Assembly (NCBI GenBank): GCA_964438675.1
Contig: CAYTKJ010000001.1
Location: 1-48,019 of the forward strand
Reading direction: 5' to 3'
Origin: an uncultured Candidatus Saccharibacteria bacterium
GTDB taxonomy: Bacteria; Patescibacteriota; Minisyncoccia; Phycocordibacterales; Phycocordibacteraceae
DNA: 48,019 bases
The number at the start of each line of letters is the position of its first letter. Within the stretch, counting starts at the first letter, position 1. This document shows positions 1-48,019 of the stretch, in pieces. The position numbers were made by a program, and so were the translations under genes. The notes under the pieces are model-generated. The model saw only the letters and a list, made by a program, of their open reading frames with translations. It made no database searches and was not told the origin of the DNA.

Positions 1-9
1 ACAGAGGAC

Positions 10-1689
10 ATGGTCCGTATTGTCCCTTTGGGCGGCGTGGAAGAAGTCGGCCGCAACATGATAGCCATTGAAACTCCGTCGGGTATTGTTATTTCAGATG
101 CAGGATTTCAGTTCACTCGTGAGACAAACACGCCAGGCGTTGACTACATTCTTCCAAACACTAAGTGGCTCGAGGACAACAAGGACCGCATCCTTGCGCT
201 CTTTATCACGCACGGACACCTTGACCACATTGGCGGTATTCCATTCATGATGGATCGTATAGGCAACCCTCCCTTGTATACGCAGTACCTGACCTCACTC
301 ATGATCAAAAAGCGTCAAGAGGAGTTCCCGCATCAGCCAGCGATAGACATGCATGTCACAGAGATCGGCTCGTCCATCATGCTCACTGCCAAAAACGGGA
401 AGACGCTCACCGTAAAAACCTTTCCAGTCACTCACTCAATACCAGACTCGATGGGACTCTCTATCGTAACGAAACACGGTAACATTGTGATTTCTGGAGA
501 CCTGAAACTTGAGCACGAAGAAGGAGTGCCTGTCGAGCGCGAACAGAGGGTGTGGGGCACTCTAGGCAAAGACAAAAACATTATGTTTATTGCCGACTCG
601 ACGAACGCCGAGCGTGATGGCTTTTCGATCCCAGAGAAGAAAGTCTTTGCAACACTCGAAGACATTATTGCGAACGTTAAGGGACGCCTAATTGTCGGAC
701 TCATCGCCTCAAACTTTGAGCGCATGATCCGCATCATCCAAGCCGCAGAAAAAAATGGCCGCAAGGTCGTACTTGAGGGCCGCTCGGTTAAAAACAACAT
801 CGAAATAGCACAGCTTGCTAAGTTCTTTGAGCTCAAGAAAGGCACCATCATCCCTGCAGAATCTATGCGGGACCACCCTTCTGACAAGATCGTTATTATG
901 TGTACGGGCGCGCAAGGAGAAGATGCTGCAGCCTTGATGCGCATTGCGACCAAGAAGCACAAGTTCATTACCTTTAATGAGCGCGACACTATTGTGCTCT
1001 CGTCTTCGGTTATTCCAGGTAATGAAATGCAGGTCCAAAAACTAAAGGACAACCTATTGCGCCATGGACTCACTATCATCCACTACCGCTCGTCAGACGT
1101 GCACTCGACCGGACACGGAAATACGGGCGAACTAGTCTGGATGCGAGAGAAAGTAAATCCAAACTTCTTTATGCCCGCCTACGGATACCACTCAATGCTG
1201 AGAAATCACGCAAGTGCACAAATTGCGTCTGGGTTCCCCAAGGATCGCGTAATTATTCCAGATAACGGTACCGTGATCGACATCACGAACGGGACGGAGC
1301 TCTTTATCCATAAGGAAAAAGTACCGTGTACACCTATGATCGTGGATGGCTTCTCAATTGGTGATATGCAAGAGGTAGTGATTCGCGATCGGCAGGCGCT
1401 TTCCAAGGACGGTATGTTCGTGATTATTGCCACCGTAAACCTCCGTACCGGAACCTTAAAGAAGTCACCGGACATTATTTCTCGCGGCTTTGTGTACCTG
1501 CGCGAGTCACAAGGCATGCTCGCCGAGGCTCGTCTTTTAGTTAAAAAGTCTATCGAGGATATGACAAGCGGTATGAATCCCATTGACCTTGAGATGGTAA
1601 AAACCTCTCTCACTGAAAACGTTGAGCGCTACCTCTTTCAGAAGACCGCAAAACGCCCCATGGTGATCCCCGTCCTCATCGGCGTCTAG
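10..1689 (+). CDS. rnj: Ribonuclease J (metallo-beta-lactamase / beta-CASP family)
   Basis: 559-aa ORF with the metallo-beta-lactamase motif THGHLDHIGG near the N-terminus. Length and domain order are typical of RNase J. Confidence 0.88.
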   Translation: MVRIVPLGGVEEVGRNMIAIETPSGIVISDAGFQFTRETNTPGVDYILPNTKWLEDNKDRILALFITHGHLDHIGGIPFMMDRIGNPPLYTQYLTSLMIKKRQEEFPHQPAIDMHVTEIGSSIMLTAKNGKTLTVKTFPVTHSIPDSMGLSIVTKHGNIVISGDLKLEHEEGVPVEREQRVWGTLGKDKNIMFIADSTNAERDGFSIPEKKVFATLEDIIANVKGRLIVGLIASNFERMIRIIQAAEKNGRKVVLEGRSVKNNIEIAQLAKFFELKKGTIIPAESMRDHPSDKIVIMCTGAQGEDAAALMRIATKKHKFITFNERDTIVLSSSVIPGNEMQVQKLKDNLLRHGLTIIHYRSSDVHSTGHGNTGELVWMREKVNPNFFMPAYGYHSMLRNHASAQIASGFPKDRVIIPDNGTVIDITNGTELFIHKEKVPCTPMIVDGFSIGDMQEVVIRDRQALSKDGMFVIIATVNLRTGTLKKSPDIISRGFVYLRESQGMLAEARLLVKKSIEDMTSGMNPIDLEMVKTSLTENVERYLFQKTAKRPMVIPVLIGV

Positions 1690-1692
1690 TAC

Positions 1693-1720
1693 AAAAAATG
1701 CCCATTCTGGGGCATTTTTT
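1693..1720 (+). terminator. Rho-independent terminator after rnj (bidirectional-looking)
   Basis: aaaaaatgccc / attctg / gggcatttttt: the stem is preceded by an A-run and followed by a T-run, starting 4 nt after the rnj stop codon. Confidence 0.7.
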
Positions 1721-1741
1721 GTATGCGATATACTGACCTCA

Positions 1742-2884
1742 GTGCGCCAATTTATTTTACACATTGGAAATTTCCTTGCGCAGTACCACTACTACGTAGT
1801 CGCCTACGTCTTATCTTCCTTTCTCGCCTACTACGTAGGTGTAGGTACTGTCGGGTACGTGTTTATGGCTGCGTCCGCACTGTCTGCACTAGTCCTCTAC
1901 GCTGCTCCGCCCATCTTTCGTGCATTTGGAACCAAAAACGTATTGGTCCTCATTGTACTTGCAGAAGTGGCAACACTCTTAGGCCTTGCTGTTGCCTCAC
2001 ACTGGGTAACCGCCGCGGTGTTAGTGGCAGTACAGAGTACGCTCACTTTTGCACTCTTTATTGGAATAGACTTGCTGATAGAAGCATCTGTAAGGACAGA
2101 AAAAGTAACGGGTCGTGTCCGCACACTCTTTCTCATACTCTCAAATCTTGCGGTCCTTTTAGGCGCCCTGTCACTTACGTTCGTCGTTGAAGGAGACCAG
2201 TACTACCGCGCGTTTGTCACTTCGGCACTCGTGCTACTCCCCTTTTTAGCTTTTACGCTCTGGCTATTTCCGCGTGTGAGTCTCCCACCGCACACTGGCG
2301 CGGACGGGTCGGTCGTTGCTCAGCTAAGGAATAATAAGTCGCTCCGCGCAATTACACTCGCCCATTTTTTGCTCCAAGTGTTTTTTGCTTGGATGTCGAT
2401 ATACAGCCCCATCCTTCTCTTTTCGTACGAGGGCTTTAGTTGGGCCGAAATAGGTACGCTCCTTGCGCTGGCCATGCTCCCGTACATTGTGTTTGAATAT
2501 CCGTTCGGATTTATTGCGGACCGATGGCTCGGAGAGAAAGAAATACTCATCGCAGGTTTTGTAGTGATTGCGCTCTCCATGTTCCTCGTGCCACTGTTTG
2601 CAGGTGCCTCGTACTGGTGGTGGGCAGGACTCTTTATACTATCGCGTGTCGGTGCAGCAGGAGTGGAGGCTATGACAGAAGTGCACTTTTTCCGCCACGT
2701 CTCAGAGCGCGATGCCGCGACTATCACTGCATTTCGTACTTTAAAGCCCTTAGGAAATATTGCTGGCCCACTAATCGCGTCTCTTACACTTCTCGTACTC
2801 CCACTCCATGCGACTTTTTTTGTCTTCGGGCTCGTGATGCTCCTCGGCATCCCCGTTTCTCTCGCTCTTGTTGACTCTAAATAA
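1742..2884 (+). CDS. Multi-pass membrane transporter, MFS-like
   Basis: 380-aa ORF with a GTG start, hydrophobic helices throughout, and a cytoplasmic loop FGFIADRWLGEK that resembles the MFS motif region. This is a family-level call only. Confidence 0.65.
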   Translation: MRQFILHIGNFLAQYHYYVVAYVLSSFLAYYVGVGTVGYVFMAASALSALVLYAAPPIFRAFGTKNVLVLIVLAEVATLLGLAVASHWVTAAVLVAVQSTLTFALFIGIDLLIEASVRTEKVTGRVRTLFLILSNLAVLLGALSLTFVVEGDQYYRAFVTSALVLLPFLAFTLWLFPRVSLPPHTGADGSVVAQLRNNKSLRAITLAHFLLQVFFAWMSIYSPILLFSYEGFSWAEIGTLLALAMLPYIVFEYPFGFIADRWLGEKEILIAGFVVIALSMFLVPLFAGASYWWWAGLFILSRVGAAGVEAMTEVHFFRHVSERDAATITAFRTLKPLGNIAGPLIASLTLLVLPLHATFFVFGLVMLLGIPVSLALVDSK

Positions 2885-3722
2885 GCCCCTCTTTTCGTAG
2901 TTGCGCACGTAGCGCTCGAACGCGCGCGGAGTCGAAGTCCCTTACCCGTACCCCTGTAAGGTGAGCGCGTACTATCGCTCCCCGTATTTCCCTGTCTGAG
3001 CCTTTAAACTTCTTCTGCGTGGTGTGTGTCGCTGATCTGCGTGATGGATTAGGTACCGACTGTTTTAAGTATGAGCCGTAGTCCATAAGCGCCGCATACC
3101 ACGTGCGCGAAGCAACCCCTCGCGGGATTACCATATAGGGCACTAACTGTGAGTCGTTTACTTTTTTAGATCGAGGAAATAAGTGGTGTAAGTACACTGT
3201 GCGTATGTTGGTTTCGATCATCACTACTGGCTCGTTGTGAGCAAAAACTGCAACAGCTGCTTTAGTGTATGGTCCTATCCCTTTAGTTCCTCCTCGTACA
3301 GCTTCCCACAGGTACTTTGCACGTCTGTTATATCCTAGGCCCGACCAGAGCTTCAGCACATCGGACAGCTCGGCACGTGCTAATTTTTCTGCTGTTGGAA
3401 ATTTTTTAATAAATGCTTCGTATTTTGGTATAACGCGATCAACTTGCGTTTGCTGTAGCATCATCTCAGAAACTAGTATCTTGTACGGATCACTCGTTTT
3501 TCTCCAGGGCAAGTAGTGCCTACCGTGGCTTTTGTAATACGCCAGCGCTGATTTTTGTAATGCGCGTAAAGCTTTCAGCTTTTCTCGGCTTCCTCTCGAA
3601 CGAAATGAGTGTGAACCCTTATTTACGCTTCTCGAGTAGCCGCGTAAGCGGGTGCGCTCGGCAGTCGTGAGGACGTGCGGGACAGATGTAGCGACCATAG
3701 AGTACGAGGCCATTATTAACAT
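2877..3722 (-). CDS. HhH-GPD DNA glycosylase, MutY-like (A/G-specific adenine glycosylase homologue) without Fe-S cysteines
   Basis: LPWRKTSDPYKILVSEMMLQQTQVDRV and WSGLGYNRRAKYL match the MutY N-terminal domain. The protein has no Cys residues at all. The start is uncertain because the track ORF overlaps the nth 3' end by about 100 nt. Confidence 0.7.
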   Translation of the reverse strand: MLIMASYSMVATSVPHVLTTAERTRLRGYSRSVNKGSHSFRSRGSREKLKALRALQKSALAYYKSHGRHYLPWRKTSDPYKILVSEMMLQQTQVDRVIPKYEAFIKKFPTAEKLARAELSDVLKLWSGLGYNRRAKYLWEAVRGGTKGIGPYTKAAVAVFAHNEPVVMIETNIRTVYLHHLFPRSKKVNDSQLVPYMVIPRGVASRTWYAALMDYGSYLKQSVPNPSRRSATHTTQKKFKGSDREIRGAIVRAHLTGVRVRDFDSARVRALRAQLRKEGLI

Positions 3723-4269
3723 ACTTCCAGTCCTTTTTGGGAATCAGCGCCTCAAGGTCATGCGATATCTTTTTTAGATCTGTGTGTTTTGTAAGACCAA
3801 AGCGCCGCGCAAAACGCCTCACATGTGTGTCCGTTGGTATACCGTCGTACGTATCTAAAAGCTCGCTGCGTATGACGTGTGCCGTCTTATACCCTATTCC
3901 CGGGAGCTCCACGAGTTCCTCATACCCAAGACCTTTATATGCGCGTGCAGCTGCAATAATATGCTTTGCCTTATTTCTAAAAAACGTAATGGAAGAAATT
4001 TCTTTCTGAAACGTTGCAAGTCTCGCCTTCGCAAAGTCCTGTGGCGCTTTATATTTTTTAAACAATGCCCGCGTTACCCTATTTACCACCTTGTCAGTGC
4101 ACTGCGCAGAGAGCATAACCGCTACCACCAACTGAAACGGCGTTTTGTACAAAAGCTCCGTCTTAGGAACCGGGTACGCACTCTTTAGGTACACGACGAG
4201 CTTAGCCGCGCGCCGCTTCAAGGTCGGCAAGGACTTCGTTTGCGTGCGTGAGTGGGTTAACTTTTTCAT
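3619..4269 (-). CDS. nth: Endonuclease III (HhH-GPD bifunctional glycosylase)
   Basis: LSAQCTDKVVN, the HhH LPGIGYKTAHVI with the catalytic Lys, and DTHVRR with the catalytic Asp. The C-terminus has only C-X6-C-X2-H instead of C-X6-C-X2-C-X5-C. The start may be an internal TTG, because the track ORF overlaps bcp by 68 nt. Confidence 0.85.
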   Translation of the reverse strand: MKKLTHSRTQTKSLPTLKRRAAKLVVYLKSAYPVPKTELLYKTPFQLVVAVMLSAQCTDKVVNRVTRALFKKYKAPQDFAKARLATFQKEISSITFFRNKAKHIIAAARAYKGLGYEELVELPGIGYKTAHVIRSELLDTYDGIPTDTHVRRFARRFGLTKHTDLKKISHDLEALIPKKDWKYVNNGLVLYGRYICPARPHDCRAHPLTRLLEKRK

Positions 4270-4669
4270 ATACTTTTTCTATCTTCCTTTCCGGATTTAC
4301 GAGGTACGATGAGCGAGAAATACCAAGGTACTCGCGACCCATAAACTTTTTCTTCCCCCACACTCCATACGCCTCAATCATTCCCTTTTCTGGGTCAGCG
4401 AGAAGCGTGAACGGGAGCTTGTACTTTTTCGCAAACTTTTTGTGGCTCGCCACTGTGTCAGCAGAAACGCCAAAAATTTTAGCCTTCAACTTTCCAAACG
4501 CAGGGAACTCGTCGCGCAGTGCACAAGCCTCCTTGGTGCATCCTGGAGTGTCGTCCTTAGGGTAAAAGTAAATTAAGATCCACTGCCCTGCGTAGTCCTT
4601 AAGGGAATGCATAACGCCGTCCTGGTCAGGGAGCGTAAAGGCTGGCGCCTTTTGTGTAACTTTCAACAT
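4202..4669 (-). CDS. bcp: Thiol peroxidase / peroxiredoxin Bcp
   Basis: 155 aa with FYPKDDTPGCTKEAC, containing the peroxidatic Cys in the Bcp/PrxQ context. Confidence 0.9.
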   Translation of the reverse strand: MLKVTQKAPAFTLPDQDGVMHSLKDYAGQWILIYFYPKDDTPGCTKEACALRDEFPAFGKLKAKIFGVSADTVASHKKFAKKYKLPFTLLADPEKGMIEAYGVWGKKKFMGREYLGISRSSYLVNPERKIEKVYEKVNPLTHANEVLADLEAARG

Positions 4670-4693
4670 ACACCCAGTGTACCGTACCCCCTC

Positions 4694-5356
4694 CTACAGG
4701 GAAGGCTCAGCCTCCCCTCTAAACTCGTCACGCATTTCGAGTACATTACGAACCAGATCCACGAATTCCTGCTTTGTCATAAAATACTTTGGAAACTTTT
4801 CCGGGTCGCAAATAGCAAAATCGCGTGTGACGTACTCTGACATACTTGAGTACTTGTAGGTCAGCGCCGTACTGAGCGCTTTGCTACTTTCATACTTTTC
4901 ATTCGCCGGATTCAGGTGGATGTACGAATATAAATACTTAAGATGTCTGTCAGTACTTGTATGTACCGCTTTATACGTACCTTGAAATAAACTTCCGGAT
5001 CGCTCATGAGCAGTGTTGAAGAACATCGTATACGCAGTTCCAATACGATGCATAAACCGTTCTATTCCCTTTTCGCATAGTGGAGTAAGTAATAAATGGA
5101 AGTGGTTGGGCATCAAACAAAACGCACCTATAGCAACAAGCGGCTCTATGCGATACGAAAGCACATCACGAGGAGTCCGTGATGAGTATGAGAGAAACGT
5201 ATCAGCTCGCACGGTCTGTTTGCTATTCATCATCACTAAATACGCCATAAATCTGACATACTCAGAGTGAGACGTATAAATAATTCTTTTATCTACACCG
5301 CGATTATAAATATGATAGTACTCACCTTCAGTAAACTGAACGCGTCTACTCGCCAT
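4694..5356 (-). CDS. IS200-like Y1 (HUH) transposase family protein, RAYT-like
   Basis: 220 aa with YHIYNRG at the N-terminus, the HUH motif MPNHFHLL and the catalytic-Tyr motif YIHLNP. The gene is visibly AT-richer than its neighbours. Confidence 0.8.
   Translation of the reverse strand: MASRRVQFTEGEYYHIYNRGVDKRIIYTSHSEYVRFMAYLVMMNSKQTVRADTFLSYSSRTPRDVLSYRIEPLVAIGAFCLMPNHFHLLLTPLCEKGIERFMHRIGTAYTMFFNTAHERSGSLFQGTYKAVHTSTDRHLKYLYSYIHLNPANEKYESSKALSTALTYKYSSMSEYVTRDFAICDPEKFPKYFMTKQEFVDLVRNVLEMRDEFRGEAEPSL
4698..4718. repeat. 21-nt imperfect palindrome, left copy flanking the Y1 transposase
   Basis: agggaaggctcagcctcccct. Its reverse complement matches 5377-5397 at 19 of 21 positions. It lies within the last codons of the transposase ORF. 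Confidence 0.7.
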
Positions 5357-5376
5357 GTATAGAGTATACCGCGTTC

Positions 5377-5397
5377 AGGGGAGGCTAAGCCTTTCCT
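5377..5397. repeat. 21-nt imperfect palindrome, right copy flanking the Y1 transposase
   Basis: aggggaggctaagcctttcct, an inverted copy of 4698-4718. It overlaps the last codons of the amine oxidase ORF. Confidence 0.7.
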
Positions 5398-6635
5398 GAA
5401 GCTAAAATCTCACGTGCCACACGCTTACCTTCTTCGATTGCGCCGTGGACCATGCCAGAGTGACCACGAGTATTAGTCGCTTCTCCACAATAATACAGAG
5501 TATCTTCAATTGGGCGCTGCAACACGTCCCTCGTATCCTCCATACCCACCGTCGGAAACGAGTACGATCCGTATGCAAATGGATCACTCCCCCAGGTAAA
5601 GTGCCGTGCGTGCACAATCATGTGTTTTATTGCACTTCCTAAACCATCAGCGAGGTCTGCAATGCCCGCCTCTATTGCATCGCGTTCGTTCAGTTTCCCC
5701 AACTGGTCAGCAAGCGTTCCACCAGCAAAGCCCACAATCACCGTTTCTTCACCAAACCCACGTTGCCACCAGTGGCCAACAACACCCGATGTCGCAAGAA
5801 AGTGAAAATCGGGCACAGGCCCATTGACCCACAATGTCATCTTTGATGCATTACCAAAGCCAATTGCACGCACGGACTGCATAAATGCATCAGGAAGTGC
5901 AGGAAGAAAATCAGGTGGGCACTTTTTCATAACACCGATGGGAATAGTGCACACAATGGCAGAAGCGTTAAAATGCGCGCCGTTTTCTGCCTCAACATAG
6001 ACAGTGCCACGTTTCCAGCGGACACGTGTGACACGGTGCCTGAGACGTATATCGAGTCCTTCGGCATAGCTTTTACTAAGTTGATCGTACCCATGCGGAA
6101 CCCAGAAATTTCTGAGTCCATTCGTAGCCAACCGTTCTTCATGTACAATTCCTCGCACTGACAAGAGTCCTGGATCTGCAGACTCGATGTCACACGCGAT
6201 TTCTCGCACCTTGTAAAACGCAGCCTCTTGGTCCGTGACATACTTTCTAAAGTACTCGGCGAGCGACATGTCGGGACCATCATACTTCCACAGCTCATCA
6301 TCAGATTCACGAAAACGCTTGTAGAGCTCGTCGGTATCAAAGCGAAGCCCTCCCTTTTCGCCAAAGAGTCTATAAGAGTCAGCGTTTTCGGGCCCCGCAA
6401 TGTGCGTCTCGAGTTTTTGTTCTTTGACTACCTCCCACGTCACCGCGTTTTCTCCGTGTATAAACTCGGCCCCTGCCTCGACTACGCCGCGTTCTCGGAT
6501 AGTGTGTACTCTCCCTCCAATCCGGTCACGCGCTTCTAAAATAACTACGCGCTTCCCACCCTTCTGTAAATCGCGCGCCGCAGAGAGTCCTGCAGGTCCC
6601 GCGCCTATAACGATGACATCAAATGCGTCAGCCAC
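5385..6635 (-). CDS. FAD-dependent amine oxidase family protein
   Basis: 416 aa with the N-terminal dinucleotide fold VIVIGAGPAGLSAA and ILEARDRIGGRV, typical of flavin amine oxidases. The substrate is unknown. Confidence 0.8.
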   Translation of the reverse strand: MADAFDVIVIGAGPAGLSAARDLQKGGKRVVILEARDRIGGRVHTIRERGVVEAGAEFIHGENAVTWEVVKEQKLETHIAGPENADSYRLFGEKGGLRFDTDELYKRFRESDDELWKYDGPDMSLAEYFRKYVTDQEAAFYKVREIACDIESADPGLLSVRGIVHEERLATNGLRNFWVPHGYDQLSKSYAEGLDIRLRHRVTRVRWKRGTVYVEAENGAHFNASAIVCTIPIGVMKKCPPDFLPALPDAFMQSVRAIGFGNASKMTLWVNGPVPDFHFLATSGVVGHWWQRGFGEETVIVGFAGGTLADQLGKLNERDAIEAGIADLADGLGSAIKHMIVHARHFTWGSDPFAYGSYSFPTVGMEDTRDVLQRPIEDTLYYCGEATNTRGHSGMVHGAIEEGKRVAREILASGKA

Positions 6636-6712
6636 CCACCTATTGTGCCACGAACTTTGGAGCGCTATACATACGTACCGTCAACATATTTGTACTGTGT
6701 TAGACTAGCACC

Positions 6713-7180
6713 ATGACACATGACTTCACCATGCCAAATGAGGAGGAGCTGAGGGCACGACTGAGCCCAGAGGCGTATGAGGTGCTACGAAATAAAGGGA
6801 CTGAAATACCCTACACCGGCGACTTTTTAACCGAAACTCCTGACGGCACGTTTGCATGCAAGGTTTGCGGACAGCCACTGTTTGAGTCGACCGCCAAGTA
6901 TGACTCTATGACTGGTTGGCCATCATTCGATCAAGCCATTCCTGGTGCAACAAAGGAACTAATGGGCGGTGCTGTAGCAAACTGGATGGAAGTAGTGTGC
7001 TCACGCTGTAACTCACACCTCGGCCACGTCTTTGATGACGGTCCGGTACGATCGACTGGTAAGCGCTACTGTATCAACTCGGTGTGTCTCGACCTCGATA
7101 CGACTAAAGTCCCTACCCCACGCCCACCAGAACCTAAGGATTCCGAAGAAACGGTTGCTGACCTCCCATCCAAAGCATAA
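6713..7180 (+). CDS. msrB: Peptide-methionine (R)-S-oxide reductase
   Basis: Two CxxC zinc motifs (CKVCG, CSRCN), GWPSF, and the catalytic RYCINS. Confidence 0.9.
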   Translation: MTHDFTMPNEEELRARLSPEAYEVLRNKGTEIPYTGDFLTETPDGTFACKVCGQPLFESTAKYDSMTGWPSFDQAIPGATKELMGGAVANWMEVVCSRCNSHLGHVFDDGPVRSTGKRYCINSVCLDLDTTKVPTPRPPEPKDSEETVADLPSKA

Positions 7181-7722
7181 TGGCAACAGCAGTCTTTGGT
7201 GGTGGCTGCTTTTGGTGCACTGAAGCGGTATTTAAAATGATGAAAGGCGTGTCGAGCGTGCTCCCTGGCTACGCAGGAGGCACGGTACAGAATCCAACGT
7301 ACGAACAGGTATCTAGTGGCACCACGGGACATGCAGAGTGCGTCAAAATAGAGTACGACCCGACAATAGTGAAATACCACGATCTCCTTCTTGTTTTTTT
7401 CGGATCACATGACCCAACGACTGTAAACCGGCAAGGTAACGATGTCGGGACCCAGTACCGCTCAGTTATTTTTTTCACGACCCCTGAACAAAAGGCAGAG
7501 TGTGAAAAGTTTATCTCCGAGATTAATGCGTCGAATGAACACGGAGCACCGGTCGCCACAGATGTCGAACCACTGACTGAATTTTATGAGGCTGAGAACT
7601 ACCACCGCGATTACTTTGCTCGTAATCCGCACAACTCCTACTGCTCAATAATTATCAACCCAAAACTCGAAAAGGTCCAAAGAGAGTTCTCCGCGCTACT
7701 GAGCGCTGACCGACAAGGGTAG
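7180..7722 (+). CDS. msrA: Peptide-methionine (S)-S-oxide reductase
   Basis: GGGCFWCTEAVF active-site motif. The start codon overlaps the msrB stop (TAATG). Confidence 0.92.
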   Translation: MATAVFGGGCFWCTEAVFKMMKGVSSVLPGYAGGTVQNPTYEQVSSGTTGHAECVKIEYDPTIVKYHDLLLVFFGSHDPTTVNRQGNDVGTQYRSVIFFTTPEQKAECEKFISEINASNEHGAPVATDVEPLTEFYEAENYHRDYFARNPHNSYCSIIINPKLEKVQREFSALLSADRQG

Positions 7723-8481
7723 CGTGAACCAGAAGGTAGAGCCGCGCCCCTCTCCCACCGACTCTGCGCCTATCTTCCCACCATGTTTCTCAATAATACT
7801 CTTTGCAACGGAGAGCCCTATCCCGACCCCTTCCGTGTCAACACGCTTAGCAGACTCGGATCGAAAGAGCGGTGTAAAAAGGTGCCGCATGTGGTGCTGA
7901 GGAATCCCTATACCTGTGTCCGAGACTAAAAAGCGGACCGCCTTTTTCTCTGCACGTACGGTGACACGTATCGACCCACCGTCTCTGTTGTACTGCACCG
8001 CATTTTCAATAAGCACATCGACGACCGACGCAACACGCCCACGGTCGCCGAGTACGGTGGGCAGGTTCGGCGCCACTTCTGTCACTACAGACAGGTTTTT
8101 ACCACGCACGCGCGTGTCGAGGCGGGCGAGCGACTGTACGGCAAAGCGCGCAAGGTCGAGTGACTCCTTTTGGTACGCATACGATCCCCGCTGTGTGTGT
8201 GCAGCATCGACCAGTACGTTGGCAAGCTCGAGGAGTTGGTTACTCGCAGAGTCAACGCGATGCAGTCCCTCAAGGAGGGTCTGATCGAGGTCGGTACGCG
8301 AGAGGAGTGCGGACAGCTCCCACTTAATACTGGTGAGTGGGGTACGGAGCTTGTGCGCCACGATAGTCATAAACTCGTACTTTAGTCTCTCGACCCCGCG
8401 CGCTCGCCACAGTCGAAACCACATGAGCGCCGTAAGGCACACAAAGAAGAGCATCAGAATCCATTCAACCGGATAGCCCAT
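7696..8481 (-). CDS. Sensor histidine kinase (one TM helix, no recognisable sensor domain)
   Basis: H-box VAHKLRTPLTSI, N-box ENAVQYN, G-boxes SDTGIGI and GVGIGLS. There is a single N-terminal hydrophobic helix. Confidence 0.85.
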   Translation of the reverse strand: MGYPVEWILMLFFVCLTALMWFRLWRARGVERLKYEFMTIVAHKLRTPLTSIKWELSALLSRTDLDQTLLEGLHRVDSASNQLLELANVLVDAAHTQRGSYAYQKESLDLARFAVQSLARLDTRVRGKNLSVVTEVAPNLPTVLGDRGRVASVVDVLIENAVQYNRDGGSIRVTVRAEKKAVRFLVSDTGIGIPQHHMRHLFTPLFRSESAKRVDTEGVGIGLSVAKSIIEKHGGKIGAESVGEGRGSTFWFTLPLSVSAQ

Positions 8482-8486
8482 ACGTG

Positions 8487-8864
8487 TTAGGTACCGTCGA
8501 GAATGCTTTTGGCCTCTGCAACAATAGTTGCAGGGAGGGTGATCGCTTTTACAAAAAACTTCTTTGCCCCCAACGCAGTTGCTTTTGCCACGTCGTCTTC
8601 AGTGCTCAGGTTCGAGAGTATAATGACAGGGATACGCTCGGTCGCTAAGTCTGTTTTAAGTTGGCGCAGTACCTCAAGCCCTTCAACTTTAGGTAGGAGG
8701 AGGTCAAGCAAAATAAGGTCTGGGTGCCATTCGCGCGCAAGCTTAAGTCCTATTTCCCCATCTGCAGCCTGCTTCACTTCGTACCCCACACTAGTCAGTA
8801 CCCGCTCAACTGTGTCACCGAAAAACTTCTCGTCCTCTACATAGAGCACCCGTTTCCCAACCAT
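8487..8864 (-). CDS. Stand-alone response-regulator receiver (CheY-like)
   Basis: 125 aa with VEDE, DLILLDLLLP (phospho-acceptor Asp) and a conserved Lys region. There is no output domain. Confidence 0.85.
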   Translation of the reverse strand: MVGKRVLYVEDEKFFGDTVERVLTSVGYEVKQAADGEIGLKLAREWHPDLILLDLLLPKVEGLEVLRQLKTDLATERIPVIILSNLSTEDDVAKATALGAKKFFVKAITLPATIVAEAKSILDGT

Positions 8865-8964
8865 GTGCCCAGTATAGCGCTACGTGTAGCGATTCGTTCC
8901 ATTTGACTCACGCCTGTGGACGGCTCTCTCTCTTCGACCAGAACAGCAACATTCTGCACAGTAC

Positions 8965-9261
8965 TCATGTTCTTGAGAATTTGAGCATAACAGGCACCAC
9001 CTCACCATCTTCTAGTCCCTCCGTACGCCGCACTGAGGCTTTAATAGGCAGTAGGTACGTACCGCTTTTCTTGTCTGGAAATACGCTCGTATCCCACTTT
9101 GTTTTCCCTACTTTCGCGGAAATCCTAATAGATCCAAACCCACGTTTTATTTTTACTGTCTTCCTCAATTTCTCAGAATCCACCTTGGGTACCGTGACAA
9201 ACCGCCACGCGGCCTTGTCCCCTGGGTATACCCACAGTTTTGCCTTAAAACTAACTCTCAT
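8965..9261 (-). CDS. DUF1905-like small protein
   Basis: 98 aa. The pattern KAAWRFVTVPK ... GFGSIRISAKVGKTKWDTSVFP ... YLLPIK matches my memory of DUF1905. The ORF ends with TGA. Confidence 0.55.
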   Translation of the reverse strand: MRVSFKAKLWVYPGDKAAWRFVTVPKVDSEKLRKTVKIKRGFGSIRISAKVGKTKWDTSVFPDKKSGTYLLPIKASVRRTEGLEDGEVVPVMLKFSRT

Positions 9262-11032
9262 CTTTCTCTATAATAAACCCGCCGGCCTGGAGTTCCCATA
9301 GATTTTTATACAAGGACCCCTCTGTCTTAAGAAGCTGGTCGTGTGTACCGTCCTCTTTAATTACTCCCTCATCTACCACAACAATTCTGTCCATCATGCG
9401 GATAGTAGAGAGTCGGTGAGCGATTGCTATAACTGTTTTTCCTTTCATCAAGCTATCGAGTGCGTCCTGTATGAGTGCTTCAGAGTGCGAGTCTAGGGAC
9501 GAAGTAGCTTCATCGAGTATCAGAATCGGTGCGTTTTTGAGAATGGCCCGCGCGATAGCGACACGCTGACGCTCACCACCGGAGAGCTTTACCCCGCGCT
9601 CACCAACGTGCGTCTCATACTTTTCAGGCAAGGAGTCAATAAACTCGTGGCAGTGTGCAAGTTTGGACGCAGCTATGACTTCATTATCTGTTGCGTCAGG
9701 GCGCCCATAGCGGATATTCTCTAGGAGTGATCGATGAAAGAGTACAGGATCCTGCGGCACCAGTGAAACACTGCGTCTCAAGCTATCGAGTGTTACCTTT
9801 CGCAAGTCCTGTCCATCTATTGCTATTGAGCCTCCCGTCACATCATAAAGACGCAAAAGCAACCTAATAAACGTAGTCTTTCCTGCACCAGACGGACCAA
9901 CAAGCGCAACCTTTTGAGCAGACGGAATGGTAAGAGACACATCTGAAAGAATCTTTCTGGTTTCGTTGAAGTTAAAATCGACATGGATATACTCCACTAC
10001 TGCGTTTGTTACCGTAAGTGGTTTGGCTGTAGCACTGTCTTGTATGTCATAGGCGAGGTGCATAATTTCTACCATTTCTCTTGAATCTGTGATCGCTTCA
10101 TACAAATGTCTAATCACACGACCTAAATCCCACATCATATCTGAAAGTCGAATGAGGTAAATCTGAATAAGCACAAATGTACCTAGTGAAATAAGTCCTT
10201 GTGCCCAGTATTGAATCGCAAAGTAAAAGACCACAAACGTCACGCCGAGCATAATAAGTGTTTGCAAACCATCAAAGACCAATCCCAAGGTCCAAGACAT
10301 CCACATGGCGTGCGCACGACGAAACGTCACATCAGCAAAGGTCTTGTTCTCCTTTTCTGAAGCCGCAAAAAGTGTTATGGAGCTGTGATTAGTAACAATA
10401 TCTGAAAGCACCCCGGTAGTTTCTGAATCTAATTCTGCACGCCGCACATCGTACGGAAGCTTAAACATTGAGAACGCGTAGTTAAGAGCCAGAAACACGG
10501 CTATCCACACGATCATTATGTATGCAAGCGCAGTATTTTCCTGATAGACCACATATATTGACCCAACCGCACCAATACAGATAGGTATGAGCGTTATGAC
10601 CAACGTGTCTGTAAGACGTTCAAACGCATTAGCAAAACGTCGAACGCGCTGCGAGAGTGAGCCGGCGAAATTGTTTTGAAAAAATGAAAACGAGTGATGT
10701 AGCATGTATGCCAGTGCATCTTGCGCTAAGACCGCCATACTTTTTGACTGAAAGGTGTTTAAGTACCAAAATGCGACACGCCCCGCTGCCCACCCAGCAA
10801 ACGAAACTGCCATAAAGACGTACAAAATGCCTACTAACTCTGCTGGTGATGCGTTCTGTGAGAGTCCATCAAAAAGTTCCTTGAGGTACAGTGGAGCAAA
10901 TACTCCCGCGAGCGCGTTTGCTGAAAACGCAAAAACAACTACCCAGAAGTAGCCATACAACCCACGCGCACCCCGCCAGTGCGCACGTAGCACGTCAAAA
11001 AATGATACCTTCCAGGCCTCTTTCTTTCGCAT
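9251..11032 (-). CDS. ABC exporter, fused permease/ATPase (MsbA/MdlB-like)
   Basis: 593 aa with six N-terminal TM helices, Walker A GPSGAGKTT, signature LSGGERQRVAIAR and Walker B ILILDEATS. Confidence 0.9.
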   Translation of the reverse strand: MRKKEAWKVSFFDVLRAHWRGARGLYGYFWVVVFAFSANALAGVFAPLYLKELFDGLSQNASPAELVGILYVFMAVSFAGWAAGRVAFWYLNTFQSKSMAVLAQDALAYMLHHSFSFFQNNFAGSLSQRVRRFANAFERLTDTLVITLIPICIGAVGSIYVVYQENTALAYIMIVWIAVFLALNYAFSMFKLPYDVRRAELDSETTGVLSDIVTNHSSITLFAASEKENKTFADVTFRRAHAMWMSWTLGLVFDGLQTLIMLGVTFVVFYFAIQYWAQGLISLGTFVLIQIYLIRLSDMMWDLGRVIRHLYEAITDSREMVEIMHLAYDIQDSATAKPLTVTNAVVEYIHVDFNFNETRKILSDVSLTIPSAQKVALVGPSGAGKTTFIRLLLRLYDVTGGSIAIDGQDLRKVTLDSLRRSVSLVPQDPVLFHRSLLENIRYGRPDATDNEVIAASKLAHCHEFIDSLPEKYETHVGERGVKLSGGERQRVAIARAILKNAPILILDEATSSLDSHSEALIQDALDSLMKGKTVIAIAHRLSTIRMMDRIVVVDEGVIKEDGTHDQLLKTEGSLYKNLWELQAGGFIIEKDES

Positions 11033-11048
11033 CTTCGTATTCTACCCC

Positions 11049-12830
11049 TTATCTTCGTGCCTTAGAACGGTCGTTCTCGGTCAAAGCTTGCTTACGAAGG
11101 CGTACTGAAAGCGGAGTGATTTCTAGGTACTCATCTTCGTTCATAACTTCGAGTCCGCGCTCGATAGAAAGCGTAAGTGGTGGTGTGAGCGTAATAGCAT
11201 CGTCAGAACCAGATGCGCGCATGTTGGTGAGTTGCTTACCTTTCGTAGGGTTTACGGTCATCTCCTCACCCTTCGACGTGTTTCCTATCACCTGCCCTTC
11301 GTACACGTCGATTGCAGGACCAATGTAGAGCGTACCGCGATCCTGGAGGTTATAGAGTGAGAAGCCGAGTGCCTTGCCGGAAGCCATAGAAATCATGGAC
11401 CCGACCTGTCGCTTCTTGATCTCGCCTGCGTACGGCATGAAGTCTATAAAGCGGGATGACAAGATGCCCTCGCCCTTCGTGTCGACAACAAACTGGTTAC
11501 GATAACCCAAGAGTCCGCGTGTAGGGCCCAAAAAGATCATACGCACCGTGTCGCCGTGTACCTTAAGGTCGGTCATCTGGAACGCTCGGATACCAAGTCG
11601 TTCGATAATAGCTCCCTGAAACTCTGCGGGTGTATCTATTACTACTTCTTCGAAGGGTTCCATCTTCTGACCATTCTCTTCCTTAATGATTACCTGAGGC
11701 TGTGACACTTGGATCTCGTACCCTTCACGGCGCATATTTTCCATAAGGATAGATACGTGGAGCTCTCCACGACCAAACACACGGAACGAGTCTGAGGACG
11801 AAAAGTCGACACGGAGTCCCACGTTGATCTCGAGCTCTTTCTCAAGACGCTCTCTAATCTGGCGGTTGGTAACAAACTTTCCTTCACGACCTGCAAATGG
11901 TGAGTTGTTAACCAAAAAGTTAAGTGCGATGGTTGGCTCGTCGACGTGGATAGATGGCAGTGGCTGCACCGACTCGTCTGTAGTGATGGTCTCACCAATG
12001 TAAATGTCTGGGAGTCCGGCGACCATCACAATGTCTCCTGCTTCTGCTTTTTCTGTTTCCACACGCTCGAGTCCGTTAAATGAAAATACTTTTACCGTGC
12101 GGCCAGTGCGCGACGTGCCGTCTGGTTTCTTTATGATGACGTTCTGGTTTGGCATCACGACGCCTTCATACACACGTCCGACAGCGAGGCGTCCGAGGAA
12201 GTTGTCGTACCCGAGGTTAAACGGCTGGAACTTTAGCGGCGTACCTTCTGGTGTTGGGTGTTCAGACTTTACATGCTCTAAGACAACATCAAGAAGTGGT
12301 GTTAGATCTTTGCGTTCGTCATCAAGCTTACGCATCGCAACACCCTCACGACCGATGGCGTAGACTACTGGAAAGTTAGACTGCTCGTCGTTTGCACCAA
12401 GTTCAAGGAAAAGTTCGAGTACCTGCTCTTCTGTACGATGCGCGTCTGCGGCTGGCTTATCGATTTTATTGATCACCAAGATAGGCTTAAGACCGAGCTC
12501 AAGCGACTTCTTAAGGACGAAGCGGGTCTGTGGCATAGGTCCCTCCTGTGCGTCAACAATAAGAAGCACCGAGTCGATAGAGCGGAGCACGCGCTCCACC
12601 TCAGAGCCAAAGTCTGCGTGTCCTGGTGTGTCTACAATGTTGATCTTAGTACCCTTGTAGGTAACTGAAGCGTTTTTAGCGTAAATAGTAATGCCACGCT
12701 CCTGCTCGAGCTTGTTGGTGTCCATGGTGACCCCCTCCTTCGCAGCCCCGGTCTGACGCAAAATAGCGTCCGTTAAGGTCGTTTTACCGTGGTCCACGTG
12801 TGCAATAATCGCAATATTTCGAATTTCCAT
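11049..12830 (-). CDS. typA: Translational GTPase TypA/BipA
   Basis: [22 protein letters not shown] and NKIDK. The 593-aa length and the C-terminal region are typical of BipA. Confidence 0.93.
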
Positions 12831-12862
12831 AATAAAAACCGCCCGAAGGCAACATTACTATA

Positions 12863-13702
12863 TCACAATTTAGAGCGAATGAGAAGGAAGTGTGGGAATT
12901 CGGACTCGAAACCTACGTTCGAAGAGTACACCTCCTTGAGATCTGAGATCATAAACCTTGCGTCCTTTAGTGCCGATGCATACGAGTCAAGTGGACGGTG
13001 GTAAAAAAAGCTCGTGACTTGTGCACCGCCAGTGCGCTGCGGAAGTGGAATGGTTATTTCTGTTTTGTATCGATCAACGCGTCTATAAGTAAGCTTACGT
13101 CCTGCATCAGTCCCCCACCCGCTCTGGCGAGGAATACGAAATGCTGGATGCACCATAAAAATCAGAAGCTCCCCACTCGGTTTTAGTAAGAGCGCTGCAT
13201 TTTTTATCGCATCGCGATGATTGTCGATATCTTGTATCGAAAACATAAACACCGCGCGATCAAATTTCTCTTTAACCGGAAGTGCGATGCCGCCTGGACG
13301 TGCCACGTCAGAAACAAAAAACTGTGCCTTGCTTCCCCCATTCTTCTTTGCTTCGCGGATCATGCTCGGTGACTTATCGACACCGACATAGTCTACTCCT
13401 GCCTTTTCCACCTGTTCGCGGAGCGCTCCGAGCCCACAACCGAGCTCAACTAAGCGCATACCTCTTTTCAGCTCCAGCGCCTTAAGAATTTCAGGTATAG
13501 CGTAGCGCTTATGAAAGTTTGATCCTCCGCCTGCCCAGCCCGCATACCAGGGTGCCATCTCGTCCCAACCCGTCTTAACAGTGCGACGCTCTTCCTTCTC
13601 TACCGGTCCATAGACACCGCGCGCTCCGCGGGCCATAGGACTCGGCCCGTTTTTACCCGGGCCTCTGTTGTCGAATCGGCCCCTGCGCTTTATCCCTGCC
13701 AT
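12863..13702 (-). CDS. Class I SAM-dependent methyltransferase with an Arg/Gly-rich N-terminal tail
   Basis: Motif I LVELGCGLGAL followed by VGVDKSPSMI. I placed the start at MAGIKRR rather than the track start, because the longer version would overlap the divergent gene. Ends with TGA. Confidence 0.7.
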   Translation of the reverse strand: MAGIKRRGRFDNRGPGKNGPSPMARGARGVYGPVEKEERRTVKTGWDEMAPWYAGWAGGGSNFHKRYAIPEILKALELKRGMRLVELGCGLGALREQVEKAGVDYVGVDKSPSMIREAKKNGGSKAQFFVSDVARPGGIALPVKEKFDRAVFMFSIQDIDNHRDAIKNAALLLKPSGELLIFMVHPAFRIPRQSGWGTDAGRKLTYRRVDRYKTEITIPLPQRTGGAQVTSFFYHRPLDSYASALKDARFMISDLKEVYSSNVGFESEFPHFLLIRSKL

Positions 13703-13721
13703 GCCTTGTATACTAACAGAT

Positions 13722-13988
13722 ATGGGACATAAGCCTATGAATGAGTTGGCGGATGAGATCGCTACATTTAAAGACAGAATCGACATACCTGGCACGTATG
13801 TGCATTACAAAGACGATACGAAAACATACACGACTCGCAAATTTGTAATCATCGAAGCGACCGAGGAGGTGGGTATTGAGTACCAAGCAAACTACGGCCC
13901 GCACCTCACCTTCGTCCGCCCTGTAAAAGAATGGCTCGACATGGTCGAACATAACGGTAAGTCCGTCCCCCGTTTCAGAAAAGCCTAG
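13722..13988 (+). CDS. DUF1653-like small protein
   Basis: GTYVHYKDDTKTYTTRKFVIIEATEEVGIEYQANYG ... FVRPVKEWL fits the DUF1653 pattern as I remember it. The start was chosen at MGHKPM. Confidence 0.55.
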   Translation: MGHKPMNELADEIATFKDRIDIPGTYVHYKDDTKTYTTRKFVIIEATEEVGIEYQANYGPHLTFVRPVKEWLDMVEHNGKSVPRFRKA

Positions 13989-14066
13989 ATTTAGATAGTA
14001 GCGTCGGACGTCACTATATCAACAGTATCGAGAGATTCAGAAGAGTTACGGACACAGCTAGTTCGG

Positions 14067-14585
14067 CTATTTATCTGCTGTAAATATCTTATTCGCGAGT
14101 TCAGCTTTAGGCCAAAGAGTTATATTATTTGAGTCGAACGTCGAGGAGGAATTTTTATCAGAATTTTGAATGTACCTTCTAATTTTACCAACTAAAACTC
14201 TTGGGTCGCTAGTTGCCCCCTCTTTTAACTGTAAAGTGTGCATTATTTCATTGAGAAGTGCATCATCCTTTACCCAGAGGACAAGCTCAAACGACATGCG
14301 ATTTAGATCTTCATAATAGGTACTTAATTCATTAGTACTTAGAAGTTCCAGCTCGTGACCTCTGTACTTAATCCACCTTGAAAACAGTGCTGCGACACTC
14401 TCTGCCTTCTGTCTTAGTAACTGTTCAAAACGATAATCCTCTAATTTAACTTCATATTCATGGCGAATCGATTGCTCTAGTCGTGCGGCGATCCACTTTA
14501 AGAGCAACCATTGAACTAGACAAAGTAATGCTGCGAGAATGATTGAACCTAGCAAAACTTGTACAAATGTCAGAGAGATAATCAT
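14067..14585 (-). CDS. Hypothetical membrane-anchored protein (AT-rich gene)
   Basis: 172 aa with one N-terminal TM helix followed by a charged helical region. I recognise no motif. It begins 4 nt downstream of folB. Confidence 0.5.
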   Translation of the reverse strand: MIISLTFVQVLLGSIILAALLCLVQWLLLKWIAARLEQSIRHEYEVKLEDYRFEQLLRQKAESVAALFSRWIKYRGHELELLSTNELSTYYEDLNRMSFELVLWVKDDALLNEIMHTLQLKEGATSDPRVLVGKIRRYIQNSDKNSSSTFDSNNITLWPKAELANKIFTADK

Positions 14586-14589
14586 GTTG

Positions 14590-14940
14590 CTAAGCCAACT
14601 TTCTTACAATTGTAACTCCAGGGACGCCGTTTTCCCAGATGTGGAGTTTTTTGATGGTGATGGTGACTTCGCGAGCGCGTTTGTCTTTTAAGACTTTCTT
14701 TGCGATGTCTTCGGCAAGGGTTTCGAGAAGGTAGCGCGGAGCGGCGGCGAAAACATCTTCAACTATCGTTTTAATGTGCGAATAGTTTAGTGAGTGGCGG
14801 AGCTTGTCTGACTTACCTGCTTTTACGGTATCTATCGCAACTTTGACTGAAACTTCGAACTCCTGTGCGCCCCTACGCTCGCTGACATAGTGTCCGTGCT
14901 TTCCGCTTATCCTGAGTCCGTCTATGTGTATATAATCCAT
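14590..14940 (-). CDS. folB: Dihydroneopterin aldolase family protein
   Basis: 116 aa. IHIDGLRISGKHGHYVSER ... EFEVSV and the overall length fit FolB/FolX. Confidence 0.7.
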   Translation of the reverse strand: MDYIHIDGLRISGKHGHYVSERRGAQEFEVSVKVAIDTVKAGKSDKLRHSLNYSHIKTIVEDVFAAAPRYLLETLAEDIAKKVLKDKRAREVTITIKKLHIWENGVPGVTIVRKLA

Positions 14941-14961
14941 GACTTTGGTATAGTAAGACCT

Positions 14962-16116
14962 ATGGACATCACTATACCGCTAGACGATGAAAAGCGCTTA
15001 CGCGAACACCTCAAGGCTCGTGCGGACGCTGAGGCGCGACGTATGGAGCGCTACCTAGACATGCCCGACCTTTCGCGCACCCCTGGCTCGCCGCTTTATG
15101 AAATATCTGAACGAGTGAAACGCGCGGACGCCTTTAAGGACTTCGACATAATCACCATTCCAGAAATTGTACCTACCGACATTTCGTTTGACCTCTTCGA
15201 CTTCCCTCCCGAGCATCCCGCACGCTCAAAGTCCGACACCTACTACGTGGACGAAAAAAATATCTTACGTACTCACGACACTGTGTTCTGGTACTACTAT
15301 CTTAACGACCCAAAGATTAAAGAACGCATCGCGAAGGGCGATGCTATGGGCGCACTCTGCTACGGCAAAGTGTACCGAAAGGACGAGGTAGACAGTAGAC
15401 ACATGAATGTCTTCCACCAGTTTGGCGGCTGGTACATCGCGCCCGTCTCACAACCAATTGTTCCTGAAGATTTGCACAAAGCACTCGGTGACATTGTGCA
15501 CGCAATCTTTGGCCCTCAGATGAAGTTCCGCATAAATCCTGACAACTTCCCGTACACAGACCCCTCATTCGAAGTGGAGCTTTATGTTAAAGGCACTGCG
15601 GCCGAGGGTCCAGCAAAGGGCGACTGGCTCGAGCTCTTAGGTTCAGGTATGCCAAAGGCTAGTGTGCTTAAGAAAATGGGTGTTGAGGGCTATCACGGCT
15701 GGGCCTTCGGTTTTGGTATTGAGCGACCAGCTATAGCGTCTATGGCGCTACCTGACATTCGCCTACTTTGGTCTACGGACGAGCGCATTAAAAAACAGCT
15801 CGTGCTTGGGCAAACGTACAAGGACGTATCTAAGTTCCCACCTTCTATACGTGATATTTCTTTTGTTGTCCCTAAATCGTTTGTGCCGAATGACTATTTC
15901 GACACCGTGCGCGACATCGCCGGAGATTTGGTAGAGGAGGTGCTCCTTATCGACAAATATGAGAATGATGAAAAGTTCGGAGTCGACAAGATGAGTTATG
16001 CCTATCGCATTAACTACCGATCAATTGAAAAAACCCTTACGAATGAAGTTGTTGAGGCGATTCACAAGCAAGTAGAGGCTGCTACGACAAAAGAGTTTGG
16101 CGCAACGATCCGCTAG
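14962..16116 (+). CDS. Single-chain phenylalanine--tRNA ligase: PheS-type catalytic core fused to a C-terminal FDX-ACB domain (mitochondrial-type layout)
   Basis: Class II motifs EHPARS, YRKDEVDSRHMNVFHQ and GWAFGFGIERPA, then LPDIRLLWSTDERIKKQ and a roughly 95-aa tail SKFPPSIRDISF ... GDLVEEVLLIDKY ... YRINYRSIEKTLTNE. I chose the start at MDITIPL because the longer track ORF overlaps folB. Confidence 0.85.
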   Translation: MDITIPLDDEKRLREHLKARADAEARRMERYLDMPDLSRTPGSPLYEISERVKRADAFKDFDIITIPEIVPTDISFDLFDFPPEHPARSKSDTYYVDEKNILRTHDTVFWYYYLNDPKIKERIAKGDAMGALCYGKVYRKDEVDSRHMNVFHQFGGWYIAPVSQPIVPEDLHKALGDIVHAIFGPQMKFRINPDNFPYTDPSFEVELYVKGTAAEGPAKGDWLELLGSGMPKASVLKKMGVEGYHGWAFGFGIERPAIASMALPDIRLLWSTDERIKKQLVLGQTYKDVSKFPPSIRDISFVVPKSFVPNDYFDTVRDIAGDLVEEVLLIDKYENDEKFGVDKMSYAYRINYRSIEKTLTNEVVEAIHKQVEAATTKEFGATIR

Positions 16117-16148
16117 AATTTAAGCCATATTTTGCTATACTGACCAGT

Positions 16149-17378
16149 ATGACCGAGGCAGCTTTGTATGTGACGCTATTTCTGGCGCTCTACTTCCAGG
16201 TGTTCGCACTCCTCACCTTTCTTTCGCGTGACGCCCGTTCACGTAGAGAAAAAAACCGCCTCGAAAGCAACTTTCCTAAAACTGCAGTTATTGTCCCGTG
16301 CTGGAACGAAGGCACCACTATCGGCGGCACCGTGGCCTCACTCCTTGCTCTCGACTACCCTGCTGACAAACTAGAAATTATTTTAGTAAACGATGGCTCG
16401 ACAGACAACACGCGTGAAGTGATGGACTCGTACGCAGAGCATCCATCAATAACGATTATCCATAAAGAAAACGGGGGTAAACACTCTGCAGTAAACCTTG
16501 GCATTCAGAAAACTGACGCGGAGTTTATCGGCTGTCTCGATGCCGACTCGTTTGTCCACCCAAGCGCACTTAAAGAAGTGCTGGCGCACTTTGATGACCC
16601 ACAGGTCGGTGCAGTTACCGCATCTATGACCGTCCACGAGCCTAAAAACATGTTGCAGGAAATGCAGTACGCCGAGTACCTTGCAGGTGTGGCACTTCGT
16701 CACATTCTCGCAGCAGTAAACGGTCTCTATGTTACGCCTGGCCCATTTTCTTTCTACAGAAAGTCTATTTTGGAGAAAGTAGGACATTTCCGTCACGGGC
16801 ACCAGACCGAAGACATGGAGATGGCGATGCGCCTCCAAAAGAACGGCTATAAGATCGAGAACGCTCCACGCGCGCAAGTATTTACTAAGGCCCCGCACAC
16901 CGTCTGGGGACTAATAAAGCAGCGTACCCGCTGGACGTCTGGCTTTATGCGTAACTCGTACGACTACCGAGGTCTTATTTTGAACCCTCGCCACGGCGTT
17001 TTGGGTCTCCTCGTCATGCCACTCGGTATACTGGCACTCATCGCAGGTATGGGGCTTTTCGTGCTCACAGTTGCTGACGCCGCTAGGCTTATCGCTACCG
17101 CTATCGCAACGCAAGGAGATGTTCCGTGGTCATTTGCGTTTTCACTTCCATCGTTTGACTGGTTTTACGTCCCAGTAACAGGTATCTTTGCACTCGGCAT
17201 AGTAGGTATTGCAGTGGTAACAACTACTATGTATATTGGAAAACGTATTTCTGGTTCGACGAAGCCCATCGCGCGCGACATTGTCTGGTACTTAGTAATT
17301 TACTCACTCATTGCCCCATTCTGGCTTTTTCGCTCGACTGCACACGTTGCTCTCGGGGTTAGAAATGCCTGGCGATAA
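16149..17378 (+). CDS. Processive family-2 glycosyltransferase (IcaA/PgaC/NodC-like membrane synthase)
   Basis: VIVPCWNEG, LVNDGSTDNT, LDADS, TEDMEM and the QRTRW (QxxRW) motif, with N- and C-terminal TM helices. 409 aa. Confidence 0.85.
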   Translation: MTEAALYVTLFLALYFQVFALLTFLSRDARSRREKNRLESNFPKTAVIVPCWNEGTTIGGTVASLLALDYPADKLEIILVNDGSTDNTREVMDSYAEHPSITIIHKENGGKHSAVNLGIQKTDAEFIGCLDADSFVHPSALKEVLAHFDDPQVGAVTASMTVHEPKNMLQEMQYAEYLAGVALRHILAAVNGLYVTPGPFSFYRKSILEKVGHFRHGHQTEDMEMAMRLQKNGYKIENAPRAQVFTKAPHTVWGLIKQRTRWTSGFMRNSYDYRGLILNPRHGVLGLLVMPLGILALIAGMGLFVLTVADAARLIATAIATQGDVPWSFAFSLPSFDWFYVPVTGIFALGIVGIAVVTTTMYIGKRISGSTKPIARDIVWYLVIYSLIAPFWLFRSTAHVALGVRNAWR

Positions 17379-17380
17379 CT

Positions 17381-18058
17381 ATGACACCTACGCAACGAAA
17401 TGCGGCTCTCGCGCTCGCCATAACGGTACTGCTCTTTGGTACGGTGCTGTATGCAGTTAATTACCTTAATACTATGCGGGTTGCAGAGCTTGCACACATT
17501 GAGGATAAAATCGCGCTTGACACTCTCTCTCTCGAAACACAGTTTGATCTATTGGCAGAGGCTCCGTGCTCTGAGGTGTCTGAAGGCACTGTGCTTTCGA
17601 GCGAACTTAATGACCTTTCTGACAAACTTTCATACGCTGAGGAGAGGCTCGGGAGTGACAACGAAGAGGTGCTTAAGCTTAAGCGCCAGTATACACTTCT
17701 CCAGATCAAGGATTACCTCCTTATGAAGAGACTTGCGAAGGAGTGTAAGAACCTGAAACCCGTCTTTGTGCTTTACTTCTACTCAAACAAAGGTGACTGT
17801 CCGGAGTGTGCAGAAGCAGGGTATGCGCTCTCGTATCTTCGACAAACGTATCCTGGGCTCAGGGTGTACTCATTCGACTACAACTTAGACTTAGGAGCCA
17901 TACAGACGCTCACTGCGGTCGTAGGCATGAAACCTCCCTTCCCTGCGTACGTGATAAACGGTAAAAACTTTAACGGCCTCACCTCACTCACCGATTTAGA
18001 ATCTAAACTTCCTCTCAACCTACTCGCAACCACTTCAGATAGAAGTGTCCGTAATTAA
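17381..18058 (+). CDS. Membrane-anchored thioredoxin-fold protein (CPEC motif)
   Basis: 225 aa with an N-terminal TM helix, a coiled segment, then FVLYFYSNKGDCPECAEAG in a thioredoxin/glutaredoxin-like context. Confidence 0.6.
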   Translation: MTPTQRNAALALAITVLLFGTVLYAVNYLNTMRVAELAHIEDKIALDTLSLETQFDLLAEAPCSEVSEGTVLSSELNDLSDKLSYAEERLGSDNEEVLKLKRQYTLLQIKDYLLMKRLAKECKNLKPVFVLYFYSNKGDCPECAEAGYALSYLRQTYPGLRVYSFDYNLDLGAIQTLTAVVGMKPPFPAYVINGKNFNGLTSLTDLESKLPLNLLATTSDRSVRN

Positions 18059-18319
18059 GGTGTGTGGACGCGGCTCTAAAGTTTCGAACGGTTCGTAGTT
18101 GTCCGCTGTACCTGACGTATCGCAAGCTCAGTGGCTTCGTCCCAGTTTAATCCAAAAAAATTTCTAACCCGAGTCACCAACGACAACTCTGCATTGAAAA
18201 ATCCTCCCCTGAACCAGAGTACTAGTAACGCGGCACGCACGCGCGCCTCGCGTACACTGCGCCCCTCCTCAACACCCTCACGATTATTAAAAAGCATAGA
18301 TAGTGTTATTGATTTGTTT

Positions 18320-18353
18320 TGTGAGCCGCCTCCCAGATTCGAACTGGGGACCT
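18320..18353 (-). repeat. Orphan copy of the tRNA-Thr 3' part (variable loop, T arm, acceptor 3' strand, plus a 4-nt trailer)
   Basis: 34 of 34 nt are identical to 18450-18483. The sequences diverge immediately on both sides. Confidence 0.9.
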
Positions 18354-18453
18354 GAGATTTACTTCCGTGTGAGTGAGGAGAATAGGCGCTTGCGCATATT
18401 CTCGAGTGAACACTGGAAGCAAGATTTTAGTTTCTAAAAGCTTACATCCTGTG

Positions 18454-18526
18454 AGCCGCCTCCCAGATTCGAACTGGGGACCTTCGCTTTACAAAAGCGT
18501 TGCTCTACCAACTGAGCTAAGGCGGC
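18454..18526 (-). tRNA. tRNA-Thr (anticodon UGU)
   Basis: Hand-folded cloverleaf: acceptor GCCGCCT/AGGCGGC, D arm GCTC-AGTTGGTA-GAGC, anticodon loop TTTGTAA, T arm CCCAG-TTCGAAT-CTGGG, discriminator U. 73 nt, with no encoded CCA. Confidence 0.9.
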
Positions 18527-18630
18527 TCACAGAATGCAAGGCGTTGCTCGTCCCACTTTTGGCCAGCCCTTTCGGGCGGCCAATGCCATTATATGGCACC
18601 AGAAGAAAAGTAAAACCTATTACTTTTCTT

Positions 18631-18649
18631 CCAACTGAGCTAAGGCGGC
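18631..18649 (-). repeat. Orphan copy of tRNA-Thr positions 1-19 (acceptor 5' strand to D loop)
   Basis: 19 of 19 nt are identical to 18508-18526. On the minus strand it is followed directly by an 11-bp perfect hairpin. Confidence 0.85.
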
Positions 18650-18650
18650 G

Positions 18651-19016
18651 TTATTTCTTCTCGGGAGTTATGGTCCGCAAGAAGTTTGATACGGGGGCGC
18701 CCCCACCCTTTGGAGCAGAGACGCGCATTTTATACGACAGTCGAGCGAGTGGGCGCTCAAGTGCCCGCACTGCCTCAACTGCACTTTGTACACCAAAATG
18801 CGTTGCAGAATGAATGAGCGCCTTCACATAGTTGCGCCAGGAAAGCGGTACACCGCCCAGCACCATCGTGCGCCACAATTCTAGAGCGCGCTCATCGAGT
18901 ACTGATCGCTGTGCATTAAGAAATCGAATTCCGTGCGCTGTTTCGTAACGTCTCAGCGAGAAAAAACCGAGTATCGCAGACAGCGCGATAAGAAGTAAGA
19001 CCGCAGGGGTAAGCAT
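18651..19016 (-). CDS. Hypothetical small membrane protein
   Basis: 121 aa with an N-terminal TM helix. It starts 2 nt after the tsf stop, which suggests translational coupling. I recognise no motif. Confidence 0.5.
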   Translation of the reverse strand: MLTPAVLLLIALSAILGFFSLRRYETAHGIRFLNAQRSVLDERALELWRTMVLGGVPLSWRNYVKALIHSATHFGVQSAVEAVRALERPLARLSYKMRVSAPKGGGAPVSNFLRTITPEKK

Positions 19017-19017
19017 A

Positions 19018-19599
19018 CTATTTAGTTACGTAACGCTTGAAATCACCGACGTCTATGCGCTCACCAAACTTTTGTACCGCATTGTCGATAAGCTGGCGTA
19101 TCGTGAGCGTGTCGTCCTTAATAAACACCTGCTCCATAAGCACAACGTTTTTAAGGTAGGCGTCGACTTTTCCGGAGAGAATAGTCTCCTTAAGGTTTTC
19201 TGGTTTACCTTCGACTTCCTTTGTGTACAGACTCTTTATTTGCTCAAGCTTCTCTGCAGGTATGTCAGCGCGAGATTTATACTCAGGGCTCGACGCAGCC
19301 ACCTGGAGCGCTATGTCGTAAGCGAGCTTCGCAAAATCCTCGTGCTTTGACACGAAGTCAGTCTCAGATAGGAGCTCGACTACCGACGCCACCTTTTTAT
19401 TTGCGTGTGTGTAGGTTGCAAAAATACCAGACCCAAGCTCACGATCTCCCTTTTTGTCAGCAATAGACGAGCCTTTCTTTCGGAGAATCATAAGCGCTTT
19501 CTCGATATCACCCCCTGCCTCTTCAAGCGCAACCTTACACTGCATGACTGAAATGCCCGTACGTTCGCGAAGTTCCTTCACGATATCAGAAGAAATCAT
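19018..19599 (-). CDS. tsf: Elongation factor Ts (short form)
   Basis: N-terminal UBA-like VKELRERTGISVMQCKVALEEAGGDIEKA. 193 aa, located directly downstream of rpsB. Confidence 0.9.
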   Translation of the reverse strand: MISSDIVKELRERTGISVMQCKVALEEAGGDIEKALMILRKKGSSIADKKGDRELGSGIFATYTHANKKVASVVELLSETDFVSKHEDFAKLAYDIALQVAASSPEYKSRADIPAEKLEQIKSLYTKEVEGKPENLKETILSGKVDAYLKNVVLMEQVFIKDDTLTIRQLIDNAVQKFGERIDVGDFKRYVTK

Positions 19600-19611
19600 A
19601 TAGTTAGTATA

Positions 19612-20313
19612 CTATGCACCCTGCACACGTCCCGCTTCGTATGCACCAGTAATTTCTTTAAGGAAATACTCGACACTGTCGCGCGAAGCATCGTTACCTA
19701 CGACAGGATGTGTGACCAGAGATAAGTCGCAGTCTGAGTTCATGATGCCAATAACAGGAGTACCGAGTCCCCGGGCTTCTTTTACCGCATTATCCTCGCG
19801 CTTTGTGTCAACGACAACGAGCGCGTCTGGGATTCGGTCAAGAGACACGATGCCAGTGAAGTTCTCTTCGAGACGAGCAATTTCTCGACCAATCATAAGA
19901 CGTTCCTTCTTCGTGTACTTCTTTACTGAAGTGCCACTTTCGCGCTCATCAATAAGCTCTTTCATACGATTCATTCGCTTCTTAATTTCTGGAAAGTTAG
20001 ATAGTGTACCCCCAAGCCAGCGCCCTGCGACAAACGGCATGTTTATAGATGCTGCAGTCTCACGTATGAGCTGAGCCATTTCAGGTTTTCCGGATACGAA
20101 AAGTAGTATTTTACCCTGGGCACCGAGTGCTTTTACGTAGGCGAGCACAGACTCGAGCATGGTGCTGGTCTTTGTAAGATCGAGAATGTCTGTTTGATTT
20201 TTTGTGCCAAAAACGAGGCCCTTCATCGTTGCGTGGCGACGGCTACGTGCGTATCCAAAGTGTGCCCCCACCTTAAACAGGGCTTCTACGAGGCCATTTT
20301 TAGTCTCTAACAT
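19612..20313 (-). CDS. rpsB: 30S ribosomal protein S2
   Basis: GAHFGY, GTKNQTDILDL and VVVDTKREDNAVKEA, in the conserved rpsB-tsf order. Confidence 0.93.
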   Translation of the reverse strand: MLETKNGLVEALFKVGAHFGYARSRRHATMKGLVFGTKNQTDILDLTKTSTMLESVLAYVKALGAQGKILLFVSGKPEMAQLIRETAASINMPFVAGRWLGGTLSNFPEIKKRMNRMKELIDERESGTSVKKYTKKERLMIGREIARLEENFTGIVSLDRIPDALVVVDTKREDNAVKEARGLGTPVIGIMNSDCDLSLVTHPVVGNDASRDSVEYFLKEITGAYEAGRVQGA

Positions 20314-20331
20314 AGGGGTCAGTCTAGCATA

Positions 20332-21291
20332 TCACTCCTCGCTGGGCAACGCGTCACCAATACCCCCTCCTTCGGCCACCTTAGCCTTAAGCGTCTCTAT
20401 AATGGGGTCTAAGTTCCCCTCCATAATGCTGGGCAGATTATGCCACGACTCCTTGATACGGTGGTCGGTAAGGCGGTCCTGCGGGAAGTTATACGTCCGT
20501 ATTTTCTCTGATCTATCGCCCGTCCCTATTTGCGCCTTCCGCGCCTCTGAGTGCTCCCGAGCCGCCTTTTCTTCTTCAAAATTTTCGAGCTTTGCTGCGA
20601 GAATTTGCATTGCCTTTTCTCGGTTTGCAGCCTGCGAGCGCTCGGATTGGGATCGCACCTCGAGCCCTGTCGGCTTATGAATGAGACGTACTGCCGTTTC
20701 AACTTTATTTACGTTCTGCCCACCAGCTCCACCCGAGCGCGAGAACTCCATCTCGAGGTCTGTAGGGTTTAGTACTGTCTTAGTATATTTCCGTATAGGA
20801 AGAATGGCGACCGATGCAGTCGAGGTATGAATGCGTCCGTTTTTCTCTGTAGCGGGGATGCGCTGGACCCGGTGAACGCCAGTCTCATATTGCAAGGCGT
20901 CGTACACCCCCTTGCCCTTTATTTCAAACGACCTAAGTCCGTCAAGAAGTTTTACCTCCCAGCCTTGCATCTCGGCGTACCGTTGGTACATACGTGCAAG
21001 CTCCTCTGCAAATAGTGACGCTTCGTCGCCCCCGGCTGCCGCACGAAACTCCATAACCCCGGCGACCGCCTCGCTCTCTGTCTCCTCATCGCTTTTGAGT
21101 ATGTGTTCCATCTGCCTCATCACTTCTGCCTGTTGGGTGCGGAGTTCACTCATCTCTTCAAGTGCGAGCGCGGCAAGGCCTGGGTCACGCGTTAACTCCT
21201 CTGCCTTGAGTATCTCCACACCGAGACGGTCATACTCGCCAGCGAAGTACGCGGTTCGATGATCTTTACGATAGTCTTCTAGTGTCGCCAT
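20332..21291 (-). CDS. prfA: Peptide chain release factor 1
   Basis: GGQ motif [17 protein letters not shown] and the codon-recognition tripeptide PAT in RVQRIPATE (RF1 type, not SPF). The ORF is contiguous with no frameshift site. Confidence 0.88.
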
Positions 21292-21293
21292 AC

Positions 21294-21320
21294 AAAAAAG
21301 CGCTACCTGTAGTGTAGCGC
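21294..21320 (-). terminator. Hairpin plus U-run downstream of rpmE, abutting the prfA start
   Basis: Minus strand GCGCTAC-ACTACAG-GTAGCGC followed by TTTTTTG, then the prfA ATG 2 nt later. Confidence 0.5.
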
Positions 21321-21329
21321 AACGAATCG

Positions 21330-21587
21330 TTACTTAGCAGTCTTCTTAGAAGCTCGGACCTTAAAGCGCTCAACACGGCCGGCACGGTCAATAGTGACTT
21401 TCTTGCCTGTATAGAATGGGTGCGACGCTGACGAGATTTCTACGGTCACGCGGTCATATTCTTTTCCATCATCCCACTTTGCTTTTTCAGTCGCATGGAT
21501 GGTTGAGCCTATCAAAAAACGCGTACCCGACTCGACATCGTCGAAAATAACTGGTCTAAAATCTTTCGGATGGATGGCTGCCTTCAT
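21330..21587 (-). CDS. rpmE: 50S ribosomal protein L31 (type B, no CxxC)
   Basis: [15 protein letters not shown] ... HPFYTGK. The start was chosen at MKAAIHP rather than the track start 12 codons upstream. Confidence 0.88.
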
Positions 21588-21624
21588 GTCGTAGGAGTAT
21601 ACCAGAAATGAGCCCAACCGCAAC

Positions 21625-24600
21625 CTATATCTCCTCGAACTTAGGCGCGAGCCTCACGGTAACAACAGCTGAGACTGACTGCCCTGTTTGCATAGACGTA
21701 CAGGAGAGTGTGAAGATAGTCTCCTGCTGTATAGCCCCAGTTACCACTGACCCCCCAGTACCAGTCAGTGGCCACGTTGTCCCAGTAGAGGCCACGATGG
21801 CACACGAGCTGTCCACCACCTCACTTGCAGTCCATGTAATAGTGACGGAGCTCCCGGCACGGATCGTGCTTCTACTTGAAACAATAGTGAGTGTTGAGCT
21901 TTCGTGCGACTCCTCAGTGATATCTTCGCCTGACGAACATGCAGGATCATCGGTATCGATGAGGCTATTCCCGTTATTATCGAGGCCGTCTGCACACTGC
22001 GTTGGCGGCTCAATAGTCACCACAAGCGAGCCCCCACAGTTGTTAGCTTCATTAGTTTCGTCTACAGCTGACGGTATATCTGCACATGCTCGGATTGCAT
22101 GCGTGCCGACAGCTGCAGTCCATGCTGGCGACACTGCTACAAGCGTGCCTCCAGCACCGATAGTTGCCACAAAAGTATCTAGATTCGTGTTCCAGCTCCC
22201 ATTATTCTCTAAGTCTATCTGAAAGCGCACAGGAAAGGTCCCTGTATGCGCAAGTCCATTATTAGTAACCGTTGTGTTAAAGGCCACCGCTTGGTTAGTA
22301 ATTAAAGAGCCCGATGCAATATTTGGGATACTCGCAGTAAAGTCAGGTCCCGAGATAGAAAATGTGTAACTTGCTCCGCAGTTATTCCCCTCATCACTTT
22401 CCGGGTATGCCTCGCTCGGGATATCAGCGCAGGCGCGGATTGCATGCGTACCAGGGACAGCGGTCCACGTTGGCGAAAACGAGATCGATTGAGACCCAGG
22501 AGAAATGGTGTAGAGGTTGCCGGTACGCGTTGCCTTAATTGCACTCGTGCAATTTCTTCCTGTGGCACAATCGGCTGATGGGGTGGTTCGTGCTACAAGC
22601 GACCACGCACCGTCGTACACCTTCCAGCTATAGCGTGTGTAGTTCGTGGTTGGATATGGATTACTGTCTGCCCAAAACTCGGCATTACAGCACTCGCCTG
22701 CTCCGAGTGCGCAGCTTGTAACAACGCGCTGCTTGTCCGCATAATCAACACCGCCACCACCGTCATCCTCGAGCTCACTACCCTGACGGACGAGCGTCCC
22801 GCCAGAACACATAGTCGAGATTTGTTCTTCGACGACACTCTGCGATGTTCCGAGGTCATCAAGTGTTACGTCGTACGTACCATCATTCCATAGATCTATC
22901 TGAAATCTATTTTGAAACACCCACGACACATAATCGGTTCCGAGATTCAAAATGGGTGCTAGAAAACTCAATATGGCTCCTTGCGCTAAAGTGCCTGAAC
23001 TAAGCGTTGGTGTGTCCGCAGAAATATCACGTCCGAAACCTGACACAGTTGTGCCGCATCCTGTGGTGCCAGAGGTACACGATGCTGATCCAGATGAATA
23101 CCAGATGTTTGTTTCAGCGGTCTTTGCCACTACCCCTGTGGGTGACGAGACAGACGCGCATATCGTCCCAATAGGATCGAACTCGCCTGGGTAATAGATA
23201 ACGGTTTGATTCCAGTAACCGAGACCGAGCGTACTGCAATCAAATGCCTGATACGTGCGTTCACTGTATACGAGCGTCGTTGTCCCGGTATACCACTGGT
23301 TAGCAGCGTATGCGCTCGTGCACTGCTCGCTCGCGCATGCACACGTAGGACCAGTGCATGCTGTATAGGGGCAGTCTGTGGTAATTGTAGTATTGCCTGA
23401 AGTAATAGCAACCTGCGCGCTCTTATACCCGCCCGTGGTATATGTCTTTTCTATTGTAGATCCTGTTCCTGAGAGACCGTCACTCCCACTCCAAACGTAG
23501 CTATATGTGCCCGAACCAAACTCAGGCAGTGCGGTCCATGTAATAGGCGTTCCGGTCTGCGGCAGAGCGGTATCAATAGAGCACGAGACCCTAAAAGACT
23601 CGATGGTAGTCGTTGCGGATGCGGTCGCACTGCCACCAGCACCAGTACATGCGACCGAGTACAGAGTGGTCGCCGAGGGATTGACGGTGACTGAGCCAGA
23701 CACAGCATTTCCAGTACTGAAGTTGGTCCCTGTACAACTTGTTGCATTTGCCGATGACCAGGTAAGTAACACAGACTCTCCCGCTGCGACACTGGCCGGG
23801 TTAGAAACAATACCAGCAGTGACTGCCGCGCCATATGACATAGTACGTGCAGTCCACGAAGTACTTACGCATCCAATGGGTTCCCCAGCCACCCACGTAC
23901 ACTCTGTTGTTGGATTTGCCGTAACGGTGCTTTGCGTGTTGGTATAGGCAGAACACGTGTACGTCTCGGTGCCAAAATCCTCGCTTACTACAGCGCGCGT
24001 GGTGCAGCAGCTTGCAGAAAGTCCTGTGCAGTACGATACGCACGTGTCAGTCGATGCTGCATACGTCCCCGCGAGCGTTCCGCCCGAGCACTGCGCTCCA
24101 CTGTAGGTAGTAGACGTGGCTCCGCCCGACGAGACAGAAACTGAAAAACTTTGGCTCGTACTCCCTCCTGCCCCAGAGCACGATACTGTGTAGGTCGTAG
24201 TAGTGGTGGGTGTCACCGTTACGGAACCTGTGGTCGCATTACTTGTACTGAAATTGGTACCAGTACAACTCGTCGCATGAGTAGATGACCAGGTCAGGGT
24301 CGCTGATTGGCCTGAAGTAATCGAGGTGGGAGATCCAGAGAGTGTTGCGGTTGGTACGGCTGGTGCAGTAGCGGTCACTGCTGTCCATGCACCGCAGTTA
24401 TTGTTCTCGTTTGACTCGGTAATAGTCCCACTACTTGCAGACGAGCTTTTGTCTGCACAGAGACGAACGTACCAGGTTGCAGCAGATGGGAAGGTGTACG
24501 AGTATGTTGCCGAGGTACTCCCTCCTGCAGCAAGCGTTGAGGCGCTGTGCGTACCAATGTCTGTTGCGCTAGTTCCGGAAGCATCAGTCGCACGTTGAAA

Positions 24601-24813
24601 TAGATTTGTAAAACTAGTGCCAGTCGATGCTGAGCCAAAATTTGTAATAGTTGCGGAAAGTGTGACCGCAGTACCAACAGTGGCAGCTGTTGGTGTAACG
24701 GCCCCCGCAGAGAGGTCAGGACGCGAAGTTCCGCCACCACGGTGACCCACTGCAAAAACCGACGATGTGCATAATACAAAAAACACCAGGGTTGCGATAA
24801 TTGCTTTATTCAT
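21625..24813 (-). CDS. Large secreted mosaic surface protein (CARDB x3, Ig-like TLTWSS repeats x2, PKD-like, Cys-rich modules, metal-binding CxDGxDNxG motif, C-terminal Ig-like domain)
   Basis: 1062 aa with the signal peptide MNKAIIATLVFFVLCTSSVFA. CARDB signatures include TITESNENNNCG, ESDEGNNCG and DETNEANNCG. Other modules: SATLTWSSTHATSCTG and SVLLTWSSANATSCTG repeats, YSYVWSGSDGLSG, and QCADGLDNNGNSLIDTDDPAC. Thr/Ser/Gly-rich. Confidence 0.85.
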   Translation of the reverse strand: MNKAIIATLVFFVLCTSSVFAVGHRGGGTSRPDLSAGAVTPTAATVGTAVTLSATITNFGSASTGTSFTNLFQRATDASGTSATDIGTHSASTLAAGGSTSATYSYTFPSAATWYVRLCADKSSSASSGTITESNENNNCGAWTAVTATAPAVPTATLSGSPTSITSGQSATLTWSSTHATSCTGTNFSTSNATTGSVTVTPTTTTTYTVSCSGAGGSTSQSFSVSVSSGGATSTTYSGAQCSGGTLAGTYAASTDTCVSYCTGLSASCCTTRAVVSEDFGTETYTCSAYTNTQSTVTANPTTECTWVAGEPIGCVSTSWTARTMSYGAAVTAGIVSNPASVAAGESVLLTWSSANATSCTGTNFSTGNAVSGSVTVNPSATTLYSVACTGAGGSATASATTTIESFRVSCSIDTALPQTGTPITWTALPEFGSGTYSYVWSGSDGLSGTGSTIEKTYTTGGYKSAQVAITSGNTTITTDCPYTACTGPTCACASEQCTSAYAANQWYTGTTTLVYSERTYQAFDCSTLGLGYWNQTVIYYPGEFDPIGTICASVSSPTGVVAKTAETNIWYSSGSASCTSGTTGCGTTVSGFGRDISADTPTLSSGTLAQGAILSFLAPILNLGTDYVSWVFQNRFQIDLWNDGTYDVTLDDLGTSQSVVEEQISTMCSGGTLVRQGSELEDDGGGGVDYADKQRVVTSCALGAGECCNAEFWADSNPYPTTNYTRYSWKVYDGAWSLVARTTPSADCATGRNCTSAIKATRTGNLYTISPGSQSISFSPTWTAVPGTHAIRACADIPSEAYPESDEGNNCGASYTFSISGPDFTASIPNIASGSLITNQAVAFNTTVTNNGLAHTGTFPVRFQIDLENNGSWNTNLDTFVATIGAGGTLVAVSPAWTAAVGTHAIRACADIPSAVDETNEANNCGGSLVVTIEPPTQCADGLDNNGNSLIDTDDPACSSGEDITEESHESSTLTIVSSRSTIRAGSSVTITWTASEVVDSSCAIVASTGTTWPLTGTGGSVVTGAIQQETIFTLSCTSMQTGQSVSAVVTVRLAPKFEEI

Positions 24814-25723
24814 TGGACCAGGTAAGTAGCCTCATAAAACCATTAAATTCACCCAACGCACGCACCCTACCAGTCGTAATGGTAAATACAGACACAGTTG
24901 TAGTTGCGTCAGTATGCGTGGTGCCTAATAGATAGGCCCCATCAGGGGAAAACGTCATAGTCTCCGGAATAAAAGTTTTTTCAAGTATCAGTGGTACAAA
25001 ATAACCATCTTTCTCTTCAAAAACTTGAAGCGATCGATCTGCGGGAGCTACCCATGCGAGGCGCGTACCGTCCTGGGAAACTGCAAACGGCGTTGAGAGT
25101 GGTACTGGCACAGGACTTGCTACCACAATACTCGGCGGTGCATCGCTGTACGATAAAAGTGCGATCCCTCGTGATGTGAGTGCAAAGGTACGCTGACTCG
25201 GTGATGGGTGTGGTTCGTACCCGCGACCAACGGTGAGTGTATCGCCCTGCTCGACTGCGCGTACCACTACCCACGCTTCTGGCGAGATTTCTTCTACCGC
25301 ATCGTCACGCGTAGCAAATGCGATACTCGTGCCCTGAGGAGACCAGCGCGGGTCAGACACCTCACCTACCGCAACCACACGTGTCTCTACACCATCCGTA
25401 TTACCTATAAGCAGTTCCGGGGGCGCGCCCTTCGTACGTGTGACAAAAGCACTGTTTCCCCCTTGAGGCGCAGGCACGACAGCAATAAGCGAGCGCAGAC
25501 CGTCTGGCTGAAACACCAGATACTCGAGCTCGTGCATGGCCTGCAGCGAAAAAGATACCGACCGCATCGACCCATCTGTACCTATCAGTGTTGCGTATAC
25601 TGTTCCGTTTAGTCGATAGGCACTGAGTGCTGAAACGACACCGATCGCTGCGACCACAGCTACAAGCACCAGATGTCCTCTATGATCCCGACACCACGCT
25701 AGCAGTTCGCGCACGCGTGACAT
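24806..25723 (-). CDS. Membrane-anchored PD40/TolB-like beta-propeller repeat protein (paralogue 2)
   Basis: 305 aa with the TM helix LVLVAVVAAIGVVSAL, then PRWSPQGTSIAF, VSQDGTRLAWV and FSPDGAYLL repeat signatures. It overlaps the downstream gene by 8 nt. Confidence 0.7.
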   Translation of the reverse strand: MSRVRELLAWCRDHRGHLVLVAVVAAIGVVSALSAYRLNGTVYATLIGTDGSMRSVSFSLQAMHELEYLVFQPDGLRSLIAVVPAPQGGNSAFVTRTKGAPPELLIGNTDGVETRVVAVGEVSDPRWSPQGTSIAFATRDDAVEEISPEAWVVVRAVEQGDTLTVGRGYEPHPSPSQRTFALTSRGIALLSYSDAPPSIVVASPVPVPLSTPFAVSQDGTRLAWVAPADRSLQVFEEKDGYFVPLILEKTFIPETMTFSPDGAYLLGTTHTDATTTVSVFTITTGRVRALGEFNGFMRLLTWSNE

Positions 25724-25726
25724 GTG

Positions 25727-27136
25727 TTAAATCTCCTGGAACGTCGGCGCAATTTTACAATCGACAGATTTCGTCACCGTCTTACCATCAAGACTGCTGC
25801 AGGAGAGTTTGTACGTGGAAGTCTGGGAAAGCTCGGGTGTCACTACTTCCTTGAGCGAAATAATGCCGTTCTGCGCGGTGTATCCGCGCGACACTCCTGG
25901 GCCGGTCAGTGAGCACGATGATACGTTAAGTGCAGAAAGTGTAAGTGTGCACGACTGATTCTTTTTTATAAGCGGCGGCGCAGCAGAAAATGTGAGTGTC
26001 GCTGGTTCAAGAAGCTCAAGGTTGTCCGTGAGAGATGAGCATCCTAGGTCCTCTGGAAAATCAACATTTCCGTCACCGTTATTGTCTATACCATCGGAAC
26101 ACTGCGCAGTCGCAGTGGACGTCGTCGCCTCGCTGTCGTCGCCTGAACCACTACAACCTTGGTCGGCAAGGTCCACGTTACCGTCCCCATCATTGTCTAT
26201 TCCGTCAGAGCACTGCGAACCTCCACCTCCACCACCACCTCCAGAAACAATAGAGACACTGTTCTCACACGCTACCGTTTTGCTCTCTGACGCGCCCTGT
26301 GCAGGCACAACACTAACCACAAGCGATGCGTTTTTTGATCCGGTAGTCTGATACTGCTTAAAAACTTGTGTGAGCGTACCACTGAGTCCATCTGTGCCAC
26401 TCCACGCGTAAGTGTAGGCCCCAGCAGGGCCCGTAACTGTTGAAGACCAGAGCACATCCTCACCTATCGCTGCCTGTGATGGATGTGCGCGACACGAAAC
26501 TTGAAGCGAGCCATCTGCTACTGTCACCTGCGCAGCAGCTGTTGCCTGCCCACCGAGTCCGGTGCAAGTGACTGTGTAATTTGTCGTCTGTTGCGGTGAG
26601 ACGCTTACTGAGCCAGAGGTTGCGCCACCAGTACTAAACCCACTTCCAGTACAGCTCGTTGCACCAGTCGACGCCCACGTAAGGAGCGACTGCTCACCAC
26701 GAATAACGGCGCTTGGGTTTGCTACAAGAGACGCGGTGACTACTACTGCAGGACAAACATTTCCTGAGCGGTACAACACTTCAACTGGTTGACCAGCACT
26801 AGCGAGTGCAGGACGAACTGGTGGCTTAGCAACATCACCGGTTGGGTTCGTGATACCGAGACAGACAGTCTCGTACGGATCATACTCCCATGGACGATTG
26901 GTGACTGATTCATTCCAGTACAAAACACCATTTTCCTGTGCCCATATTGCACAGTCGATAGGCTGGTACAGTCGCTCATTAAGCACGCCACTATCTGTCG
27001 TTCCGGAATACCACACATCTTCACGCACGACCTGGGTGCAGGATGCCTGAGTTTCCTCCGGAGCAGGCATGAGAGCAAACCCAAATGCAACGAGCCCAAG
27101 TAATCCTACCGCCGCAATATTTTTTATGTACATCAT
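25727..27136 (-). CDS. Secreted mosaic surface protein (Cys/Trp module, Ig-like TWAS repeat, PKD-like, two CxDGxDNxGDG motifs, C-terminal Ig-like domain)
   Basis: 469 aa with an N-terminal signal/anchor helix. Modules: SLLTWASTGATSCTG, YTYAWSGTDGLSG, a Gly8 linker, and QCSDGIDNDGDGNVD and QCSDGIDNNGDGNVD. It ends in APTFQEI. Confidence 0.8.
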   Translation of the reverse strand: MMYIKNIAAVGLLGLVAFGFALMPAPEETQASCTQVVREDVWYSGTTDSGVLNERLYQPIDCAIWAQENGVLYWNESVTNRPWEYDPYETVCLGITNPTGDVAKPPVRPALASAGQPVEVLYRSGNVCPAVVVTASLVANPSAVIRGEQSLLTWASTGATSCTGSGFSTGGATSGSVSVSPQQTTNYTVTCTGLGGQATAAAQVTVADGSLQVSCRAHPSQAAIGEDVLWSSTVTGPAGAYTYAWSGTDGLSGTLTQVFKQYQTTGSKNASLVVSVVPAQGASESKTVACENSVSIVSGGGGGGGGSQCSDGIDNDGDGNVDLADQGCSGSGDDSEATTSTATAQCSDGIDNNGDGNVDFPEDLGCSSLTDNLELLEPATLTFSAAPPLIKKNQSCTLTLSALNVSSCSLTGPGVSRGYTAQNGIISLKEVVTPELSQTSTYKLSCSSLDGKTVTKSVDCKIAPTFQEI

Positions 27137-27858
27137 AGTGACTGAGGGATGACTGTTGCAAAACCAGGTACGTGTGTGACCTCCCTAACTTCTTCAGAGT
27201 CAAAGGAAATCATCGAAACTGCTGTTTCAGTCAAACCAATTTTAGCTACCACGAGCGCGGTACCATCTAAAGTGAACTGCATCGAGCTCACTGGTATCCC
27301 CGAGCGCACAAAGATTGGTAGGTACACTCCGCGATCGTTTTTTTCGAAAACCTGTATGGAGTTGTCTGCAGGACTTACCCACGCGACTCTTTGCGCGTCT
27401 CCCCAGACTGAAAGCGGCGTAAGTGGAGATGTGGGTACCGCAGATGCTACGAGGAGCGTCACACGCTCTGAGTCACCTGGCGTTTTGCGGACAACACCTG
27501 CCAGGTCGACCGTAATCACGGTATCATCGGACATGGTAAAAGTGCGGAGTGAACGCGTATTCATACCATCTACTGAAACATCGGGCAGTGCAGTTAAAGT
27601 GCCTGTCTCTAGGGACAGCGACTGAACCGAACGCACACCGTCTATCGAACGAACGAGGAGCGATGCGCTCCCGCCCATGCCCTGCCCCTGCCACAGATCT
27701 AGCGCGGCGACCGCAACAATGATCAATACGATTGCATACAGTAAGAAATTGCCGTTGTGAGTAGGGACTGTCCGTGCTGGAATGGTTTGTGAATTAGTCA
27801 AATCTGCCATACTACATGCATAGTAGCACTTACCTTGACGGCCAATCCTGTTTTCCAC
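27133..27858 (-). CDS. Membrane-anchored PD40-like protein (paralogue 1)
   Basis: 241 aa with the TM helix FLLYAIVLIIVAVAAL. RVAWVSPADNSIQVFEKND aligns with RLAWVAPADRSLQVFEEKD of 24806-25723. The start may be MADLTNS at 27810. There is an ATGA overlap with the next gene. Confidence 0.65.
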   Translation of the reverse strand: MENRIGRQGKCYYACSMADLTNSQTIPARTVPTHNGNFLLYAIVLIIVAVAALDLWQGQGMGGSASLLVRSIDGVRSVQSLSLETGTLTALPDVSVDGMNTRSLRTFTMSDDTVITVDLAGVVRKTPGDSERVTLLVASAVPTSPLTPLSVWGDAQRVAWVSPADNSIQVFEKNDRGVYLPIFVRSGIPVSSMQFTLDGTALVVAKIGLTETAVSMISFDSEEVREVTHVPGFATVIPQSL

Positions 27859-29210
27859 TACAACCCCTTGAGGAAGTCTATGTTTTCCTGAAACGCCTCG
27901 GCTTTTTTTATCACCGAGTCACCGTAGAAATAATTAGTTGGTTTTCGAGTATCGCACGCGCGTCCAGAATAATAGCGGCAGGCGGCATTGCGCTCTGCAC
28001 TGTATGTGCCGCCTGCCGCACCTAGATCCTGTATATAGAGGGCAGTTGCCATGATGGCGTGCTTGGCATCCCACGGATTTGCCTGTACTACCCCGAGTGT
28101 AGACTCAAGCCGTTTTTCATAAAGCATCCAAGTCGAAGGGATAAATTGAGACGGTCCCATAGCACCTCCGTACCCACGATTTGGGGTAAATACTGCAGCC
28201 AACGGGCACGATACTGGTGTCGCGCCCCAGACCAGACCGAGTGCAGACGTAATTTGTTCAAACGGCACCGTGTCACGCGGTGACTTCATTACCTTTTGAA
28301 AAACTGAGCCAGTATTTTTACCTGCACCATCACCGCTGTCGAGGTCGGTCACGTAGCAAGACCCAACATTCTTACCCAGATCAGACTCTTGCGAGAGTAT
28401 GGCGAGGATGAGCGCCGCACGAACGCCAGTCTTTTGTGCCGCGTACATGGCGTGCTCCAATGCGGTACCGAATGAAATGCCTACCGCATCACGAAGTGGG
28501 AAAAGCGCAGCACGCAACTGCTCAGCCTTACGCTGACGCTCTGCAAGCACTCCCGAGTATGCCTTTTCCTGATCTTTAGTAATATTGAGCAATTTTTTCT
28601 TCTCTGCTTCATTTACCGCAATTTGTTTTTTAGTTCGCTCGACATCAAACCGTGCATCGAGTTCAAGGTTCCGCTTTTCTGCGAGGGCCTTTTTTTCCAC
28701 TTCGGTGGCATCTTTCACATCCCGAATCTCAGCAAACAACTTCTGTAAATCGCGTCGAACGACGGCGATAGCCTCGAGGTCACCGTAGAAAGAGGTGAAG
28801 GTGTCTGCGGATAGTATGAGTTCCACCAGTGCACGCTCGTCCGCAACGTGCTGTAGCCGTAGCATTTCCGCAAGCGACATGCGACCCCGCACCAGACGCT
28901 CCTCGTATTCAGAAATGAGAGCTGACTTTGCTTGTATATCGTCCGACAATTTAGTTATGGTCACATTTCTCTGACGAATGTTTGCCTCTGCCTTTTTAAT
29001 CAGTGCATTGAGTTCTGTCACATCACCCTGTAGAGTACTTTTCTTCGCCCGCGTTTCATCAAGCACTTTCTGCCACTCAACAATTTCAGCTTGTATTTTG
29101 TTATACTCCTCCTGAAGGCGTACCTTGTCTGCATCAGTAAGGAACTGCGCATGCACACTCGGTGCAAGAAAATATCCAAAAAGGACGAGGCAAACAAAAA
29201 AGACCCGCAT
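27858..29210 (-). CDS. Secreted coiled-coil protein with a C-terminal lytic transglycosylase (SLT_2/MltB-like) domain
   Basis: 450 aa with a signal peptide ending SVHA, about 220 aa of heptad-like charged helix, then ILSQESDLG and GAMGPSQFIPSTW, typical of lytic murein transglycosylases. Confidence 0.8.
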   Translation of the reverse strand: MRVFFVCLVLFGYFLAPSVHAQFLTDADKVRLQEEYNKIQAEIVEWQKVLDETRAKKSTLQGDVTELNALIKKAEANIRQRNVTITKLSDDIQAKSALISEYEERLVRGRMSLAEMLRLQHVADERALVELILSADTFTSFYGDLEAIAVVRRDLQKLFAEIRDVKDATEVEKKALAEKRNLELDARFDVERTKKQIAVNEAEKKKLLNITKDQEKAYSGVLAERQRKAEQLRAALFPLRDAVGISFGTALEHAMYAAQKTGVRAALILAILSQESDLGKNVGSCYVTDLDSGDGAGKNTGSVFQKVMKSPRDTVPFEQITSALGLVWGATPVSCPLAAVFTPNRGYGGAMGPSQFIPSTWMLYEKRLESTLGVVQANPWDAKHAIMATALYIQDLGAAGGTYSAERNAACRYYSGRACDTRKPTNYFYGDSVIKKAEAFQENIDFLKGL

Positions 29211-29230
29211 AGGGTCAGTGTACCAAGTAT

Positions 29231-29884
29231 TTACTCCGCAGGGGGCGCCTCTGCCTCCTCTTCCTTCTTTCCGCGCTCTACAGAGTCGCCGATAGCAGTC
29301 ATGTCGACTGCAACTGGTGACTCTTCTATCACCTCCTCCTTGGCAAGAGCGGCAATCGCGACCACCTCTTCAGTATCACCGACAAGTGTCACTCCAGCTG
29401 GAAGCGTAATGTCTTGCGCCAATACTTGATCGCCAATAGCTACAAGCTTTGAAATATCAACAGTGAGTTCGTGCGGGAGACTCATCGGGTCGGCCTCGAC
29501 CTCGATCTCGTGCATGGTCTTAATAAGGTTTGCACCTCCCTTCACTGCCTCAGAATCTCCAACGAATTCAAGTGGGATCATAACCTGCACTTTCTGACCT
29601 TTCACAATGGCGTAGAAATCAGCGTGACGAGGAGTGTTCGTAATTGGGTCACGGTCAACCTCATGGATAAGGGTCGGGATCGGTGCGTCGTCAATAATCA
29701 CCGTAACAATCGTTGATTCTCCGGCAGACTTGAGTACCTTTCCAAAATCCCGAGCGTTTACTGTTATAGAGAGAGCCTCCTGCTTAGGGCCATACACGAC
29801 CGCGGGCATAGCACCACCCGCACGGATAGTGTCGAGGGCATTACCCTTTTGGGTTCGCTTGGTAGCAGTAAGCTCAATCGTCAT
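29231..29884 (-). CDS. rplY: 50S ribosomal protein L25 / general stress protein Ctc
   Basis: 217 aa with RTQKGNALDTIRAGGAMPAVVYG, HADFY and an acidic C-terminal tail. Confidence 0.88.
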   Translation of the reverse strand: MTIELTATKRTQKGNALDTIRAGGAMPAVVYGPKQEALSITVNARDFGKVLKSAGESTIVTVIIDDAPIPTLIHEVDRDPITNTPRHADFYAIVKGQKVQVMIPLEFVGDSEAVKGGANLIKTMHEIEVEADPMSLPHELTVDISKLVAIGDQVLAQDITLPAGVTLVGDTEEVVAIAALAKEEVIEESPVAVDMTAIGDSVERGKKEEEAEAPPAE

Positions 29885-29910
29885 GTTGCCCTACTATAGC
29901 CGAAACAGCC

Positions 29911-31506
29911 TTATTTGCCAAGGTCGAGGTAGGTCGCAGACTGAGCGTAGGTCGTGCCAACTTTTTTACCAGGGTTAAAGATGCCCTTAGGATCAAAGAG
30001 CTGTTTAACCTGTCCGAAAAGTGCGTACATCTCTTTTCCAAACATCTGCTCTACAAAAGGGGTGCGGACCAGGCCATCATTGTGTTCACCTGAAATTGAG
30101 CCTTGGTATTCAGAGACGAGATCGTAGACACGCTTAGAGAGCTCCTCAATCACTTGAGGCATACGCGCATCAGTTGGGTCGATGAGTGGGATGATGTGAA
30201 AGTTTCCATCTCCCACATGTCCAGCTATTGTGTAGAGCAGATTGTATTCGTCCAATATCTTTTGAAGCCTTGGTAGAAACACAGGAAGTGTGGGAGGTGG
30301 AACCACAAAGTCGTCGATGAACGGCGCAGTACGCTTCCCGCGAACTTTTTTGCGCAGCAAGGAAAAACTCTCTCGACGCACCACCCAATACTTACGCGCA
30401 GCTCGCTCATTTTTTGCAACACGCACCCCGACCGACTGTACGTGGAGGCGCAAGTCTCGTGCGAGCTTCTCTGCCTTACGTGTCGCCTCTGCCTGCGTGT
30501 CGGCCCTAAACTCAGCAAGGAGTACGAGCTTCGGGACTCCACCAAGAAGCATCATAATAAGTTCTGGCAAAAACGATATACCAAGCCCAACCAACCCACT
30601 CTTCATCTGTTTCGCAAATTCGAAAAAGTATTTGGCCGCAAGTTTAAATGTGTGGTCATCATAGGATTCGAATGAGTCTGGCTGGTAGGCTAGCACACCA
30701 GGTACTAAGGCGCCGAGCTCGTGCAAGTCTTTTACAAACAGCACCGTCATGGCAGCAAAGGGCTTTGGCTTCACCAGTCCAAATTTTATTTTGGTCACAA
30801 TGCCGAGCGTGCCCTGTGCGCCCACCATGAGTCTTGCGAGGTTCGGCTTCTCAGGGTTGAGATCCCACAACGCATACCCAGAAGAATTTTTTCGTACCTT
30901 TGGTTTATGTTCCTGTATTAACTCTTTATGTTTTGATAGGAGGACACCAAGTTTTTGTGCATACTCAGTTACGGCTTCTGAGTTAAGTGTATGCACTTGC
31001 CCATCGGACATCACCACATCAAGCTCCTGCACATAGGTGGCTGTTTTCCCATATTTTAAATGCTTCTCGCCACCAGCATTGTTTCCCACCATGCCGCCCA
31101 CGGCACACAATTCACGACTCGCCGTGTAACTCGGTAGCTCGTAACCTTTTTTCCTTGTCTCCCTATCGAAATCACGAAAATACACACCGGGTTCTGTAAC
31201 CGCATAGCCATCATTCACCTCAATGACTCGATCAAAATGCGCCATCATATCGACAACGACCGATTGCGTAAGTGGACCCCCAGACATGCACGTTCCCGCA
31301 GCACGCGGCGTGAGCGATACACCTGGATGCTCGTTGGCATAACGTACGAGTGCCTGCACATCTGCCACATCCTTGGGACGCACCACCACCTCCGGCCGCA
31401 TCCGATACAGGGACGCATCACGACTGTAGGTTTCTAGTGTTGCGCTATCATCTAGCACTTCCCCTTTGAGGAGTCCTCGCAGGTCATCAACAATGCCCAT
31501 AGACAC
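29911..31506 (-). CDS. FAD-binding oxidoreductase (GlcD / D-lactate dehydrogenase-like)
   Basis: 531 aa with an FAD_binding_4-type N-terminus (TPRAAGTCMSGGP) and a C-terminal GSISGEHNDG and DPKGIFNPGK region. Confidence 0.85.
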   Translation of the reverse strand: MSMGIVDDLRGLLKGEVLDDSATLETYSRDASLYRMRPEVVVRPKDVADVQALVRYANEHPGVSLTPRAAGTCMSGGPLTQSVVVDMMAHFDRVIEVNDGYAVTEPGVYFRDFDRETRKKGYELPSYTASRELCAVGGMVGNNAGGEKHLKYGKTATYVQELDVVMSDGQVHTLNSEAVTEYAQKLGVLLSKHKELIQEHKPKVRKNSSGYALWDLNPEKPNLARLMVGAQGTLGIVTKIKFGLVKPKPFAAMTVLFVKDLHELGALVPGVLAYQPDSFESYDDHTFKLAAKYFFEFAKQMKSGLVGLGISFLPELIMMLLGGVPKLVLLAEFRADTQAEATRKAEKLARDLRLHVQSVGVRVAKNERAARKYWVVRRESFSLLRKKVRGKRTAPFIDDFVVPPPTLPVFLPRLQKILDEYNLLYTIAGHVGDGNFHIIPLIDPTDARMPQVIEELSKRVYDLVSEYQGSISGEHNDGLVRTPFVEQMFGKEMYALFGQVKQLFDPKGIFNPGKKVGTTYAQSATYLDLGK

Positions 31507-31520
31507 AGTATACTAGCACT

Positions 31521-32495
31521 ATGAACAACATTGATTTTGTAGCGGTCGGGGACACTGTGGTCGACGACTTTATCCGCCTTAAGGATGCGCACGTTACCTG
31601 TCGCATAGACAATGAGGATTGCGAAATTTGCATGCGCTTTGGCGACAAAGTACCGTTTGAATCGTCGACTATACTCTACGGCGTCGGAAATGCAGCAAAC
31701 GCTGCGGTAGCAGCTGCGCGACTCGGACTTACGACTGGCTTCGTCACCAACTTTGGTAAAGACCTAAACGGCGATCGAATTCTTGAAGCTCATCAGCGAG
31801 AAGGTATCGACACATCGTACGAAAAACAACACGAAGGAGCTCCGACCAACTACCACTACGTCCTGTGGTACGGGGACGAACGTACCATCCTCATCAATCA
31901 CTTTCTCTACAACTATAAGTTCCCTATGGAAATGCCTGAACCTAAAATCTTGTACTTTTCTTCTGTTGCGAGCGGCACCGAGCAGTATCACGATGATGTA
32001 GCGACGTACCTCGAGGCGCATCCAAACACTTTCTTCTGCTTTCAACCGGGTACTTTTCAAATCAAGCTGGGTCCTGAGCGCCTGAAGCGCCTGTATGCAC
32101 GAGCTAACCTCCTCGTAATCAACAAAGAGGAGGCGCAGCGCATTCTGAGCGTTTCTGAAACACAAGACGACGTTCCAACACTTTTAGCAGAACTTGCCAA
32201 ACTGGGACCGCGAGTGATCATCATCTCCGACGATGTACGCGGAGCCTACGGGCTTGACAGTGGTTCGGTGCTACACCTCGACATGTACCGAGACACCAAA
32301 CCACCAGTCGAAAAAACTGGAGCTGGTGATGCCTTTACGTCTACGACGTGCGTGTACTACGCGACAGGTATGCCGCTTCGTGACGCAATGCTCCGCGGGA
32401 TGGTGAACGCGTCACAAGTTGTCCAAGACATCGGCGGACAGCGCGGACTTAAATCGAAAGCTGAGATTGAGCAGATTCTTCAAGCAAACGTTTAA
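31521..32495 (+). CDS. PfkB-family carbohydrate kinase
   Basis: 324 aa with the N-terminal VGDTVVD region and the C-terminal TGAGDAFTS ATP-site motif. Confidence 0.85.
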   Translation: MNNIDFVAVGDTVVDDFIRLKDAHVTCRIDNEDCEICMRFGDKVPFESSTILYGVGNAANAAVAAARLGLTTGFVTNFGKDLNGDRILEAHQREGIDTSYEKQHEGAPTNYHYVLWYGDERTILINHFLYNYKFPMEMPEPKILYFSSVASGTEQYHDDVATYLEAHPNTFFCFQPGTFQIKLGPERLKRLYARANLLVINKEEAQRILSVSETQDDVPTLLAELAKLGPRVIIISDDVRGAYGLDSGSVLHLDMYRDTKPPVEKTGAGDAFTSTTCVYYATGMPLRDAMLRGMVNASQVVQDIGGQRGLKSKAEIEQILQANV

Positions 32496-32646
32496 CTTCT
32501 TCGGCTTTACGAATTCCCTCTGCGCCGACCTCAGCAGTTTCTAACACCCCACCCTGGTCACGGTAGACGAGCCAGCCCACAAGCGCGGCGGTTATCGCAA
32601 GGATGAGCATGAGTCCGATGGCGCTGTGCACAGGGTTGTGCTTCAT
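32449..32646 (-). CDS. Possible small membrane protein
   Basis: 65 aa with one clear TM helix (AIGLMLILAITAALVGWLV), beginning 11 nt after the upstream gene. It overlaps the convergent PfkB 3' end by 47 nt. Confidence 0.35.
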   Translation of the reverse strand: MKHNPVHSAIGLMLILAITAALVGWLVYRDQGGVLETAEVGAEGIRKAEEVKRLLEESAQSQLSI

Positions 32647-32657
32647 ACGTTTTGGTT

Positions 32658-33311
32658 TTATGGTGACACGTGCACCACCTTCTGTATATGTGAGTGATCG
32701 TTGAGGGTCATAAGCTTAAAACGAAAGTGCGTATGATCAACTAGGTCGGCAATAGTGACGCCCGTATTCGAAATGTACAAGTGGTGCCGTACTTCGCGAA
32801 ACACTTGCGGAGTAAACGATGTACCGAGAAGCATCACACCAACAAGCACGCGAATAAAACGCTCGTGTGATACCACGACTACGTTTTCGAAACCGGTTTT
32901 CGCAATATACTCGAGCACGGTGTGTGCACGTCCCACAAATTCATCAAATGTCTCTTCATCCGAGTAGCGCCATCCCGATTCGTCATAGTGCTCCTCGATA
33001 CTTTTGAGTATGCGTTCAGAGCGTGGGTCATCCTTTGGCTTCCCTAGCATCTCTGATGGAAGCTGTACCTCTCCTAAGTACTCCGACTCCTGCACTAAGA
33101 GCTGCTTAACTTTTGCCGAGATAATGTCCGCTGTTTGTCGTGCACGTGGATAGGGAGAAGTAAAAATAGAGTCTATCGTAAGTTCTGAGAGTTTTTCCGC
33201 CACCGCCCGTGCCTGTCCTATGCCCTCTTCAGACAGATACCCATCGCGTGATTGTCGTACGTTCGACTGGTTAAGTTCCGTCACCCCGTGCCGCACAATA
33301 TAGAGTCGCAT
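32658..33311 (-). CDS. Histidine phosphatase (phosphoglycerate mutase-like) family protein
   Basis: LYIVRHGVTELN (RHG motif) and VVVSHERFIR (second catalytic His). Confidence 0.85.
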   Translation of the reverse strand: MRLYIVRHGVTELNQSNVRQSRDGYLSEEGIGQARAVAEKLSELTIDSIFTSPYPRARQTADIISAKVKQLLVQESEYLGEVQLPSEMLGKPKDDPRSERILKSIEEHYDESGWRYSDEETFDEFVGRAHTVLEYIAKTGFENVVVVSHERFIRVLVGVMLLGTSFTPQVFREVRHHLYISNTGVTIADLVDHTHFRFKLMTLNDHSHIQKVVHVSP

Positions 33312-33312
33312 A

Positions 33313-34314
33313 CTAACGTTTGAGAATTCGTACGACCGCAGCTTCTATTGCTACGTGGTCAAGTCCGTATTCACGATACAGCTCTGTTGTAGTACCGGAC
33401 TGGCCGAAACGGTCACGAACCCCAACCATTTCGATTGGCAGTGGTTGGTGTTCGACAAGAAATTCGGCAACCGTACTTCCTAACCCGCCGGCAACCTGGT
33501 GCTCCTCTACGGTAACGATGCCTTGTACTGAAGACGCCACGCGGTAGAGCATCTCAGTATCAAGCGGTTTTATAGTGTGCATGTTTATCACAGTCACACG
33601 AATTCCTGACTGCTCGAGGGTTCGTGCGGCCTTGAGTGCCTCAAACAATAACGGTCCCGCACCAACAATCGCAACTTGCGGAGACTCGCTCTCCCACATC
33701 GTGTACGCTTTACCAATTTCAAACCGAGTTTCTGGTGTCGTCATCGTCGGATACTTTTCCCGTGCAAAGCGAAGGTATGTCGGCTTTCCATTAAATGCAG
33801 CTGTGTAGGTTGCCTTACGCGCCTCCTCCGCATCACATGGCACGACGACCACCATGTGCGGGAGCATGCGCATGAGTCCGACGTCCTCAAGCGCCTGGTG
33901 CGTTGCCCCATCAGGTCCAACTGAGACACCTGCGTGCATGCCGCACACCTTCACTGGCACATTATTGAGCGCAATAGTGGTGCGCACTTGTTCGTTGTTT
34001 CGGCCAGGATTAAACGCGGCATAGGAGGTAATGAATGGAATTTTGCCGTACTCGGCAAAACCAGCACCGAGCGCAGCTAGATTTTGCTCAGCGACGCCAA
34101 CCTCAATATATCGGTTTGGGAATTCTTTTTGAAACCAATCTGCACGCGTCGATTCTGCAAGATCGGCGCACAAGACTACCACGCGCTCGTCCTCTTTCCC
34201 CGCCTCAACAACTCCTGCACCAAACCCGTCTCGGGTCGGTTTTTGTCCAACGTCAGAATCAAAAACGTTCTGGTGTATGTTTTGACTAAGCATATTCACC
34301 TTCGACTGCACCAC
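33313..34314 (-). CDS. Transketolase, C-terminal (pyrimidine-binding) subunit
   Basis: 333 aa with RDGFGAGV, EVGVAEQN and VGPDGATHQALEDV. This is a split transketolase arrangement. Confidence 0.9.
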   Translation of the reverse strand: MVQSKVNMLSQNIHQNVFDSDVGQKPTRDGFGAGVVEAGKEDERVVVLCADLAESTRADWFQKEFPNRYIEVGVAEQNLAALGAGFAEYGKIPFITSYAAFNPGRNNEQVRTTIALNNVPVKVCGMHAGVSVGPDGATHQALEDVGLMRMLPHMVVVVPCDAEEARKATYTAAFNGKPTYLRFAREKYPTMTTPETRFEIGKAYTMWESESPQVAIVGAGPLLFEALKAARTLEQSGIRVTVINMHTIKPLDTEMLYRVASSVQGIVTVEEHQVAGGLGSTVAEFLVEHQPLPIEMVGVRDRFGQSGTTTELYREYGLDHVAIEAAVVRILKR

Positions 34315-35146
34315 CTGCAGTACGGATACTTTTTAAAAACTTCTCTGCCTCATCCTTGGACGGTGGCTTACCATGCCAACGGAAATCGAACTCAATCTCA
34401 GGGACACCTTTCCCAGGAATAGTATGCGCAATCAGTACCGTTGGCTTCTCGTACACCGCCTTTGCTGTCTCACATGCGTCGACTATTTCTTCCATATTGT
34501 GACCATTGATTTCGAGCGTATGCCAGCCAAATGACTCGTACTTGTCACGGAGTGGCTCGAGTGGCATTACATCCTCAGTCATGCCGTTAATCTGTATGTT
34601 GTTTCTATCTATAATTGCGGTGAGATTGTGAAGTCTGTTGCGTCCAGCCCACATCGCAGCCTCCCAAATATTCCCTGCCTGCTGCTCACCGTCTGACATC
34701 ACACAGTAGGTGCGAAACTTTTTACCATCCATCCGTGCAGCATATGCAATCCCCGCCGCCTGAGAAAGTCCTGAGCCAAGTGGGCCTGATGTGGTTTCAA
34801 CTCCTGGAAGTCTCTCACGCTCCGGATGTCCTTGGAGGCGGGTCCCAAACTTGCGTAAGGTTATACATTCCTCCACTGAAAAATAGCCAGAAAGCGCCAT
34901 AGCAGCGTATCGTACTGGGACAATGTGACCATTTGAAAGTATGAGTCGATCGCGATCTGGCCAGTCAGGAAGTTTTGGGTTGTGATTCAAAATCTTAAAG
35001 TAGAGCGCAGCAAAAATGTCAGCCATGCCCAAGGGACCTGCCGTGTGTCCCGACCCCGCCGCAACAAGCATAGAAACTACCGTTTCGCGCACCTGTTGCG
35101 CCTTTCGCATGAGCAGAGCTTCCTCGTCCTGTGTCAGATGCAGCAT
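34286..35146 (-). CDS. Transketolase, N-terminal (TPP-binding) subunit
   Basis: 286 aa with SGHTAGPLGMADI, LSNGH and VMSDGEQQAGNIWEA. Confidence 0.9.
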   Translation of the reverse strand: MLHLTQDEEALLMRKAQQVRETVVSMLVAAGSGHTAGPLGMADIFAALYFKILNHNPKLPDWPDRDRLILSNGHIVPVRYAAMALSGYFSVEECITLRKFGTRLQGHPERERLPGVETTSGPLGSGLSQAAGIAYAARMDGKKFRTYCVMSDGEQQAGNIWEAAMWAGRNRLHNLTAIIDRNNIQINGMTEDVMPLEPLRDKYESFGWHTLEINGHNMEEIVDACETAKAVYEKPTVLIAHTIPGKGVPEIEFDFRWHGKPPSKDEAEKFLKSIRTAGGAVEGEYA

Positions 35147-35814
35147 TATACGTTTTGAAAACGGCGATATGCGTCTTTGGGAGAGGTCGCACGCATGATG
35201 GCAGAGCCGACCACCAAACGGTCCACTCCTGCGTCGAGAAGTGTACGAGCATTCTCTTCCGAGACACCACCGTCTACTTGCAGTGTAACATCGGGAAAAT
35301 CATGTTTCAGGCGCTTAATAAGTGCAAACACACGATTATCGAGCGCTGAGCCCTGTCTGCCGAGCTCGGCGATTCCCATCACTTGTATGTAGTCCACGCG
35401 CGGCACATATAGTGCAAGCTTTTCGTACGGCGGATCAAGGTCGACGGCAAGACCAATGTCTGCAATGTCTCCAACTGCATCGTGTAACTCATTCCAGTTA
35501 TGCTGCGACTTAAGATGAAAGACAACGCGGTGCACCCCCGCGACTACCCAGTTGAGTACGTGCTTCTCTGGCTGATGCACCATCAGATCAATCTCGAAAT
35601 TAAACTCATGCCAATACGGGAGCCCCTCCTCACCCTTGAGTACATCTGCAAAATGTATACGATCGTGAGGACGGAGCGGCCACGTACGCGTAGTCACGAA
35701 CAGTCCATCACACACATCTATCTGAACAAAGCGAGGGCCTCCGACGAGACTCGCTAGTCCTTCCGCAAGCACTTCGCTGGTATCGGGCAAAATTGCTGGG
35801 ATAATGTCATTCAT
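35146..35814 (-). CDS. rpe: Ribulose-phosphate 3-epimerase family protein
   Basis: IPAILP, VQIDVCDG, IDLMVHQP, and VDGGVSEENARTLLDAGVDRLVVGSAI. The start was chosen at MNDIIPAIL. Confidence 0.75.
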   Translation of the reverse strand: MNDIIPAILPDTSEVLAEGLASLVGGPRFVQIDVCDGLFVTTRTWPLRPHDRIHFADVLKGEEGLPYWHEFNFEIDLMVHQPEKHVLNWVVAGVHRVVFHLKSQHNWNELHDAVGDIADIGLAVDLDPPYEKLALYVPRVDYIQVMGIAELGRQGSALDNRVFALIKRLKHDFPDVTLQVDGGVSEENARTLLDAGVDRLVVGSAIMRATSPKDAYRRFQNV

Positions 35815-36268
35815 CGATTGATCTGACACGCCGTACATGCCGCTCTTCGTTAGAAAACGGAGTGCTTAAAAAACGAGTAACTGCCTCCCACGCCTCAACA
35901 TCTCCTACAAAACCAGCTCCTACAGATAACACATTCGCGTTATTGTGCTCGCGTGCGAGCGTTACGATCTCTAGATTTCCGCCAGTATAGAGAGCGGCAC
36001 GAACACCGCGCACTCTGTTTGCGACCATTGCTTCTCCCTGTCCTGATTTTCCAAAAATAATCGCGCATGCCTCGGGCTGAAGTGCACTGACTGCCGATCG
36101 AATGATCCCAGGATAGTCGTCGCTAGGGTCGAACACTGATGGACCGTAATCGGTCGTCGTATATCCCGCATCCACAAGACGCTCATGTATATATTTTTTA
36201 CGCTCAAAGCCCGCATGGTCAGATGCAAGCAGAACAGAACTAAAGTTACTTTGCGGCGCTAATGACAT
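35807..36268 (-). CDS. rpiB: Ribose-5-phosphate isomerase B
   Basis: LLASDHAGFERKKYI, IIFGKSGQGEAMVANR and ARFLSTPF-type C-terminus. The start is uncertain, because the track ORF overlaps the gap 3' end. Confidence 0.82.
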   Translation of the reverse strand: MSLAPQSNFSSVLLASDHAGFERKKYIHERLVDAGYTTTDYGPSVFDPSDDYPGIIRSAVSALQPEACAIIFGKSGQGEAMVANRVRGVRAALYTGGNLEIVTLAREHNNANVLSVGAGFVGDVEAWEAVTRFLSTPFSNEERHVRRVRSIDE

Positions 36269-37262
36269 GGCGGTAGAGTGTTGAAACATATCCCCACTCG
36301 TTATCGTACCAAGCACACACCTTTACCAGCGTACCGCCAACAACACGAGTGAGTGAAAGGTCTGCGATCGCTCCGTACGGCATACCGACAATGTCTGAAG
36401 AAACTAGATCCTCGTCTGTTGTCGTAAAAATACCTTCCCACCGATGGTCAGCAGCCGCTTTTCGCAATAGCGCGTTTACCTCTTCCTTGCTCGTCGCACG
36501 CTTTGCGACAAATGTGACGTCCACTAGGGAACCGGAGACCACTGGTGCACGTATAGAAATACCATCAAACTTCTTTTCTAACTGCGGGAGTGCCTTTGTC
36601 ACTGCAATTGCCGCACCGGTCGATGTAGGTACTAAGTTTTGTGCACCAGCGCGATACTCGCGTTTATTGTGCCCTTTCGTCAATCCATCTACCAATGCTT
36701 GGGACGCTGTATAGGCATGGGTGGTGGTGAGAAGCGCATGCTCTATCCCGAGCACACCATCAAGAATAGCCATTAGCGGTGAGCCAGCATTTGTGGTACA
36801 TGATGCATTCGACGAGACGGAGCAGGTTTTTAATTTTTCTTCATTGATACCAACGAGTACCGTCGCACCTTCACCATTTGTGTCTGCGTCTTTTGCAGGA
36901 GCAGTGAGTACGACGTGCTTTGCGCCGCCAACTAAATGTCCCTTTGCTTTTTCAAAGGTATCAAAAAAGCCCGTCGCCTCTATCACCACCGCAACTCCTA
37001 AATCCCTCCAGGGGATTTTTGCAGGGTCCTTTTCTGTGGTTACTGCCACGTGTTTAGTACCCGCAACGAGCACTCCATCTTTAGACAAAACTTTAAACGG
37101 TGCCGTACCGTACGTGGTGTCATATTGTAAAAGATAGCGAAGCGATGCTGCGTCAGACAGGTCGTTTACTGCAACAACCTCAATGTCAGACTTATCGTAC
37201 GCGTACCTAAAAAAAGCTCGCCCAATACGTCCAAATCCATTAATACCAACTTTAATAGCCAT
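36246..37262 (-). CDS. gap: Type I glyceraldehyde-3-phosphate dehydrogenase
   Basis: KVGINGFGRIGR, the SNASCTTN catalytic Cys, and WYDNEWGY. Confidence 0.93.
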   Translation of the reverse strand: MAIKVGINGFGRIGRAFFRYAYDKSDIEVVAVNDLSDAASLRYLLQYDTTYGTAPFKVLSKDGVLVAGTKHVAVTTEKDPAKIPWRDLGVAVVIEATGFFDTFEKAKGHLVGGAKHVVLTAPAKDADTNGEGATVLVGINEEKLKTCSVSSNASCTTNAGSPLMAILDGVLGIEHALLTTTHAYTASQALVDGLTKGHNKREYRAGAQNLVPTSTGAAIAVTKALPQLEKKFDGISIRAPVVSGSLVDVTFVAKRATSKEEVNALLRKAAADHRWEGIFTTTDEDLVSSDIVGMPYGAIADLSLTRVVGGTLVKVCAWYDNEWGYVSTLYRHVISAAK

Positions 37263-37288
37263 AGCTAAAGTATAGCGTATGTATTTTG

Positions 37289-37359
37289 TTGCGGGAGCAC
37301 GATTCGAACGTGCGTCCCAAGGTTATGAGCCTTGTGAGGTACCACTCCTCCATCCCGCT
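37289..37359 (-). tRNA. tRNA-Met (anticodon CAU), with an unpaired 1:72 as in initiators; elongator Met or Ile2 not excluded
   Basis: Hand-folded: A1, GCGGGA/TCCCGC, D arm GAGG-AGTGGTA-CCTC, anticodon arm CAAGG-CTCATAA-CCTTG, 4-nt variable loop, T arm GCACG-TTCGAAT-CGTGC, A72 A73. No encoded CCA. Confidence 0.85.
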
Positions 37360-37374
37360 GTTTGAATAATAGCT

Positions 37375-37617
37375 CTATTTCTTAAATAATTCAAGAATTG
37401 CGCTTTTACTCTTGAGTGACTTCAGATACCTCTCATGCCTCATAGCATCTGCCCGAATGGCAAATTTTTCGTTATGCACCAGCCTCCAGGGGCCGCGCCT
37501 GGCGGCCCAACCATTTCGCGATCGATCATTATGCTCTGCAATCCGAATTTTGAGATTGTTTGTTGATCCAATATAAAACCTCCCATCATCATTTTCTAAA
37601 ATATACACACTGAACAT
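37375..37617 (-). CDS. GIY-YIG nuclease family protein (small, YhbQ/Slx1-like)
   Basis: FSVYILENDDGRFYIGSTNNLKIRIAEHN carries the GIY..YIG signature. 80 aa from MFSVYIL. AT-rich. Its stop lies 15 nt upstream of tRNA-Met position 1. Confidence 0.8.
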   Translation of the reverse strand: MFSVYILENDDGRFYIGSTNNLKIRIAEHNDRSRNGWAARRGPWRLVHNEKFAIRADAMRHERYLKSLKSKSAILELFKK

Positions 37618-37619
37618 CT

Positions 37620-37664
37620 GGTTATGAGTTCCGACGTGTCGGAATACCACTCCTCCACCCCGCT
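37620..37664 (-). pseudogene. Degenerate second copy of the tRNA-Met 5' half
   Basis: Minus strand AGCGGGGTGGAGGAGTGGTA matches tRNA positions 1-20 at 19 of 20 (1-21 at 20 of 21, because the first base of the palindrome is also a match). A 16-nt palindrome TTCCGACACGTCGGAA follows, and then CTCATAACC matches the anticodon-loop region 32-40 at 9 of 9. It ends 2 nt before the GIY-YIG ATG. Confidence 0.75.
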
Positions 37665-37671
37665 ACTCGTG

Positions 37672-37700
37672 AGTGTACGCCAATTTTTATATAAAATCAA
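37672..37700 (-). promoter_or_regulatory. Candidate sigma70-type promoter upstream of the tRNA-Met fragment
   Basis: Minus strand TTGATT - 17 nt - TACACT, ending about 7 nt before position 1 of the tRNA-like fragment. It overlaps the stop codon of the upstream ORF. Confidence 0.3.
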
Positions 37701-38487
37701 ACTCTTCAAACACCTGCTCGTAGAGTTTCATAACACGAAATGCTTCGCGTTGTGTCAGGATAAAATTCGAACTCTTTTGTACAACAAAGTTCCGAATGCG
37801 ATGCGCCTCCCATGCATGTGGGAGCGTCACAAACGCACCATCAGGCACAGTGCGTAACTGCTCTGCAGTTGTCATACCACTATATCCAATTTTAGTTAAC
37901 AGCTCACCGAGCATGGCATCGGCCACTACCAGAGCTTCGCGCCAGCGCCTTGGTTCAGGAGCCATCGCCGCGTTAAGCAAATCCTGCCAACGACTCCATC
38001 CATACGAGTTTCCAGTTGGGCGTGGTGGAAGTGTGCCCGAGTTACGCCAATCTTTAATTCTGATCAACACTAACAGTACACACACAACAACAAGCGCACT
38101 CAGCAACAGACCTGCAATTGAGTAAGACACTACGGCAAATACGCTCCACACAAACTTGAACACTGGCCCTAAGACGTGCACCGCACTGTCTAATGCAGTC
38201 AGTAGTGGTTGTGGCACACCGGACAAAAACCAGCTCGCATCGCTTGCTGTCGCACCCACATCTGCACTCGTACCACTACCAAAAGGCCACAGCCACGACC
38301 AAAACCCTGCGGACGTTGTCGCGGACTGTATCCCATCAATAACCACCCCCGGTACCACATCAGGAAGTACTGGTGCACTGTCTGCGCAACGCGCTCCAAA
38401 CAATGAAGCAAGCCAGCAATAGATATACTGCCAATTAATAAACGGGATACGCACCGCTTCTACTGCAGCGAGAAAATCTACACTCAT
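37687..38487 (-). CDS. Hypothetical membrane protein
   Basis: 266 aa with several hydrophobic segments and a soluble C-terminal domain (WREALVVADAMLGELL ... AWEAHRIRNFVV). ATGA overlap with the gatA stop. Confidence 0.6.
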   Translation of the reverse strand: MSVDFLAAVEAVRIPFINWQYIYCWLASLFGARCADSAPVLPDVVPGVVIDGIQSATTSAGFWSWLWPFGSGTSADVGATASDASWFLSGVPQPLLTALDSAVHVLGPVFKFVWSVFAVVSYSIAGLLLSALVVVCVLLVLIRIKDWRNSGTLPPRPTGNSYGWSRWQDLLNAAMAPEPRRWREALVVADAMLGELLTKIGYSGMTTAEQLRTVPDGAFVTLPHAWEAHRIRNFVVQKSSNFILTQREAFRVMKLYEQVFEEFDFI

Positions 38488-39890
38488 CGCTCGTCGACTG
38501 CGTCGCGTCCCAATGCAAAAAGTGTAGCGTCAGTTCTCTTCTCTGACATAAACTGAATACCGAGTGGTAGTGCTACCCCATCTCGCATAACGGTACCCAT
38601 AGGTACAGAGATTGATGGAAGTCCTGCAAGATTTGCTGGAGCTGAAAAAATATCCTCGAGGTACATAGACACTGGGTCGGCTTTCTCTCCTATTTTAAAT
38701 GCTGGACCAGGCGCGGTCGGTGTCGCAATGTACGCTACACTTTCGTACGCCTTTGCAAGATCTTCAGCAATAAGACTTCTCAGTGCAGTCGCGCGTCGAT
38801 AATATGCATCGTAGTATCCCGAGGACAAAATGTAGGTCCCGAGAATAATACGACGTCGCGTTTCTGGACCAAACCCCTCAGCGCGTGACTTCTTATACTC
38901 GTCAAGCAGATTTGCCCCGTCAGCGTGATGCCCGTAGCGCATACCATCGAGCCGTGCCAAGTTTGTTGACACCTCAGCTGGCATAACAATGTAATACGCA
39001 GGAAGCGCAAAGGGTGCCGTGTGAAGCTCTATGTCGACAATATCGTATCCCTTCTCAGAAAGTTCTGTCAGTTTTTTTTCGAACACCTCCTTTGTTTCTG
39101 GTTGCGCATCATTTACAAACGAGCGTGGCACGCCAATTTTTTTGTTACGTACTTCTGTTTCCGGAAAATCAGGGAGCGTCGTGCCGTCGAGCGGATCCTG
39201 CCCACGAATAGTGTTAAAGACTAATTCAGCATCACGCACCGTTCGCGCAAATGGTCCAATTTGGTCCAAAGAGGAGCCCATAGCAATAAGGCCTGATCGC
39301 GACACGGCACCGTACGTCGGTTTAAAACCAATAACGCCACAAAGCGCCGCTGGCTGTCGGATTGAGCCGCACGTCTCCGAGCCGAGTGCAATAGGCGCGA
39401 GGTGAGCCGCAACTGCTGCCGCAGAACCTCCAGACGAGCCACCAGGAACGCGTGACGTATCGTGTGGATTCTTAGTTGGACCAAACGCAGAATGTTCGGT
39501 CGAAGATCCCATGGCAAACTCATCCATATTCGTTCTACCAACAAAAATCGCGCCCGCTGCCTGTAACTTTGCGACTACGGTCGCATCGTAGGTCGCCCTA
39601 TAATTTGCAAGCATCTGTGATGCGGCGCTTGCACGTTTTCCATGTATCAAAATATTATCCTTGACTGCAATGGGCACACCAGTGAGAGCGTGCGCAGTAC
39701 CTGCATCAATGCGTGCTTGTGCAGCACGTGCAGCAACTTCGGTATCATCAAATATCTCGAGATATGCATTTAGCTCTGGATTCTTACGTGCGATTTGTCC
39801 GAGATACGCGGCAACTACCTCACTCACAGAAAAATCCTTGACTCGATAGCCTGCGGCAAGTTCGTGCGCTGAAAGATCTGTAAGTTCCAT
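38484..39890 (-). CDS. gatA: Glu/Asp-tRNA amidotransferase subunit A
   Basis: Amidase signature GGSSGGSAAAVA and KDNI. 468 aa. Ends with TGA. Confidence 0.93.
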   Translation of the reverse strand: MELTDLSAHELAAGYRVKDFSVSEVVAAYLGQIARKNPELNAYLEIFDDTEVAARAAQARIDAGTAHALTGVPIAVKDNILIHGKRASAASQMLANYRATYDATVVAKLQAAGAIFVGRTNMDEFAMGSSTEHSAFGPTKNPHDTSRVPGGSSGGSAAAVAAHLAPIALGSETCGSIRQPAALCGVIGFKPTYGAVSRSGLIAMGSSLDQIGPFARTVRDAELVFNTIRGQDPLDGTTLPDFPETEVRNKKIGVPRSFVNDAQPETKEVFEKKLTELSEKGYDIVDIELHTAPFALPAYYIVMPAEVSTNLARLDGMRYGHHADGANLLDEYKKSRAEGFGPETRRRIILGTYILSSGYYDAYYRRATALRSLIAEDLAKAYESVAYIATPTAPGPAFKIGEKADPVSMYLEDIFSAPANLAGLPSISVPMGTVMRDGVALPLGIQFMSEKRTDATLFALGRDAVDER

Positions 39891-39891
39891 A

Positions 39892-40185
39892 CTAATTGAG
39901 TATCTTTCTCACACGGAGATAGTCCCCATCACGATCTGAAAATTGATCGACAATTTCTTTCGTGTGCACCCCGCCCTCGTGCGGATTTGCATCCTCACGC
40001 ATCACGTTCACAGTATCGAGATGTGGGTTTGGTGCAACGCCCTCTGGTACTGGCACTTTCTGTACCACATCAATGTACGAAACAATGGCGTCTATCTCTC
40101 CACGCAGCTGCTCTACCTCCCCGTCCGTAAGTGCCAGACGAGACAGTTCAGCTAGCTTTTTTACATCGTCTGCGGATACTGCCAT
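39892..40185 (-). CDS. gatC: Glu/Asp-tRNA amidotransferase subunit C
   Basis: 97 aa with VKKLAELSRLALTDGEVEQL, directly upstream of gatA. Confidence 0.88.
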   Translation of the reverse strand: MAVSADDVKKLAELSRLALTDGEVEQLRGEIDAIVSYIDVVQKVPVPEGVAPNPHLDTVNVMREDANPHEGGVHTKEIVDQFSDRDGDYLRVRKILN

Positions 40186-40197
40186 AGAGCGAATATA

Positions 40198-42210
<2,013 letters not shown>

Positions 42211-42666
42211 TTAGTACGTCACGCGGATAGCTCGTTCCAGACGAAGCTCATTGGTAAGGTCACACGTGTTGTGACCAAAAGACTCGATCACGGTACTTTT
42301 TGGTTGACTACGGGTCACAATAATAGTTGTGCATTGCGTTCGCGAACCTCCACCTGTCGTCACATCGAATGTGGTGATGTAGTCGTCGTTCACACTCTCG
42401 CGTGACAAGGTGGATGTTGCGGTTCCGCAGTCGAGATCGGTAATAACAGAAGAGGTTGCGAATGCATCAAGTTTGGTGTCAGCCCACAGTGCGCACTCGA
42501 TGCCCGTGTCAGCTGCAAAAAACGCAAACTGCGACTCTCGCCCAGAGGATGAAAGATTCACATCCTTTATAGCAAGGTTATAAATTTCATAGCCGATCGC
42601 TAACAAAATGCCCGAGATGAGCACAGACATGAGCATAGTGAAAGCGCGAGGTTGTCTCATAGCCAA
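42211..42666 (-). CDS. PilX-like minor pilin-like protein
   Basis: 151 aa. The N-terminus MAMRQPRAFTMLMSVLISGILLAIG is pilin-like but lacks Glu5. Last gene of the pilin string. Confidence 0.5.
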   Translation of the reverse strand: MAMRQPRAFTMLMSVLISGILLAIGYEIYNLAIKDVNLSSSGRESQFAFFAADTGIECALWADTKLDAFATSSVITDLDCGTATSTLSRESVNDDYITTFDVTTGGGSRTQCTTIIVTRSQPKSTVIESFGHNTCDLTNELRLERAIRVTY

Positions 42667-43157
42667 TTAAAGAGGCGCTCTTGAATAGTAAACACGCGTG
42701 AGACTCCAGCGGATTTCCATGAAATGGTAACCGATACAATAATCTGATCTGGATTCGTCGGTGAGGCTGTGAGCAACACGTGTCGCGTAAACGGTGAGTC
42801 CGTCCCTGAGTCATGGTTGTACAATGCTCCATTTGCGGAAACTTTAAGCACGGGACACCCTCCCTGCGGGCACGCCGCGTAGGTAAAGTTTGGATAGTCG
42901 ACAGTGCACGGCGTGCCAGTACATGCAGCACCTATGCCAGCGAGCCAGTCTGAACCAGAGAGATAATTTTCATCGCGCACTGCGCGCACAAACTCAACAC
43001 CCTCCTGAGCCAAATAGAACGCGGTCACCTGATCACGAGCATAATACGAGCTCCGCAATGACTGCTGAGCAATAGAGAATGGTCCAAGTAGTGCCATGAG
43101 TAACACAGACACAGCAACGAGAGTCTCTAGTAGGGTAAATGCGGGAAGTGTCTTCAT
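42657..43157 (-). CDS. Prepilin-type N-terminal cleavage/methylation domain protein (minor pilin)
   Basis: MKTLPA/FTLLETLVAVSVLL, with Ala at position -1. Confidence 0.7.
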   Translation of the reverse strand: MKTLPAFTLLETLVAVSVLLMALLGPFSIAQQSLRSSYYARDQVTAFYLAQEGVEFVRAVRDENYLSGSDWLAGIGAACTGTPCTVDYPNFTYAACPQGGCPVLKVSANGALYNHDSGTDSPFTRHVLLTASPTNPDQIIVSVTISWKSAGVSRVFTIQERLFNWL

Positions 43158-43741
43158 ATATCTAAGAGGCGCTGCGTTACGGATGATTGCACAGTAAATT
43201 GTGTCGGCCCCCCTTGTACCTGAGCAGTACCTTTTACAATCATGAGCACTCGCGGTTGCACGGTGTCACCAGCAGACAGCGTCTCTGCACCAGTCACATA
43301 AAATCGAAAACTAGAAATAATCACTTCTGGGGCAGTGAGAGAAACCCATGAGCCATTCGTACCTGATTCAAGTGAGCGCTCAAGCTGTGCACCGTTGAGT
43401 CGATACACTGTCTGGTCATCGATGTCGTCTGGGTCACCACCTGTCGGCTCAAACGCGAGAAGCAATCCTCCCGTAAGCGGACAGTCGTTCGTCTCTGCAA
43501 GGATGCTTGGCGATGGTGCAATAGAGGTCTCACCACAATAGTAGGTTGAACCGACACGGATCGAACGTGACATCTGCTCCATTGCCGCGTTTAGATTGTT
43601 CATCACCGAATTAATACCTTGTGCTCGCTTGTTTACCTCAACCATCGTAAGCAGTGCGCCGACACCAACCAACATAACAATCGAAAAGATTGATACTGCG
43701 ACCATAAGCTCGATCAGGGTAAATGCTCGCGTGGTTTTCAT
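43154..43741 (-). CDS. Prepilin-type minor pilin (PilW-like size)
   Basis: MKTTRA/FTLIELMVAVSIFSIVM. Confidence 0.75.
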   Translation of the reverse strand: MKTTRAFTLIELMVAVSIFSIVMLVGVGALLTMVEVNKRAQGINSVMNNLNAAMEQMSRSIRVGSTYYCGETSIAPSPSILAETNDCPLTGGLLLAFEPTGGDPDDIDDQTVYRLNGAQLERSLESGTNGSWVSLTAPEVIISSFRFYVTGAETLSAGDTVQPRVLMIVKGTAQVQGGPTQFTVQSSVTQRLLDI

Positions 43742-44301
43742 GGGCGTTTTACAGAGATCTGACCTGTTGACTGAACAGTGATAGTGCGAGTTTCATCGCT
43801 ACGCGACTGAAGTACAATTTTTGCGCTCGAGTATGGAGTCGGCCCATCACCAGTAATGGTCGCGTCGGGGTTGGGTCGTAAAAAACCAACATCGATATGT
43901 GTCAGACTTGCGGCATTATCTGAGCAATCCTCGACACCGTCAGAGCGCACCCCACAGTAGTGTTGTATGGTGTGCCCACGGCCTAATGTGATCTGTTGCA
44001 CGACCTGATCAACACCTGGATCGTACCGTTTGTTACGATCTTCGTCTAAGTCCGCAAAAATCACGTAGGCAGTAGTACCTTCAAAATGTACACCGTATCC
44101 TACCCGAAACTCTCCTGAGTAATTGCGAGTTGAAAGTCCGTATACTTGCGCCTGGCGGATAGAGAGCGCTACATCATACGCCGCATTACCAAGAAGTACT
44201 GAGGAATTAAACTGCGCGTTGTTTGCAAGCACGACGCCAGTAATGACGACAAAAATCCCCGTAACGACTAGTAGTTCGATGAGTGAGAAACCGCGGTGCA
44301 T
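43738..44301 (-). CDS. Prepilin-type minor pilin (FimT/GspH-like)
   Basis: MHRG/FSLIELLVVTGIFVVITG. Confidence 0.75.
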   Translation of the reverse strand: MHRGFSLIELLVVTGIFVVITGVVLANNAQFNSSVLLGNAAYDVALSIRQAQVYGLSTRNYSGEFRVGYGVHFEGTTAYVIFADLDEDRNKRYDPGVDQVVQQITLGRGHTIQHYCGVRSDGVEDCSDNAASLTHIDVGFLRPNPDATITGDGPTPYSSAKIVLQSRSDETRTITVQSTGQISVKRP

Positions 44302-45095
44302 TAGAAAGGTAGTGAGAGTCCGAGAGACGCAAAGCCGAGGTTATACCACCATACGCTAAGCGCCCCGAGCGCAAGAAATGGCGCAAACGGAACCTCTGTC
44401 TTCAGTGTAACGCGCATACCGTATGTTGAGCCGAACAGGTGTTTACAAATGCGTGCGCACAGCATGAGCGCGATGCCGACTAGTGCACCTATCCACACTG
44501 CGAACACTGATGCCACTACTCCATGTTCTACTCCAAGAAAGAGTCCTAAAGCGCCTGCCACGTACGCATCACCAATCCCCATTCCTTTACCACGCGTAAC
44601 CGCAGTGAGTAGCGCAAAAAAACCAGCGCACACAAAAACTCCCCACAGTGCACTCATCGACGGAGTAAGAAGGAAACTAAGCGCAGCGAACCCATACATA
44701 CCGTAGACAAATGGGAGCGGTACGAGCGTGTGTCGAAGATCATAGACTACTAGGCCTAAGAAAGAGACCCAAAAACCCGCAGTGGCTACAAATAGCACGC
44801 CTGAGAAGGCGTACCCCACCATGTAGTACGACATAAGAAACAGTAGCCCTGTCGCAAGTTCAACGAGCGGATACTGAGTAAGTAACCGACTACCACACTC
44901 CCGACACCGACCCCTCAGTGCAAGATATGAAAAAAGTGGCACTAGGTCTCTCGCCCGCAGCACTGTTCCGCATGCCATACACTGGGACCGTTCTCCGCCG
45001 CGCTCGCGATACCCAAAACGCAAAATCACTACGTTCAAAAAACTGCCAACACACACACCAAAGATAAAAAGGAGTGCGCCAAACACGAGCTCCAT
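44301..45095 (-). CDS. pilD: Prepilin peptidase (A24 family)
   Basis: 264 aa and polytopic, with N-terminal CMACG...CRECG zinc-ribbon-like pairs and the GMGIGDAYV active-site-type motif. Confidence 0.85.
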   Translation of the reverse strand: MELVFGALLFIFGVCVGSFLNVVILRFGYRERGGERSQCMACGTVLRARDLVPLFSYLALRGRCRECGSRLLTQYPLVELATGLLFLMSYYMVGYAFSGVLFVATAGFWVSFLGLVVYDLRHTLVPLPFVYGMYGFAALSFLLTPSMSALWGVFVCAGFFALLTAVTRGKGMGIGDAYVAGALGLFLGVEHGVVASVFAVWIGALVGIALMLCARICKHLFGSTYGMRVTLKTEVPFAPFLALGALSVWWYNLGFASLGLSLPF

Positions 45096-45096
45096 A

Positions 45097-45570
45097 CTAC
45101 GGCACTATGTCGTAGCAAGCGCGTCTAGATATACTGCCGCCACCACAATCTGATGGGTTTGAGAGTGTACCATCACCACCATTAATACTGTCTGATACCG
45201 AATCTCTGTCGGACTTAAGTGCTTTGTTTTTTGGATCCTCGAGATTTGTTGCTAGGTGGTAACTGGTACCCCCTCCGGTCACATCGTAAAAGTATGGTTC
45301 ACGCGTTGAGGGGTCGGTCGGCAACTGCGGTATCTGCGCGCCAGTCACCAGGTCGTCTAACGTGTCCGGATATGTCGTGTTTTTATCAAAGTAAAACTGA
45401 AGCGCAGTCTGAAGCTGTTTCAGGTCCGCAAGACGCTTTGAGTCACGACTACCTACACGAGCGGTATTTACCGTTACCACGATTGCTGCAGCTAAAATAC
45501 CAATGATCGCAACAACGACGAGTATCTCGATTAAGGTAAAACCGCGAGTGACGCGCATAGTATGTATCAT
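45097..45570 (-). CDS. Type IV pilin, second paralogue
   Basis: MIHTMRVTRG/FTLIEILVVVAIIGILAA. The C-terminus resembles the upstream pilin (YHLATNLED ... CYDIVP). The longer track ORF running to 45786 is rejected. Confidence 0.8.
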   Translation of the reverse strand: MIHTMRVTRGFTLIEILVVVAIIGILAAAIVVTVNTARVGSRDSKRLADLKQLQTALQFYFDKNTTYPDTLDDLVTGAQIPQLPTDPSTREPYFYDVTGGGTSYHLATNLEDPKNKALKSDRDSVSDSINGGDGTLSNPSDCGGGSISRRACYDIVP

Positions 45571-45586
45571 CCCCTTAGCATACGCG

Positions 45587-45619
45587 AAAAATCCCCATCC
45601 CGCGTTCGGGATGGGGATT
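45587..45619 (-). terminator. Strong rho-independent terminator after the first pilin gene
   Basis: Minus strand AATCCCCATCCCG-AACG-CGGGATGGGGATT (13-bp perfect stem) followed by TTTC, 15 nt after the pilin stop. Confidence 0.8.
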
Positions 45620-45634
45620 AGGTTCGCAGAAAGA

Positions 45635-46075
45635 CTACGGACCAACGTCGTAGCAGTAACGATTTGCCTCGTCACTACAGCCGTCAGCGTCAGGACCATC
45701 AACCACGGTACCATCAGTGTCAAGATCGGAGCGAAGTGCTTGACTTGCTGAATCTTCGAGGTTAGCTCCGAGGTGGTAGCTGGCACCTGCGTTGAGCCGC
45801 TCGTACGGATACGCTACCTGTCCAACTGGATCAGTTGGGATCGTCGCAATATACGTTGTTGCAAGTTCTGATAGTGCAGATGGATACGTCGACGATGCAT
45901 CATAGTAGAGCTGCATCGCAAGCTGAATCTGCTTGATATCTGCAACACGGCGGGCATCACGGCTCTTCTGACGAGCGGTGTTGAGCGATGCAAGCACAAT
46001 TGATGACAAGATACCGATGATGGCGATAACCACCAAGAGCTCAATAAGGGTAAAGCCTTTAAAACTTTTCTTCAT
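45635..46075 (-). CDS. pilA: Type IV major pilin candidate
   Basis: MKKSFKG/FTLIELLVVIAIIGILSS. 146 aa, with a C-terminal Cys pair. It is followed by a strong terminator, as is typical for major pilin genes. Confidence 0.85.
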   Translation of the reverse strand: MKKSFKGFTLIELLVVIAIIGILSSIVLASLNTARQKSRDARRVADIKQIQLAMQLYYDASSTYPSALSELATTYIATIPTDPVGQVAYPYERLNAGASYHLGANLEDSASQALRSDLDTDGTVVDGPDADGCSDEANRYCYDVGP

Positions 46076-46138
46076 GGATAATTGTTACGTTGTAAAATGT
46101 ACTAAAAGACCAGCAAAGGTCACATAGTTATTGTAGCC

Positions 46139-47347
46139 CTAGATGGCCGAGGAAACGTTGTAGATGGGGATAAGTACTGAGGCAAGTAAGGCACCGACAC
46201 CAAGACCGAGAAGCACAATCATGAATGGTTCAATCAGATCTACTAGCGTATCGACTGCGTTCGAAACCTCACGATTATAGAACTTGGCTAATGTCTTTAA
46301 TATAGAGCCGAGTTCTCCGGTCTCCTCACCCACCTTGATCATCGCTGTCATAATGCCAGGAACCTCAGCATGCTGTTCAAGTGAGGTTGAAATCGCCCCA
46401 CCACCCTTCACGTTTGCCGCCACATCGGCTAGTATGTTTTCAAACACAGCGCTTCCTACGACTGACGATGTGATTTCAACCGCCTGAACAACCGCAATGC
46501 CGGAGACGAGCATAGTCGCCATATTGTCTGCAATGCGCGCAAGGTACAGTTTTTTAAACAAATCTCCAATGTACGGAAGGGAGAGCAAGAAGTGATCGAA
46601 TGCTTCGCGTCCTGTCCGAGTCTGTACATAACGATACCCAAAGAATCCTCCGACCACAAGCAAAATGAGAACGAACACACCGTAGTCTGCAAAAAATGCA
46701 CTCGTGCCAATAACGACCCTTGTATAGACTGGTATTTCCTGTCCTGAGTCAATCAGAATCTGTGAAATGTTTGGAATCACAAACGTCATCATGAGTATCA
46801 TGACTATGATAAACGTCGAGATAACGAATGCGGGGTAGATCAAAGCGTTCCGCGCCTTAGACACAACTTCGTAAGAGCGATCAAGGTAGTCGGCAAGGTA
46901 CAAAAATGTCTCATCGAGTTTGCCCGCCTCTTCTCCAGCACGCACCATGTTCGTATAAAAATCTGAGAAAATTTTTGGATGCTTCGCAAGCGCCTTAGAA
47001 ATGGGCGATCCTGCTTGAATATCGTCAGCAATCGCAGTCAGTGTCCTCCGTAAGAGTGGCTTCTCAGCCTCCGACGCGAGGAGATTAAAAATCCTGAGCG
47101 CAGACACTTGAGCCTCAAATAGAGTGGCGATCTCTCGTGACAAAAGCACGATGTCCCGAGTCGCCACTGACTCAAAAAATCTAGTCTTGAGAGACAGTTT
47201 CTCACCCTCATTTGCTACCGGCTCAACGACAGACACAGACAGGCCACGTCTCTGCAACGACGAGATAGCAACGTCACGGGACACAGCATCTATTGTTCCC
47301 GCTTGCTTTTGTCCTCCCTGATCTATGGCGGTGTATTCAAATAACAT
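46139..47347 (-). CDS. pilC: Type IV pilus platform protein (GspF family)
   Basis: 402 aa with two GspF-type repeats and three TM regions, located between pilT and the pilin genes. Confidence 0.9.
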   Translation of the reverse strand: MLFEYTAIDQGGQKQAGTIDAVSRDVAISSLQRRGLSVSVVEPVANEGEKLSLKTRFFESVATRDIVLLSREIATLFEAQVSALRIFNLLASEAEKPLLRRTLTAIADDIQAGSPISKALAKHPKIFSDFYTNMVRAGEEAGKLDETFLYLADYLDRSYEVVSKARNALIYPAFVISTFIIVMILMMTFVIPNISQILIDSGQEIPVYTRVVIGTSAFFADYGVFVLILLVVGGFFGYRYVQTRTGREAFDHFLLSLPYIGDLFKKLYLARIADNMATMLVSGIAVVQAVEITSSVVGSAVFENILADVAANVKGGGAISTSLEQHAEVPGIMTAMIKVGEETGELGSILKTLAKFYNREVSNAVDTLVDLIEPFMIVLLGLGVGALLASVLIPIYNVSSAI

Positions 47348-47350
47348 AGG

Positions 47351-48019
47351 TTAGATAAGGCGCATAAACGTTTTTGGATTGAGTGAGCGCGCAATCGCAT
47401 TCTCTGGTGTAATCTCCCCACGACGAACGAGATCTGCAAGTGTTCGATTCATATCGATCATGCCGGACTCAGAACCAGTTTCAATCATGGCGTTTATTTC
47501 GTGAGTGCGCTTCTCACGTATGAGGTTTGCAATTGCTTCAGTATTGATCAGGAGCTCGTATGCCGGGATCAGTCCGCCTTGGATGCGTGGTACGAGTCGC
47601 TGAGAAAAGATTCCTGCTAGTGACGAAGCGAGCTGAATGCGGATCTGATCCTGCTGATTCCCAGGGAATGTATCGATAATACGGTCAATGGTTTGTGCGG
47701 CATTGTTCGTGTGGAGCGTTGAAAATACCAAATGCCCAGTTTCTGCTGCAGTGACTGCGGCCGACATCGTTTCGGGGCCACGCATCTCGCCAACCAGGAT
47801 AACGTCGACGTCCTGTCGAAATGCAGATTTAAGTGCCTCGTGAAAAGAGTGTGTATCTATTTTCACCTCACGCTGATTGATAATTGAGTTTTTACTCTCA
47901 TACGTATATTCGATCGGATCCTCAATCGTGACGATGTGCTCGGTGCGATCCTGATTGATTTTCTCAATCATAGCCGCCAGTGTCGTACTTTTACCCGAAC
48001 CGGTGGGGCCGGTGACTAA
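47351..48019 (-). CDS. pilT: Type IV pilus retraction ATPase PilT (partial; the N-terminus lies beyond the window end)
   Basis: The frame stays open to the window edge. It reads LVTGPTGSGKSTTLAAMI (Walker A), FRQDVDVILVGEMRG and TGHLVFSTLHTN. About 205 aa follow Walker A, which fits PilT rather than PilB. Confidence 0.88.
   Translation of the reverse strand, partial: LVTGPTGSGKSTTLAAMIEKINQDRTEHIVTIEDPIEYTYESKNSIINQREVKIDTHSFHEALKSAFRQDVDVILVGEMRGPETMSAAVTAAETGHLVFSTLHTNNAAQTIDRIIDTFPGNQQDQIRIQLASSLAGIFSQRLVPRIQGGLIPAYELLINTEAIANLIREKRTHEINAMIETGSESGMIDMNRTLADLVRRGEITPENAIARSLNPKTFMRLI

What the first reader, a model, noticed from the sequence alone, without database searches (positions are those of the whole stretch)
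14962..16116. Single-chain, mitochondrial-type phenylalanyl-tRNA synthetase in a bacterium
Canonical bacterial PheRS is an (alpha-beta)2 enzyme. PheS ends shortly after class II motif 3, and the FDX-ACB (B8) anticodon-binding domain is at the C-terminus of PheT. Here one 384-aa ORF carries the PheS catalytic core (EHPARS, YRKDEVDSRHMNVFHQ, GWAFGFGIERPA) with only a short N-terminal region. It is followed by LPDIRLLWSTDERIKKQL and a roughly 95-aa tail SKFPPSIRDISFVVP...DYFDTVRDIAGDLVEEVLLIDKYEN...MSYAYRINYRSIEKTLTNEVVEAIH. From my recollection of human FARS2 (IPDIRLFW..DERFLKQF; SKYPAVINDISFWLP; GDLVEKVDLIDKF; YRITYRHMERTLSQREV) the match is close along the whole C-terminal half. This would be the monomeric organellar architecture, in a compact bacterial genome.
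Basis: partly seen in the sequence, partly recalled or inferred. Interest (0 to 1): 0.6.

Follow-up and report, generated by a model that had tools for sequence, protein, structure and literature searches.

The report
Single-chain PheRS replacing bacterial pheS-pheT
This tiny-genome (Patescibacteria) bacterium charges tRNA-Phe with a one-piece, proofreading-free enzyme built like the mitochondrial one. Textbooks say all bacteria use a two-subunit enzyme instead, and in related species the one-piece gene sits exactly where the two-subunit genes normally lie.

Summary
The observation and the reading both hold. ORF 14962-16116 (+) encodes 384 aa: a PheS class II catalytic core (residues 44-279) fused to an FDX-ACB anticodon-binding domain (290-384). 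Its best sequence and fold match is human mitochondrial PheRS.

The 537-kb genome is 97% complete. It has one tRNA-Phe(GAA), no pheT, no B3_4 editing domain, no B5 domain and no second PheS.

In 401 genomes of the phylum, 26 (10 families) carry this fused gene. They are exactly the genomes that lack PheT.

In three pairs of species from one genus, the fused gene lies between the same flanking genes as pheS-pheT in the other species. In one pair it is inverted.

In trees, all fused enzymes form one clade, apart from canonical PheS plus PheT-B8. This holds for the joined alignment and for each domain alone. The Patescibacteria enzymes are sister to the organellar and giant-virus enzymes, not nested among them.

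The protein misses the curated cut-offs of pheS_mito, pheS and SrmL.

No paper in the searchable library describes a bacterial monomeric PheRS.

This scan has already noted the same enzyme on other DNA (165 notes). This window is therefore another member of a recurrent family that appears undescribed in the literature.

The parts
14962..16116 (+). Complete gene for the single-chain phenylalanyl-tRNA synthetase (384 aa plus stop)
   Evidence: ORF list and translation. Pfam tRNA-synt_2d plus FDX-ACB. It is the only PheS-like gene in the genome.
14962..15090 (+). N-terminal extension of about 43 residues. The model shows two short helices (8-19, 23-33). It is specific to the Patescibacteria clade and replaces the long coiled coil of canonical PheS.
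   Evidence: Secondary structure of the AF2 model. The alignment with vertebrate enzymes shows no counterpart.
15091..15798 (+). Class II catalytic module (residues 44-279), with motif 1 region HPAR, motif 2 and motif 3
   Evidence: PF01409, E 2e-47. Residues universal to fused and canonical PheS are kept: H85, R88, R139, H147, F151, Q153, F196, P197, E204, A248, G250, G252, R255.
15373..15420 (+). Motif 2, YRKDEVDSRHMNVFHQ (residues 138-153), with the ATP-binding arginine R139
   Evidence: Read from the sequence. R139, H147, F151 and Q153 are invariant across 100 fused and canonical sequences.
15697..15732 (+). Motif 3, GWAFGFGIERPA (residues 246-257), with R255 and the specificity alanine A248. 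W247 is a signature of fused enzymes (canonical PheS has F).
   Evidence: W247 occurs in 100% of Patescibacteria fused rows and 84% of organellar/viral rows. Canonical rows have F in 93%.
15799..15828 (+). Hinge or linker between the two domains (residues 280-289)
   Evidence: Lies between the two Pfam domains. It corresponds to the hinge of human mtPheRS in the alignment.
15829..16113 (+). FDX-ACB (B8-type) anticodon-binding domain (residues 290-384)
   Evidence: PF03147, positions 1-94 of 94, E 7e-22. Scores 77-78 bits with both pheS_mito and the pheT C-terminus. The model has the beta-alpha-beta-beta-alpha fold elements.
16149..17378 (+). Context only: family-2 glycosyltransferase gene next to the synthetase gene. 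A homologue also abuts pheS in same-order relatives.
   Evidence: Pfam Glyco_tranf_2_3. tblastn finds GT2 homologues (35-38% identity) beside pheS in G178, G337 and G211.

Best explanation
The gene encodes the organism's only phenylalanyl-tRNA synthetase.

How it works. One 384-residue chain carries the PheS-type class II active site, which makes Phe-AMP and transfers Phe to A76 of tRNA-Phe. A short hinge joins it to a B8/FDX-ACB domain that reads the GAA anticodon. By analogy with human mtPheRS, the enzyme probably rests in a closed form and swings the anticodon domain open when tRNA binds. That motion is inferred, not shown. The beta subunit is missing, and with it the B3/B4 hydrolytic editing site. 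Tyr and meta-Tyr must therefore be excluded at the active site alone, as in mitochondria.

How it arose. The gene belongs to a fused-PheRS lineage that spreads laterally among Patescibacteria (Parcubacteria/Paceibacteria). Where it lands, it displaces pheS-pheT in the same chromosomal slot. It was not made locally by deleting most of pheT.

What is shown and what is inferred. Shown here: the architecture, the fold, conservation of the catalytic residues, absence of any alternative PheRS, exclusivity with pheT, slot replacement and phylogenetic placement. Inferred: catalytic activity, monomeric state, hinge motion and lack of proofreading in vivo.
For: Architecture and fold
- PF01409 plus PF03147 in one ORF.
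- The best PDB sequence hit is human mtPheRS, E 1e-49.
- The AF2 model has pLDDT 86.5 and pTM 0.84. Foldseek places it on 5mgv/3cmq at E 2e-34, TM 0.77/0.73 over about 395 columns. Bacterial PheS covers only the catalytic half (TMq about 0.53).
- All residues universal to PheS active sites are kept.

Sole enzyme
- The own genome is 537 kb and 97.4% complete. Its only TIGR00472 hits are this ORF's C-terminus and a 108-aa tRNA_bind protein.
- The only strong PF01409 hit is this ORF. The two weak hits are a 409-aa protein with HisRS motifs and a 489-aa protein with LysRS motifs.
- There is no B3_4 domain, no B5 domain and no Dtd.
- One tRNA-Phe(GAA) with A73 is present.

Population level
- Of 401 genomes of the phylum, 26 carry the fused gene at E <= 1e-55.
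- These are the 25 genomes whose only pheT signal is an FDX-ACB-sized hit, plus G006. G006's extra hit is a stand-alone B2-like domain.
- 317 of the others have PheT above its cut-off.

Replacement in place
- In three same-genus pairs (G361/G387, G358/G332, G284/G256) the flanks of the fused gene match the flanks of pheS-pheT at 57-88% amino-acid identity.
- In G284 the fused gene is inverted relative to those flanks.

Origin
- IQ-TREE (LG+C20, 100 rows x 315 columns) puts all 71 fused rows in one clade (100/100, stem 0.93). They are separate from 29 canonical PheS+B8 rows drawn from Patescibacteria and 16 other named bacteria.
- The same split appears with the catalytic domain alone (SH-aLRT 95) and with FDX-ACB alone (72).
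- An AU test rejects grouping the fused Patescibacteria enzymes with the phylum's canonical enzymes (delta lnL 92, p 2e-7).
- The window's enzyme groups (100/98) with enzymes of other classes, not with its same-order or same-class kin.
Against: - There is no biochemical or expression evidence.
- The protein is below the curated cut-off of every NCBIfam equivalog (pheS_mito 218.8/258, SrmL 199/300, pheS 142/237). NCBI records name relatives 'hypothetical protein'.
- The genome is a 26-contig assembly, so a pheS-pheT pair in a gap cannot be excluded for this genome alone.
- An Oligoflexia MAG carries a related fused gene alongside a normal PheT. The fused form is therefore not always the sole enzyme.
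- The canonical sample in the trees lacks Alphaproteobacteria, Actinomycetota, Bacteroidota and an archaeal outgroup.
- Long-branch attraction between the two fused clades is possible.
- The AU group was named after the tree had been seen.
Confidence: 0.85

Rival explanations
1. The ORF is an accessory PheS-like ligase of unknown function, like the 'mystery ligase' SrmL or the extra copy in the Oligoflexia MAG. Under this reading the true pheS-pheT lies in an unassembled part of the genome.
For: SrmL (NF051887) is the second-best NCBIfam model, at 199 bits, and shares the same two-domain layout. A 3.4-Mb Oligoflexia MAG has a related fused gene plus a full PheT at 586 bits. The assembly has 26 contigs.
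Against: The SrmL score is far below its cut-off of 300. The genome is 97.4% complete, yet lacks pheT, B3_4, B5 and any second PheS. The same absence holds in all 26 fused-gene genomes of 401 sampled, most of them 98-100% complete. In three genera the fused gene occupies the pheS-pheT slot itself. All PheS active-site residues are intact.
Confidence: 0.05
2. The fusion arose locally and independently of the mitochondrial one. An in-frame deletion in the organism's own pheS-pheT operon would have joined the end of pheS to the last domain (B8) of the adjacent pheT.
For: pheS and pheT are adjacent and co-directional in relatives, so a single deletion could produce this architecture. The fused gene lies in the pheS-pheT slot. 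Same-order relatives already have trimmed subunits: PheS of 247-279 aa and PheT of about 600-645 aa. In the FDX-only tree the nearest canonical rows are same-class Patescibacteria, with weak support.
Against: The catalytic domain is only 25-36% identical to canonical PheS of the phylum, including the congeners. Both domains place all fused enzymes on one long shared stem, away from canonical ones. The AU test rejects a fused-plus-canonical Patescibacteria clade (p 2e-7). In G284 the fused gene is inverted within the slot, which a deletion cannot produce. Six signature residues are shared with organellar and viral enzymes and are absent from canonical PheS/PheT.
Confidence: 0.05
3. The gene is a recent import from a eukaryote or a giant virus (a mitochondrial-type gene captured by a symbiont), or it is eukaryotic contamination of the bin.
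For: The best PDB and NCBIfam matches are mitochondrial. Giant viruses such as Yasminevirus, and virus-like contigs of 340-494 kb, carry fused PheRS genes.
Against: Identity to vertebrate enzymes is only 34-37%, with clade-specific insertions and deletions. The Patescibacteria enzymes form their own clade of thousands of sequences on a stem of 0.33. They are sister to the organellar/viral clade, not inside it. The gene lies on a 62-kb contig among ordinary bacterial genes of matching GC content.
Confidence: 0.03

Closest known systems
Mitochondrial/organellar monomeric PheRS (human FARS2, PDB 3CMQ closed and 3TUP open with tRNA; yeast MSF1; 'PheRS-M' of AARS Online; NCBIfam TIGR00469)
   Same: Both have the same two-domain chain: a PheS catalytic module, then a hinge, then a B8/FDX-ACB domain. 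Neither has a beta subunit or an editing domain. The whole chain superposes (TM 0.77/0.73). Signature residues such as W247 are shared. The two share a stem in trees of both domains.
   Different: Identity is only 34-37%. The window protein has no targeting peptide. It lacks the insertion of about 33 residues after motif 2, and has its own insertions at about 108-127 and 209-220 plus a 43-residue N-terminal helical hairpin. It scores 218.8 bits against the cut-off of 258.35. It forms a sister clade rather than a member. It serves a bacterial cytoplasm as the sole PheRS.
Canonical bacterial (alpha-beta)2 PheRS: PheS (TIGR00468) plus PheT (TIGR00472), e.g. Thermus thermophilus 1PYS/2IY5 and E. 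coli 3PCO
   Same: The catalytic motifs and Phe-pocket residues are the same. The FDX-ACB domain is homologous to B8 at the end of PheT. The cognate tRNA has the same features, GAA anticodon and A73.
   Different: The window protein is one chain instead of two genes. It has no N-terminal coiled coil and none of B1-B7, so no B3/B4 editing site and no B2 or B5 domain. It shares 25-36% identity with PheS of the same phylum. It is separated from all canonical rows by a stem of 0.93. [quoted passage not shown]
SrmL, 'PheS-related mystery ligase' (NCBIfam NF051887)
   Same: The profile aligns along both domains (positions 32-346 of 349), so the layout is the same fused one.
   Different: The score is 199 against a cut-off of 300. 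According to earlier notes of this scan, SrmL proteins coexist with a normal PheRS and have no known function. The window protein is the only PheRS in its genome. No SrmL sequences were available for the trees.
Fused PheRS of giant viruses and huge virus-like contigs (Yasminevirus sp. GU-2018 VBB18274.1; metagenome proteins P0394 and P0319)
   Same: They are short chains of 338-426 aa with the same two domains and no presequence.
   Different: They pass the pheS_mito cut-off at 268-310 bits. They branch with the eukaryotic enzymes, not with the Patescibacteria clade.

Membership tests
Monomeric organellar PheRS (PheRS-M, TIGR00469 pheS_mito) | PheS catalytic module and FDX-ACB/B8 domain in one polypeptide | tested here: met
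   PF01409 at 44-279 and PF03147 at 290-384 in one ORF.
Monomeric organellar PheRS (PheRS-M, TIGR00469 pheS_mito) | Score at or above the curated equivalog cut-off (258.35 bits) | tested here: not met
   218.8 bits. Viral and metagenome relatives reach 268-310 bits and Latimeria reaches 465.
Monomeric organellar PheRS (PheRS-M, TIGR00469 pheS_mito) | Whole-chain fold like human mtPheRS | tested here: met
   Foldseek E 2e-34, TM 0.77/0.73, rmsd about 3.1 Å to 3cmq/5mgv.
Monomeric organellar PheRS (PheRS-M, TIGR00469 pheS_mito) | Branches inside the organellar clade | tested here: not met
   It forms a sister clade (100/99) to the organellar and viral clade (100/98).
Monomeric organellar PheRS (PheRS-M, TIGR00469 pheS_mito) | Active as a monomer, with a closed-to-open hinge motion on tRNA binding | not testable with these tools
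   The model is in the closed form only (TM 0.57 to the open form 3tup).
Monomeric organellar PheRS (PheRS-M, TIGR00469 pheS_mito) | No beta subunit or editing domain in the same translation system | tested here: met
   No pheT, B3_4 or B5 in the genome.
Bacterial PheS alpha subunit (TIGR00468) | Score at or above the cut-off (237.45 bits) | tested here: not met
   142.5 bits for the whole protein and 144 for the catalytic part alone.
Bacterial PheS alpha subunit (TIGR00468) | Partner PheT encoded in the genome, usually adjacent | tested here: not met
   No PheT in the genome. The downstream gene is a glycosyltransferase.
Bacterial PheS alpha subunit (TIGR00468) | Class II motifs 2 and 3 and the Phe-pocket residues | tested here: met
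   R139, H147, F151, Q153, F196, P197, E204, A248, G250, G252 and R255 are conserved.
SrmL, PheS-related mystery ligase (NF051887) | Score at or above the cut-off (300 bits) | tested here: not met
   199.4 bits.
SrmL, PheS-related mystery ligase (NF051887) | Occurs in addition to a normal PheRS | tested here: not met
   It is the only PheRS candidate in this genome and in 25 other genomes.
Phenylalanyl-tRNA synthetase (function) | Charges tRNA-Phe with phenylalanine | not testable with these tools
   Inferred from the intact active site, the cognate tRNA-Phe(GAA) in the genome and the absence of any alternative.

The most novel reading that the evidence does not exclude
The fusion of PheS with the B8 domain happened once. 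On this reading the Patescibacteria enzymes are the surviving bacterial branch of the lineage that also gave eukaryotes their organellar PheRS and giant viruses theirs. The mitochondrial enzyme would then have been inherited or captured ready-made from a bacterial or mobile fused gene. It would not have been built in the early eukaryote by trimming an alphaproteobacterial pheS-pheT. The evidence does not exclude this. Both domains independently put all fused enzymes on one long stem. The bacterial clade is sister to the organellar/viral clade, not nested within it. The direction of transfer (bacterium to eukaryote, or the reverse) and the possibility of long-branch attraction remain open.
Probability: 0.35. 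Interest if true: 0.8.

Novelty: new variant of a known kind. Interest (0 to 1): 0.6.

Why it matters
PheRS is the textbook example of an obligatory (alpha-beta)2 synthetase in bacteria. [quoted passage not shown]

A whole group of bacteria living on a 384-residue, editing-free PheRS has several consequences.

- It shows that the minimal enzyme suffices for a cellular proteome.
- It gives a bacterial model of FARS2-type enzymes that can be studied in the laboratory.
- It bears on translation fidelity in ultra-small symbionts, which have no B3/B4 editing site and no Dtd.
- It explains why pheT, a standard marker gene, is missing from these genomes. NCBI records label the real synthetase 'hypothetical protein'.
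- It makes the unresolved origin of mitochondrial PheRS testable with bacterial sequences.

Tried and rejected
- Literature. Eight full-text searches found no paper on a bacterial or CPR monomeric PheRS. The hits treat the monomer as mitochondrial only or mention only that CPR PheT often lacks B2. The library does not cover subscription journals, so this is absence in the searched set only.
- A loose IUPAC pattern for tRNA-Phe returned chance matches only. Loci L084-L113 are worthless.
- tblastn of the protein against 50,697 phage records found no fused gene covering at least 80% of the query. It found host pheS contamination and one partial hit in a 635-kb uncultured phage.
- The third cluster look-up returned no organism names. 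Names came only.
- I first suspected that the odd tRNA-Phe elbow (A18/G55) was an adaptation to the fused enzyme. I rejected this. Fused-enzyme genomes of families f32 and f118 have a normal G18G19/T54-T55-C56 elbow, and a tRNA-Met of the own genome shares the oddity.
- SrmL membership and a recent eukaryotic origin were considered and rejected (see Rival explanations).
- A promoter and terminator scan around the gene gave nothing above chance.

Full report
**Observation**

The window holds an ORF on the + strand from ATG 14962 to the stop at 16114-16116, 384 aa.

Pfam finds the PheS-type class II core (PF01409, residues 44-279, E 2e-47). It also finds a complete ferredoxin-fold anticodon-binding domain (PF03147, residues 290-384, profile 1-94 of 94, E 7e-22).

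Against PDB sequences the six best hits are all human mitochondrial PheRS (E about 1e-49). Bacterial PheS chains match only residues about 40-280, and PheT chains match only 280-384.

The start at 14962 is supported. Homologues of 384 aa begin at the same position, and the longer GTG start would overlap the divergent folB gene.

The PDIRLxW...KQ stretch is simply the normal C-terminus of bacterial PheS.

**Is it the cell's PheRS?**

The window is part of a 537-kb, 26-contig Patescibacteria genome rated 97.4% complete.

- The pheT model hits only this ORF's C-terminus and a 108-aa stand-alone tRNA_bind protein.
- PF01409 hits only this ORF strongly. The two weak hits carry HisRS and LysRS motifs.
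- There is no B3_4 editing domain, no B5 domain and no D-Tyr-tRNA deacylase.
- The genome encodes one tRNA-Phe(GAA) with A73.
- All residues that are universal in an alignment of 71 fused and 29 canonical enzymes are kept. These include the motif 2 and motif 3 arginines, the FPxxxPS Phe-pocket segment and the specificity alanine A248.

**Fold**

An AlphaFold2 model (pLDDT 86.5, pTM 0.84) superposes over the whole chain on closed human mtPheRS: 5mgv/3cmq, E 2e-34, TM 0.77/0.73, rmsd about 3.1 Å. It fits less well on the tRNA-bound open form (3tup, TM 0.57). It matches bacterial PheS only over the catalytic half.

**Distribution**

More than 6,500 database proteins match. The best 120 all have about 384 aa and the same two domains. 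JGI names them 'PheRS alpha chain'; one is from 'Parcubacteria bacterium C7867-001'. More distant members come from Wolfebacteria, Staskawiczbacteria, Nealsonbacteria, Portnoybacteria and Paceibacterota MAGs, where NCBI calls them 'hypothetical protein'.

In an even sample of 401 genomes of the phylum, 317 have PheT above its curated cut-off. Twenty-six genomes, in 10 families, have the fused gene at E <= 1e-55. They are exactly the genomes whose pheT signal is no more than an FDX-ACB-sized hit, plus G006. G006's extra hit is a stand-alone B2-like domain.

The two states alternate even within genera:

| Genus | Fused gene | Canonical pheS-pheT |
|---|---|---|
| g4 | G284 | G256 |
| g275 | G358 | G332 |
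| g293 | G361 | G387 |

**Replacement in place**

Earlier notes of this scan prompted a comparison of those three pairs. In each pair, the genes flanking the fused gene are the genes that flank pheS on one side and pheT on the other in the congener, at 57-88% amino-acid identity. In G284 the fused gene is inverted relative to the flanks. A deletion inside pheS-pheT cannot produce that inversion.

For the window's own lineage only one side is traceable. A family-2 glycosyltransferase abuts the synthetase gene here and in the congener G143, and a homologue abuts pheS in three same-order relatives.

**Origin**

I aligned five sets of sequences:

- 19 fused Patescibacteria enzymes;
- an Oligoflexia homologue;
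- 48 representatives from a profile search of 1.84 billion cluster representatives;
- 3 vertebrate enzymes;
- 29 canonical PheS catalytic modules, each joined to the B8 domain of its own PheT. Thirteen came from Patescibacteria and 16 from named Bacillota, Gamma- and Deltaproteobacteria-type lineages, Nitrospirota and Melainabacteria.

IQ-TREE (LG+C20+F+G4, 315 columns) puts all fused rows on one side of a branch of length 0.93 (100/100). Inside that clade the Patescibacteria-plus-Oligoflexia clade (100/99) is sister to a clade (100/98) holding the vertebrate enzymes, the other representatives and two groups of short proteins of 338-426 aa.

One short group contains the Yasminevirus (giant virus) PheRS. 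The other contains proteins on virus-like contigs of 340 and 494 kb. These short proteins pass the pheS_mito cut-off. The window protein does not.

The same fused-against-canonical split, and the same two sub-clades, appear with the catalytic columns alone (SH-aLRT 95, stem 0.87) and with the 93 FDX-ACB columns alone (72, stem 0.68). An AU test rejects placing the fused Patescibacteria enzymes with the phylum's canonical enzymes (delta lnL 92, p 2e-7). Six positions (V70, Y94, E206, W247, W270, N310) are shared by both fused clades and are absent from canonical rows.

At profile level neither domain prefers the mitochondrial model. The catalytic part scores pheS 144, pheS_mito 132 and SrmL 150 bits. 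FDX-ACB scores 78 against 77.

Caveats:

- The canonical sample lacks Alphaproteobacteria and several large phyla.
- Most representatives are unnamed.
- The AU group was chosen after the tree had been seen.
- The two fused stems are long.

**Lateral spread**

Within the Patescibacteria clade, the window's enzyme and that of its congener G143 group (100/98) with enzymes of families f32, f118, f93 and f86 from other classes. Their same-order relative G284 and same-class relatives G241 and G350 sit in a different supported clade, and family f32 is split over three places.

The patchy 6.5% occurrence and the slot replacement add to this picture. Together they point to repeated xenologous displacement of pheS-pheT by a mobile fused gene. 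The alternative, vertical inheritance of the fused gene with many losses, fits them less well.

**Outside the phylum**

A 3.4-Mb Oligoflexia MAG has a related fused gene on a contig of ordinary metabolic genes and also a normal PheT. There the fused gene is an extra copy. Its nearest relatives are Patescibacteria enzymes.

**Comparison with what is known**

The architecture is that of PheRS-M (FARS2, MSF1). Reviews state that the heterotetramer is conserved in all known prokaryotes and that the monomer is mitochondrial (PMC3275996; PMC11580382 and PMC10810186). Eight full-text searches found no description of a bacterial monomeric PheRS.

This scan itself has 165 earlier notes on such genes. 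Several follow-ups reached the same reading for other Paceibacteria genomes, so this window is not the first sighting within the scan.

I file it as a new variant of a known kind for these reasons:

- It has the same design as the organellar enzyme and probably the same ancestry.
- It forms a separate bacterial clade.
- It fails the curated cut-offs of all three related NCBIfam families.
- It serves as the only PheRS of a cell.

**Limits**

Activity, monomeric state, hinge motion and fidelity are inferred.

Noticed in passing
own genome, outside the window: contig C14 3829-3904 (-) tRNA-Phe(GAA) and contig C13 7445-7519 (-) tRNA-Met(CAT); also L196 (G143) and L203 (G284): These tRNAs have an unusual elbow. 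The D-loop reads AGTTAGTTA or AGGTAGTTA, with A18 in place of G18. The T-loop reads TGCAAGT or TGCAAAT, with G55 in place of the universal U55. The other 31 tRNAs of the genome are canonical. The same pair of changes occurs in tRNA-Phe of the congener G143 and of the same-order genome G284. It does not occur in fused-PheRS genomes of other families. It therefore looks like a lineage-specific 18/55 covariation, not an adaptation to the enzyme.
   Followed up: partly
L043, L045, L046, L048, L050 (pheS) and L076-L081 (pheT) of same-order genomes G337, G211, G324, G256, G178: Same-order relatives that keep the two-subunit enzyme have a trimmed version. PheS is 247-279 aa and lacks the N-terminal coiled coil (profile match starts at about position 60). 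PheT ORFs are about 600-645 aa (785 in G337), against about 800 in typical bacteria.
   Followed up: partly
L227 and L229 (G345 contig C3, 92428-95827): This is a third arrangement: a stand-alone B2-like tRNA_bind ORF, then pheS, then a PheT that matches profile positions 158-751 only. No FDX-ACB domain was found anywhere in the genome. It is a two-subunit PheRS without the usual anticodon-binding domain.
   Followed up: no
L002 1429-1755 (-) = own genome contig C24; also L228 (G006): A 108-aa stand-alone tRNA_bind (Trbp111/CsaA-like) protein lies next to a ruvX-like gene. In one search, 22 of the 25 fused-only genomes show a second hit to the pheT profile; the own genome's is this tRNA_bind protein and G006's is B2-like (152 bits), the rest were not inspected. 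It may assist tRNA binding in trans, but this is untested, and such genes also occur in genomes with PheT.
   Followed up: partly
L114 10001-11047 (340,874-bp ENA contig) and L115: A 348-aa fused PheRS that passes the pheS_mito cut-off lies on a very large contig. The contig is made mostly of small ORFs without Pfam hits. It also has a phage-type SNF2 helicase (phrog_62), PhageMetallopep and PcfJ, so it is probably a huge phage or another large virus. A relative is the annotated PheRS of the giant virus Yasminevirus sp. GU-2018.
   Followed up: partly
L226 8001-9245 (Oligoflexia MAG GCA_019694465.1, contig JAIBBV010000034.1): A 414-aa fused PheRS homologue (41% identical to the window protein) is annotated 'hypothetical protein' in a 3.4-Mb Oligoflexia MAG that also has a normal PheT. 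Its nearest relatives are Patescibacteria enzymes. This suggests transfer out of that phylum, or a binning error.
   Followed up: partly
canonical PheS of Patescibacteria, e.g. L033, L039 (sequences printed): Canonical PheS proteins of this phylum carry a four-cysteine insertion (CxxC...GCxxC, invariant in alignment A2) between motif 2 and motif 3. It looks like a zinc knuckle. The fused enzymes lack it.
   Followed up: no
window 13668-13988 (+) and 14067-14585 (-): Two small genes lie upstream of the synthetase gene: a DUF1653 protein, and a 172-aa predicted membrane protein without any Pfam match. Neither is conserved next to the fused gene in other genomes examined.
   Followed up: no

Follow-up and report, generated by a model that had tools for sequence, protein, structure and literature searches.

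A complete tRNA-Thr gene nested within an interrupted tRNA-Thr gene, with hairpin-rich modules, in Candidatus Paceibacterota

Layout of the compound tRNA-Thr locus

The window analyzed here is a stretch of 48,019 nucleotides from a genome of Candidatus Paceibacterota (hereafter G000). Its minus strand carries, at 18320-18649, a compound tRNA-in-tRNA locus of ~330 nt, whose neighbors are tsf, orf121 and a thioredoxin-like gene. Inside 18320-18649 no ORF gave a Pfam match, and a sigma-70 promoter scan of 18000-19100 returned no consensus site. Rfam searches of the unit in G000 and four relatives retrieved no family besides tRNA at E ≤ 10. In the direction of the minus strand, the following features can be defined:

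18631..18649, minus: A′, outer tRNA-Thr positions 1-19; matches the inner tRNA at 19/19 positions and does not arise in shuffled sequences
18543..18632, minus: module I1, three hairpins in the outer D-loop; covariation in alignment A1, model R1 score of 82.4 bits
18538..18552, minus: D3, continuation of the outer gene, GAC-GAGC-A-ACGCC-TT; 80% match to tRNA positions 14-33
18527..18540, minus: leader strand of the stalk, CTTGCATTCTGTGA, extending the inner acceptor stem and pairing 14/14 with 18441-18454
18454..18526, minus: inner complete tRNA-Thr(UGU); ARAGORN, Rfam tRNA model score of 68.6 bits
18441..18454, minus: trailer strand of the stalk, TCACAGGATGTAAG, beginning at discriminator base U73
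18359..18445, minus: module Y, a two-part hairpin module; covariation in alignment A3, model R2 score of 96.5 bits
18354..18359, minus: relic of outer positions 38-43, A-ATCTC, no longer pairing with the outer anticodon-stem 5′ strand
18320..18353, minus: C′, outer positions 44-73 followed by CACA; 34/34 identical to the inner tRNA plus trailer

The complete tRNA-Thr(UGU) at 18454-18526 is the single call of both ARAGORN and Rfam. No other tRNA-Thr(UGU) was found in the G000 genome and no other copy is intact; its CCA is not encoded, and it is presumed to be the working gene. A sequence-only reading of this stretch had described the gene as bracketed by orphan copies of its own ends, and these observations hold. 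The window contains exactly two copies of the 19-mer GCCGCCTTAGCTCAGTTGG (tRNA positions 1-19, 19/19 identical), at 18508-18526 and 18631-18649, and likewise exactly two of the 34-mer AGGTCCCCAGTTCGAATCTGGGAGGCGGCTCACA (tRNA positions 44-73 plus four trailer nucleotides, 34/34), at 18450-18483 and 18320-18353. Neither was recovered in 100 dinucleotide-preserving shuffles, even when 2-3 mismatches were allowed. The spacers measure 104 and 100 nt as described, the fragments are indeed copied gene DNA, and neither fragment by itself is able to make a tRNA.

The two orphan fragments are the 5′ end (positions 1-19) and the 3′ end (positions 44-73) of one older, interrupted tRNA-Thr gene. This outer tRNA-Thr(UGU) gene is opened at three points by small, ORF-less, hairpin-rich inserts, namely, I1 in the D-loop after G18G19, the stalked complete tRNA in the anticodon region, and Y after the anticodon-loop GTA. 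A′ spans the 5′ strands of acceptor and D-stem, U8A9 and the D-loop through G18G19, and precedes I1 also in the relatives G013, G008, G023, L032, L033 and L034. Beyond I1 the outer gene continues in D3, with the 3′ strand of the D-stem, position 26, the 5′ strand of the anticodon stem and positions 32-33; CGAGCAAC is conserved 3′ of I1 in most relatives, with variants CGAGCAGC in L033 and TGAGCAAC in L032. Moreover, L036 and L038 have a second tRNA-Thr copy that is complete except for module I1, inserted at the same point as in G000. On the 3′ side, C′ comprises the variable loop, T arm, acceptor 3′ strand and discriminator, and pairs with A′ in the MFE fold, so that the outer acceptor stem is formed. 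The relic site holds an intact anticodon-stem 3′ strand in G008 (A + ACCGT) and G023 (A + TGAGT). The outer anticodon stem is unpaired in G000 (ACGCC vs ATCTC) and broken in G013 and G023 as well.

Relatives also show how far the outer gene has departed from the inner one. The orthologous outer 3′ piece of G024, G013 and L034 retains the encoded CCA, like plain resident genes. In G008 and G023 the outer pieces deviate from the inner tRNA in both acceptor stem and T arm. In these two and in L033 and L034, the outer acceptor is of the GCCGCCT/AGGCGGC type vs GCCGGRG/CYCCGGC in the inner tRNA, its halves being still mutually complementary; such complementarity of the outer acceptor halves is retained in G000, G013, G008, G023 and L034. 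The 3′ fragment of G000 ends in TCACA, as does the inner trailer, vs TCCA in relatives. The abrupt edges of identity pointed out previously are best explained by short-tract gene conversion, which would keep the outer fragments identical to the inner gene. Of the three origins offered by the sequence-only reading, a tiny non-autonomous element comes nearest to what is described below, whereas two separate scars do not agree with fragments that are ends of the same gene.

The leader and trailer of the inner tRNA form a 14-bp stalk, which together with the 7-bp acceptor stem gives 21 continuous bp. In an alignment of nine sequences, 10/14 stalk pairs are changed on both sides and 91% of cells are paired, values reached by 0/500 shuffles. 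The stalk is unique among the 32 tRNAs of G000 (14/14 paired vs 2-8/14 in all others). The MFE fold of the whole unit is a nested cloverleaf (-154 kcal/mol, z = -9.7).

Two families of structured modules

The 100-nt stretches between the tRNA parts had been described as spacers. They turned out to belong to two order-wide families of structured modules with covarying helices. I1 consists of hairpins h1 (18601-18632, 13-bp), h2 (18583-18599) and h3 (18560-18582) and ends in AGTGG, followed by the GAC-GAGC of the outer gene. Its consensus (alignment A1, RNAalifold, 7 sequences) has 28 pairs, 11 of them with compensatory changes. The h2 loop contains a TATAAT. Model R1 matches 48/151 genomes of the order, mostly at tRNA genes and with up to seven copies per genome; the second G000 copy lies at tRNA-Tyr. 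I1 is also present within the 23S rRNA gene in three genomes of the order. In two of them (G134 and G164), the Rfam LSU alignment places it as a 122-nt insert near model position 229, and the third (L059) was judged from the same flanking 23S sequence. I1 copies group by genome and not by tRNA type: the five copies of G153 average 91% identity vs 68% among Thr-locus copies of different genomes.

Y is composed of hairpin h4 (18421-18443) and helix H, the latter with its 5′ strand at 18411-18419, an inner hairpin at 18378-18403, and the 3′ strand plus GTA at 18360-18371. The module is bordered by the imperfect direct repeat GGATGTA / GGAAGTA. In its consensus (alignment A3), 18 of 26 pairs show compensatory changes. 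Model R2 matches 41/151 genomes of the order, again mostly at tRNA genes and with at most 14 copies per genome. Three of the further copies are in G000, immediately 5′ of tRNA-Met and tRNA-Asp and near tRNA-Asn. By eye, Y-like leaders can also be seen at tRNA-Cys and tRNA-Leu(CAA) of G000. Some modules are intergenic, far from tRNAs and behind genes, and near-identical copies are found within a genome.

These data bear on the scars of integrase-mediated insertion and excision suggested earlier. In this reading, the fragments would be attL/attR-type partial tRNA copies left by two tRNA-targeting integrative elements, the cargo of which was deleted to about 100 nt. The direct repeat of the tRNA 3′ part downstream of the gene (34/34, 100 nt away) is what such an event leaves behind, and the 3′ copy in G008 and G023 begins inside the anticodon loop (GTAA...), a classical crossover site that integrases reportedly prefer. 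However, neither an integrase nor a cargo gene is present at the locus, and the sole tyrosine recombinase gene of the genome (PF00589) is on another contig (C3). Furthermore, the 'islands' are conserved covarying modules which also occupy other tRNA genes and 23S rRNA, and we know of no integrase that yields a mirror-image 5′ copy with a D-loop insert. Integrase scars are thus highly improbable.

Several other candidates were rejected. For a group I intron, no RF00028 match at E ≤ 10 was obtained in G000 or the four relatives, nor genome-wide, and the flanking exons give no functional tRNA, with the outer anticodon stem (ACGCC vs ATCTC) unpaired. An archaeal-type split tRNA or one with bulge-helix-bulge (BHB) motifs would call on the splicing endonuclease PF01974, which was not detected in G000 (97% complete), while archaeal controls were positive. 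By inspection, the junction helices are continuous (14-bp stalk, 13-bp h1) and no 3-nt bulge pairs occur in the MFE or consensus folds. The outer ends are not those of a tmRNA: the genuine tmRNA is located at C7:3116-3503 beside smpB, and pair 3:70 of the outer acceptor is C:G rather than G3:U70. Finally, the E. coli tyrT / RtT repeats (RF00391) likewise involve a copy of the 3′ end, yet Rfam gave no match except tRNA.

Conservation among relatives and possible origin

The ~330-nt unit is shared with four other genomes of this Candidatus Paceibacterota genus and four metagenome contigs. An assembly artefact, which the sequence-only reading had considered, is unlikely because the same layout recurs in independent assemblies (G013, G023, G008 and, in part, G024; contigs L030, L032, L033 and L034). 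The 5′ side is absent from G024, which has no A′ and no I1. Most of the genus has a plain tRNA-Thr at the same tsf-orf121 locus, and on the tsf tree the genomes with the nested state do not form a single clade. A clean empty site was sought in the closest relatives, G007 and G012. Their tRNA is plain but inverted; therefore, no clean empty site lies beside G000 and the boundaries are not directly readable. When the modules were sought at 39 further tsf loci, only borderline matches in L111 (22.1 bits) and L117 (22.5 bits) were added to the known G023 and G007. Both 5′ and 3′ flanking copies were found at 11/122 tRNAs among the fetched loci, which are a biased sample.

The spacers are 73-94% identical between species, whereas fourfold-degenerate sites of the adjacent tsf are only 23-40% identical and hence saturated. 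Such conservation of sequence and structure in place argues for a host-functional composite RNA. In this case the ~330-nt unit would be a selected architecture, in which the outer top half, I1, Y and the stalk serve as a scaffold for folding, processing order, stability or regulation of tRNA-Thr(UGU), or the outer RNA would itself be a tRNA-like non-coding RNA. The same is suggested by the compensatory changes that distinguish the apparently orthologous Y copies of G000 and G024, by the complementary outer acceptor halves of the five sequences listed above, and by the clean nested cloverleaf. In addition, Y-type leaders with a perfect anti-acceptor strand stand directly ahead of several working tRNAs of G000, which suggests a role in cis. 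On the other hand, a plain tRNA-Thr at this locus suffices for most of the genus, the two closest relatives among them; G024 does without A′ and I1, and in G000 and G013 the outer anticodon stem has degenerated. The presence of the modules in 23S rRNA and intergenic DNA, near-identical within a genome, is typical of proliferating repeats. We consider a host-functional composite RNA unlikely.

A different set of observations points to duplication. In G013, a promoter-like TATAGT box is repeated ahead of the inner tRNA and a second GAGCAAC...TTTTGCA relic stands ahead of Y; these repeats fit serial tandem duplication at least as well as insertion. G153 and G007 have duplicated segments of promoter plus tRNA positions 1-19 and tandem units of Y plus 9-11 nt, and G008 has two 3′ layers. 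One could thus envisage a tandem array of tRNA-Thr genes in decay at this locus. At least three copies would have arisen by serial duplication, with D-loop and anticodon loop as breakpoints, the flanking ones would have lost parts while undergoing gene conversion with the middle copy, and I1 and Y would merely have settled in dead copies. The TCACA end of C′ in G000, indicating gene conversion, agrees with such a history. Nevertheless, a full gene stands nested between a 5′ piece and a 3′ piece, and in G008, G023 and L034 the outer halves match each other and not the inner gene. Neither covarying helices nor the identity observed across species are expected of dead copies, and the same tRNA breakpoints recur in many different tRNAs. 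A decaying array is, in our view, distinctly unlikely.

We give roughly even odds (about 0.5) to the reading that selfish, ORF-less, IVS-like modules have colonised the gene and that the inner tRNA serves as the working copy, freed from a strongly folded precursor. In its favor are the continuous outer gene with its mutually complementary halves, the covarying helices, the unique stalk, the nested fold, the conserved spacers, the multi-copy modules with their 23S rRNA copies and grouping by genome, and the plain genes at the same locus. According to this scenario, the multi-copy families I1 and Y would have spread inside genomes of this Paceibacterota order, with a preference for structured-RNA genes, namely, tRNA genes (position 9/10, D-loop and anticodon loop) and one site in 23S rRNA. 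Each insertion would be accompanied by a short copy of the target, amounting to selfish IVS-like or MITE-like behavior. The entire unit would be transcribed into one RNA and the precursor would fold as a giant cloverleaf, to be opened by putative RNase III-type cuts in the 21-bp helix and in the module hairpins. RNase P, 3′ trimming and CCA addition would then free the inner tRNA as the only functional product. G000 encodes RNase III and an RNase P RNA. The module folds would be held in place by purifying selection, as with introns and IVSs, because the modules sit in the precursor of an essential single-copy tRNA. Conservation in place of a single orthologous copy is more than selfishness alone explains; therefore, the scenario needs some advantage in cis or a penalty for misfolding.

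More tentatively, it is conceivable that a class of mobile elements not described so far, ORF-less and specialised on genes for structured RNAs, is represented by I1, Y and the stalked-tRNA cassette. Such elements would carry a segment complementary to the target (the anti-acceptor or anti-D-arm strand). By duplicating a part of the target, or by delivering an entire replacement tRNA, they would let the essential gene survive. The outcome would be 'Russian-doll' tRNA genes, the giant nested precursors of which are resolved by RNA processing.

Comparison with known systems

Bacterial tRNA genes are commonly regarded as simple, and to our knowledge the interruptions known in them are limited to group I introns and 3′-end att sites of integrases. 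Our search of the literature on nested or disrupted tRNA genes in Patescibacteria found nothing relevant, and we found no published description of these inserts. At this locus, an essential tRNA present in single copy lies within a predicted nested precursor of ~330 nt made of modular conserved hairpin cassettes, which are also found in 23S rRNA. Should the modules prove mobile, they would represent a novel type of RNA-gene parasite in the smallest bacterial genomes, with a built-in sparing of the host gene. Should they instead serve the host, they would add a new layer of tRNA maturation in Patescibacteria. In either case tRNA annotation is affected, since the fragments resemble pseudogenes or att sites. 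The modules can also mislead the prediction of genomic islands, and they bear on the interpretation of rRNA inserts in bacteria of the candidate phyla radiation (CPR).

The disrupted tRNA genes of Archaea and some algae include multi-intron, split, tri-split and permuted forms (work of Fujishima and Kanai, as cited in PMC10714607), and some archaeal tRNA introns act as mobile elements. The present locus resembles them in having interruptions at non-canonical positions (D-loop, anticodon region) and helices made from leader or intervening sequences. In contrast, the host is a bacterium (EF-Ts and RF-type genes), with no splicing endonuclease found in G000 and no BHB seen at the junctions. Moreover, the insert brings a complete second tRNA, and the outer gene is not restored in G000 because its anticodon stem has decayed.

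Integrative elements that target tRNA genes (prophages, genomic islands and cis-mobilisable elements) share with this locus the partial tRNA direct repeats around an insert and the preservation of an intact tRNA. Here, by contrast, there is no integrase at the locus, the inserts are 90-100 nt long, structured and conserved, an extra 5′ duplication is present, and the insert borders fall at tRNA position 9/10 and within the D-loop, not only in the anticodon loop.

Like REP/BIME-RAYT systems and IS200/IS605 miniatures, the modules are multi-copy ORF-less hairpin repeats of about 90-100 nt which cluster by genome and are in some cases intergenic, and the module segment complementary to the flank resembles a guide. 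They differ in being three-hairpin or nested-helix structures that target RNA genes and come with target copies of 6-11 nt or longer; we know of no IS200/IS605 element that makes such copies. Y1 HUH (RAYT-like) genes are common in the order. Four are present in G000 (HUH motif, YxxxNP), one of them at 4694-5356 of the window; they are 32-40% identical to each other, and none of them adjoins a module. Genes of this family (PF01797) were found in 35/48 I1-positive vs 56/103 I1-negative genomes, a weak association, and G153, with its five I1 copies, lacks Y1 genes. Those that are present are old and divergent.

The leader-trailer processing stems of rRNA operons, which are RNase III sites, provide a parallel to the stalk: there, too, a long helix of 5′ and 3′ flanks, here of 21 bp and covarying, encloses a mature RNA. 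Unlike those stems, the helix surrounds just one tRNA, an uncommon arrangement in bacterial tRNA genes and one with no counterpart among the other tRNAs of G000; cleavage of the helix is predicted.

Short ORF-less insertion sequences have been cataloged in CPR rRNA genes (Tsurumaki et al. 2024, PMC11270868), a study in which the word tRNA does not occur. Compared with the intervening sequences (IVSs) of 23S rRNA, I1 is located here in a tRNA D-loop, together with a partial tRNA duplication and a complete nested replacement tRNA, and its excision is putative. At the same time, both are short, ORF-less stem-loop inserts in a structured-RNA gene, tolerated as removed or harmless at the RNA level. 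This resemblance extends to I1 itself, which forms the 122-nt insert in 23S rRNA, and to the RNase III gene carried by G000.

An intact tRNA-Thr between the ends of an older interrupted gene

The sequence-only reading had described an intact tRNA-Thr(UGU) lying between exact partial copies of its own 5′ and 3′ ends, and this arrangement was recovered in full by ARAGORN, the Rfam tRNA model and word searches. The flanking words occurred 0 times in 100 shuffles, even with 2-3 mismatches allowed, and the spacers separating the tRNA from its two partial copies are 104 and 100 nt long.

Features of the tRNA-Thr locus
18454-18526, minus: complete tRNA-Thr(UGU), the one gene called by ARAGORN and the Rfam tRNA model
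18631-18649, minus: exact copy of the first 19 nt of the tRNA (sequence match)
18320-18353, minus: exact copy of the last 30 nt of the tRNA plus CACA (sequence match)
upstream, minus: release-factor gene, rpsB, tsf and a 121-aa ORF (orf121)

The stop codon of orf121, which has no Pfam match, is 1 nt from the 5′ fragment, and the gene order tsf, orf121, tRNA-Thr(UGU) is constant across the genus. The assembly of this genome (G000) comprises 537 kb in 26 contigs, with 32 tRNA genes and an estimated completeness of 97%. Elsewhere in the window (37288-37700, minus), a tRNA-Met has a short ORF and a decayed partial copy of the gene, its own 5′ half, in front of it.

When 41 relatives were searched at the DNA level, genome G013 gave matches spanning the 5′ fragment to the 3′ fragment, and G024, G023 and G008 gave partial ones. 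Set side by side, these loci display a common plan.

Common plan of the nested unit, in order
1: tRNA-Thr positions 1-19
2: I1, a block of three hairpins (h1, h2, h3)
3: GAC-GAGC-A-AC..., continuing the tRNA of item 1 (D-stem 3′ strand, anticodon-stem 5′ strand)
4: leader strand, complete tRNA, and trailer strand complementary to the leader (leader and trailer form the stalk)
5: Y, composed of hairpin h4 and composite helix H
6: GTA, then A plus anticodon-stem 3′ strand, variable loop, T arm and acceptor 3′ strand

The outer pieces of G008 and G023 (GCCGCCT...AGGCGGC) match each other but differ from the inner tRNA (GCCGGAG...CTCCGGC). A terminal CCA closes the outer 3′ piece of G024, G013 and metagenome contig L034. 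Based on these observations, the two fragments are the ends of one older interrupted gene with the intact tRNA inside. Plain tRNA-Thr genes of other genus members also end in CCA; inner genes never do. At the end of the G000 3′ fragment stands TCACA, with which the inner trailer also begins; the relatives read TCCA there. We infer short-tract gene conversion from the inner copy, which would also account for the perfect identity with abrupt edges.

The junction motif GCTCAGTTGGAAGAAA is present in 4 of 33 genomes of the genus, and a metagenome scan added four further real cases (L030, L032, L033 and L034). L030 resembles G008, and the tsf of L032 is only 49% identical to that of G000. In L033 the inner tRNA is tRNA-Thr(CGU); since neither tsf, orf121 nor the thioredoxin-like gene was matched in the fetched stretch (~3.7 kb upstream, 2 kb downstream), this unit seems to reside in a different gene neighbourhood. 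The nested state is not monophyletic in the tsf tree, which places G000 together with G012 (plain), G024 (partial) and G020 (plain). In the nearest relatives of G000, namely, G007 (tsf 89% identical; L086/L105, contig C5) and G012 (81%; L016, contig C9), a plain, CCA-bearing tRNA-Thr(UGU) is turned round with respect to tsf-orf121, which makes the locus a rearrangement hot spot that offers no clean empty site next to G000. In G007, the inverted tRNA is followed by tandem Y-like repeats. Among 39 further tsf loci, clear module matches came only from G023 and G007, with L111 and L117 borderline at ~22 bits. The flanking-copy arrangement itself recurs across tRNA types, as confirmed in the fetched loci, a biased sample in which 11 of 122 tRNAs are accompanied by flanking copies on the 5′ as well as the 3′ side.

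Structural conservation of the nested unit

In G000 the stalk consists of 14 base pairs. Among nine sequences, 10 of these vary on both strands and pairing is kept in 91% of cells, support equal to that of the tRNA's own stems and approached by none of the shuffles or slid registers. The other 31 tRNAs of G000 lack such a helix (2-8 of 14 pairs). Compensatory changes support 11 of the 28 consensus pairs of I1 (seven sequences) and 18 of the 26 of Y. The 338-nt unit is predicted to fold at −154 kcal/mol (z = −9.7) into a nested cloverleaf, where the 5′ and 3′ fragments form the acceptor stem, the outer D stem closes I1 and the stalk carries the inner cloverleaf, followed by h4, H and the outer T arm. 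In comparisons of species pairs, identity is 23-40% at the saturated fourfold-degenerate sites of tsf, 73-94% over the stretch from I1 to the leader and 74-85% from the trailer to Y. Consequently, the spacers either change at a far lower rate than neutral DNA or have been recently exchanged.

Two families of dispersed modules

Among 151 genomes sampled within the order, the covariance model of I1 matches 48, the copy number reaching 7 in a single genome. Most of the best loci show I1 immediately behind a tRNA 5′ fragment that stops at the D-loop GG; the complete counterpart of that tRNA (Ser, Leu, Glu, Gln, Val, Lys, Phe and Thr are represented) lies 27-75 nt beyond, often behind a TATAAT-like box; some loci also have a 3′ copy downstream. 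In L036 and L038, I1 splits an otherwise complete second tRNA-Thr at positions 19-21, which shows it to be a discrete insert. At L038/L100 (G178:C1, ~396.5 kb), ~11 tandem AGTTGGT heptamers, a tRNA D-loop sequence, immediately precede the intact tRNA-Thr(UGU), which is followed by an antisense D-arm piece and the D-loop-interrupted second copy.

I1 also lies inside the 23S rRNA gene of G134 (L055, 1501-1608) and G164 (L061), and in G102 (L059) it follows the 23S flanking sequence shared with these two. In G134 and G164, the Rfam alignment places 122 extra nt near LSU model position 229. The native 23S sequence GGAGGAAAAGAAAGCAA is similar to the 5′ strand of hairpin h1. Five I1 copies at five different tRNA genes of G153 share a mean identity of 91% (two of them, 99%); for Thr-locus copies from different genomes the mean is 68%. 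Because the copies group by genome, not by tRNA, they point to proliferation or homogenisation of I1 within genomes.

Further module copies in G000
C16:10335-10560, minus: tRNA-Tyr locus, with a second I1 copy (46.9 bits) before the tRNA
C25:4421-4497: Y copy or Y-like leader directly 5′ of tRNA-Asp
C13:7510-7595: the same, tRNA-Met
C26:1716-1809: the same, tRNA-Leu(CAA)
C17 ~10190-10261: the same, tRNA-Cys
C16 ~932-975: Y copy ~30 nt upstream of tRNA-Asn, behind a relic of the tRNA-Asn 5′ end

The tRNA-Tyr locus reads TATAGT box, ~12-nt copy of the gene's own 5′ end, I1, 28-nt spacer and tRNA-Tyr, with a terminator hairpin and no 3′ copy downstream.

The Y model matches 41 of the 151 genomes (up to 14 copies), some copies being intergenic, behind ordinary genes. 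Its layout is X / AGC-h4-GCT / anti-X / core / X, where X is a 7-11-nt flank copy: tRNA positions 1-9 at the G000 tRNA genes listed above, GGATGTA / GGAAGTA in the Thr unit. Where a Y leader abuts a tRNA, the acceptor 5′ strand of that tRNA doubles as the 3′ strand of helix H, with a perfect or near-perfect anti-acceptor upstream; at tRNA-Asp, tRNA-Leu(CAA) and tRNA-Cys, positions 1-7/9 occur once more before the module. Whole [Y + X] units are tandemly repeated in G007, where two in tandem, each with a 9-11-nt tRNA 5′ end, precede tRNA-Asp, and another two tRNA-Arg(GCG), on contig C2 (L084, L087). Also in G007 (C1:35400-35950, L081), a tRNA-Pro 5′ relic and a generic Y module lie ahead of tRNA-Pro(CGG). 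Behind this gene come repeated chimeric units, called tRNA-Ala(CGC) by ARAGORN, whose 3′ half is exactly that of tRNA-Pro(CGG).

Possible origins and known counterparts

Our preferred reading is that the modules arose as selfish elements and are now kept under constraint where they sit. Small ORF-less modules would insert at preferred sites of structured-RNA genes, and a target copy, or a whole replacement tRNA, would keep the gene alive. As with introns and IVSs, the folds would then be maintained because the inserts remain in the precursor of an essential tRNA. Stalk and acceptor stem form 21 continuous base pairs; this helix, like the long one of h1, resembles an RNase III substrate. RNase III and RNase P RNA are encoded; we infer all processing steps of the nested precursor. 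A purely host-functional architecture is possible.

A serious alternative, raised in part by the sequence-only reading as recombination of tandem tRNA copies, is that nesting arose by serial tandem duplication and gene conversion. It gains support from G013, with its duplicated promoter box and second relic. RAYT-like Y1 HUH genes (PF01797), considered as possible movers of the modules, occur in 91 of 151 genomes of the order, and G000 has four; they are divergent, not adjacent to the modules and only weakly associated with them.

RAYT-like gene in the window
4694-5356, minus: RAYT / IS200-like Y1 transposase-like ORF, 220 aa, with HUH motif PNHFHLL and YIHLNP

Its three paralogues, on C7, C10 and C11, are divergent (32-40% identical).

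Several other identities were considered. Across five genomes, the unit matched no Rfam family other than tRNA. No group I intron was found in the whole of G000, the genuine tmRNA is at another place in the genome, and no tRNA-splicing endonuclease, as for archaeal-type splicing, was found. The 3′ repeat had been likened to an integrase-mediated scar; the genome's only tyrosine recombinase is on another contig, and this idea was abandoned.

For Patescibacteria, the literature searches turned up no account of tRNA genes that are nested or interrupted. Insertion sequences in CPR rRNA genes have been catalogued in a paper in which the word tRNA is absent (PMC11270868). Disrupted tRNAs are on record for archaea (work cited in PMC10714607).

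Follow-up and report, generated by a model that had tools for sequence, protein, structure and literature searches.

Very little is known, to our knowledge, of how the ultra-small, uncultured Paceibacteria-type cells of the CPR build their surface and make contact with a host. What is currently known of surface structures and host contact in the CPR comes mainly from the type IV pili of cultivated Saccharibacteria. We analysed a stretch of DNA of 48,019 nucleotides (the window) in which a run of translation genes encloses a lytic transglycosylase gene and two successive pairs of genes, each pair encoding a putative membrane-anchored propeller (the anchor) and a secreted multidomain protein (the mosaic). 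The locus raises the question of whether these genes act together at the cell surface, and which of them belong to the unit.

Organization of the gene block

An earlier note, made from the sequence alone, had described five co-directional minus-strand open reading frames (ORFs) at 21625-29210, and we recovered all five at those coordinates. Together with their neighbours, they are:

29231..29884, minus strand: rplY (L25/TL5), upstream backbone gene (Pfam)
27858..29210, minus strand: ORF1, coiled-coil SLT_2 protein, a neighbour of the pairs judged to lie outside the module (profile searches, synteny)
27133..27810, minus strand: ORF2, anchor A, 225 aa from ATG 27810 (a GTG-extended reading reaches 27858)
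25727..27136, minus strand: ORF3, mosaic A, 469 aa (HMM, BLASTP, motif and topology)
25730..26110, minus strand: C-terminal module of mosaic A, aa 343-469, with acidic disulfide repeat, Ig-like domain and ...CKIAPTFQEI-COOH (alignment with the ORF5 module)
24806..25723, minus strand: ORF4, anchor B, 305 aa (PD40 HMM, AF2, Foldseek)
21625..24813, minus strand: ORF5, mosaic B, 1062 aa (CARDB HMM, blocks common to ORF3)
21628..22005, minus strand: C-terminal module of mosaic B, aa 937-1062, ending ...VRLAPKFEEI-COOH (alignment)
21330..21623, minus strand: rpmE (L31), downstream backbone gene (Pfam)

Pfam agrees that the block sits within a run of translation genes, identifying the flanking products as L25 upstream (rplY) and L31, RF-1, S2 and EF-Ts downstream (rpmE-prfA-rpsB-tsf). 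The likely start of rpmE is ATG 21587, about 35 nt past the ORF5 stop; L31 products in relatives are 84-87 aa long. The tight packing that had been claimed holds at three junctions. The ORF2 stop and ORF3 start overlap by 4 nt (ATGA), ORF3 and ORF4 are separated by a gap of 3 nt, and the ORF4 stop and ORF5 start overlap by 8 nt (ATGAATAA). The claim fails at the first junction, where a 1-nt overlap of ORF1 and ORF2 needs a GTG start. The resulting 241-aa product was not found in the public protein collection; the 225-aa product from ATG 27810 is present there (P0036), and its N-terminus lines up with homologues. With this start, ORF2 does not overlap ORF1 and follows it after a 47-nt gap.

In promoter and terminator scans across 18-32 kb, the number of sites was as expected by chance and therefore does not delimit an operon; the terminator scan placed no site above chance between the block genes. 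Rfam and tRNA scans returned only two tRNAs, both far from the block. A phage or mobile-element origin was rejected, as the block has no mobile genes beside it and its position is constant throughout the clade. Viral contigs scanned with the anchor and tail profiles yielded one unrelated acidic-repeat match only.

Predicted membrane-anchored propellers

ORF4 matches PD40 (PF07676) at 24.0 bits, above the Pfam gathering threshold of 20.9. Its AF2 model (pLDDT 92.9, pTM 0.86) has a TM helix at residues 15-34 and, directly after it, about 24 strands that are predicted to form a six-bladed TolB-like propeller. When this model was compared with the PDB by Foldseek, the top 19 matches were all TolB (E 3e-11, TM-score 0.65). 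The ORF4 family comprises about 30 clusters, all of proteins of about 300 aa. ORF2 is without any HMM match, including Pfam. It aligns with ORF4 by BLASTP at 35% identity across 104 aa (E 6e-16), far beyond chance, and corresponds, as a paralogue, to the C-terminal blades of that protein; the proposed kinship of the two anchors is thereby borne out. Both had been described as PD40-like. The Pfam search agrees for ORF4; since ORF2 has no PD40 match, its membership rests on paralogy to ORF4 and on its AF2 model.

That model (pLDDT 85.4, pTM 0.73) contains a helix at 19-41 and 16 strands, and Foldseek matched it to TolB and other propellers at a TM-score of only about 0.4. The ORF2 ectodomain is thus modelled as a short, roughly four-bladed propeller-like domain after an N-terminal TM helix; with about four blades, it may not close into a propeller. 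Topology prediction gives ORF2 and ORF4 one uncleaved TM segment each, N-in, and both would be type-II (N-in) membrane proteins with a propeller ectodomain. We rejected the possibility that the propellers are ordinary TolB: the TIGR02800 score is 25.2 bits (cut-off 343), the surroundings hold no Tol-Pal genes, and the TM anchor is uncleaved.

Secreted mosaic proteins

ORF3 opens with a Sec-type signal peptide and continues with a WYSGT Cys module, an Ig-like module (LLTWAS..ATSC), a PKD-like module (YTYAWSGTDGLSG) and two copies of the acidic double-disulfide repeat; a C-terminal Ig-like module with a tail closes the chain. In ORF5, the signal peptide precedes CARDB domains with three NNCG ends, a pair of Ig-like modules of the TLTWSS type, one PKD-like and one WYTGT Cys module, a single acidic disulfide repeat and, again, a C-terminal Ig-like module with a tail. 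There are 16 cysteines in ORF3 and 39 in ORF5. The mosaics had been said to share at least five module types, and a pattern search found all five in both. The two proteins align in three blocks of differing order (E 1e-34, 2e-14 and 5e-14), which puts their paralogy far beyond chance.

The module families proposed for the mosaics fared unevenly in Pfam. CARDB (PF07705) is present in ORF5 at 79.3 bits, in two scored stretches (gathering threshold 22.7), and has no Pfam match in ORF3. PKD falls short, with ORF3 reaching 15.5 bits on PKD_4 against a gathering threshold of 27; for these proteins, 'PKD-like' should be read as resemblance only. The acidic double-disulfide repeat NF033662 (curated cut-off 41) is found in ORF3 at 44.4 bits in two copies, and one ORF5 copy lies under that cut-off at 22.6 bits. 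Sequence searches of the PDB with ORF1, ORF3 and ORF5 found no relative. Judged from their sequences, the mosaics appear to be Sec-exported, cysteine-rich and probably Ca-binding chains of Ig-like, CARDB and PKD-like modules.

The only hydrophobic segment in each mosaic is N-terminal. Neither has a second hydrophobic anchor or an LPXTG motif, a C-terminal sorting signal is absent from all five ORFs, and the NCBIfam CTERM models do not match the mosaics. Sortase, exosortase or CTERM-type sorting (LPXTG, PEP-CTERM) was rejected, there being no C-terminal TM segment and the proteins ending in ...FQEI and ...FEEI. Instead, the C-terminal Ig-like module of both ends in P-x-F-x-E-[IF], a combination for which neither Pfam nor NCBIfam has a curated family. 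A weak alignment to an internal Ig-like module (E 3e-5) suggests that the last 9 residues of ORF5 reach past the final strand. The module and its tail are kept in every mosaic compared, although two differ at the end (...APRYEER in one, ...TPRSGEF in the other) and the last residue therefore varies.

Conservation of the pair

The pair occurs in a small set of uncultured bacteria with tiny genomes, in one to several copies each. The anchor gene is followed immediately by a mosaic gene for 30 of 30 anchors at 19 non-redundant loci, most of this synteny coming from one clade with a collinear neighbourhood and only three or four contexts being independent. In locus L020, a lone pair lies in the order uvrC-anchor-mosaic-ddl with no transglycosylase nearby. 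L023 has an SLT gene and then two consecutive small-anchor pairs, and L018 has the order mosaic, small anchor, mosaic. In the very distant L028, a PD40-like ORF and the start of a secreted protein overlap; apart from its tail, that protein is unrelated. This case rests on weak similarity (PD40 at 18.9 bits, under the cut-off of 20.9). The adjacency of anchor and mosaic that the earlier note had reported for this block thus recurs in relatives, including L020, L023 and L028. Its claim that the unit was duplicated as a pair also stands, with both partners paralogous and duplicated together.

The pairs diverge quickly. Identity among the anchors is 34-65%, against 63-92% for the flanking genes. 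Between strains at 97-98% nucleotide identity, mosaic blocks are 81-94% identical, with additional gaps and unalignable stretches; mosaics are the hypervariable component between near-identical strains. Among close relatives, mosaics differ greatly in both length and module content, with lengths of 469-1101 aa and 776-1504 aa. We count the divergence of the anchors relative to their flanks and the variability of the mosaics between strains as surface-type evolution, and the start/stop overlaps of 4 and 8 nt as support for the coupling of the pair. These comparisons support the view that anchor and mosaic behave as one evolutionary unit.

A probable two-gene surface module

Literature searches found no published account of a propeller paired with a secreted mosaic, in agreement with the earlier statement that no such system had been described. 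The two-gene pair is probably a genuine, apparently undescribed surface-display unit. Drawing on its gene structure, folds and paralogy, on strict adjacency in several contexts and on mosaic hypervariability, we propose that it is a lineage-specific surface module of a Paceibacteria/Parcubacteria-type CPR clade, in which the propeller retains its cognate mosaic and the transglycosylase is not a component. We give this reading an even chance of being correct. The first gene would supply a TolB-like PD40 propeller anchored in the membrane, and the second, translationally coupled to it, would supply an exported product. Through physical interaction, the propeller would keep its partner mosaic at the cell surface, with the C-terminal Ig-like module and P-x-F-x-E-[IF] end common to all mosaics as the candidate docking part. 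Conservation of that end could, however, be purely structural, or its GAGGAG codons could also serve the next gene as a ribosome-binding site. The variable N-terminal modules would then point outward and bind an external ligand (a host cell, particle or polymer), giving the mosaics a putative adhesive or host-related role. On this reading, the units were introduced between rpmE and a lytic transglycosylase gene of housekeeping type, and were duplicated as whole pairs.

A wider reading makes the C-terminal Ig-like P-x-F-x-E-[IF]-COOH module the address tag of a general CPR display system, docking diverse cargo on cognate PD40 propellers, with pair duplication leading to new specificities. If true, such tagging would correspond in function to sortase anchoring, but non-covalently. 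In an exhaustive HMM search, the whole module with P-x-F-x-E-[IF] at the extreme C-terminus was found in 23 of the best 150 of 4,517 representatives, and these include architecturally different proteins. The 4,517 representatives matched the module profile mostly through the acidic disulfide repeat, a very widespread element, so the total is uninformative on the spread of the module. No propeller-tail fusion occurs among 313 proteins examined. We consider so general a system doubtful.

The same adjacency, coupling and co-duplication could be invoked for propellers that are dedicated folding or export helpers, protective partners or sensors, with the mosaics released or attached to the wall in some other way. 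With their 16 and 39 cysteines and repeats of the Ca-binding type, the mosaics may need help in folding, and a scaffold role is common among propellers. However, profile searches detected no catalytic or chaperone motif, and one-to-one duplication of helper and substrate is less expected of a general chaperone. The short cytoplasmic N-terminus also has no signalling domain. A helper, protective or sensor function is, in our judgement, unlikely.

We think it improbable that the pairs form an S-layer-type envelope layer of membrane stalk and canopy, as in Sulfolobus SlaB/SlaA, rather than a ligand-specific adhesin. Their position in a translation-gene run without detectable terminators suggests high constitutive expression, a large Ig-like-rich protein is combined with a small membrane partner, and hypervariability between strains is also typical of S-layer proteins. 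Nevertheless, the spread of the mosaics in length and module content noted above would be unusual for a lattice-forming protein, and sister lineages lack the pairs.

It is more doubtful still that the partners are two independent surface proteins sharing no more than a transcript, their adjacency reflecting low genome rearrangement. The 20-kb neighbourhood is collinear across the main clade, and adjacency within that clade therefore carries little information. Against this, adjacency outlasts relocation (L020), copy-number change (L023 and L018) and extreme divergence (L028), and both partners were duplicated together.

The lytic transglycosylase

ORF1 had been described as a signal peptide, a coiled coil and an SLT_2 domain, and our searches agree. 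SLT_2 scores 30.1 bits (Pfam gathering threshold 24.3), residues about 28-234 match coiled-coil families only, and the sole hydrophobic segment of this secreted protein is N-terminal. The translation shows the catalytic E-S motif (...LSQESDLG...) and the AMGxxQFxPS(S/T)W motif as GAMGPSQFIPSTW. On the MltB equivalog models, it scores 26.6 against 281 and is therefore a family-3 (SLT_2/MltB-type) member, not an MltB orthologue. A signal peptide, about 200 aa of coiled coil and a C-terminal peptidoglycan-cleaving domain are also the plan of CwlO, PcsB and EnvC. A weak EnvC match spans the ORF1 coiled coil, and JGI labels homologues 'peptidoglycan hydrolase CwlO-like'. In contrast to those proteins, however, the ORF1 catalytic domain is SLT_2/MltB-type, not NlpC/P60, CHAP or LytM. 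The scanned ORFs of the window include neither FtsE nor FtsX.

Coiled-coil SLT_2 proteins of this type form more than 4,482 clusters across Patescibacteria (56-86% identity), compared with about 30 for the anchors. At 71-83% identity, the SLT protein evolves like housekeeping genes. In three Kaiserbacteria-type loci (L024, L025 and L026), the SLT gene lies directly between rplY and rpmE, in the order rplY-SLT-rpmE-prfA-rpsB-tsf, and there are no anchor or mosaic genes. This gene order indicates that the pairs are a clade-specific insertion and that the enzyme lies outside the module. The earlier note had suggested a wall-opening enzyme acting with the module; a system of all five genes, in which the transglycosylase opens the wall for apparatus assembly or host access, is very improbable and already largely refuted by this distribution, with the enzyme widespread without pairs and the L020 pair lacking it nearby, even though the genes are co-directional, only 47 nt without a terminator-like site above chance follow the SLT gene, and it directly precedes the first anchor in all clade loci reaching that far upstream. 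On this comparative evidence, we regard the transglycosylase as a housekeeping neighbour in the rplY-rpmE backbone and not a component of the module, which corrects a tempting inference from its adjacency.

Significance and comparison with known systems

A repeatable two-gene unit, made of a confidently modelled membrane propeller and a hypervariable exported partner, offers a concrete hypothesis on the CPR surface. If the C-terminal module is a docking tag, it would represent a new way to retain surface proteins in bacteria without an outer membrane, and the surface proteome of such lineages would become predictable from sequence.

Among known proteins, the mosaics resemble CARDB/PKD adhesin-like proteins, ORF5 through PF07705 and ORF3 through NF033662; these families, however, describe modules rather than a system. 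The Methanosarcina surface-layer protein (PDB 1L0Q, ranked 43 among the ORF4 Foldseek matches) likewise brings a propeller and PKD/Ig-like modules to the cell surface. It differs in carrying a tandem YVTN propeller and PKD in one polypeptide, whereas the pair is split into a membrane and a secreted protein and its propeller is of another subtype.

In Sulfolobales, SlaA and SlaB are encoded by adjacent genes, and a small membrane protein holds a large, anchorless, Ig-like-rich secreted protein. Their likeness to anchor and mosaic would be a functional analogy only. SlaB, from an archaeal system, is a C-terminally anchored stalk of coiled coil and beta-sandwich; the two systems have no known sequence or fold relation, the anchor of the pair is a propeller, and a lattice is not indicated for it.

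TolB (PDB 2W8B, 2HQS and 1C5K) shares with ORF4 the six-bladed PD40 fold and a location in the envelope. It differs in several respects: ORF4 has no N-terminal alpha/beta domain, and an uncleaved TM anchor replaces the signal peptide. In addition, tolQ, tolR, tolA and pal are absent near the pairs in every locus, the neighbours being mosaics, the SLT gene and ribosomal genes. The organism is a monoderm-type CPR bacterium, and the neighbour of the propeller is a secreted Ig-like/CARDB protein. In TolB, a partner protein (Pal) and short peptides, among them the colicin TolB box, dock on the propeller, and it is this docking mode that, by analogy, we propose for the propellers of ORF2 and ORF4.

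Gene organization of the block

The five ORFs run in the same direction on the minus strand, and the six-frame ORF list returned exactly the coordinates of the earlier note.

Genes of the block, in order of transcription
29210-27858, minus strand: ORF1, coiled-coil SLT_2 lytic transglycosylase (SLT), 450 aa
27858-27133 as the GTG-start form, minus strand: ORF2, anchor A (membrane-anchored propeller protein), 241 aa
27136-25727, minus strand: ORF3, mosaic A (secreted multidomain surface protein), 469 aa
25723-24806, minus strand: ORF4, anchor B, 305 aa
24813-21625, minus strand: ORF5, mosaic B, 1062 aa

The tight packing first described holds at three junctions, which were read directly: an ATGA overlap between ORF2 and ORF3, a 3-nt gap between ORF3 and ORF4, and an 8-nt overlap between ORF4 and ORF5. 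The overlap of ORF1 with ORF2 does not stand. The 241-aa GTG-start product has no entry in the public protein collection, where the 225-aa product from the ATG at 27810 is P0036, with an N-terminus that lines up with those of its homologues. Because this form replaces the GTG form, ORF1 and ORF2 are spaced by 47 nt, comparable to the 25-60 nt between SLT and anchor A in relatives.

The block does sit in a run of translation genes, the flanks being identified as L25, L31, RF-1, S2 and EF-Ts. Directly after tsf lies a 121-aa ORF (18651-19016, minus strand) that has a hydrophobic N-terminal segment and matches no family; the ORF after tsf is kept at 119-152 aa in related loci, Kaiserbacteria ones included. 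A small GIY-YIG (T5orf172-like) gene downstream of tsf in a Hainich groundwater relative (L006/L007, 7440-7706) is missing from the window. Across the mosaic genes GC rises to 0.52-0.54, and GC skew is slightly positive at 23000-26000 (+0.015 to +0.026, versus −0.04 to −0.16 elsewhere); both shifts probably reflect the Ser/Thr/Gly-rich composition of the mosaics (33-41%).

Elsewhere, the window holds an IS200-like Y1 transposase gene (4694-5356, minus strand; Pfam Y1_Tnp, 31.9 bits), unusual for so small a genome, and two HhH-GPD base-excision glycosylase ORFs of 281 and 216 aa that are overlapping neighbors (2877-4269, minus strand). A type IV pilus cluster (42211-47971, minus strand) lies ~17 kb from the module.

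Features of the type IV pilus cluster
42211-44301, minus strand: four overlapping small ORFs resembling pilin or minor-pilin genes
44301-45095, minus strand: prepilin peptidase (A24_N_bact + Peptidase_A24)
46139-47347, minus strand: PilC/T2SSF platform protein

Domains, topology and predicted structures

ORF1 exceeds the Pfam SLT_2 threshold (30.1 versus 24.3 bits) and carries the motifs LSQESDLG and GAMGPSQFIPSTW; its residues ~28-234 match coiled-coil families alone, such as SMC and EnvC. Thresholds were also passed by ORF4 for PD40 (24.0 versus 20.9 bits), by ORF5 for CARDB (79 bits) and by ORF3 for the NCBIfam acidic double-disulfide repeat (44.4 versus a cut-off of 41), while the HMM search gave no match for ORF2. 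All five motif types reported as common to both mosaics were recovered. For the module called PKD-like, the motif is present by pattern and the PKD model is not supported (15.5 versus a threshold of 27). The paralogy proposed within each kind of gene is borne out: the C-terminal 104 residues of ORF2 and ORF4 are 35% identical (E 6e-16), and ORF3 and ORF5 have three blocks in common, in differing order (E 1e-34, 2e-14 and 5e-14). Both partners have been duplicated together.

By hydropathy, ORF1, ORF3 and ORF5 each have one signal-type segment, at the N-terminus, and ORF2 and ORF4 each have one transmembrane segment; neither hydropathy nor sequence revealed a C-terminal anchor or LPXTG signal in any of the five. 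There are 16 and 39 cysteines in the mosaics, against 0 and 1 in the anchors. Each pair (anchor gene, then mosaic gene) consists of an outward-facing membrane propeller and a translationally coupled secreted partner without an anchor of its own.

The ORF4 structure model, built with 23 homologues (pLDDT 92.9, pTM 0.86), has a transmembrane helix at 15-34 and ~24 strands, hence six blades, and its best 19 PDB structural matches were all TolB (E 3e-11, TM-score 0.65). That of ORF2 (pLDDT 85.4) has a helix at 19-41 and 16 strands, or about four blades, and matches TolB and other propellers loosely (TM-score ~0.4), so that, going by its predicted fold, a shortened propeller-like paralogue is the best description of ORF2. 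The propeller ectodomains cover residues 45-225 of ORF2 and 38-305 of ORF4. We reject the anchors as TolB orthologues (TIGR02800 score 25 versus a cut-off of 343). Unlike TolB, they have no N-terminal alpha/beta domain, cleaved signal peptide or tol/pal neighbor.

Constant C-terminal module, variable mosaic body

All mosaics, whatever the locus, close with the same module, made up of an acidic disulfide repeat, then an Ig-like domain, then a short end (the tail). It occupies residues 343-469 of ORF3 and 937-1062 of ORF5. The tail reads ...CK[VI]AP[TS]F[EQ]E[FI] in A-type and ...V[RK][LIV][AT]P.F[EQ][EN]I in B-type mosaics, with the variants ...APRYEER and ...TPRSGEF. A weak alignment to an internal Ig-like module places the nine terminal residues past the final strand, so that they may form a free peptide. 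No curated model in Pfam or NCBIfam covers the module. Its profile matched 4,517 representatives (E up to 0.001), mostly via the acidic double-disulfide repeat, and in the exhaustive search 23 of the 150 best representatives had the complete module at their very C-terminal end. Carriers such as P0290, P0293, P0294, P0299 and P0306 have quite different N-terminal parts. The distant tail-bearing proteins P0220, P0306, P0296 and P0313 lie on contigs of 78, 62, 23 and 30 kb.

The repeat (CxDGxDNDGDGxxD...C) also forms huge tandem arrays among the collection proteins P0164-P0312, which reach 3,425 aa with up to 44 scored stretches (e.g., P0189). The tail codons for ...F(E/Q)E(I/F) are CAGGAG or GAGGAG (25730-25750 and 21628-21648, and in all related loci), 6-10 nt before the next start or candidate start (the ORF4 ATG; an alternative TTG of rpmE), and may double as a ribosome-binding site.

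The body of the mosaics varies, and they are the hypervariable part of the module. Between two strains with 96.5-98.9% identical housekeeping DNA, the anchors are 96-97% identical, and the mosaics show blocks of 81-94% with gaps, plus stretches without any alignment, as expected of exposed, ligand- or enemy-facing proteins.

We propose that the propeller would bind the constant C-terminal module, or its tail, and so keep the mosaic on the cell surface; the variable modules would bind something external. We give anchoring or display of the mosaic by the propeller about an even chance; host attachment specifically ranks below this, as a tentative possibility. Instead, the propeller could assist folding or export, or act as a sensor, which we consider improbable. 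A similarly low probability attaches to the pairs forming an S-layer-like structural layer, a reading favored by the position of the module inside a presumably highly expressed run of translation genes.

Distribution and gene order in relatives

The anchor family is small (ORF4 gives ~30 clusters, ORF2 gives 9), and the distribution of the module is, as far as seen, narrow. Loci L006, L011, L016 and L021 come from Hainich groundwater wells. The records of relatives read Candidatus Paceibacterota or, within a single groundwater assembly set, "uncultured Candidatus Saccharibacteria"; this, with two relatives on 757-766 kb contigs, points to a small-genome CPR lineage. Searching with two anchor profiles, and BLAST for mosaics, gave 19 non-redundant loci, in which a mosaic gene directly follows 30 of 30 anchor genes, in agreement with the adjacency proposed earlier. 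Wherever the contig reaches far enough, the order is rplY-SLT-anchor A-mosaic A-anchor B-mosaic B-rpmE-prfA-rpsB-tsf, with lengths of 208-242 aa (anchor A), 285-308 aa (anchor B), 597-1101 aa (mosaic A) and 776-1504 aa (mosaic B). The whole 20 kb is collinear in this clade, so adjacency by itself says little within it.

Collinearity is broken in four cases. A 109-kb contig (L020/L019) has a single pair, flanked by uvrC and ddl and with SLT missing from the neighborhood; the anchor of this pair shares 40% identity with ORF2 along its full length (E 4e-42), and the 683-aa mosaic has N- and C-terminal modules in common with ORF3 (E 5e-47). L023 carries two successive small-anchor pairs (SLT, 77% identical, then small anchor-mosaic-small anchor-mosaic), and L018 has the order mosaic-small anchor-mosaic. 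In L028, the tail-bearing secreted P0294, whose N-terminal part is unrelated to the window mosaics, is overlapped at its start by an upstream ORF with PD40 motifs; this ORF scores weakly (PD40 18.9 bits, just under threshold; anchor-B profile 13.9 bits) and ends in ...RLLQWFSE, where ORF4 has ...RLLTWSNE. Anchor and mosaic therefore stay paired as the unit moves and multiplies, and that these are two independent proteins, co-transcribed and no more, seems to us improbable.

The lytic transglycosylase as a neighbor

The suggestion that SLT acts with the module did not survive: by distribution and evolution rate it is a neighbor. Its homologues fill more than 4,482 clusters (E below 1e-5), full-length at 56-86% identity, and the named ones carry the labels Patescibacteria, Parcubacteria, Kaiserbacteria and Paceibacterota. 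The order rplY-SLT-rpmE-prfA-rpsB-tsf occurs without pairs in a Candidatus Kaiserbacteria genome (SLT 58% identical) and on a 709-kb contig (62%). Between SLT and rpmE, the latter has an unrelated 127-aa SpoIIAA-like gene (L026, 9390-9773). In the examined loci, an SLT with 71% or more identity to that of the window always comes with pairs, and the two loci at 58% and 62% have none. Most simply, the pairs were inserted into a conserved backbone within one sub-clade. The SLT-rpmE junction may have taken up insertions repeatedly. SLT is 71-83% identical, like housekeeping genes, and the anchors 34-65% in the same comparisons. A five-gene system including SLT is thus very improbable. By analogy, the signal peptide, long coiled coil and wall-cleaving domain of ORF1 resemble the layout of the growth or division hydrolases CwlO, PcsB and EnvC, from which it differs in that its wall-cleaving domain is a family-3 lytic transglycosylase.

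Comparison with known systems

The anchor-mosaic module is real and conserved; its function is what we infer. Its domain types are familiar. As the earlier note suggested, the pairing is apparently undescribed: a secreted Ig-like/CARDB protein with a TolB-like propeller as its membrane partner was found neither in curated families nor in the searchable literature, and the common C-terminal module ending in P-x-F-x-E-[IF] was not found there either. A general CPR surface-display system, with a C-terminal tag and cognate propellers, is an unlikely extension. In TolB, both Pal and short peptide boxes dock on the propeller, and it is on this that the proposed docking of propeller and C-terminal module is modeled. 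The retention of a large secreted surface protein by a small membrane protein is likewise a known principle, as in SlaB/SlaA.

Follow-up and report, generated by a model that had tools for sequence, protein, structure and literature searches.

The window analysed here is a 48,019-nt stretch of DNA from a Candidatus Saccharibacteria bacterium, and the locus of interest lies on its minus strand. Read in that direction, a gene for a conserved 266-aa membrane protein (37687..38487) is followed by a promoter-like site, TTGATT-17-TACACT (37672..37700), the -35 box of which falls within the last codons of the membrane protein gene, then by a 45-nt 5' fragment of a tRNA-Met gene (37620..37664), an 80-codon GIY-YIG nuclease gene (37375..37617), an intact tRNA-Met(CAU) gene (37289..37359) and the GAPDH gene, gap (36246..37262). 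The two outer genes serve as synteny anchors. The ATG of the nuclease gene comes just 2 nt (AG) after the fragment, and the stop of that gene is 15 nt short of the intact tRNA; a second promoter-like site, TTGAAT-17-TATTAT (37366..37394), lies within the 3' end of the nuclease gene. The order from the first promoter-like site to gap, with a palindrome inside the fragment but not with the second promoter-like site, had been read from the letters in an earlier note, and was confirmed by ARAGORN and Rfam, by Pfam, by blastn and by its conservation in a related locus, L093. The intact tRNA-Met is recognized by ARAGORN and by the Rfam tRNA model (57.9 bits, E 1.5e-11), has a cloverleaf fold of -27.4 kcal/mol (z = -2.4), keeps its native 3' context and is identical in sequence to the tRNA of L095, a relative with an empty site. 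The element contains a single 80-codon ORF, with conserved housekeeping genes as neighbours; blastn within the window found no tRNA-Met 3' fragment downstream, and no second GIY-YIG copy is present in the window. A group I or group II intron around the ORF was rejected, as no Rfam intron family was matched in 36800-38200 even at E <= 10. Because the flanks are only 2 and 15 nt long, the downstream tRNA is complete and no intron family is found, the nuclease does not have the status of an intron-encoded endonuclease.

The fragment is a composite. Its first part (37664-37645) matches tRNA positions 1-20 at 19/20, the sole such match in the whole window (blastn E 5.8e-4), and its last part (37628-37620), CTCATAACC, matches positions 31-39 at 9/9, a match that, though collinear with the 20-mer, lacks significance by itself (E 8.7). 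Between these, a 16-nt palindrome with 7-nt arms, TTCCGAC-AC-GTCGGAA (37629..37644), stands in place of the 10 nt CCTCACAAGG (positions 21-30). The palindrome is single-copy in the 48-kb window, and its interpretation as a dispersed repeat was rejected on this ground. Comparison of the window with L093 gives 91% identity for the fragment (41/45), 89% for the tRNA, 63% for the ORF nucleotides and 38-50% for the spacers, with synonymous sites saturated (pS 0.69-0.82) and an ORF pN/pS of 0.37. With 91% identity against spacers at 38-50% and saturated synonymous sites, the fragment and its palindrome are, on this comparison, under constraint. The tRNA-like stretch is thus both significant and conserved, and the suggestion in the earlier note that the displaced half had been left to decay is contradicted. 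The palindrome arms are identical in L093 (14/14) and the centre differs; palindromes of the type TYCCGAC-NN-GTCGGRA are also present in L117, L136, L166 and L131, and the arms recur in L063 with a centre of 9 nt. Since a metagenome scan gave no occupied tRNA-Met locus closer than 51% identity, covariation in the tRNA-Met palindrome is read from two sequences.

The proposal that the fragment retains the ancestral tRNA-Met promoter region, now ahead of the fragment and the nuclease gene, is supported by alignment with relatives. Although TTGATT-17-TACACT at 37700-37672 scores 8 of 12, which is under the scan threshold, the plain tRNA-Met of the empty-site locus L095 is preceded by TTGATT-16-TATACT and that of L179 by TTGATT-16-TATAAT, so that window, L095 and L179 have a common geometry of TTGATT, 16-17 nt, TATACT or TATAAT (TACACT in the window), 7 nt and the tRNA +1. 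Similarly, GTACACTCAC matches the region upstream of the tRNA in L094, L181 and L182. For the intact tRNA-Met, a separate candidate promoter lies in the last part of the nuclease gene: TTGAAT-17-TATTAT at 37394-37366 scores 9 of 12 and ends 6 nt before the tRNA, and L093 has ATGACA-17-TATACT at the same place, with CGGTATACT duplicated ahead of both copies. The claim that there was no room for an independent promoter at this point does not hold.

The conservation of fragment and palindrome right between promoter and ATG could also be explained by a regulatory leader. If the nuclease is potentially toxic and is driven by a strong tRNA promoter, the leader could form a hairpin that stabilises or attenuates the mRNA, or could be an RNA antidote, and the conservation would then reflect expression control as in an addiction module and not mobility. 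Capture of the tRNA promoter by the nuclease gene is consistent with this idea, as is the presence of pseudo-tRNA hairpins at the 5' or 3' side of the mRNA. A stable RNA structure of the palindrome or fragment was nevertheless rejected, as the leader folds no better than shuffled sequences (z = -1.3 in the window, -0.15 in L093) and the minimum-energy structures differ between these orthologues; a 2-nt centre is unfavourable for an RNA hairpin, and no terminator-like T run is present. Further arguing against a leader, mirror-image loci among the homologues have the palindrome behind the ORF or at both ends of the tRNA + ORF unit, and there is no convincing PADLOC or toxin-antitoxin match. We consider a mainly regulatory role distinctly improbable.

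The nuclease matches the Pfam GIY-YIG domain PF01541 over residues 2-71 (E 4.5e-14), and its nearest solved structures are the UPF0213 proteins 1zg2 (E 2.4e-7) and 1ywl (E 3.7e-7), over residues 4-72, with SLX1 as a weak match. Residues Y5, Y15, G17, R25, H29 and E62 are present, and are conserved in 99-100% of 159 homologues. These matches make the protein a minimal GIY-YIG domain of the UPF0213/Slx1 type in which the catalytic set is complete. No second or auxiliary domain was found in Pfam or NCBIfam, and no NCBIfam equivalog was matched; the DNA-binding module for a long target that is found in homing endonucleases is absent, leaving a bare 80-aa catalytic domain. The window protein has no PHROG match, and the L093 orthologue weakly matches "homing endonuclease" PHROGs (E 4e-6 to 1e-3). 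Membership of an anti-phage defence or toxin-antitoxin system was rejected, the PADLOC similarity being only marginal, to PDC-S14 (E 9e-4 to 1e-2). A longer ORF starting at GTG 37650 (91 aa, spanning the fragment) was likewise rejected, since L093 has one extra base before the ATG and the frame is not conserved; on this evidence the start is ATG 37617. The gene has a GC content of 42% against 50% for the window, and ORF GC is 8-11 points under that of the host, so that the ORF is, by its base composition, foreign.

Synteny over ligA, gatC, gatA, membrane protein, X, GAPDH and rpiB allowed the site to be followed among relatives, as the earlier note had proposed. A single plain tRNA-Met is present in the same orientation in L095, L096 and L179 and in inverted orientation in L094, L181 and L182; L097 has a plain tRNA, but behind another gene, and L093 is occupied, with the same fragment, palindrome and nuclease. 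Six of the eight syntenic relatives of the window are therefore empty, including all of the more distant ones, while GatA of the window, L093 (occupied) and L095 (empty) are mutually 84-85% identical. Presence in the window and L093 and absence from these six, with the site orthologous and the target gene conserved, is the pattern associated with homing endonucleases, and supports an insertion into a gene that is a single tRNA-Met in relatives. The housekeeping YhbQ-type clade with conserved synteny that the earlier note had named as the opposing outcome is found in part: the protein is UPF0213/YhbQ-like by sequence, yet it has no conserved synteny. Missing from 6/8 syntenic relatives and found beside many different tRNAs elsewhere, the nuclease gene lacks the conserved synteny and vertical descent of a housekeeping gene, and by this distribution is not one in this locus. 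Only two occupied tRNA-Met loci were found, those of the window and L093, with nucleases merely 51% identical, and a single old insertion, inherited vertically, may account for both; for the tRNA-Met locus, mobility is a conclusion we infer from the family pattern, and not directly from the locus.

That family pattern emerges from 159 homologous loci, pooled from 80 genome and 80 metagenome loci. An adjacent tRNA on the same strand is found in 34/80 genome loci and 60/80 metagenome loci (94/159 pooled), all 110 adjacent tRNAs are on the nuclease strand, and tRNA density is 1.99 per kb near the ORF versus 0.093 per kb beyond 400 nt, a 21-fold enrichment. The relatives thus mostly adjoin tRNA genes; the 65/159 that are not beside a tRNA belong mostly to other clades, such as sphingomonads. 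The other side of the nuclease is usually occupied by a partial copy of the adjacent tRNA that carries a clade-specific GC-rich palindrome, and this unit of partial copy with palindrome, nuclease and matching intact tRNA, in this or the mirror-image order, is found with more than 15 tRNA species in many phyla, including homologues just 40-50% identical that adjoin other tRNAs. In 38/80 loci the ORF lies between direct repeats, a count that exceeds the 99th percentile of a cross-locus null, and from -200 to +100 nt around the ORF there is a 5-8 fold enrichment of GC-rich palindromes. At its 3' end the ORF abuts or overlaps the 5' end of the tRNA, and in one clade the hairpin module sits exactly between TTCG and AATCC. 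Against this background, it is very improbable, close to negligible, that the window merely contains an ordinary small housekeeping gene beside a tRNA, with a chance resemblance or neutral relic as a meaningless leftover. The 9-nt match taken alone would allow this, as would the report that the family is mostly vertically inherited (PMC1564403), but a significant 20-mer followed by a collinear 9-mer, the conservation of the fragment across saturated divergence and the presence of the layout in dozens of loci do not, and the flanking-repeat, conservation and tRNA-density results already contradict it.

Two further alternatives accept the association with tRNA genes and differ in how it arises. 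The nuclease could be a resident, non-mobile gene that at times breaks the adjacent tRNA, with unequal or microhomology-mediated repair giving tandem duplications that erode to partial copies, absence among relatives then being due to deletion between the repeats. Tandem arrays do exist, and those of L123, L134, L137, L141 and L142 are 92-100% identical, which speaks in its favour; in L162 all copies plus 20 nt of upstream flank are identical, and at five loci the acceptor stems are the same in all copies. Segmental amplification by the phage nuclease SegB is an experimental precedent, and recombination between direct repeats would give back a clean single tRNA, so that empty sites could be losses. 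Some array pairs are, however, just 28-53% identical while stacked at one tRNA, which indicates repeated independent hits. Protein clusters follow tRNA identity and layout, and there are also switches of tRNA inside one clade (Gln, Tyr and Ser in cluster 18); such specificity and switching over more than 15 tRNA species is hard to reconcile with a resident gene, as are the predominance of empty sites among the syntenic relatives and the foreign composition of the ORF. An automated test for flanking halves of one gene that differs from the intact tRNA was mixed, with several registers failing, and an explicit check of this kind failed for L021, whereas in L020, L131 and L170 the acceptor half of one flanking fragment pairs better with that of the other fragment than with the intact tRNA. 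In L184, at the tRNA-Thr locus, the 3' fragment is identical to the allele of the empty relative L183, and the intact tRNA is another allele; the tRNA-Thr gene of the window itself displays an ORF-less version of the same fragment layout. Judged by these pairings and alleles, the flanking fragments are shown at some loci to be two halves of one resident gene with a different allele, intact, between them, and the unlikeness of the intact allele to its flanking halves in L020, L131, L170 and L184 also speaks against a resident gene. This explanation is unlikely.

The second of these alternatives is true transposition or site-specific integration, in which the nuclease cuts the palindrome as a cis site and an excised or circular unit inserts again at an "att" segment in the tRNA or at one that resembles the palindrome, or in which filling-in of staggered cuts ~40-120 nt apart yields a long target duplication that includes part of the tRNA. 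The topology equals that of integrase-type att duplications (PMC9897764). Identical palindromes bracket the {tRNA + ORF} unit on both sides in many loci (L020, L021, L041, L109, L135, L162 and L170), ORF-less hairpin units are repeated behind the tRNA in L031 and L135, the palindrome sequence is cluster-specific and co-varies with the protein clade, with compensatory arm changes that keep the symmetry, and many palindromes have centres of 0-2 nt, as is expected for DNA sites of dimeric proteins. The loop lengths of ORF-proximal palindromes, examined to distinguish DNA sites from RNA hairpins, are nevertheless only weakly different from background, the window has its palindrome on one side only, and insertion points and duplicated-segment lengths vary widely (tRNA positions 20-76). 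Moreover, an 80-aa domain without ligation chemistry is a poor candidate for such a reaction, and we know of no GIY-YIG transposase or recombinase. Transposition in this strict sense is likewise improbable.

The explanation that we favour, and hold to be probable, is that the window contains the occupied site of a selfish cassette of ~0.3 kb that resides in tRNA genes, spreading by break-induced recombination. The nuclease would break a cassette-free tRNA gene, in or beside it, and the break would be repaired by recombination from a cassette-bearing copy, the tRNA-derived flanks acting as homology arms. By providing the tRNA or its missing part, the cassette would let the host retain an essential gene and would become hard to lose, while the captured tRNA promoter would drive the nuclease gene. 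Fragment and palindrome would be maintained by selection, perhaps as a homology arm, as a cis site or immunity patch for the nuclease, as an interruption of a direct repeat that could otherwise delete the cassette, or as an mRNA-end hairpin. The homing-type cassette of the earlier note is therefore largely upheld, by the empty sites and by recurrence with other tRNAs, and fails on the decay of the fragment and the missing promoter room. Several observations run counter to a selfish cassette. Characterised homing endonucleases have a DNA-binding domain, unlike the 80-aa window protein, and its nearest structural relatives, UPF0213 and Slx1, are to our knowledge not established as sequence-specific enzymes. 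The intact tRNA has the very sequence of the empty-site allele in L095, which leaves self-immunity unexplained if the tRNA is the target; the identity of all copies, and even of their upstream flank over 20 nt, in several loci such as L162 fits local duplication as well as import; and the tRNA-Thr layout without a nuclease gene and the homologues not adjoining a tRNA also sit uneasily with it.

The recurrence of the layout at many tRNA genes suggests a widespread, apparently undescribed class of tRNA-gene parasites. More tentatively, and with somewhat less than an even chance of being right, bacterial UPF0213/Slx1-like mini-GIY-YIG genes may largely be the nucleases of unrecognised ~0.3-kb selfish "tRNA-gene replacement cassettes" that split the resident tRNA, keep its pieces as recombination arms bearing a clade-specific palindrome, make the host dependent by supplying a functional tRNA copy and hijack the tRNA promoter, with ORF-less versions such as that at the tRNA-Thr of the window as non-autonomous derivatives. 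If this were true, a large family from structural genomics, which comprises at least 3,330 clusters at 50% identity, would gain a function, and the cassettes would be among the smallest autonomous selfish elements in bacteria. In Patescibacteria and elsewhere among the phyla, the reading would account for the tandem tRNA-ORF arrays and for many tRNA calls that are partial or pseudo, and it would extend to bacterial chromosomes the link between GIY-YIG nucleases, tRNA-gene breaks and gene amplification known from phage SegB. Clade-specific palindromes combined with 80-residue nucleases could yield very compact enzymes with specificity for DNA sequence or structure, and annotation would have to recognise such loci as cassettes and not as "hypothetical protein + tRNA".

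The closest known analogue appears to be SegB of T4/T6-like phages, a free-standing GIY-YIG endonuclease that cuts inside tRNA genes at the motif RAWTSGAAC, the complement of the T-loop box, and is co-localised with phage tRNA genes of many isotypes; tandem tRNA-segB repeats arise by recombination of the tRNA 5' end with the segB 3' end (PMC13096335). The window nuclease and its homologues resemble SegB in their GIY-YIG domain, in being free-standing without an intron, in their co-localisation with tRNAs, 21-fold and all on the same strand, in the contact of the ORF 3' end with a tRNA 5' end, in their tandem arrays and, in one clade, in the placement of the hairpin module at TTCG|AATCC. SegB has ~220 aa and a C-terminal DNA-binding region, whereas the window protein is a bare 80-aa UPF0213/Slx1-type domain on a bacterial chromosome, and SegB loci are not described with palindrome-bearing pseudo-tRNA flanks or with one essential host tRNA split. 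No account of small GIY-YIG genes with tRNA fragments at their flanks came up in a full-text literature search; as this covered few subscription journals, a prior description is possible. The statement in the earlier note that no described element matches thus holds for an identical element, but close analogues do exist in SegB, in att-type partial tRNA duplications and in the gene-end cassettes of fungal mitochondria.

The UPF0213/YhbQ/bacterial Slx1-like proteins form the "Slx1 cluster" of Dunin-Horkawicz et al. 2006, described as having no known function and as mainly vertically inherited (PMC1564403). The window protein is of the same size, has no extra domain and finds its best structural matches there (1zg2, 1ywl), but its gene, unlike the family as described, has a patchy distribution in close relatives, is linked to tRNA genes and has a foreign base composition. 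In the same host group, Tsurumaki et al. 2024 reported GIY-YIG ORFs in non-intron insertions of CPR rRNA genes (PMC11270868). In both cases a GIY-YIG ORF lies in a structural-RNA gene and the insert is neither a group I nor a group II intron; the difference is that tRNA genes are not mentioned in that work. Integrase-borne islands and prophages (attL/attR) similarly end in direct repeats formed by a complete and a partial tRNA copy (PMC9897764). Those elements are 10-100 kb against ~0.3 kb here, and no integrase or other recombinase gene, tyrosine or serine, is present within the cassette, in which either the 5' or the 3' part is duplicated and the partial copy holds an inserted palindrome. 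Finally, fungal mitochondria reportedly contain free-standing endonuclease cassettes with a replacement gene end, such as the Allomyces atp6 element of Paquin et al. 1994. As in atp6-type cassettes, the endonuclease gene of the window would travel with a piece of the target gene and rebuild that gene, with the displaced resident piece left beside it. The mitochondrial cassettes differ in that they hit organelle protein-coding genes and have larger nucleases, and the displaced piece, which decays there, is conserved here.

The best reading of the window's tRNA-Met locus is as a member of a widespread, apparently undescribed family of cassettes associated with tRNA genes. All of its parts lie on the minus strand. 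The gene for a 266-aa membrane protein, the upstream neighbour, has its 3' end at 37687; a promoter-like site, TTGATT-17-TACACT, has its hexamers at 37700-37695 and 37677-37672, and 7 nt past TACACT, at 37664, a tRNA-like stretch begins. This 45-nt fragment consists of a stretch identical to tRNA-Met positions 1-20 at 19 of 20 nucleotides (37664-37645), the palindrome TTCCGAC-AC-GTCGGAA (37644-37629), which substitutes for the ten bases CCTCACAAGG, and CTCATAACC (37628-37620), identical to tRNA-Met positions 31-39 (9/9). The 20-mer match, the sole such match in the window (blastn E 5.8e-4), is strengthened by the collinear 9-mer. Only AG separates the fragment from the ATG (37617) of an 80-codon ORF ending at 37375, which encodes a GIY-YIG domain (Pfam E 4.5e-14) and has a GC content of 42% vs 50% for the window. 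After 15 nt there follow a complete tRNA-Met(CAU) (37359-37289; ARAGORN; Rfam 57.9 bits; cloverleaf fold) and the GAPDH gene. This layout, described in an earlier note, was borne out on re-reading. In the intact CAU tRNA, A1 and A72 are mismatched and the D-loop is short; candidate identities for this tRNA are elongator Met, initiator or lysidine-type Ile. Within the otherwise AT-rich ORF, a GC-rich hairpin, GGGCCGC-GCCTG-GCGGCCC (37490-37508), encodes WAARRGPW and is marked by Rfam as a weak frameshift-element look-alike; the ORF of L093, a related locus, has the partly similar GGCCTC...GAGGACC at this position.

The membrane protein is conserved in Patescibacteria, and through its homologues syntenic contigs of relatives were found (L-numbers denote loci from other genomes or metagenomes). 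These contigs retain the order ligA, gatC, gatA, membrane protein, X, GAPDH, rpiB, where X is the tRNA-Met site. In L095/L096 and L179, X is a single plain tRNA-Met behind TTGATT-16-TATACT or TATAAT, that of L095 being identical to the intact tRNA of the window; in L094, L181 and L182 it is a single plain tRNA-Met in reversed orientation, and in L097 there is an additional gene besides the plain tRNA. The proposal of the earlier note, a nuclease cassette in a tRNA-Met gene that should be uninterrupted in relatives, is thus supported in this part, while its statements on fragment decay and on the tRNA promoter have to be revised. Among these syntenic relatives, only L093 is occupied, with AGCGGGATGGAGGAGAGGTA, TTCCGAC-GA-GTCGGAA, CTCATAACC, AAG and ATG in this order, followed by an 81-codon GIY-YIG gene, 21 nt and tRNA-Met. 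The window, L093 and L095 are equidistant (GatA identity 84-85% for each pair), and other relatives are further off. Together, the empty relatives and the GatA distances argue that the cassette was probably gained in or near the lineage of the window and L093. Upstream of the fragment, GTACACTCAC matches the sequence preceding the tRNA in L094, L181 and L182, which puts the fragment in the ancestral promoter context. ACAAAAT, common to the window and L095, shows that the 3' context of the intact tRNA is likewise the ancestral one. The insertion lies within a single-copy tRNA gene, the functional tRNA is retained and the tRNA promoter is captured. As a separate observation, the tRNA-Met of L094, L181 and L182 is inverted together with its promoter relative to L095, L179 and the window, a small gene flip within kept synteny.

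The fragment had been thought to be left to decay, a view contradicted by the comparison with L093. Synonymous sites between the two are saturated (pS 0.69-0.82) and spacers are at chance level (38-50% identity); nevertheless, the fragment is kept at 41/45 positions, on par with the functional tRNA (63/71), and the palindrome arms at 14/14, with a different 2-nt centre. This conservation amid saturated divergence argues that the fragment with its palindrome has a function within the arrangement. Identity of the nuclease gene is 63% at the DNA level and 51% at the protein level, and its pN/pS of 0.37 points to purifying selection, weaker than that on GAPDH or GatA (84-85% identical).

As for transcription, the conservation of TTGATT-17-TACACT at empty sites supports it as a candidate promoter, as first suggested. 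The accompanying statement that there is no room for an independent tRNA promoter does not hold, given a candidate TTGAAT-17-TATTAT (37394-37366, minus strand) inside the ORF end, which stops 6 nt before the tRNA. Its L093 equivalent is ATGACA-17-TATACT, and CGGTATACT is present twice in L093, once before each tRNA copy. Co-transcription of fragment, nuclease and tRNA may occur but need not be invoked. A purely regulatory leader is a rival explanation for the conserved stretch between promoter and ATG; RNA folds of the window and L093 leaders were not better than shuffles, and the 0-2 nt centres of many palindromes hint at a role at the DNA level, loop statistics not being decisive.

The same layout recurs at other tRNAs. 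In the first two such homologues, L002 (tRNA-Glu) and L012 (tRNA-Gly), a 5' fragment broken by GC-rich hairpins precedes the ORF and an intact tRNA. Scans of species-representative genomes and metagenomes yielded 160 further loci, 159 of which were analysed. A same-strand tRNA lies within about 150 nt of the ORF in 94/159 loci, all 110 of 110 adjacent tRNAs are on the ORF strand, and their density is 21 times that beyond 400 nt. Of the first 80 loci, 38 have the ORF between direct repeats that exceed the 99th percentile of a cross-locus null. Besides the layout of the window (partial 5' copy, ORF, intact tRNA), there is a mirror layout of intact tRNA, ORF and a partial or full pseudo-copy with a hairpin in place of the anticodon arm. 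The last ORF codons often extend into the downstream tRNA or pseudo-tRNA, with the D-loop TAG as stop. Protein clusters follow tRNA species and layout: a single cluster holds 19 tRNA-Glu loci, and Val(GAC), Asn, Gln(TTG) and Arg(ACG) have separate clusters; Gln, Tyr and Ser are switched within one cluster, and Gly(GCC) has both layouts with the same hairpin. Homologues without an adjacent tRNA have REP-like repeat flanks of the type CCTTCGACAAGCTCAGGATGA / GTCCTGAGCTTGTCGAAGGA (L033, L034, L036, L038, L047, L052-L054, L061, L064, L069, L075, L077, L082); coming from sphingomonads, Ignavibacteria, Chloroflexi and Dehalococcoidia, these repeats are common to several phyla. Pseudo-tRNA-Arg copies in L134 contain an inserted 24-nt motif similar to them.

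The unit of ORF and intact tRNA is often bracketed by tRNA pieces that carry palindromes. At some loci the copies do not differ at all, in L162 not even over 20 nt of flank, which fits transfer between near-identical genomes or local duplication. In L020, L131 and L170, the two pieces pair with each other (5' acceptor strand upstream, 3' acceptor strand downstream) better than either does with the intact tRNA; judging by this pairing, the pieces are two halves of one gene with another allele between them, as expected for a cassette that brings its own tRNA. Tandem ORFs occur in twelve loci, pairs 92-100% identical suggesting unequal crossing-over and pairs 28-53% identical indicating separate hits on one tRNA.

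Perfect GC-rich palindromes are enriched 5-8 fold from -200 to +100 nt around the ORFs. Each protein cluster has a palindrome sequence of its own, and paired changes preserve the symmetry (GGCCGAC/GTCGGCC vs GGCCGAT/ATCGGCC; TCCCGCC/GGCGGGA vs TCCCGCT/AGCGGGA; and the series CGCCAYGTC, CGCCCTGTC, CGCCCTATC with matching right arms). The window type, TYCCGAC-NN-GTCGGRA, is also found at other tRNAs in L117, L136, L166 and L131, and in L063 its arms enclose a centre of 9 nt. One cluster has a module of two hairpins placed precisely within the T-loop box, between TTCG and AATCC, of four different tRNAs. Behind intact tRNAs, L031 (2357-2520) and L135 (1825-1910) have tandem ORF-less units of GGTTCG, the two-hairpin module, AATCC with the tRNA 3' end, and a short flank, which look like non-autonomous copies of the module. 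Elsewhere in the window, a strong hairpin with a TCCCG...CGGGA core and without tRNA-like flanks, CCCCATCCCG-CGTT-CGGGATGGGG (45593-45616), might be a terminator.

The only other tRNA of the window, tRNA-Thr(TGT) (18526-18453, minus strand), has similar flanks without a nuclease gene. After a copy of its positions 1-19 (18649-18631, minus, 19/19) comes an insert of about 85 nt that is rich in hairpins and includes GAAGAAAAGTAA-TAGGTT-TTACTTTTCTTC, TGCCATATAATGGCA and GGCCGCCC-GAAA-GGGCTGGCC. Next are tRNA positions 22-30 and then the intact tRNA, which a spacer of 99 nt separates from a copy of the tRNA 3' end (18353-18321, minus, 33/33). L183 has a single plain tRNA-Thr; L184 has the same tripartite layout, its insert about 95% identical with a compensatory change in the first hairpin, its 3' fragment representing the L183 allele and its intact tRNA a different one. 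A 12-codon micro-ORF within the conserved spacer (18359-18397, minus; MRKRLFSSLTRK in the window, MCKHLFSSFTRK in L184), in which several differences are synonymous, may encode a leader peptide or be there by coincidence.

Among solved structures, the nuclease is closest to two UPF0213 proteins, 1zg2 and 1ywl (E about 3e-7), with SLX1 as a weak next match, and by sequence similarity it sorts with the "Slx1 cluster" of minimal GIY-YIG domains, described as mostly vertically inherited and of unknown function (PMC1564403). By sequence it belongs to the GIY-YIG superfamily and its UPF0213/Slx1-like minimal clade; the window locus departs from the housekeeping, syntenic pattern expected of that clade. 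Y5, Y15, G17, R25, H29 and E62 are invariant in 159 homologues, and the family comprises 3,330 clusters at 50% identity (E <= 1e-3), mostly of 80-120 aa, with a few read-through doublets. A defence-system search gave no convincing match; the L093 orthologue matches phage "homing endonuclease" families weakly.

Conservation extends to fragment, palindrome and catalytic residues; each clade has its own association with tRNA genes, and hits are repeated. In the mechanism we favour, the nuclease would break a cassette-free tRNA gene, in it or near it, and the break would be repaired from a cassette-bearing copy, the tRNA-derived flanks serving as homology arms. Less likely rivals are a resident gene with local, nuclease-induced duplication, and movement by transposition proper or by integration at the palindrome. 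The palindrome may act as a cis site, an immunity patch or an mRNA-end hairpin, or may interrupt the direct repeat so that the remaining pieces (here 6 + 13 and 9 nt) do not suffice for RecA-dependent deletion. This selfish-cassette explanation seems to us, as a whole, somewhat favoured, and any single mechanistic step less so.

Within the literature covered, a part of the full texts, no description was found of small GIY-YIG genes flanked by tRNA fragments. Endonuclease cassettes carrying gene ends in fungal mitochondria are a related arrangement. So are att-type partial tRNA duplications (PMC9897764) and GIY-YIG genes in non-intron inserts of CPR rRNA genes (PMC11270868). The window locus differs from intron-encoded endonucleases in not being intron-encoded, and from integrase elements in having no integrase; with its putative cleavage activity it resembles, in behaviour, a cassette of a free-standing homing endonuclease, though one without a DNA-binding module. 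The best experimental precedent for the proposed break and repair is, by analogy, SegB of T-even phages. This free-standing GIY-YIG enzyme cleaves at the T-loop box within tRNA genes and makes tandem tRNA-segB units by recombination of the tRNA 5' end with the segB 3' end (PMC13096335).
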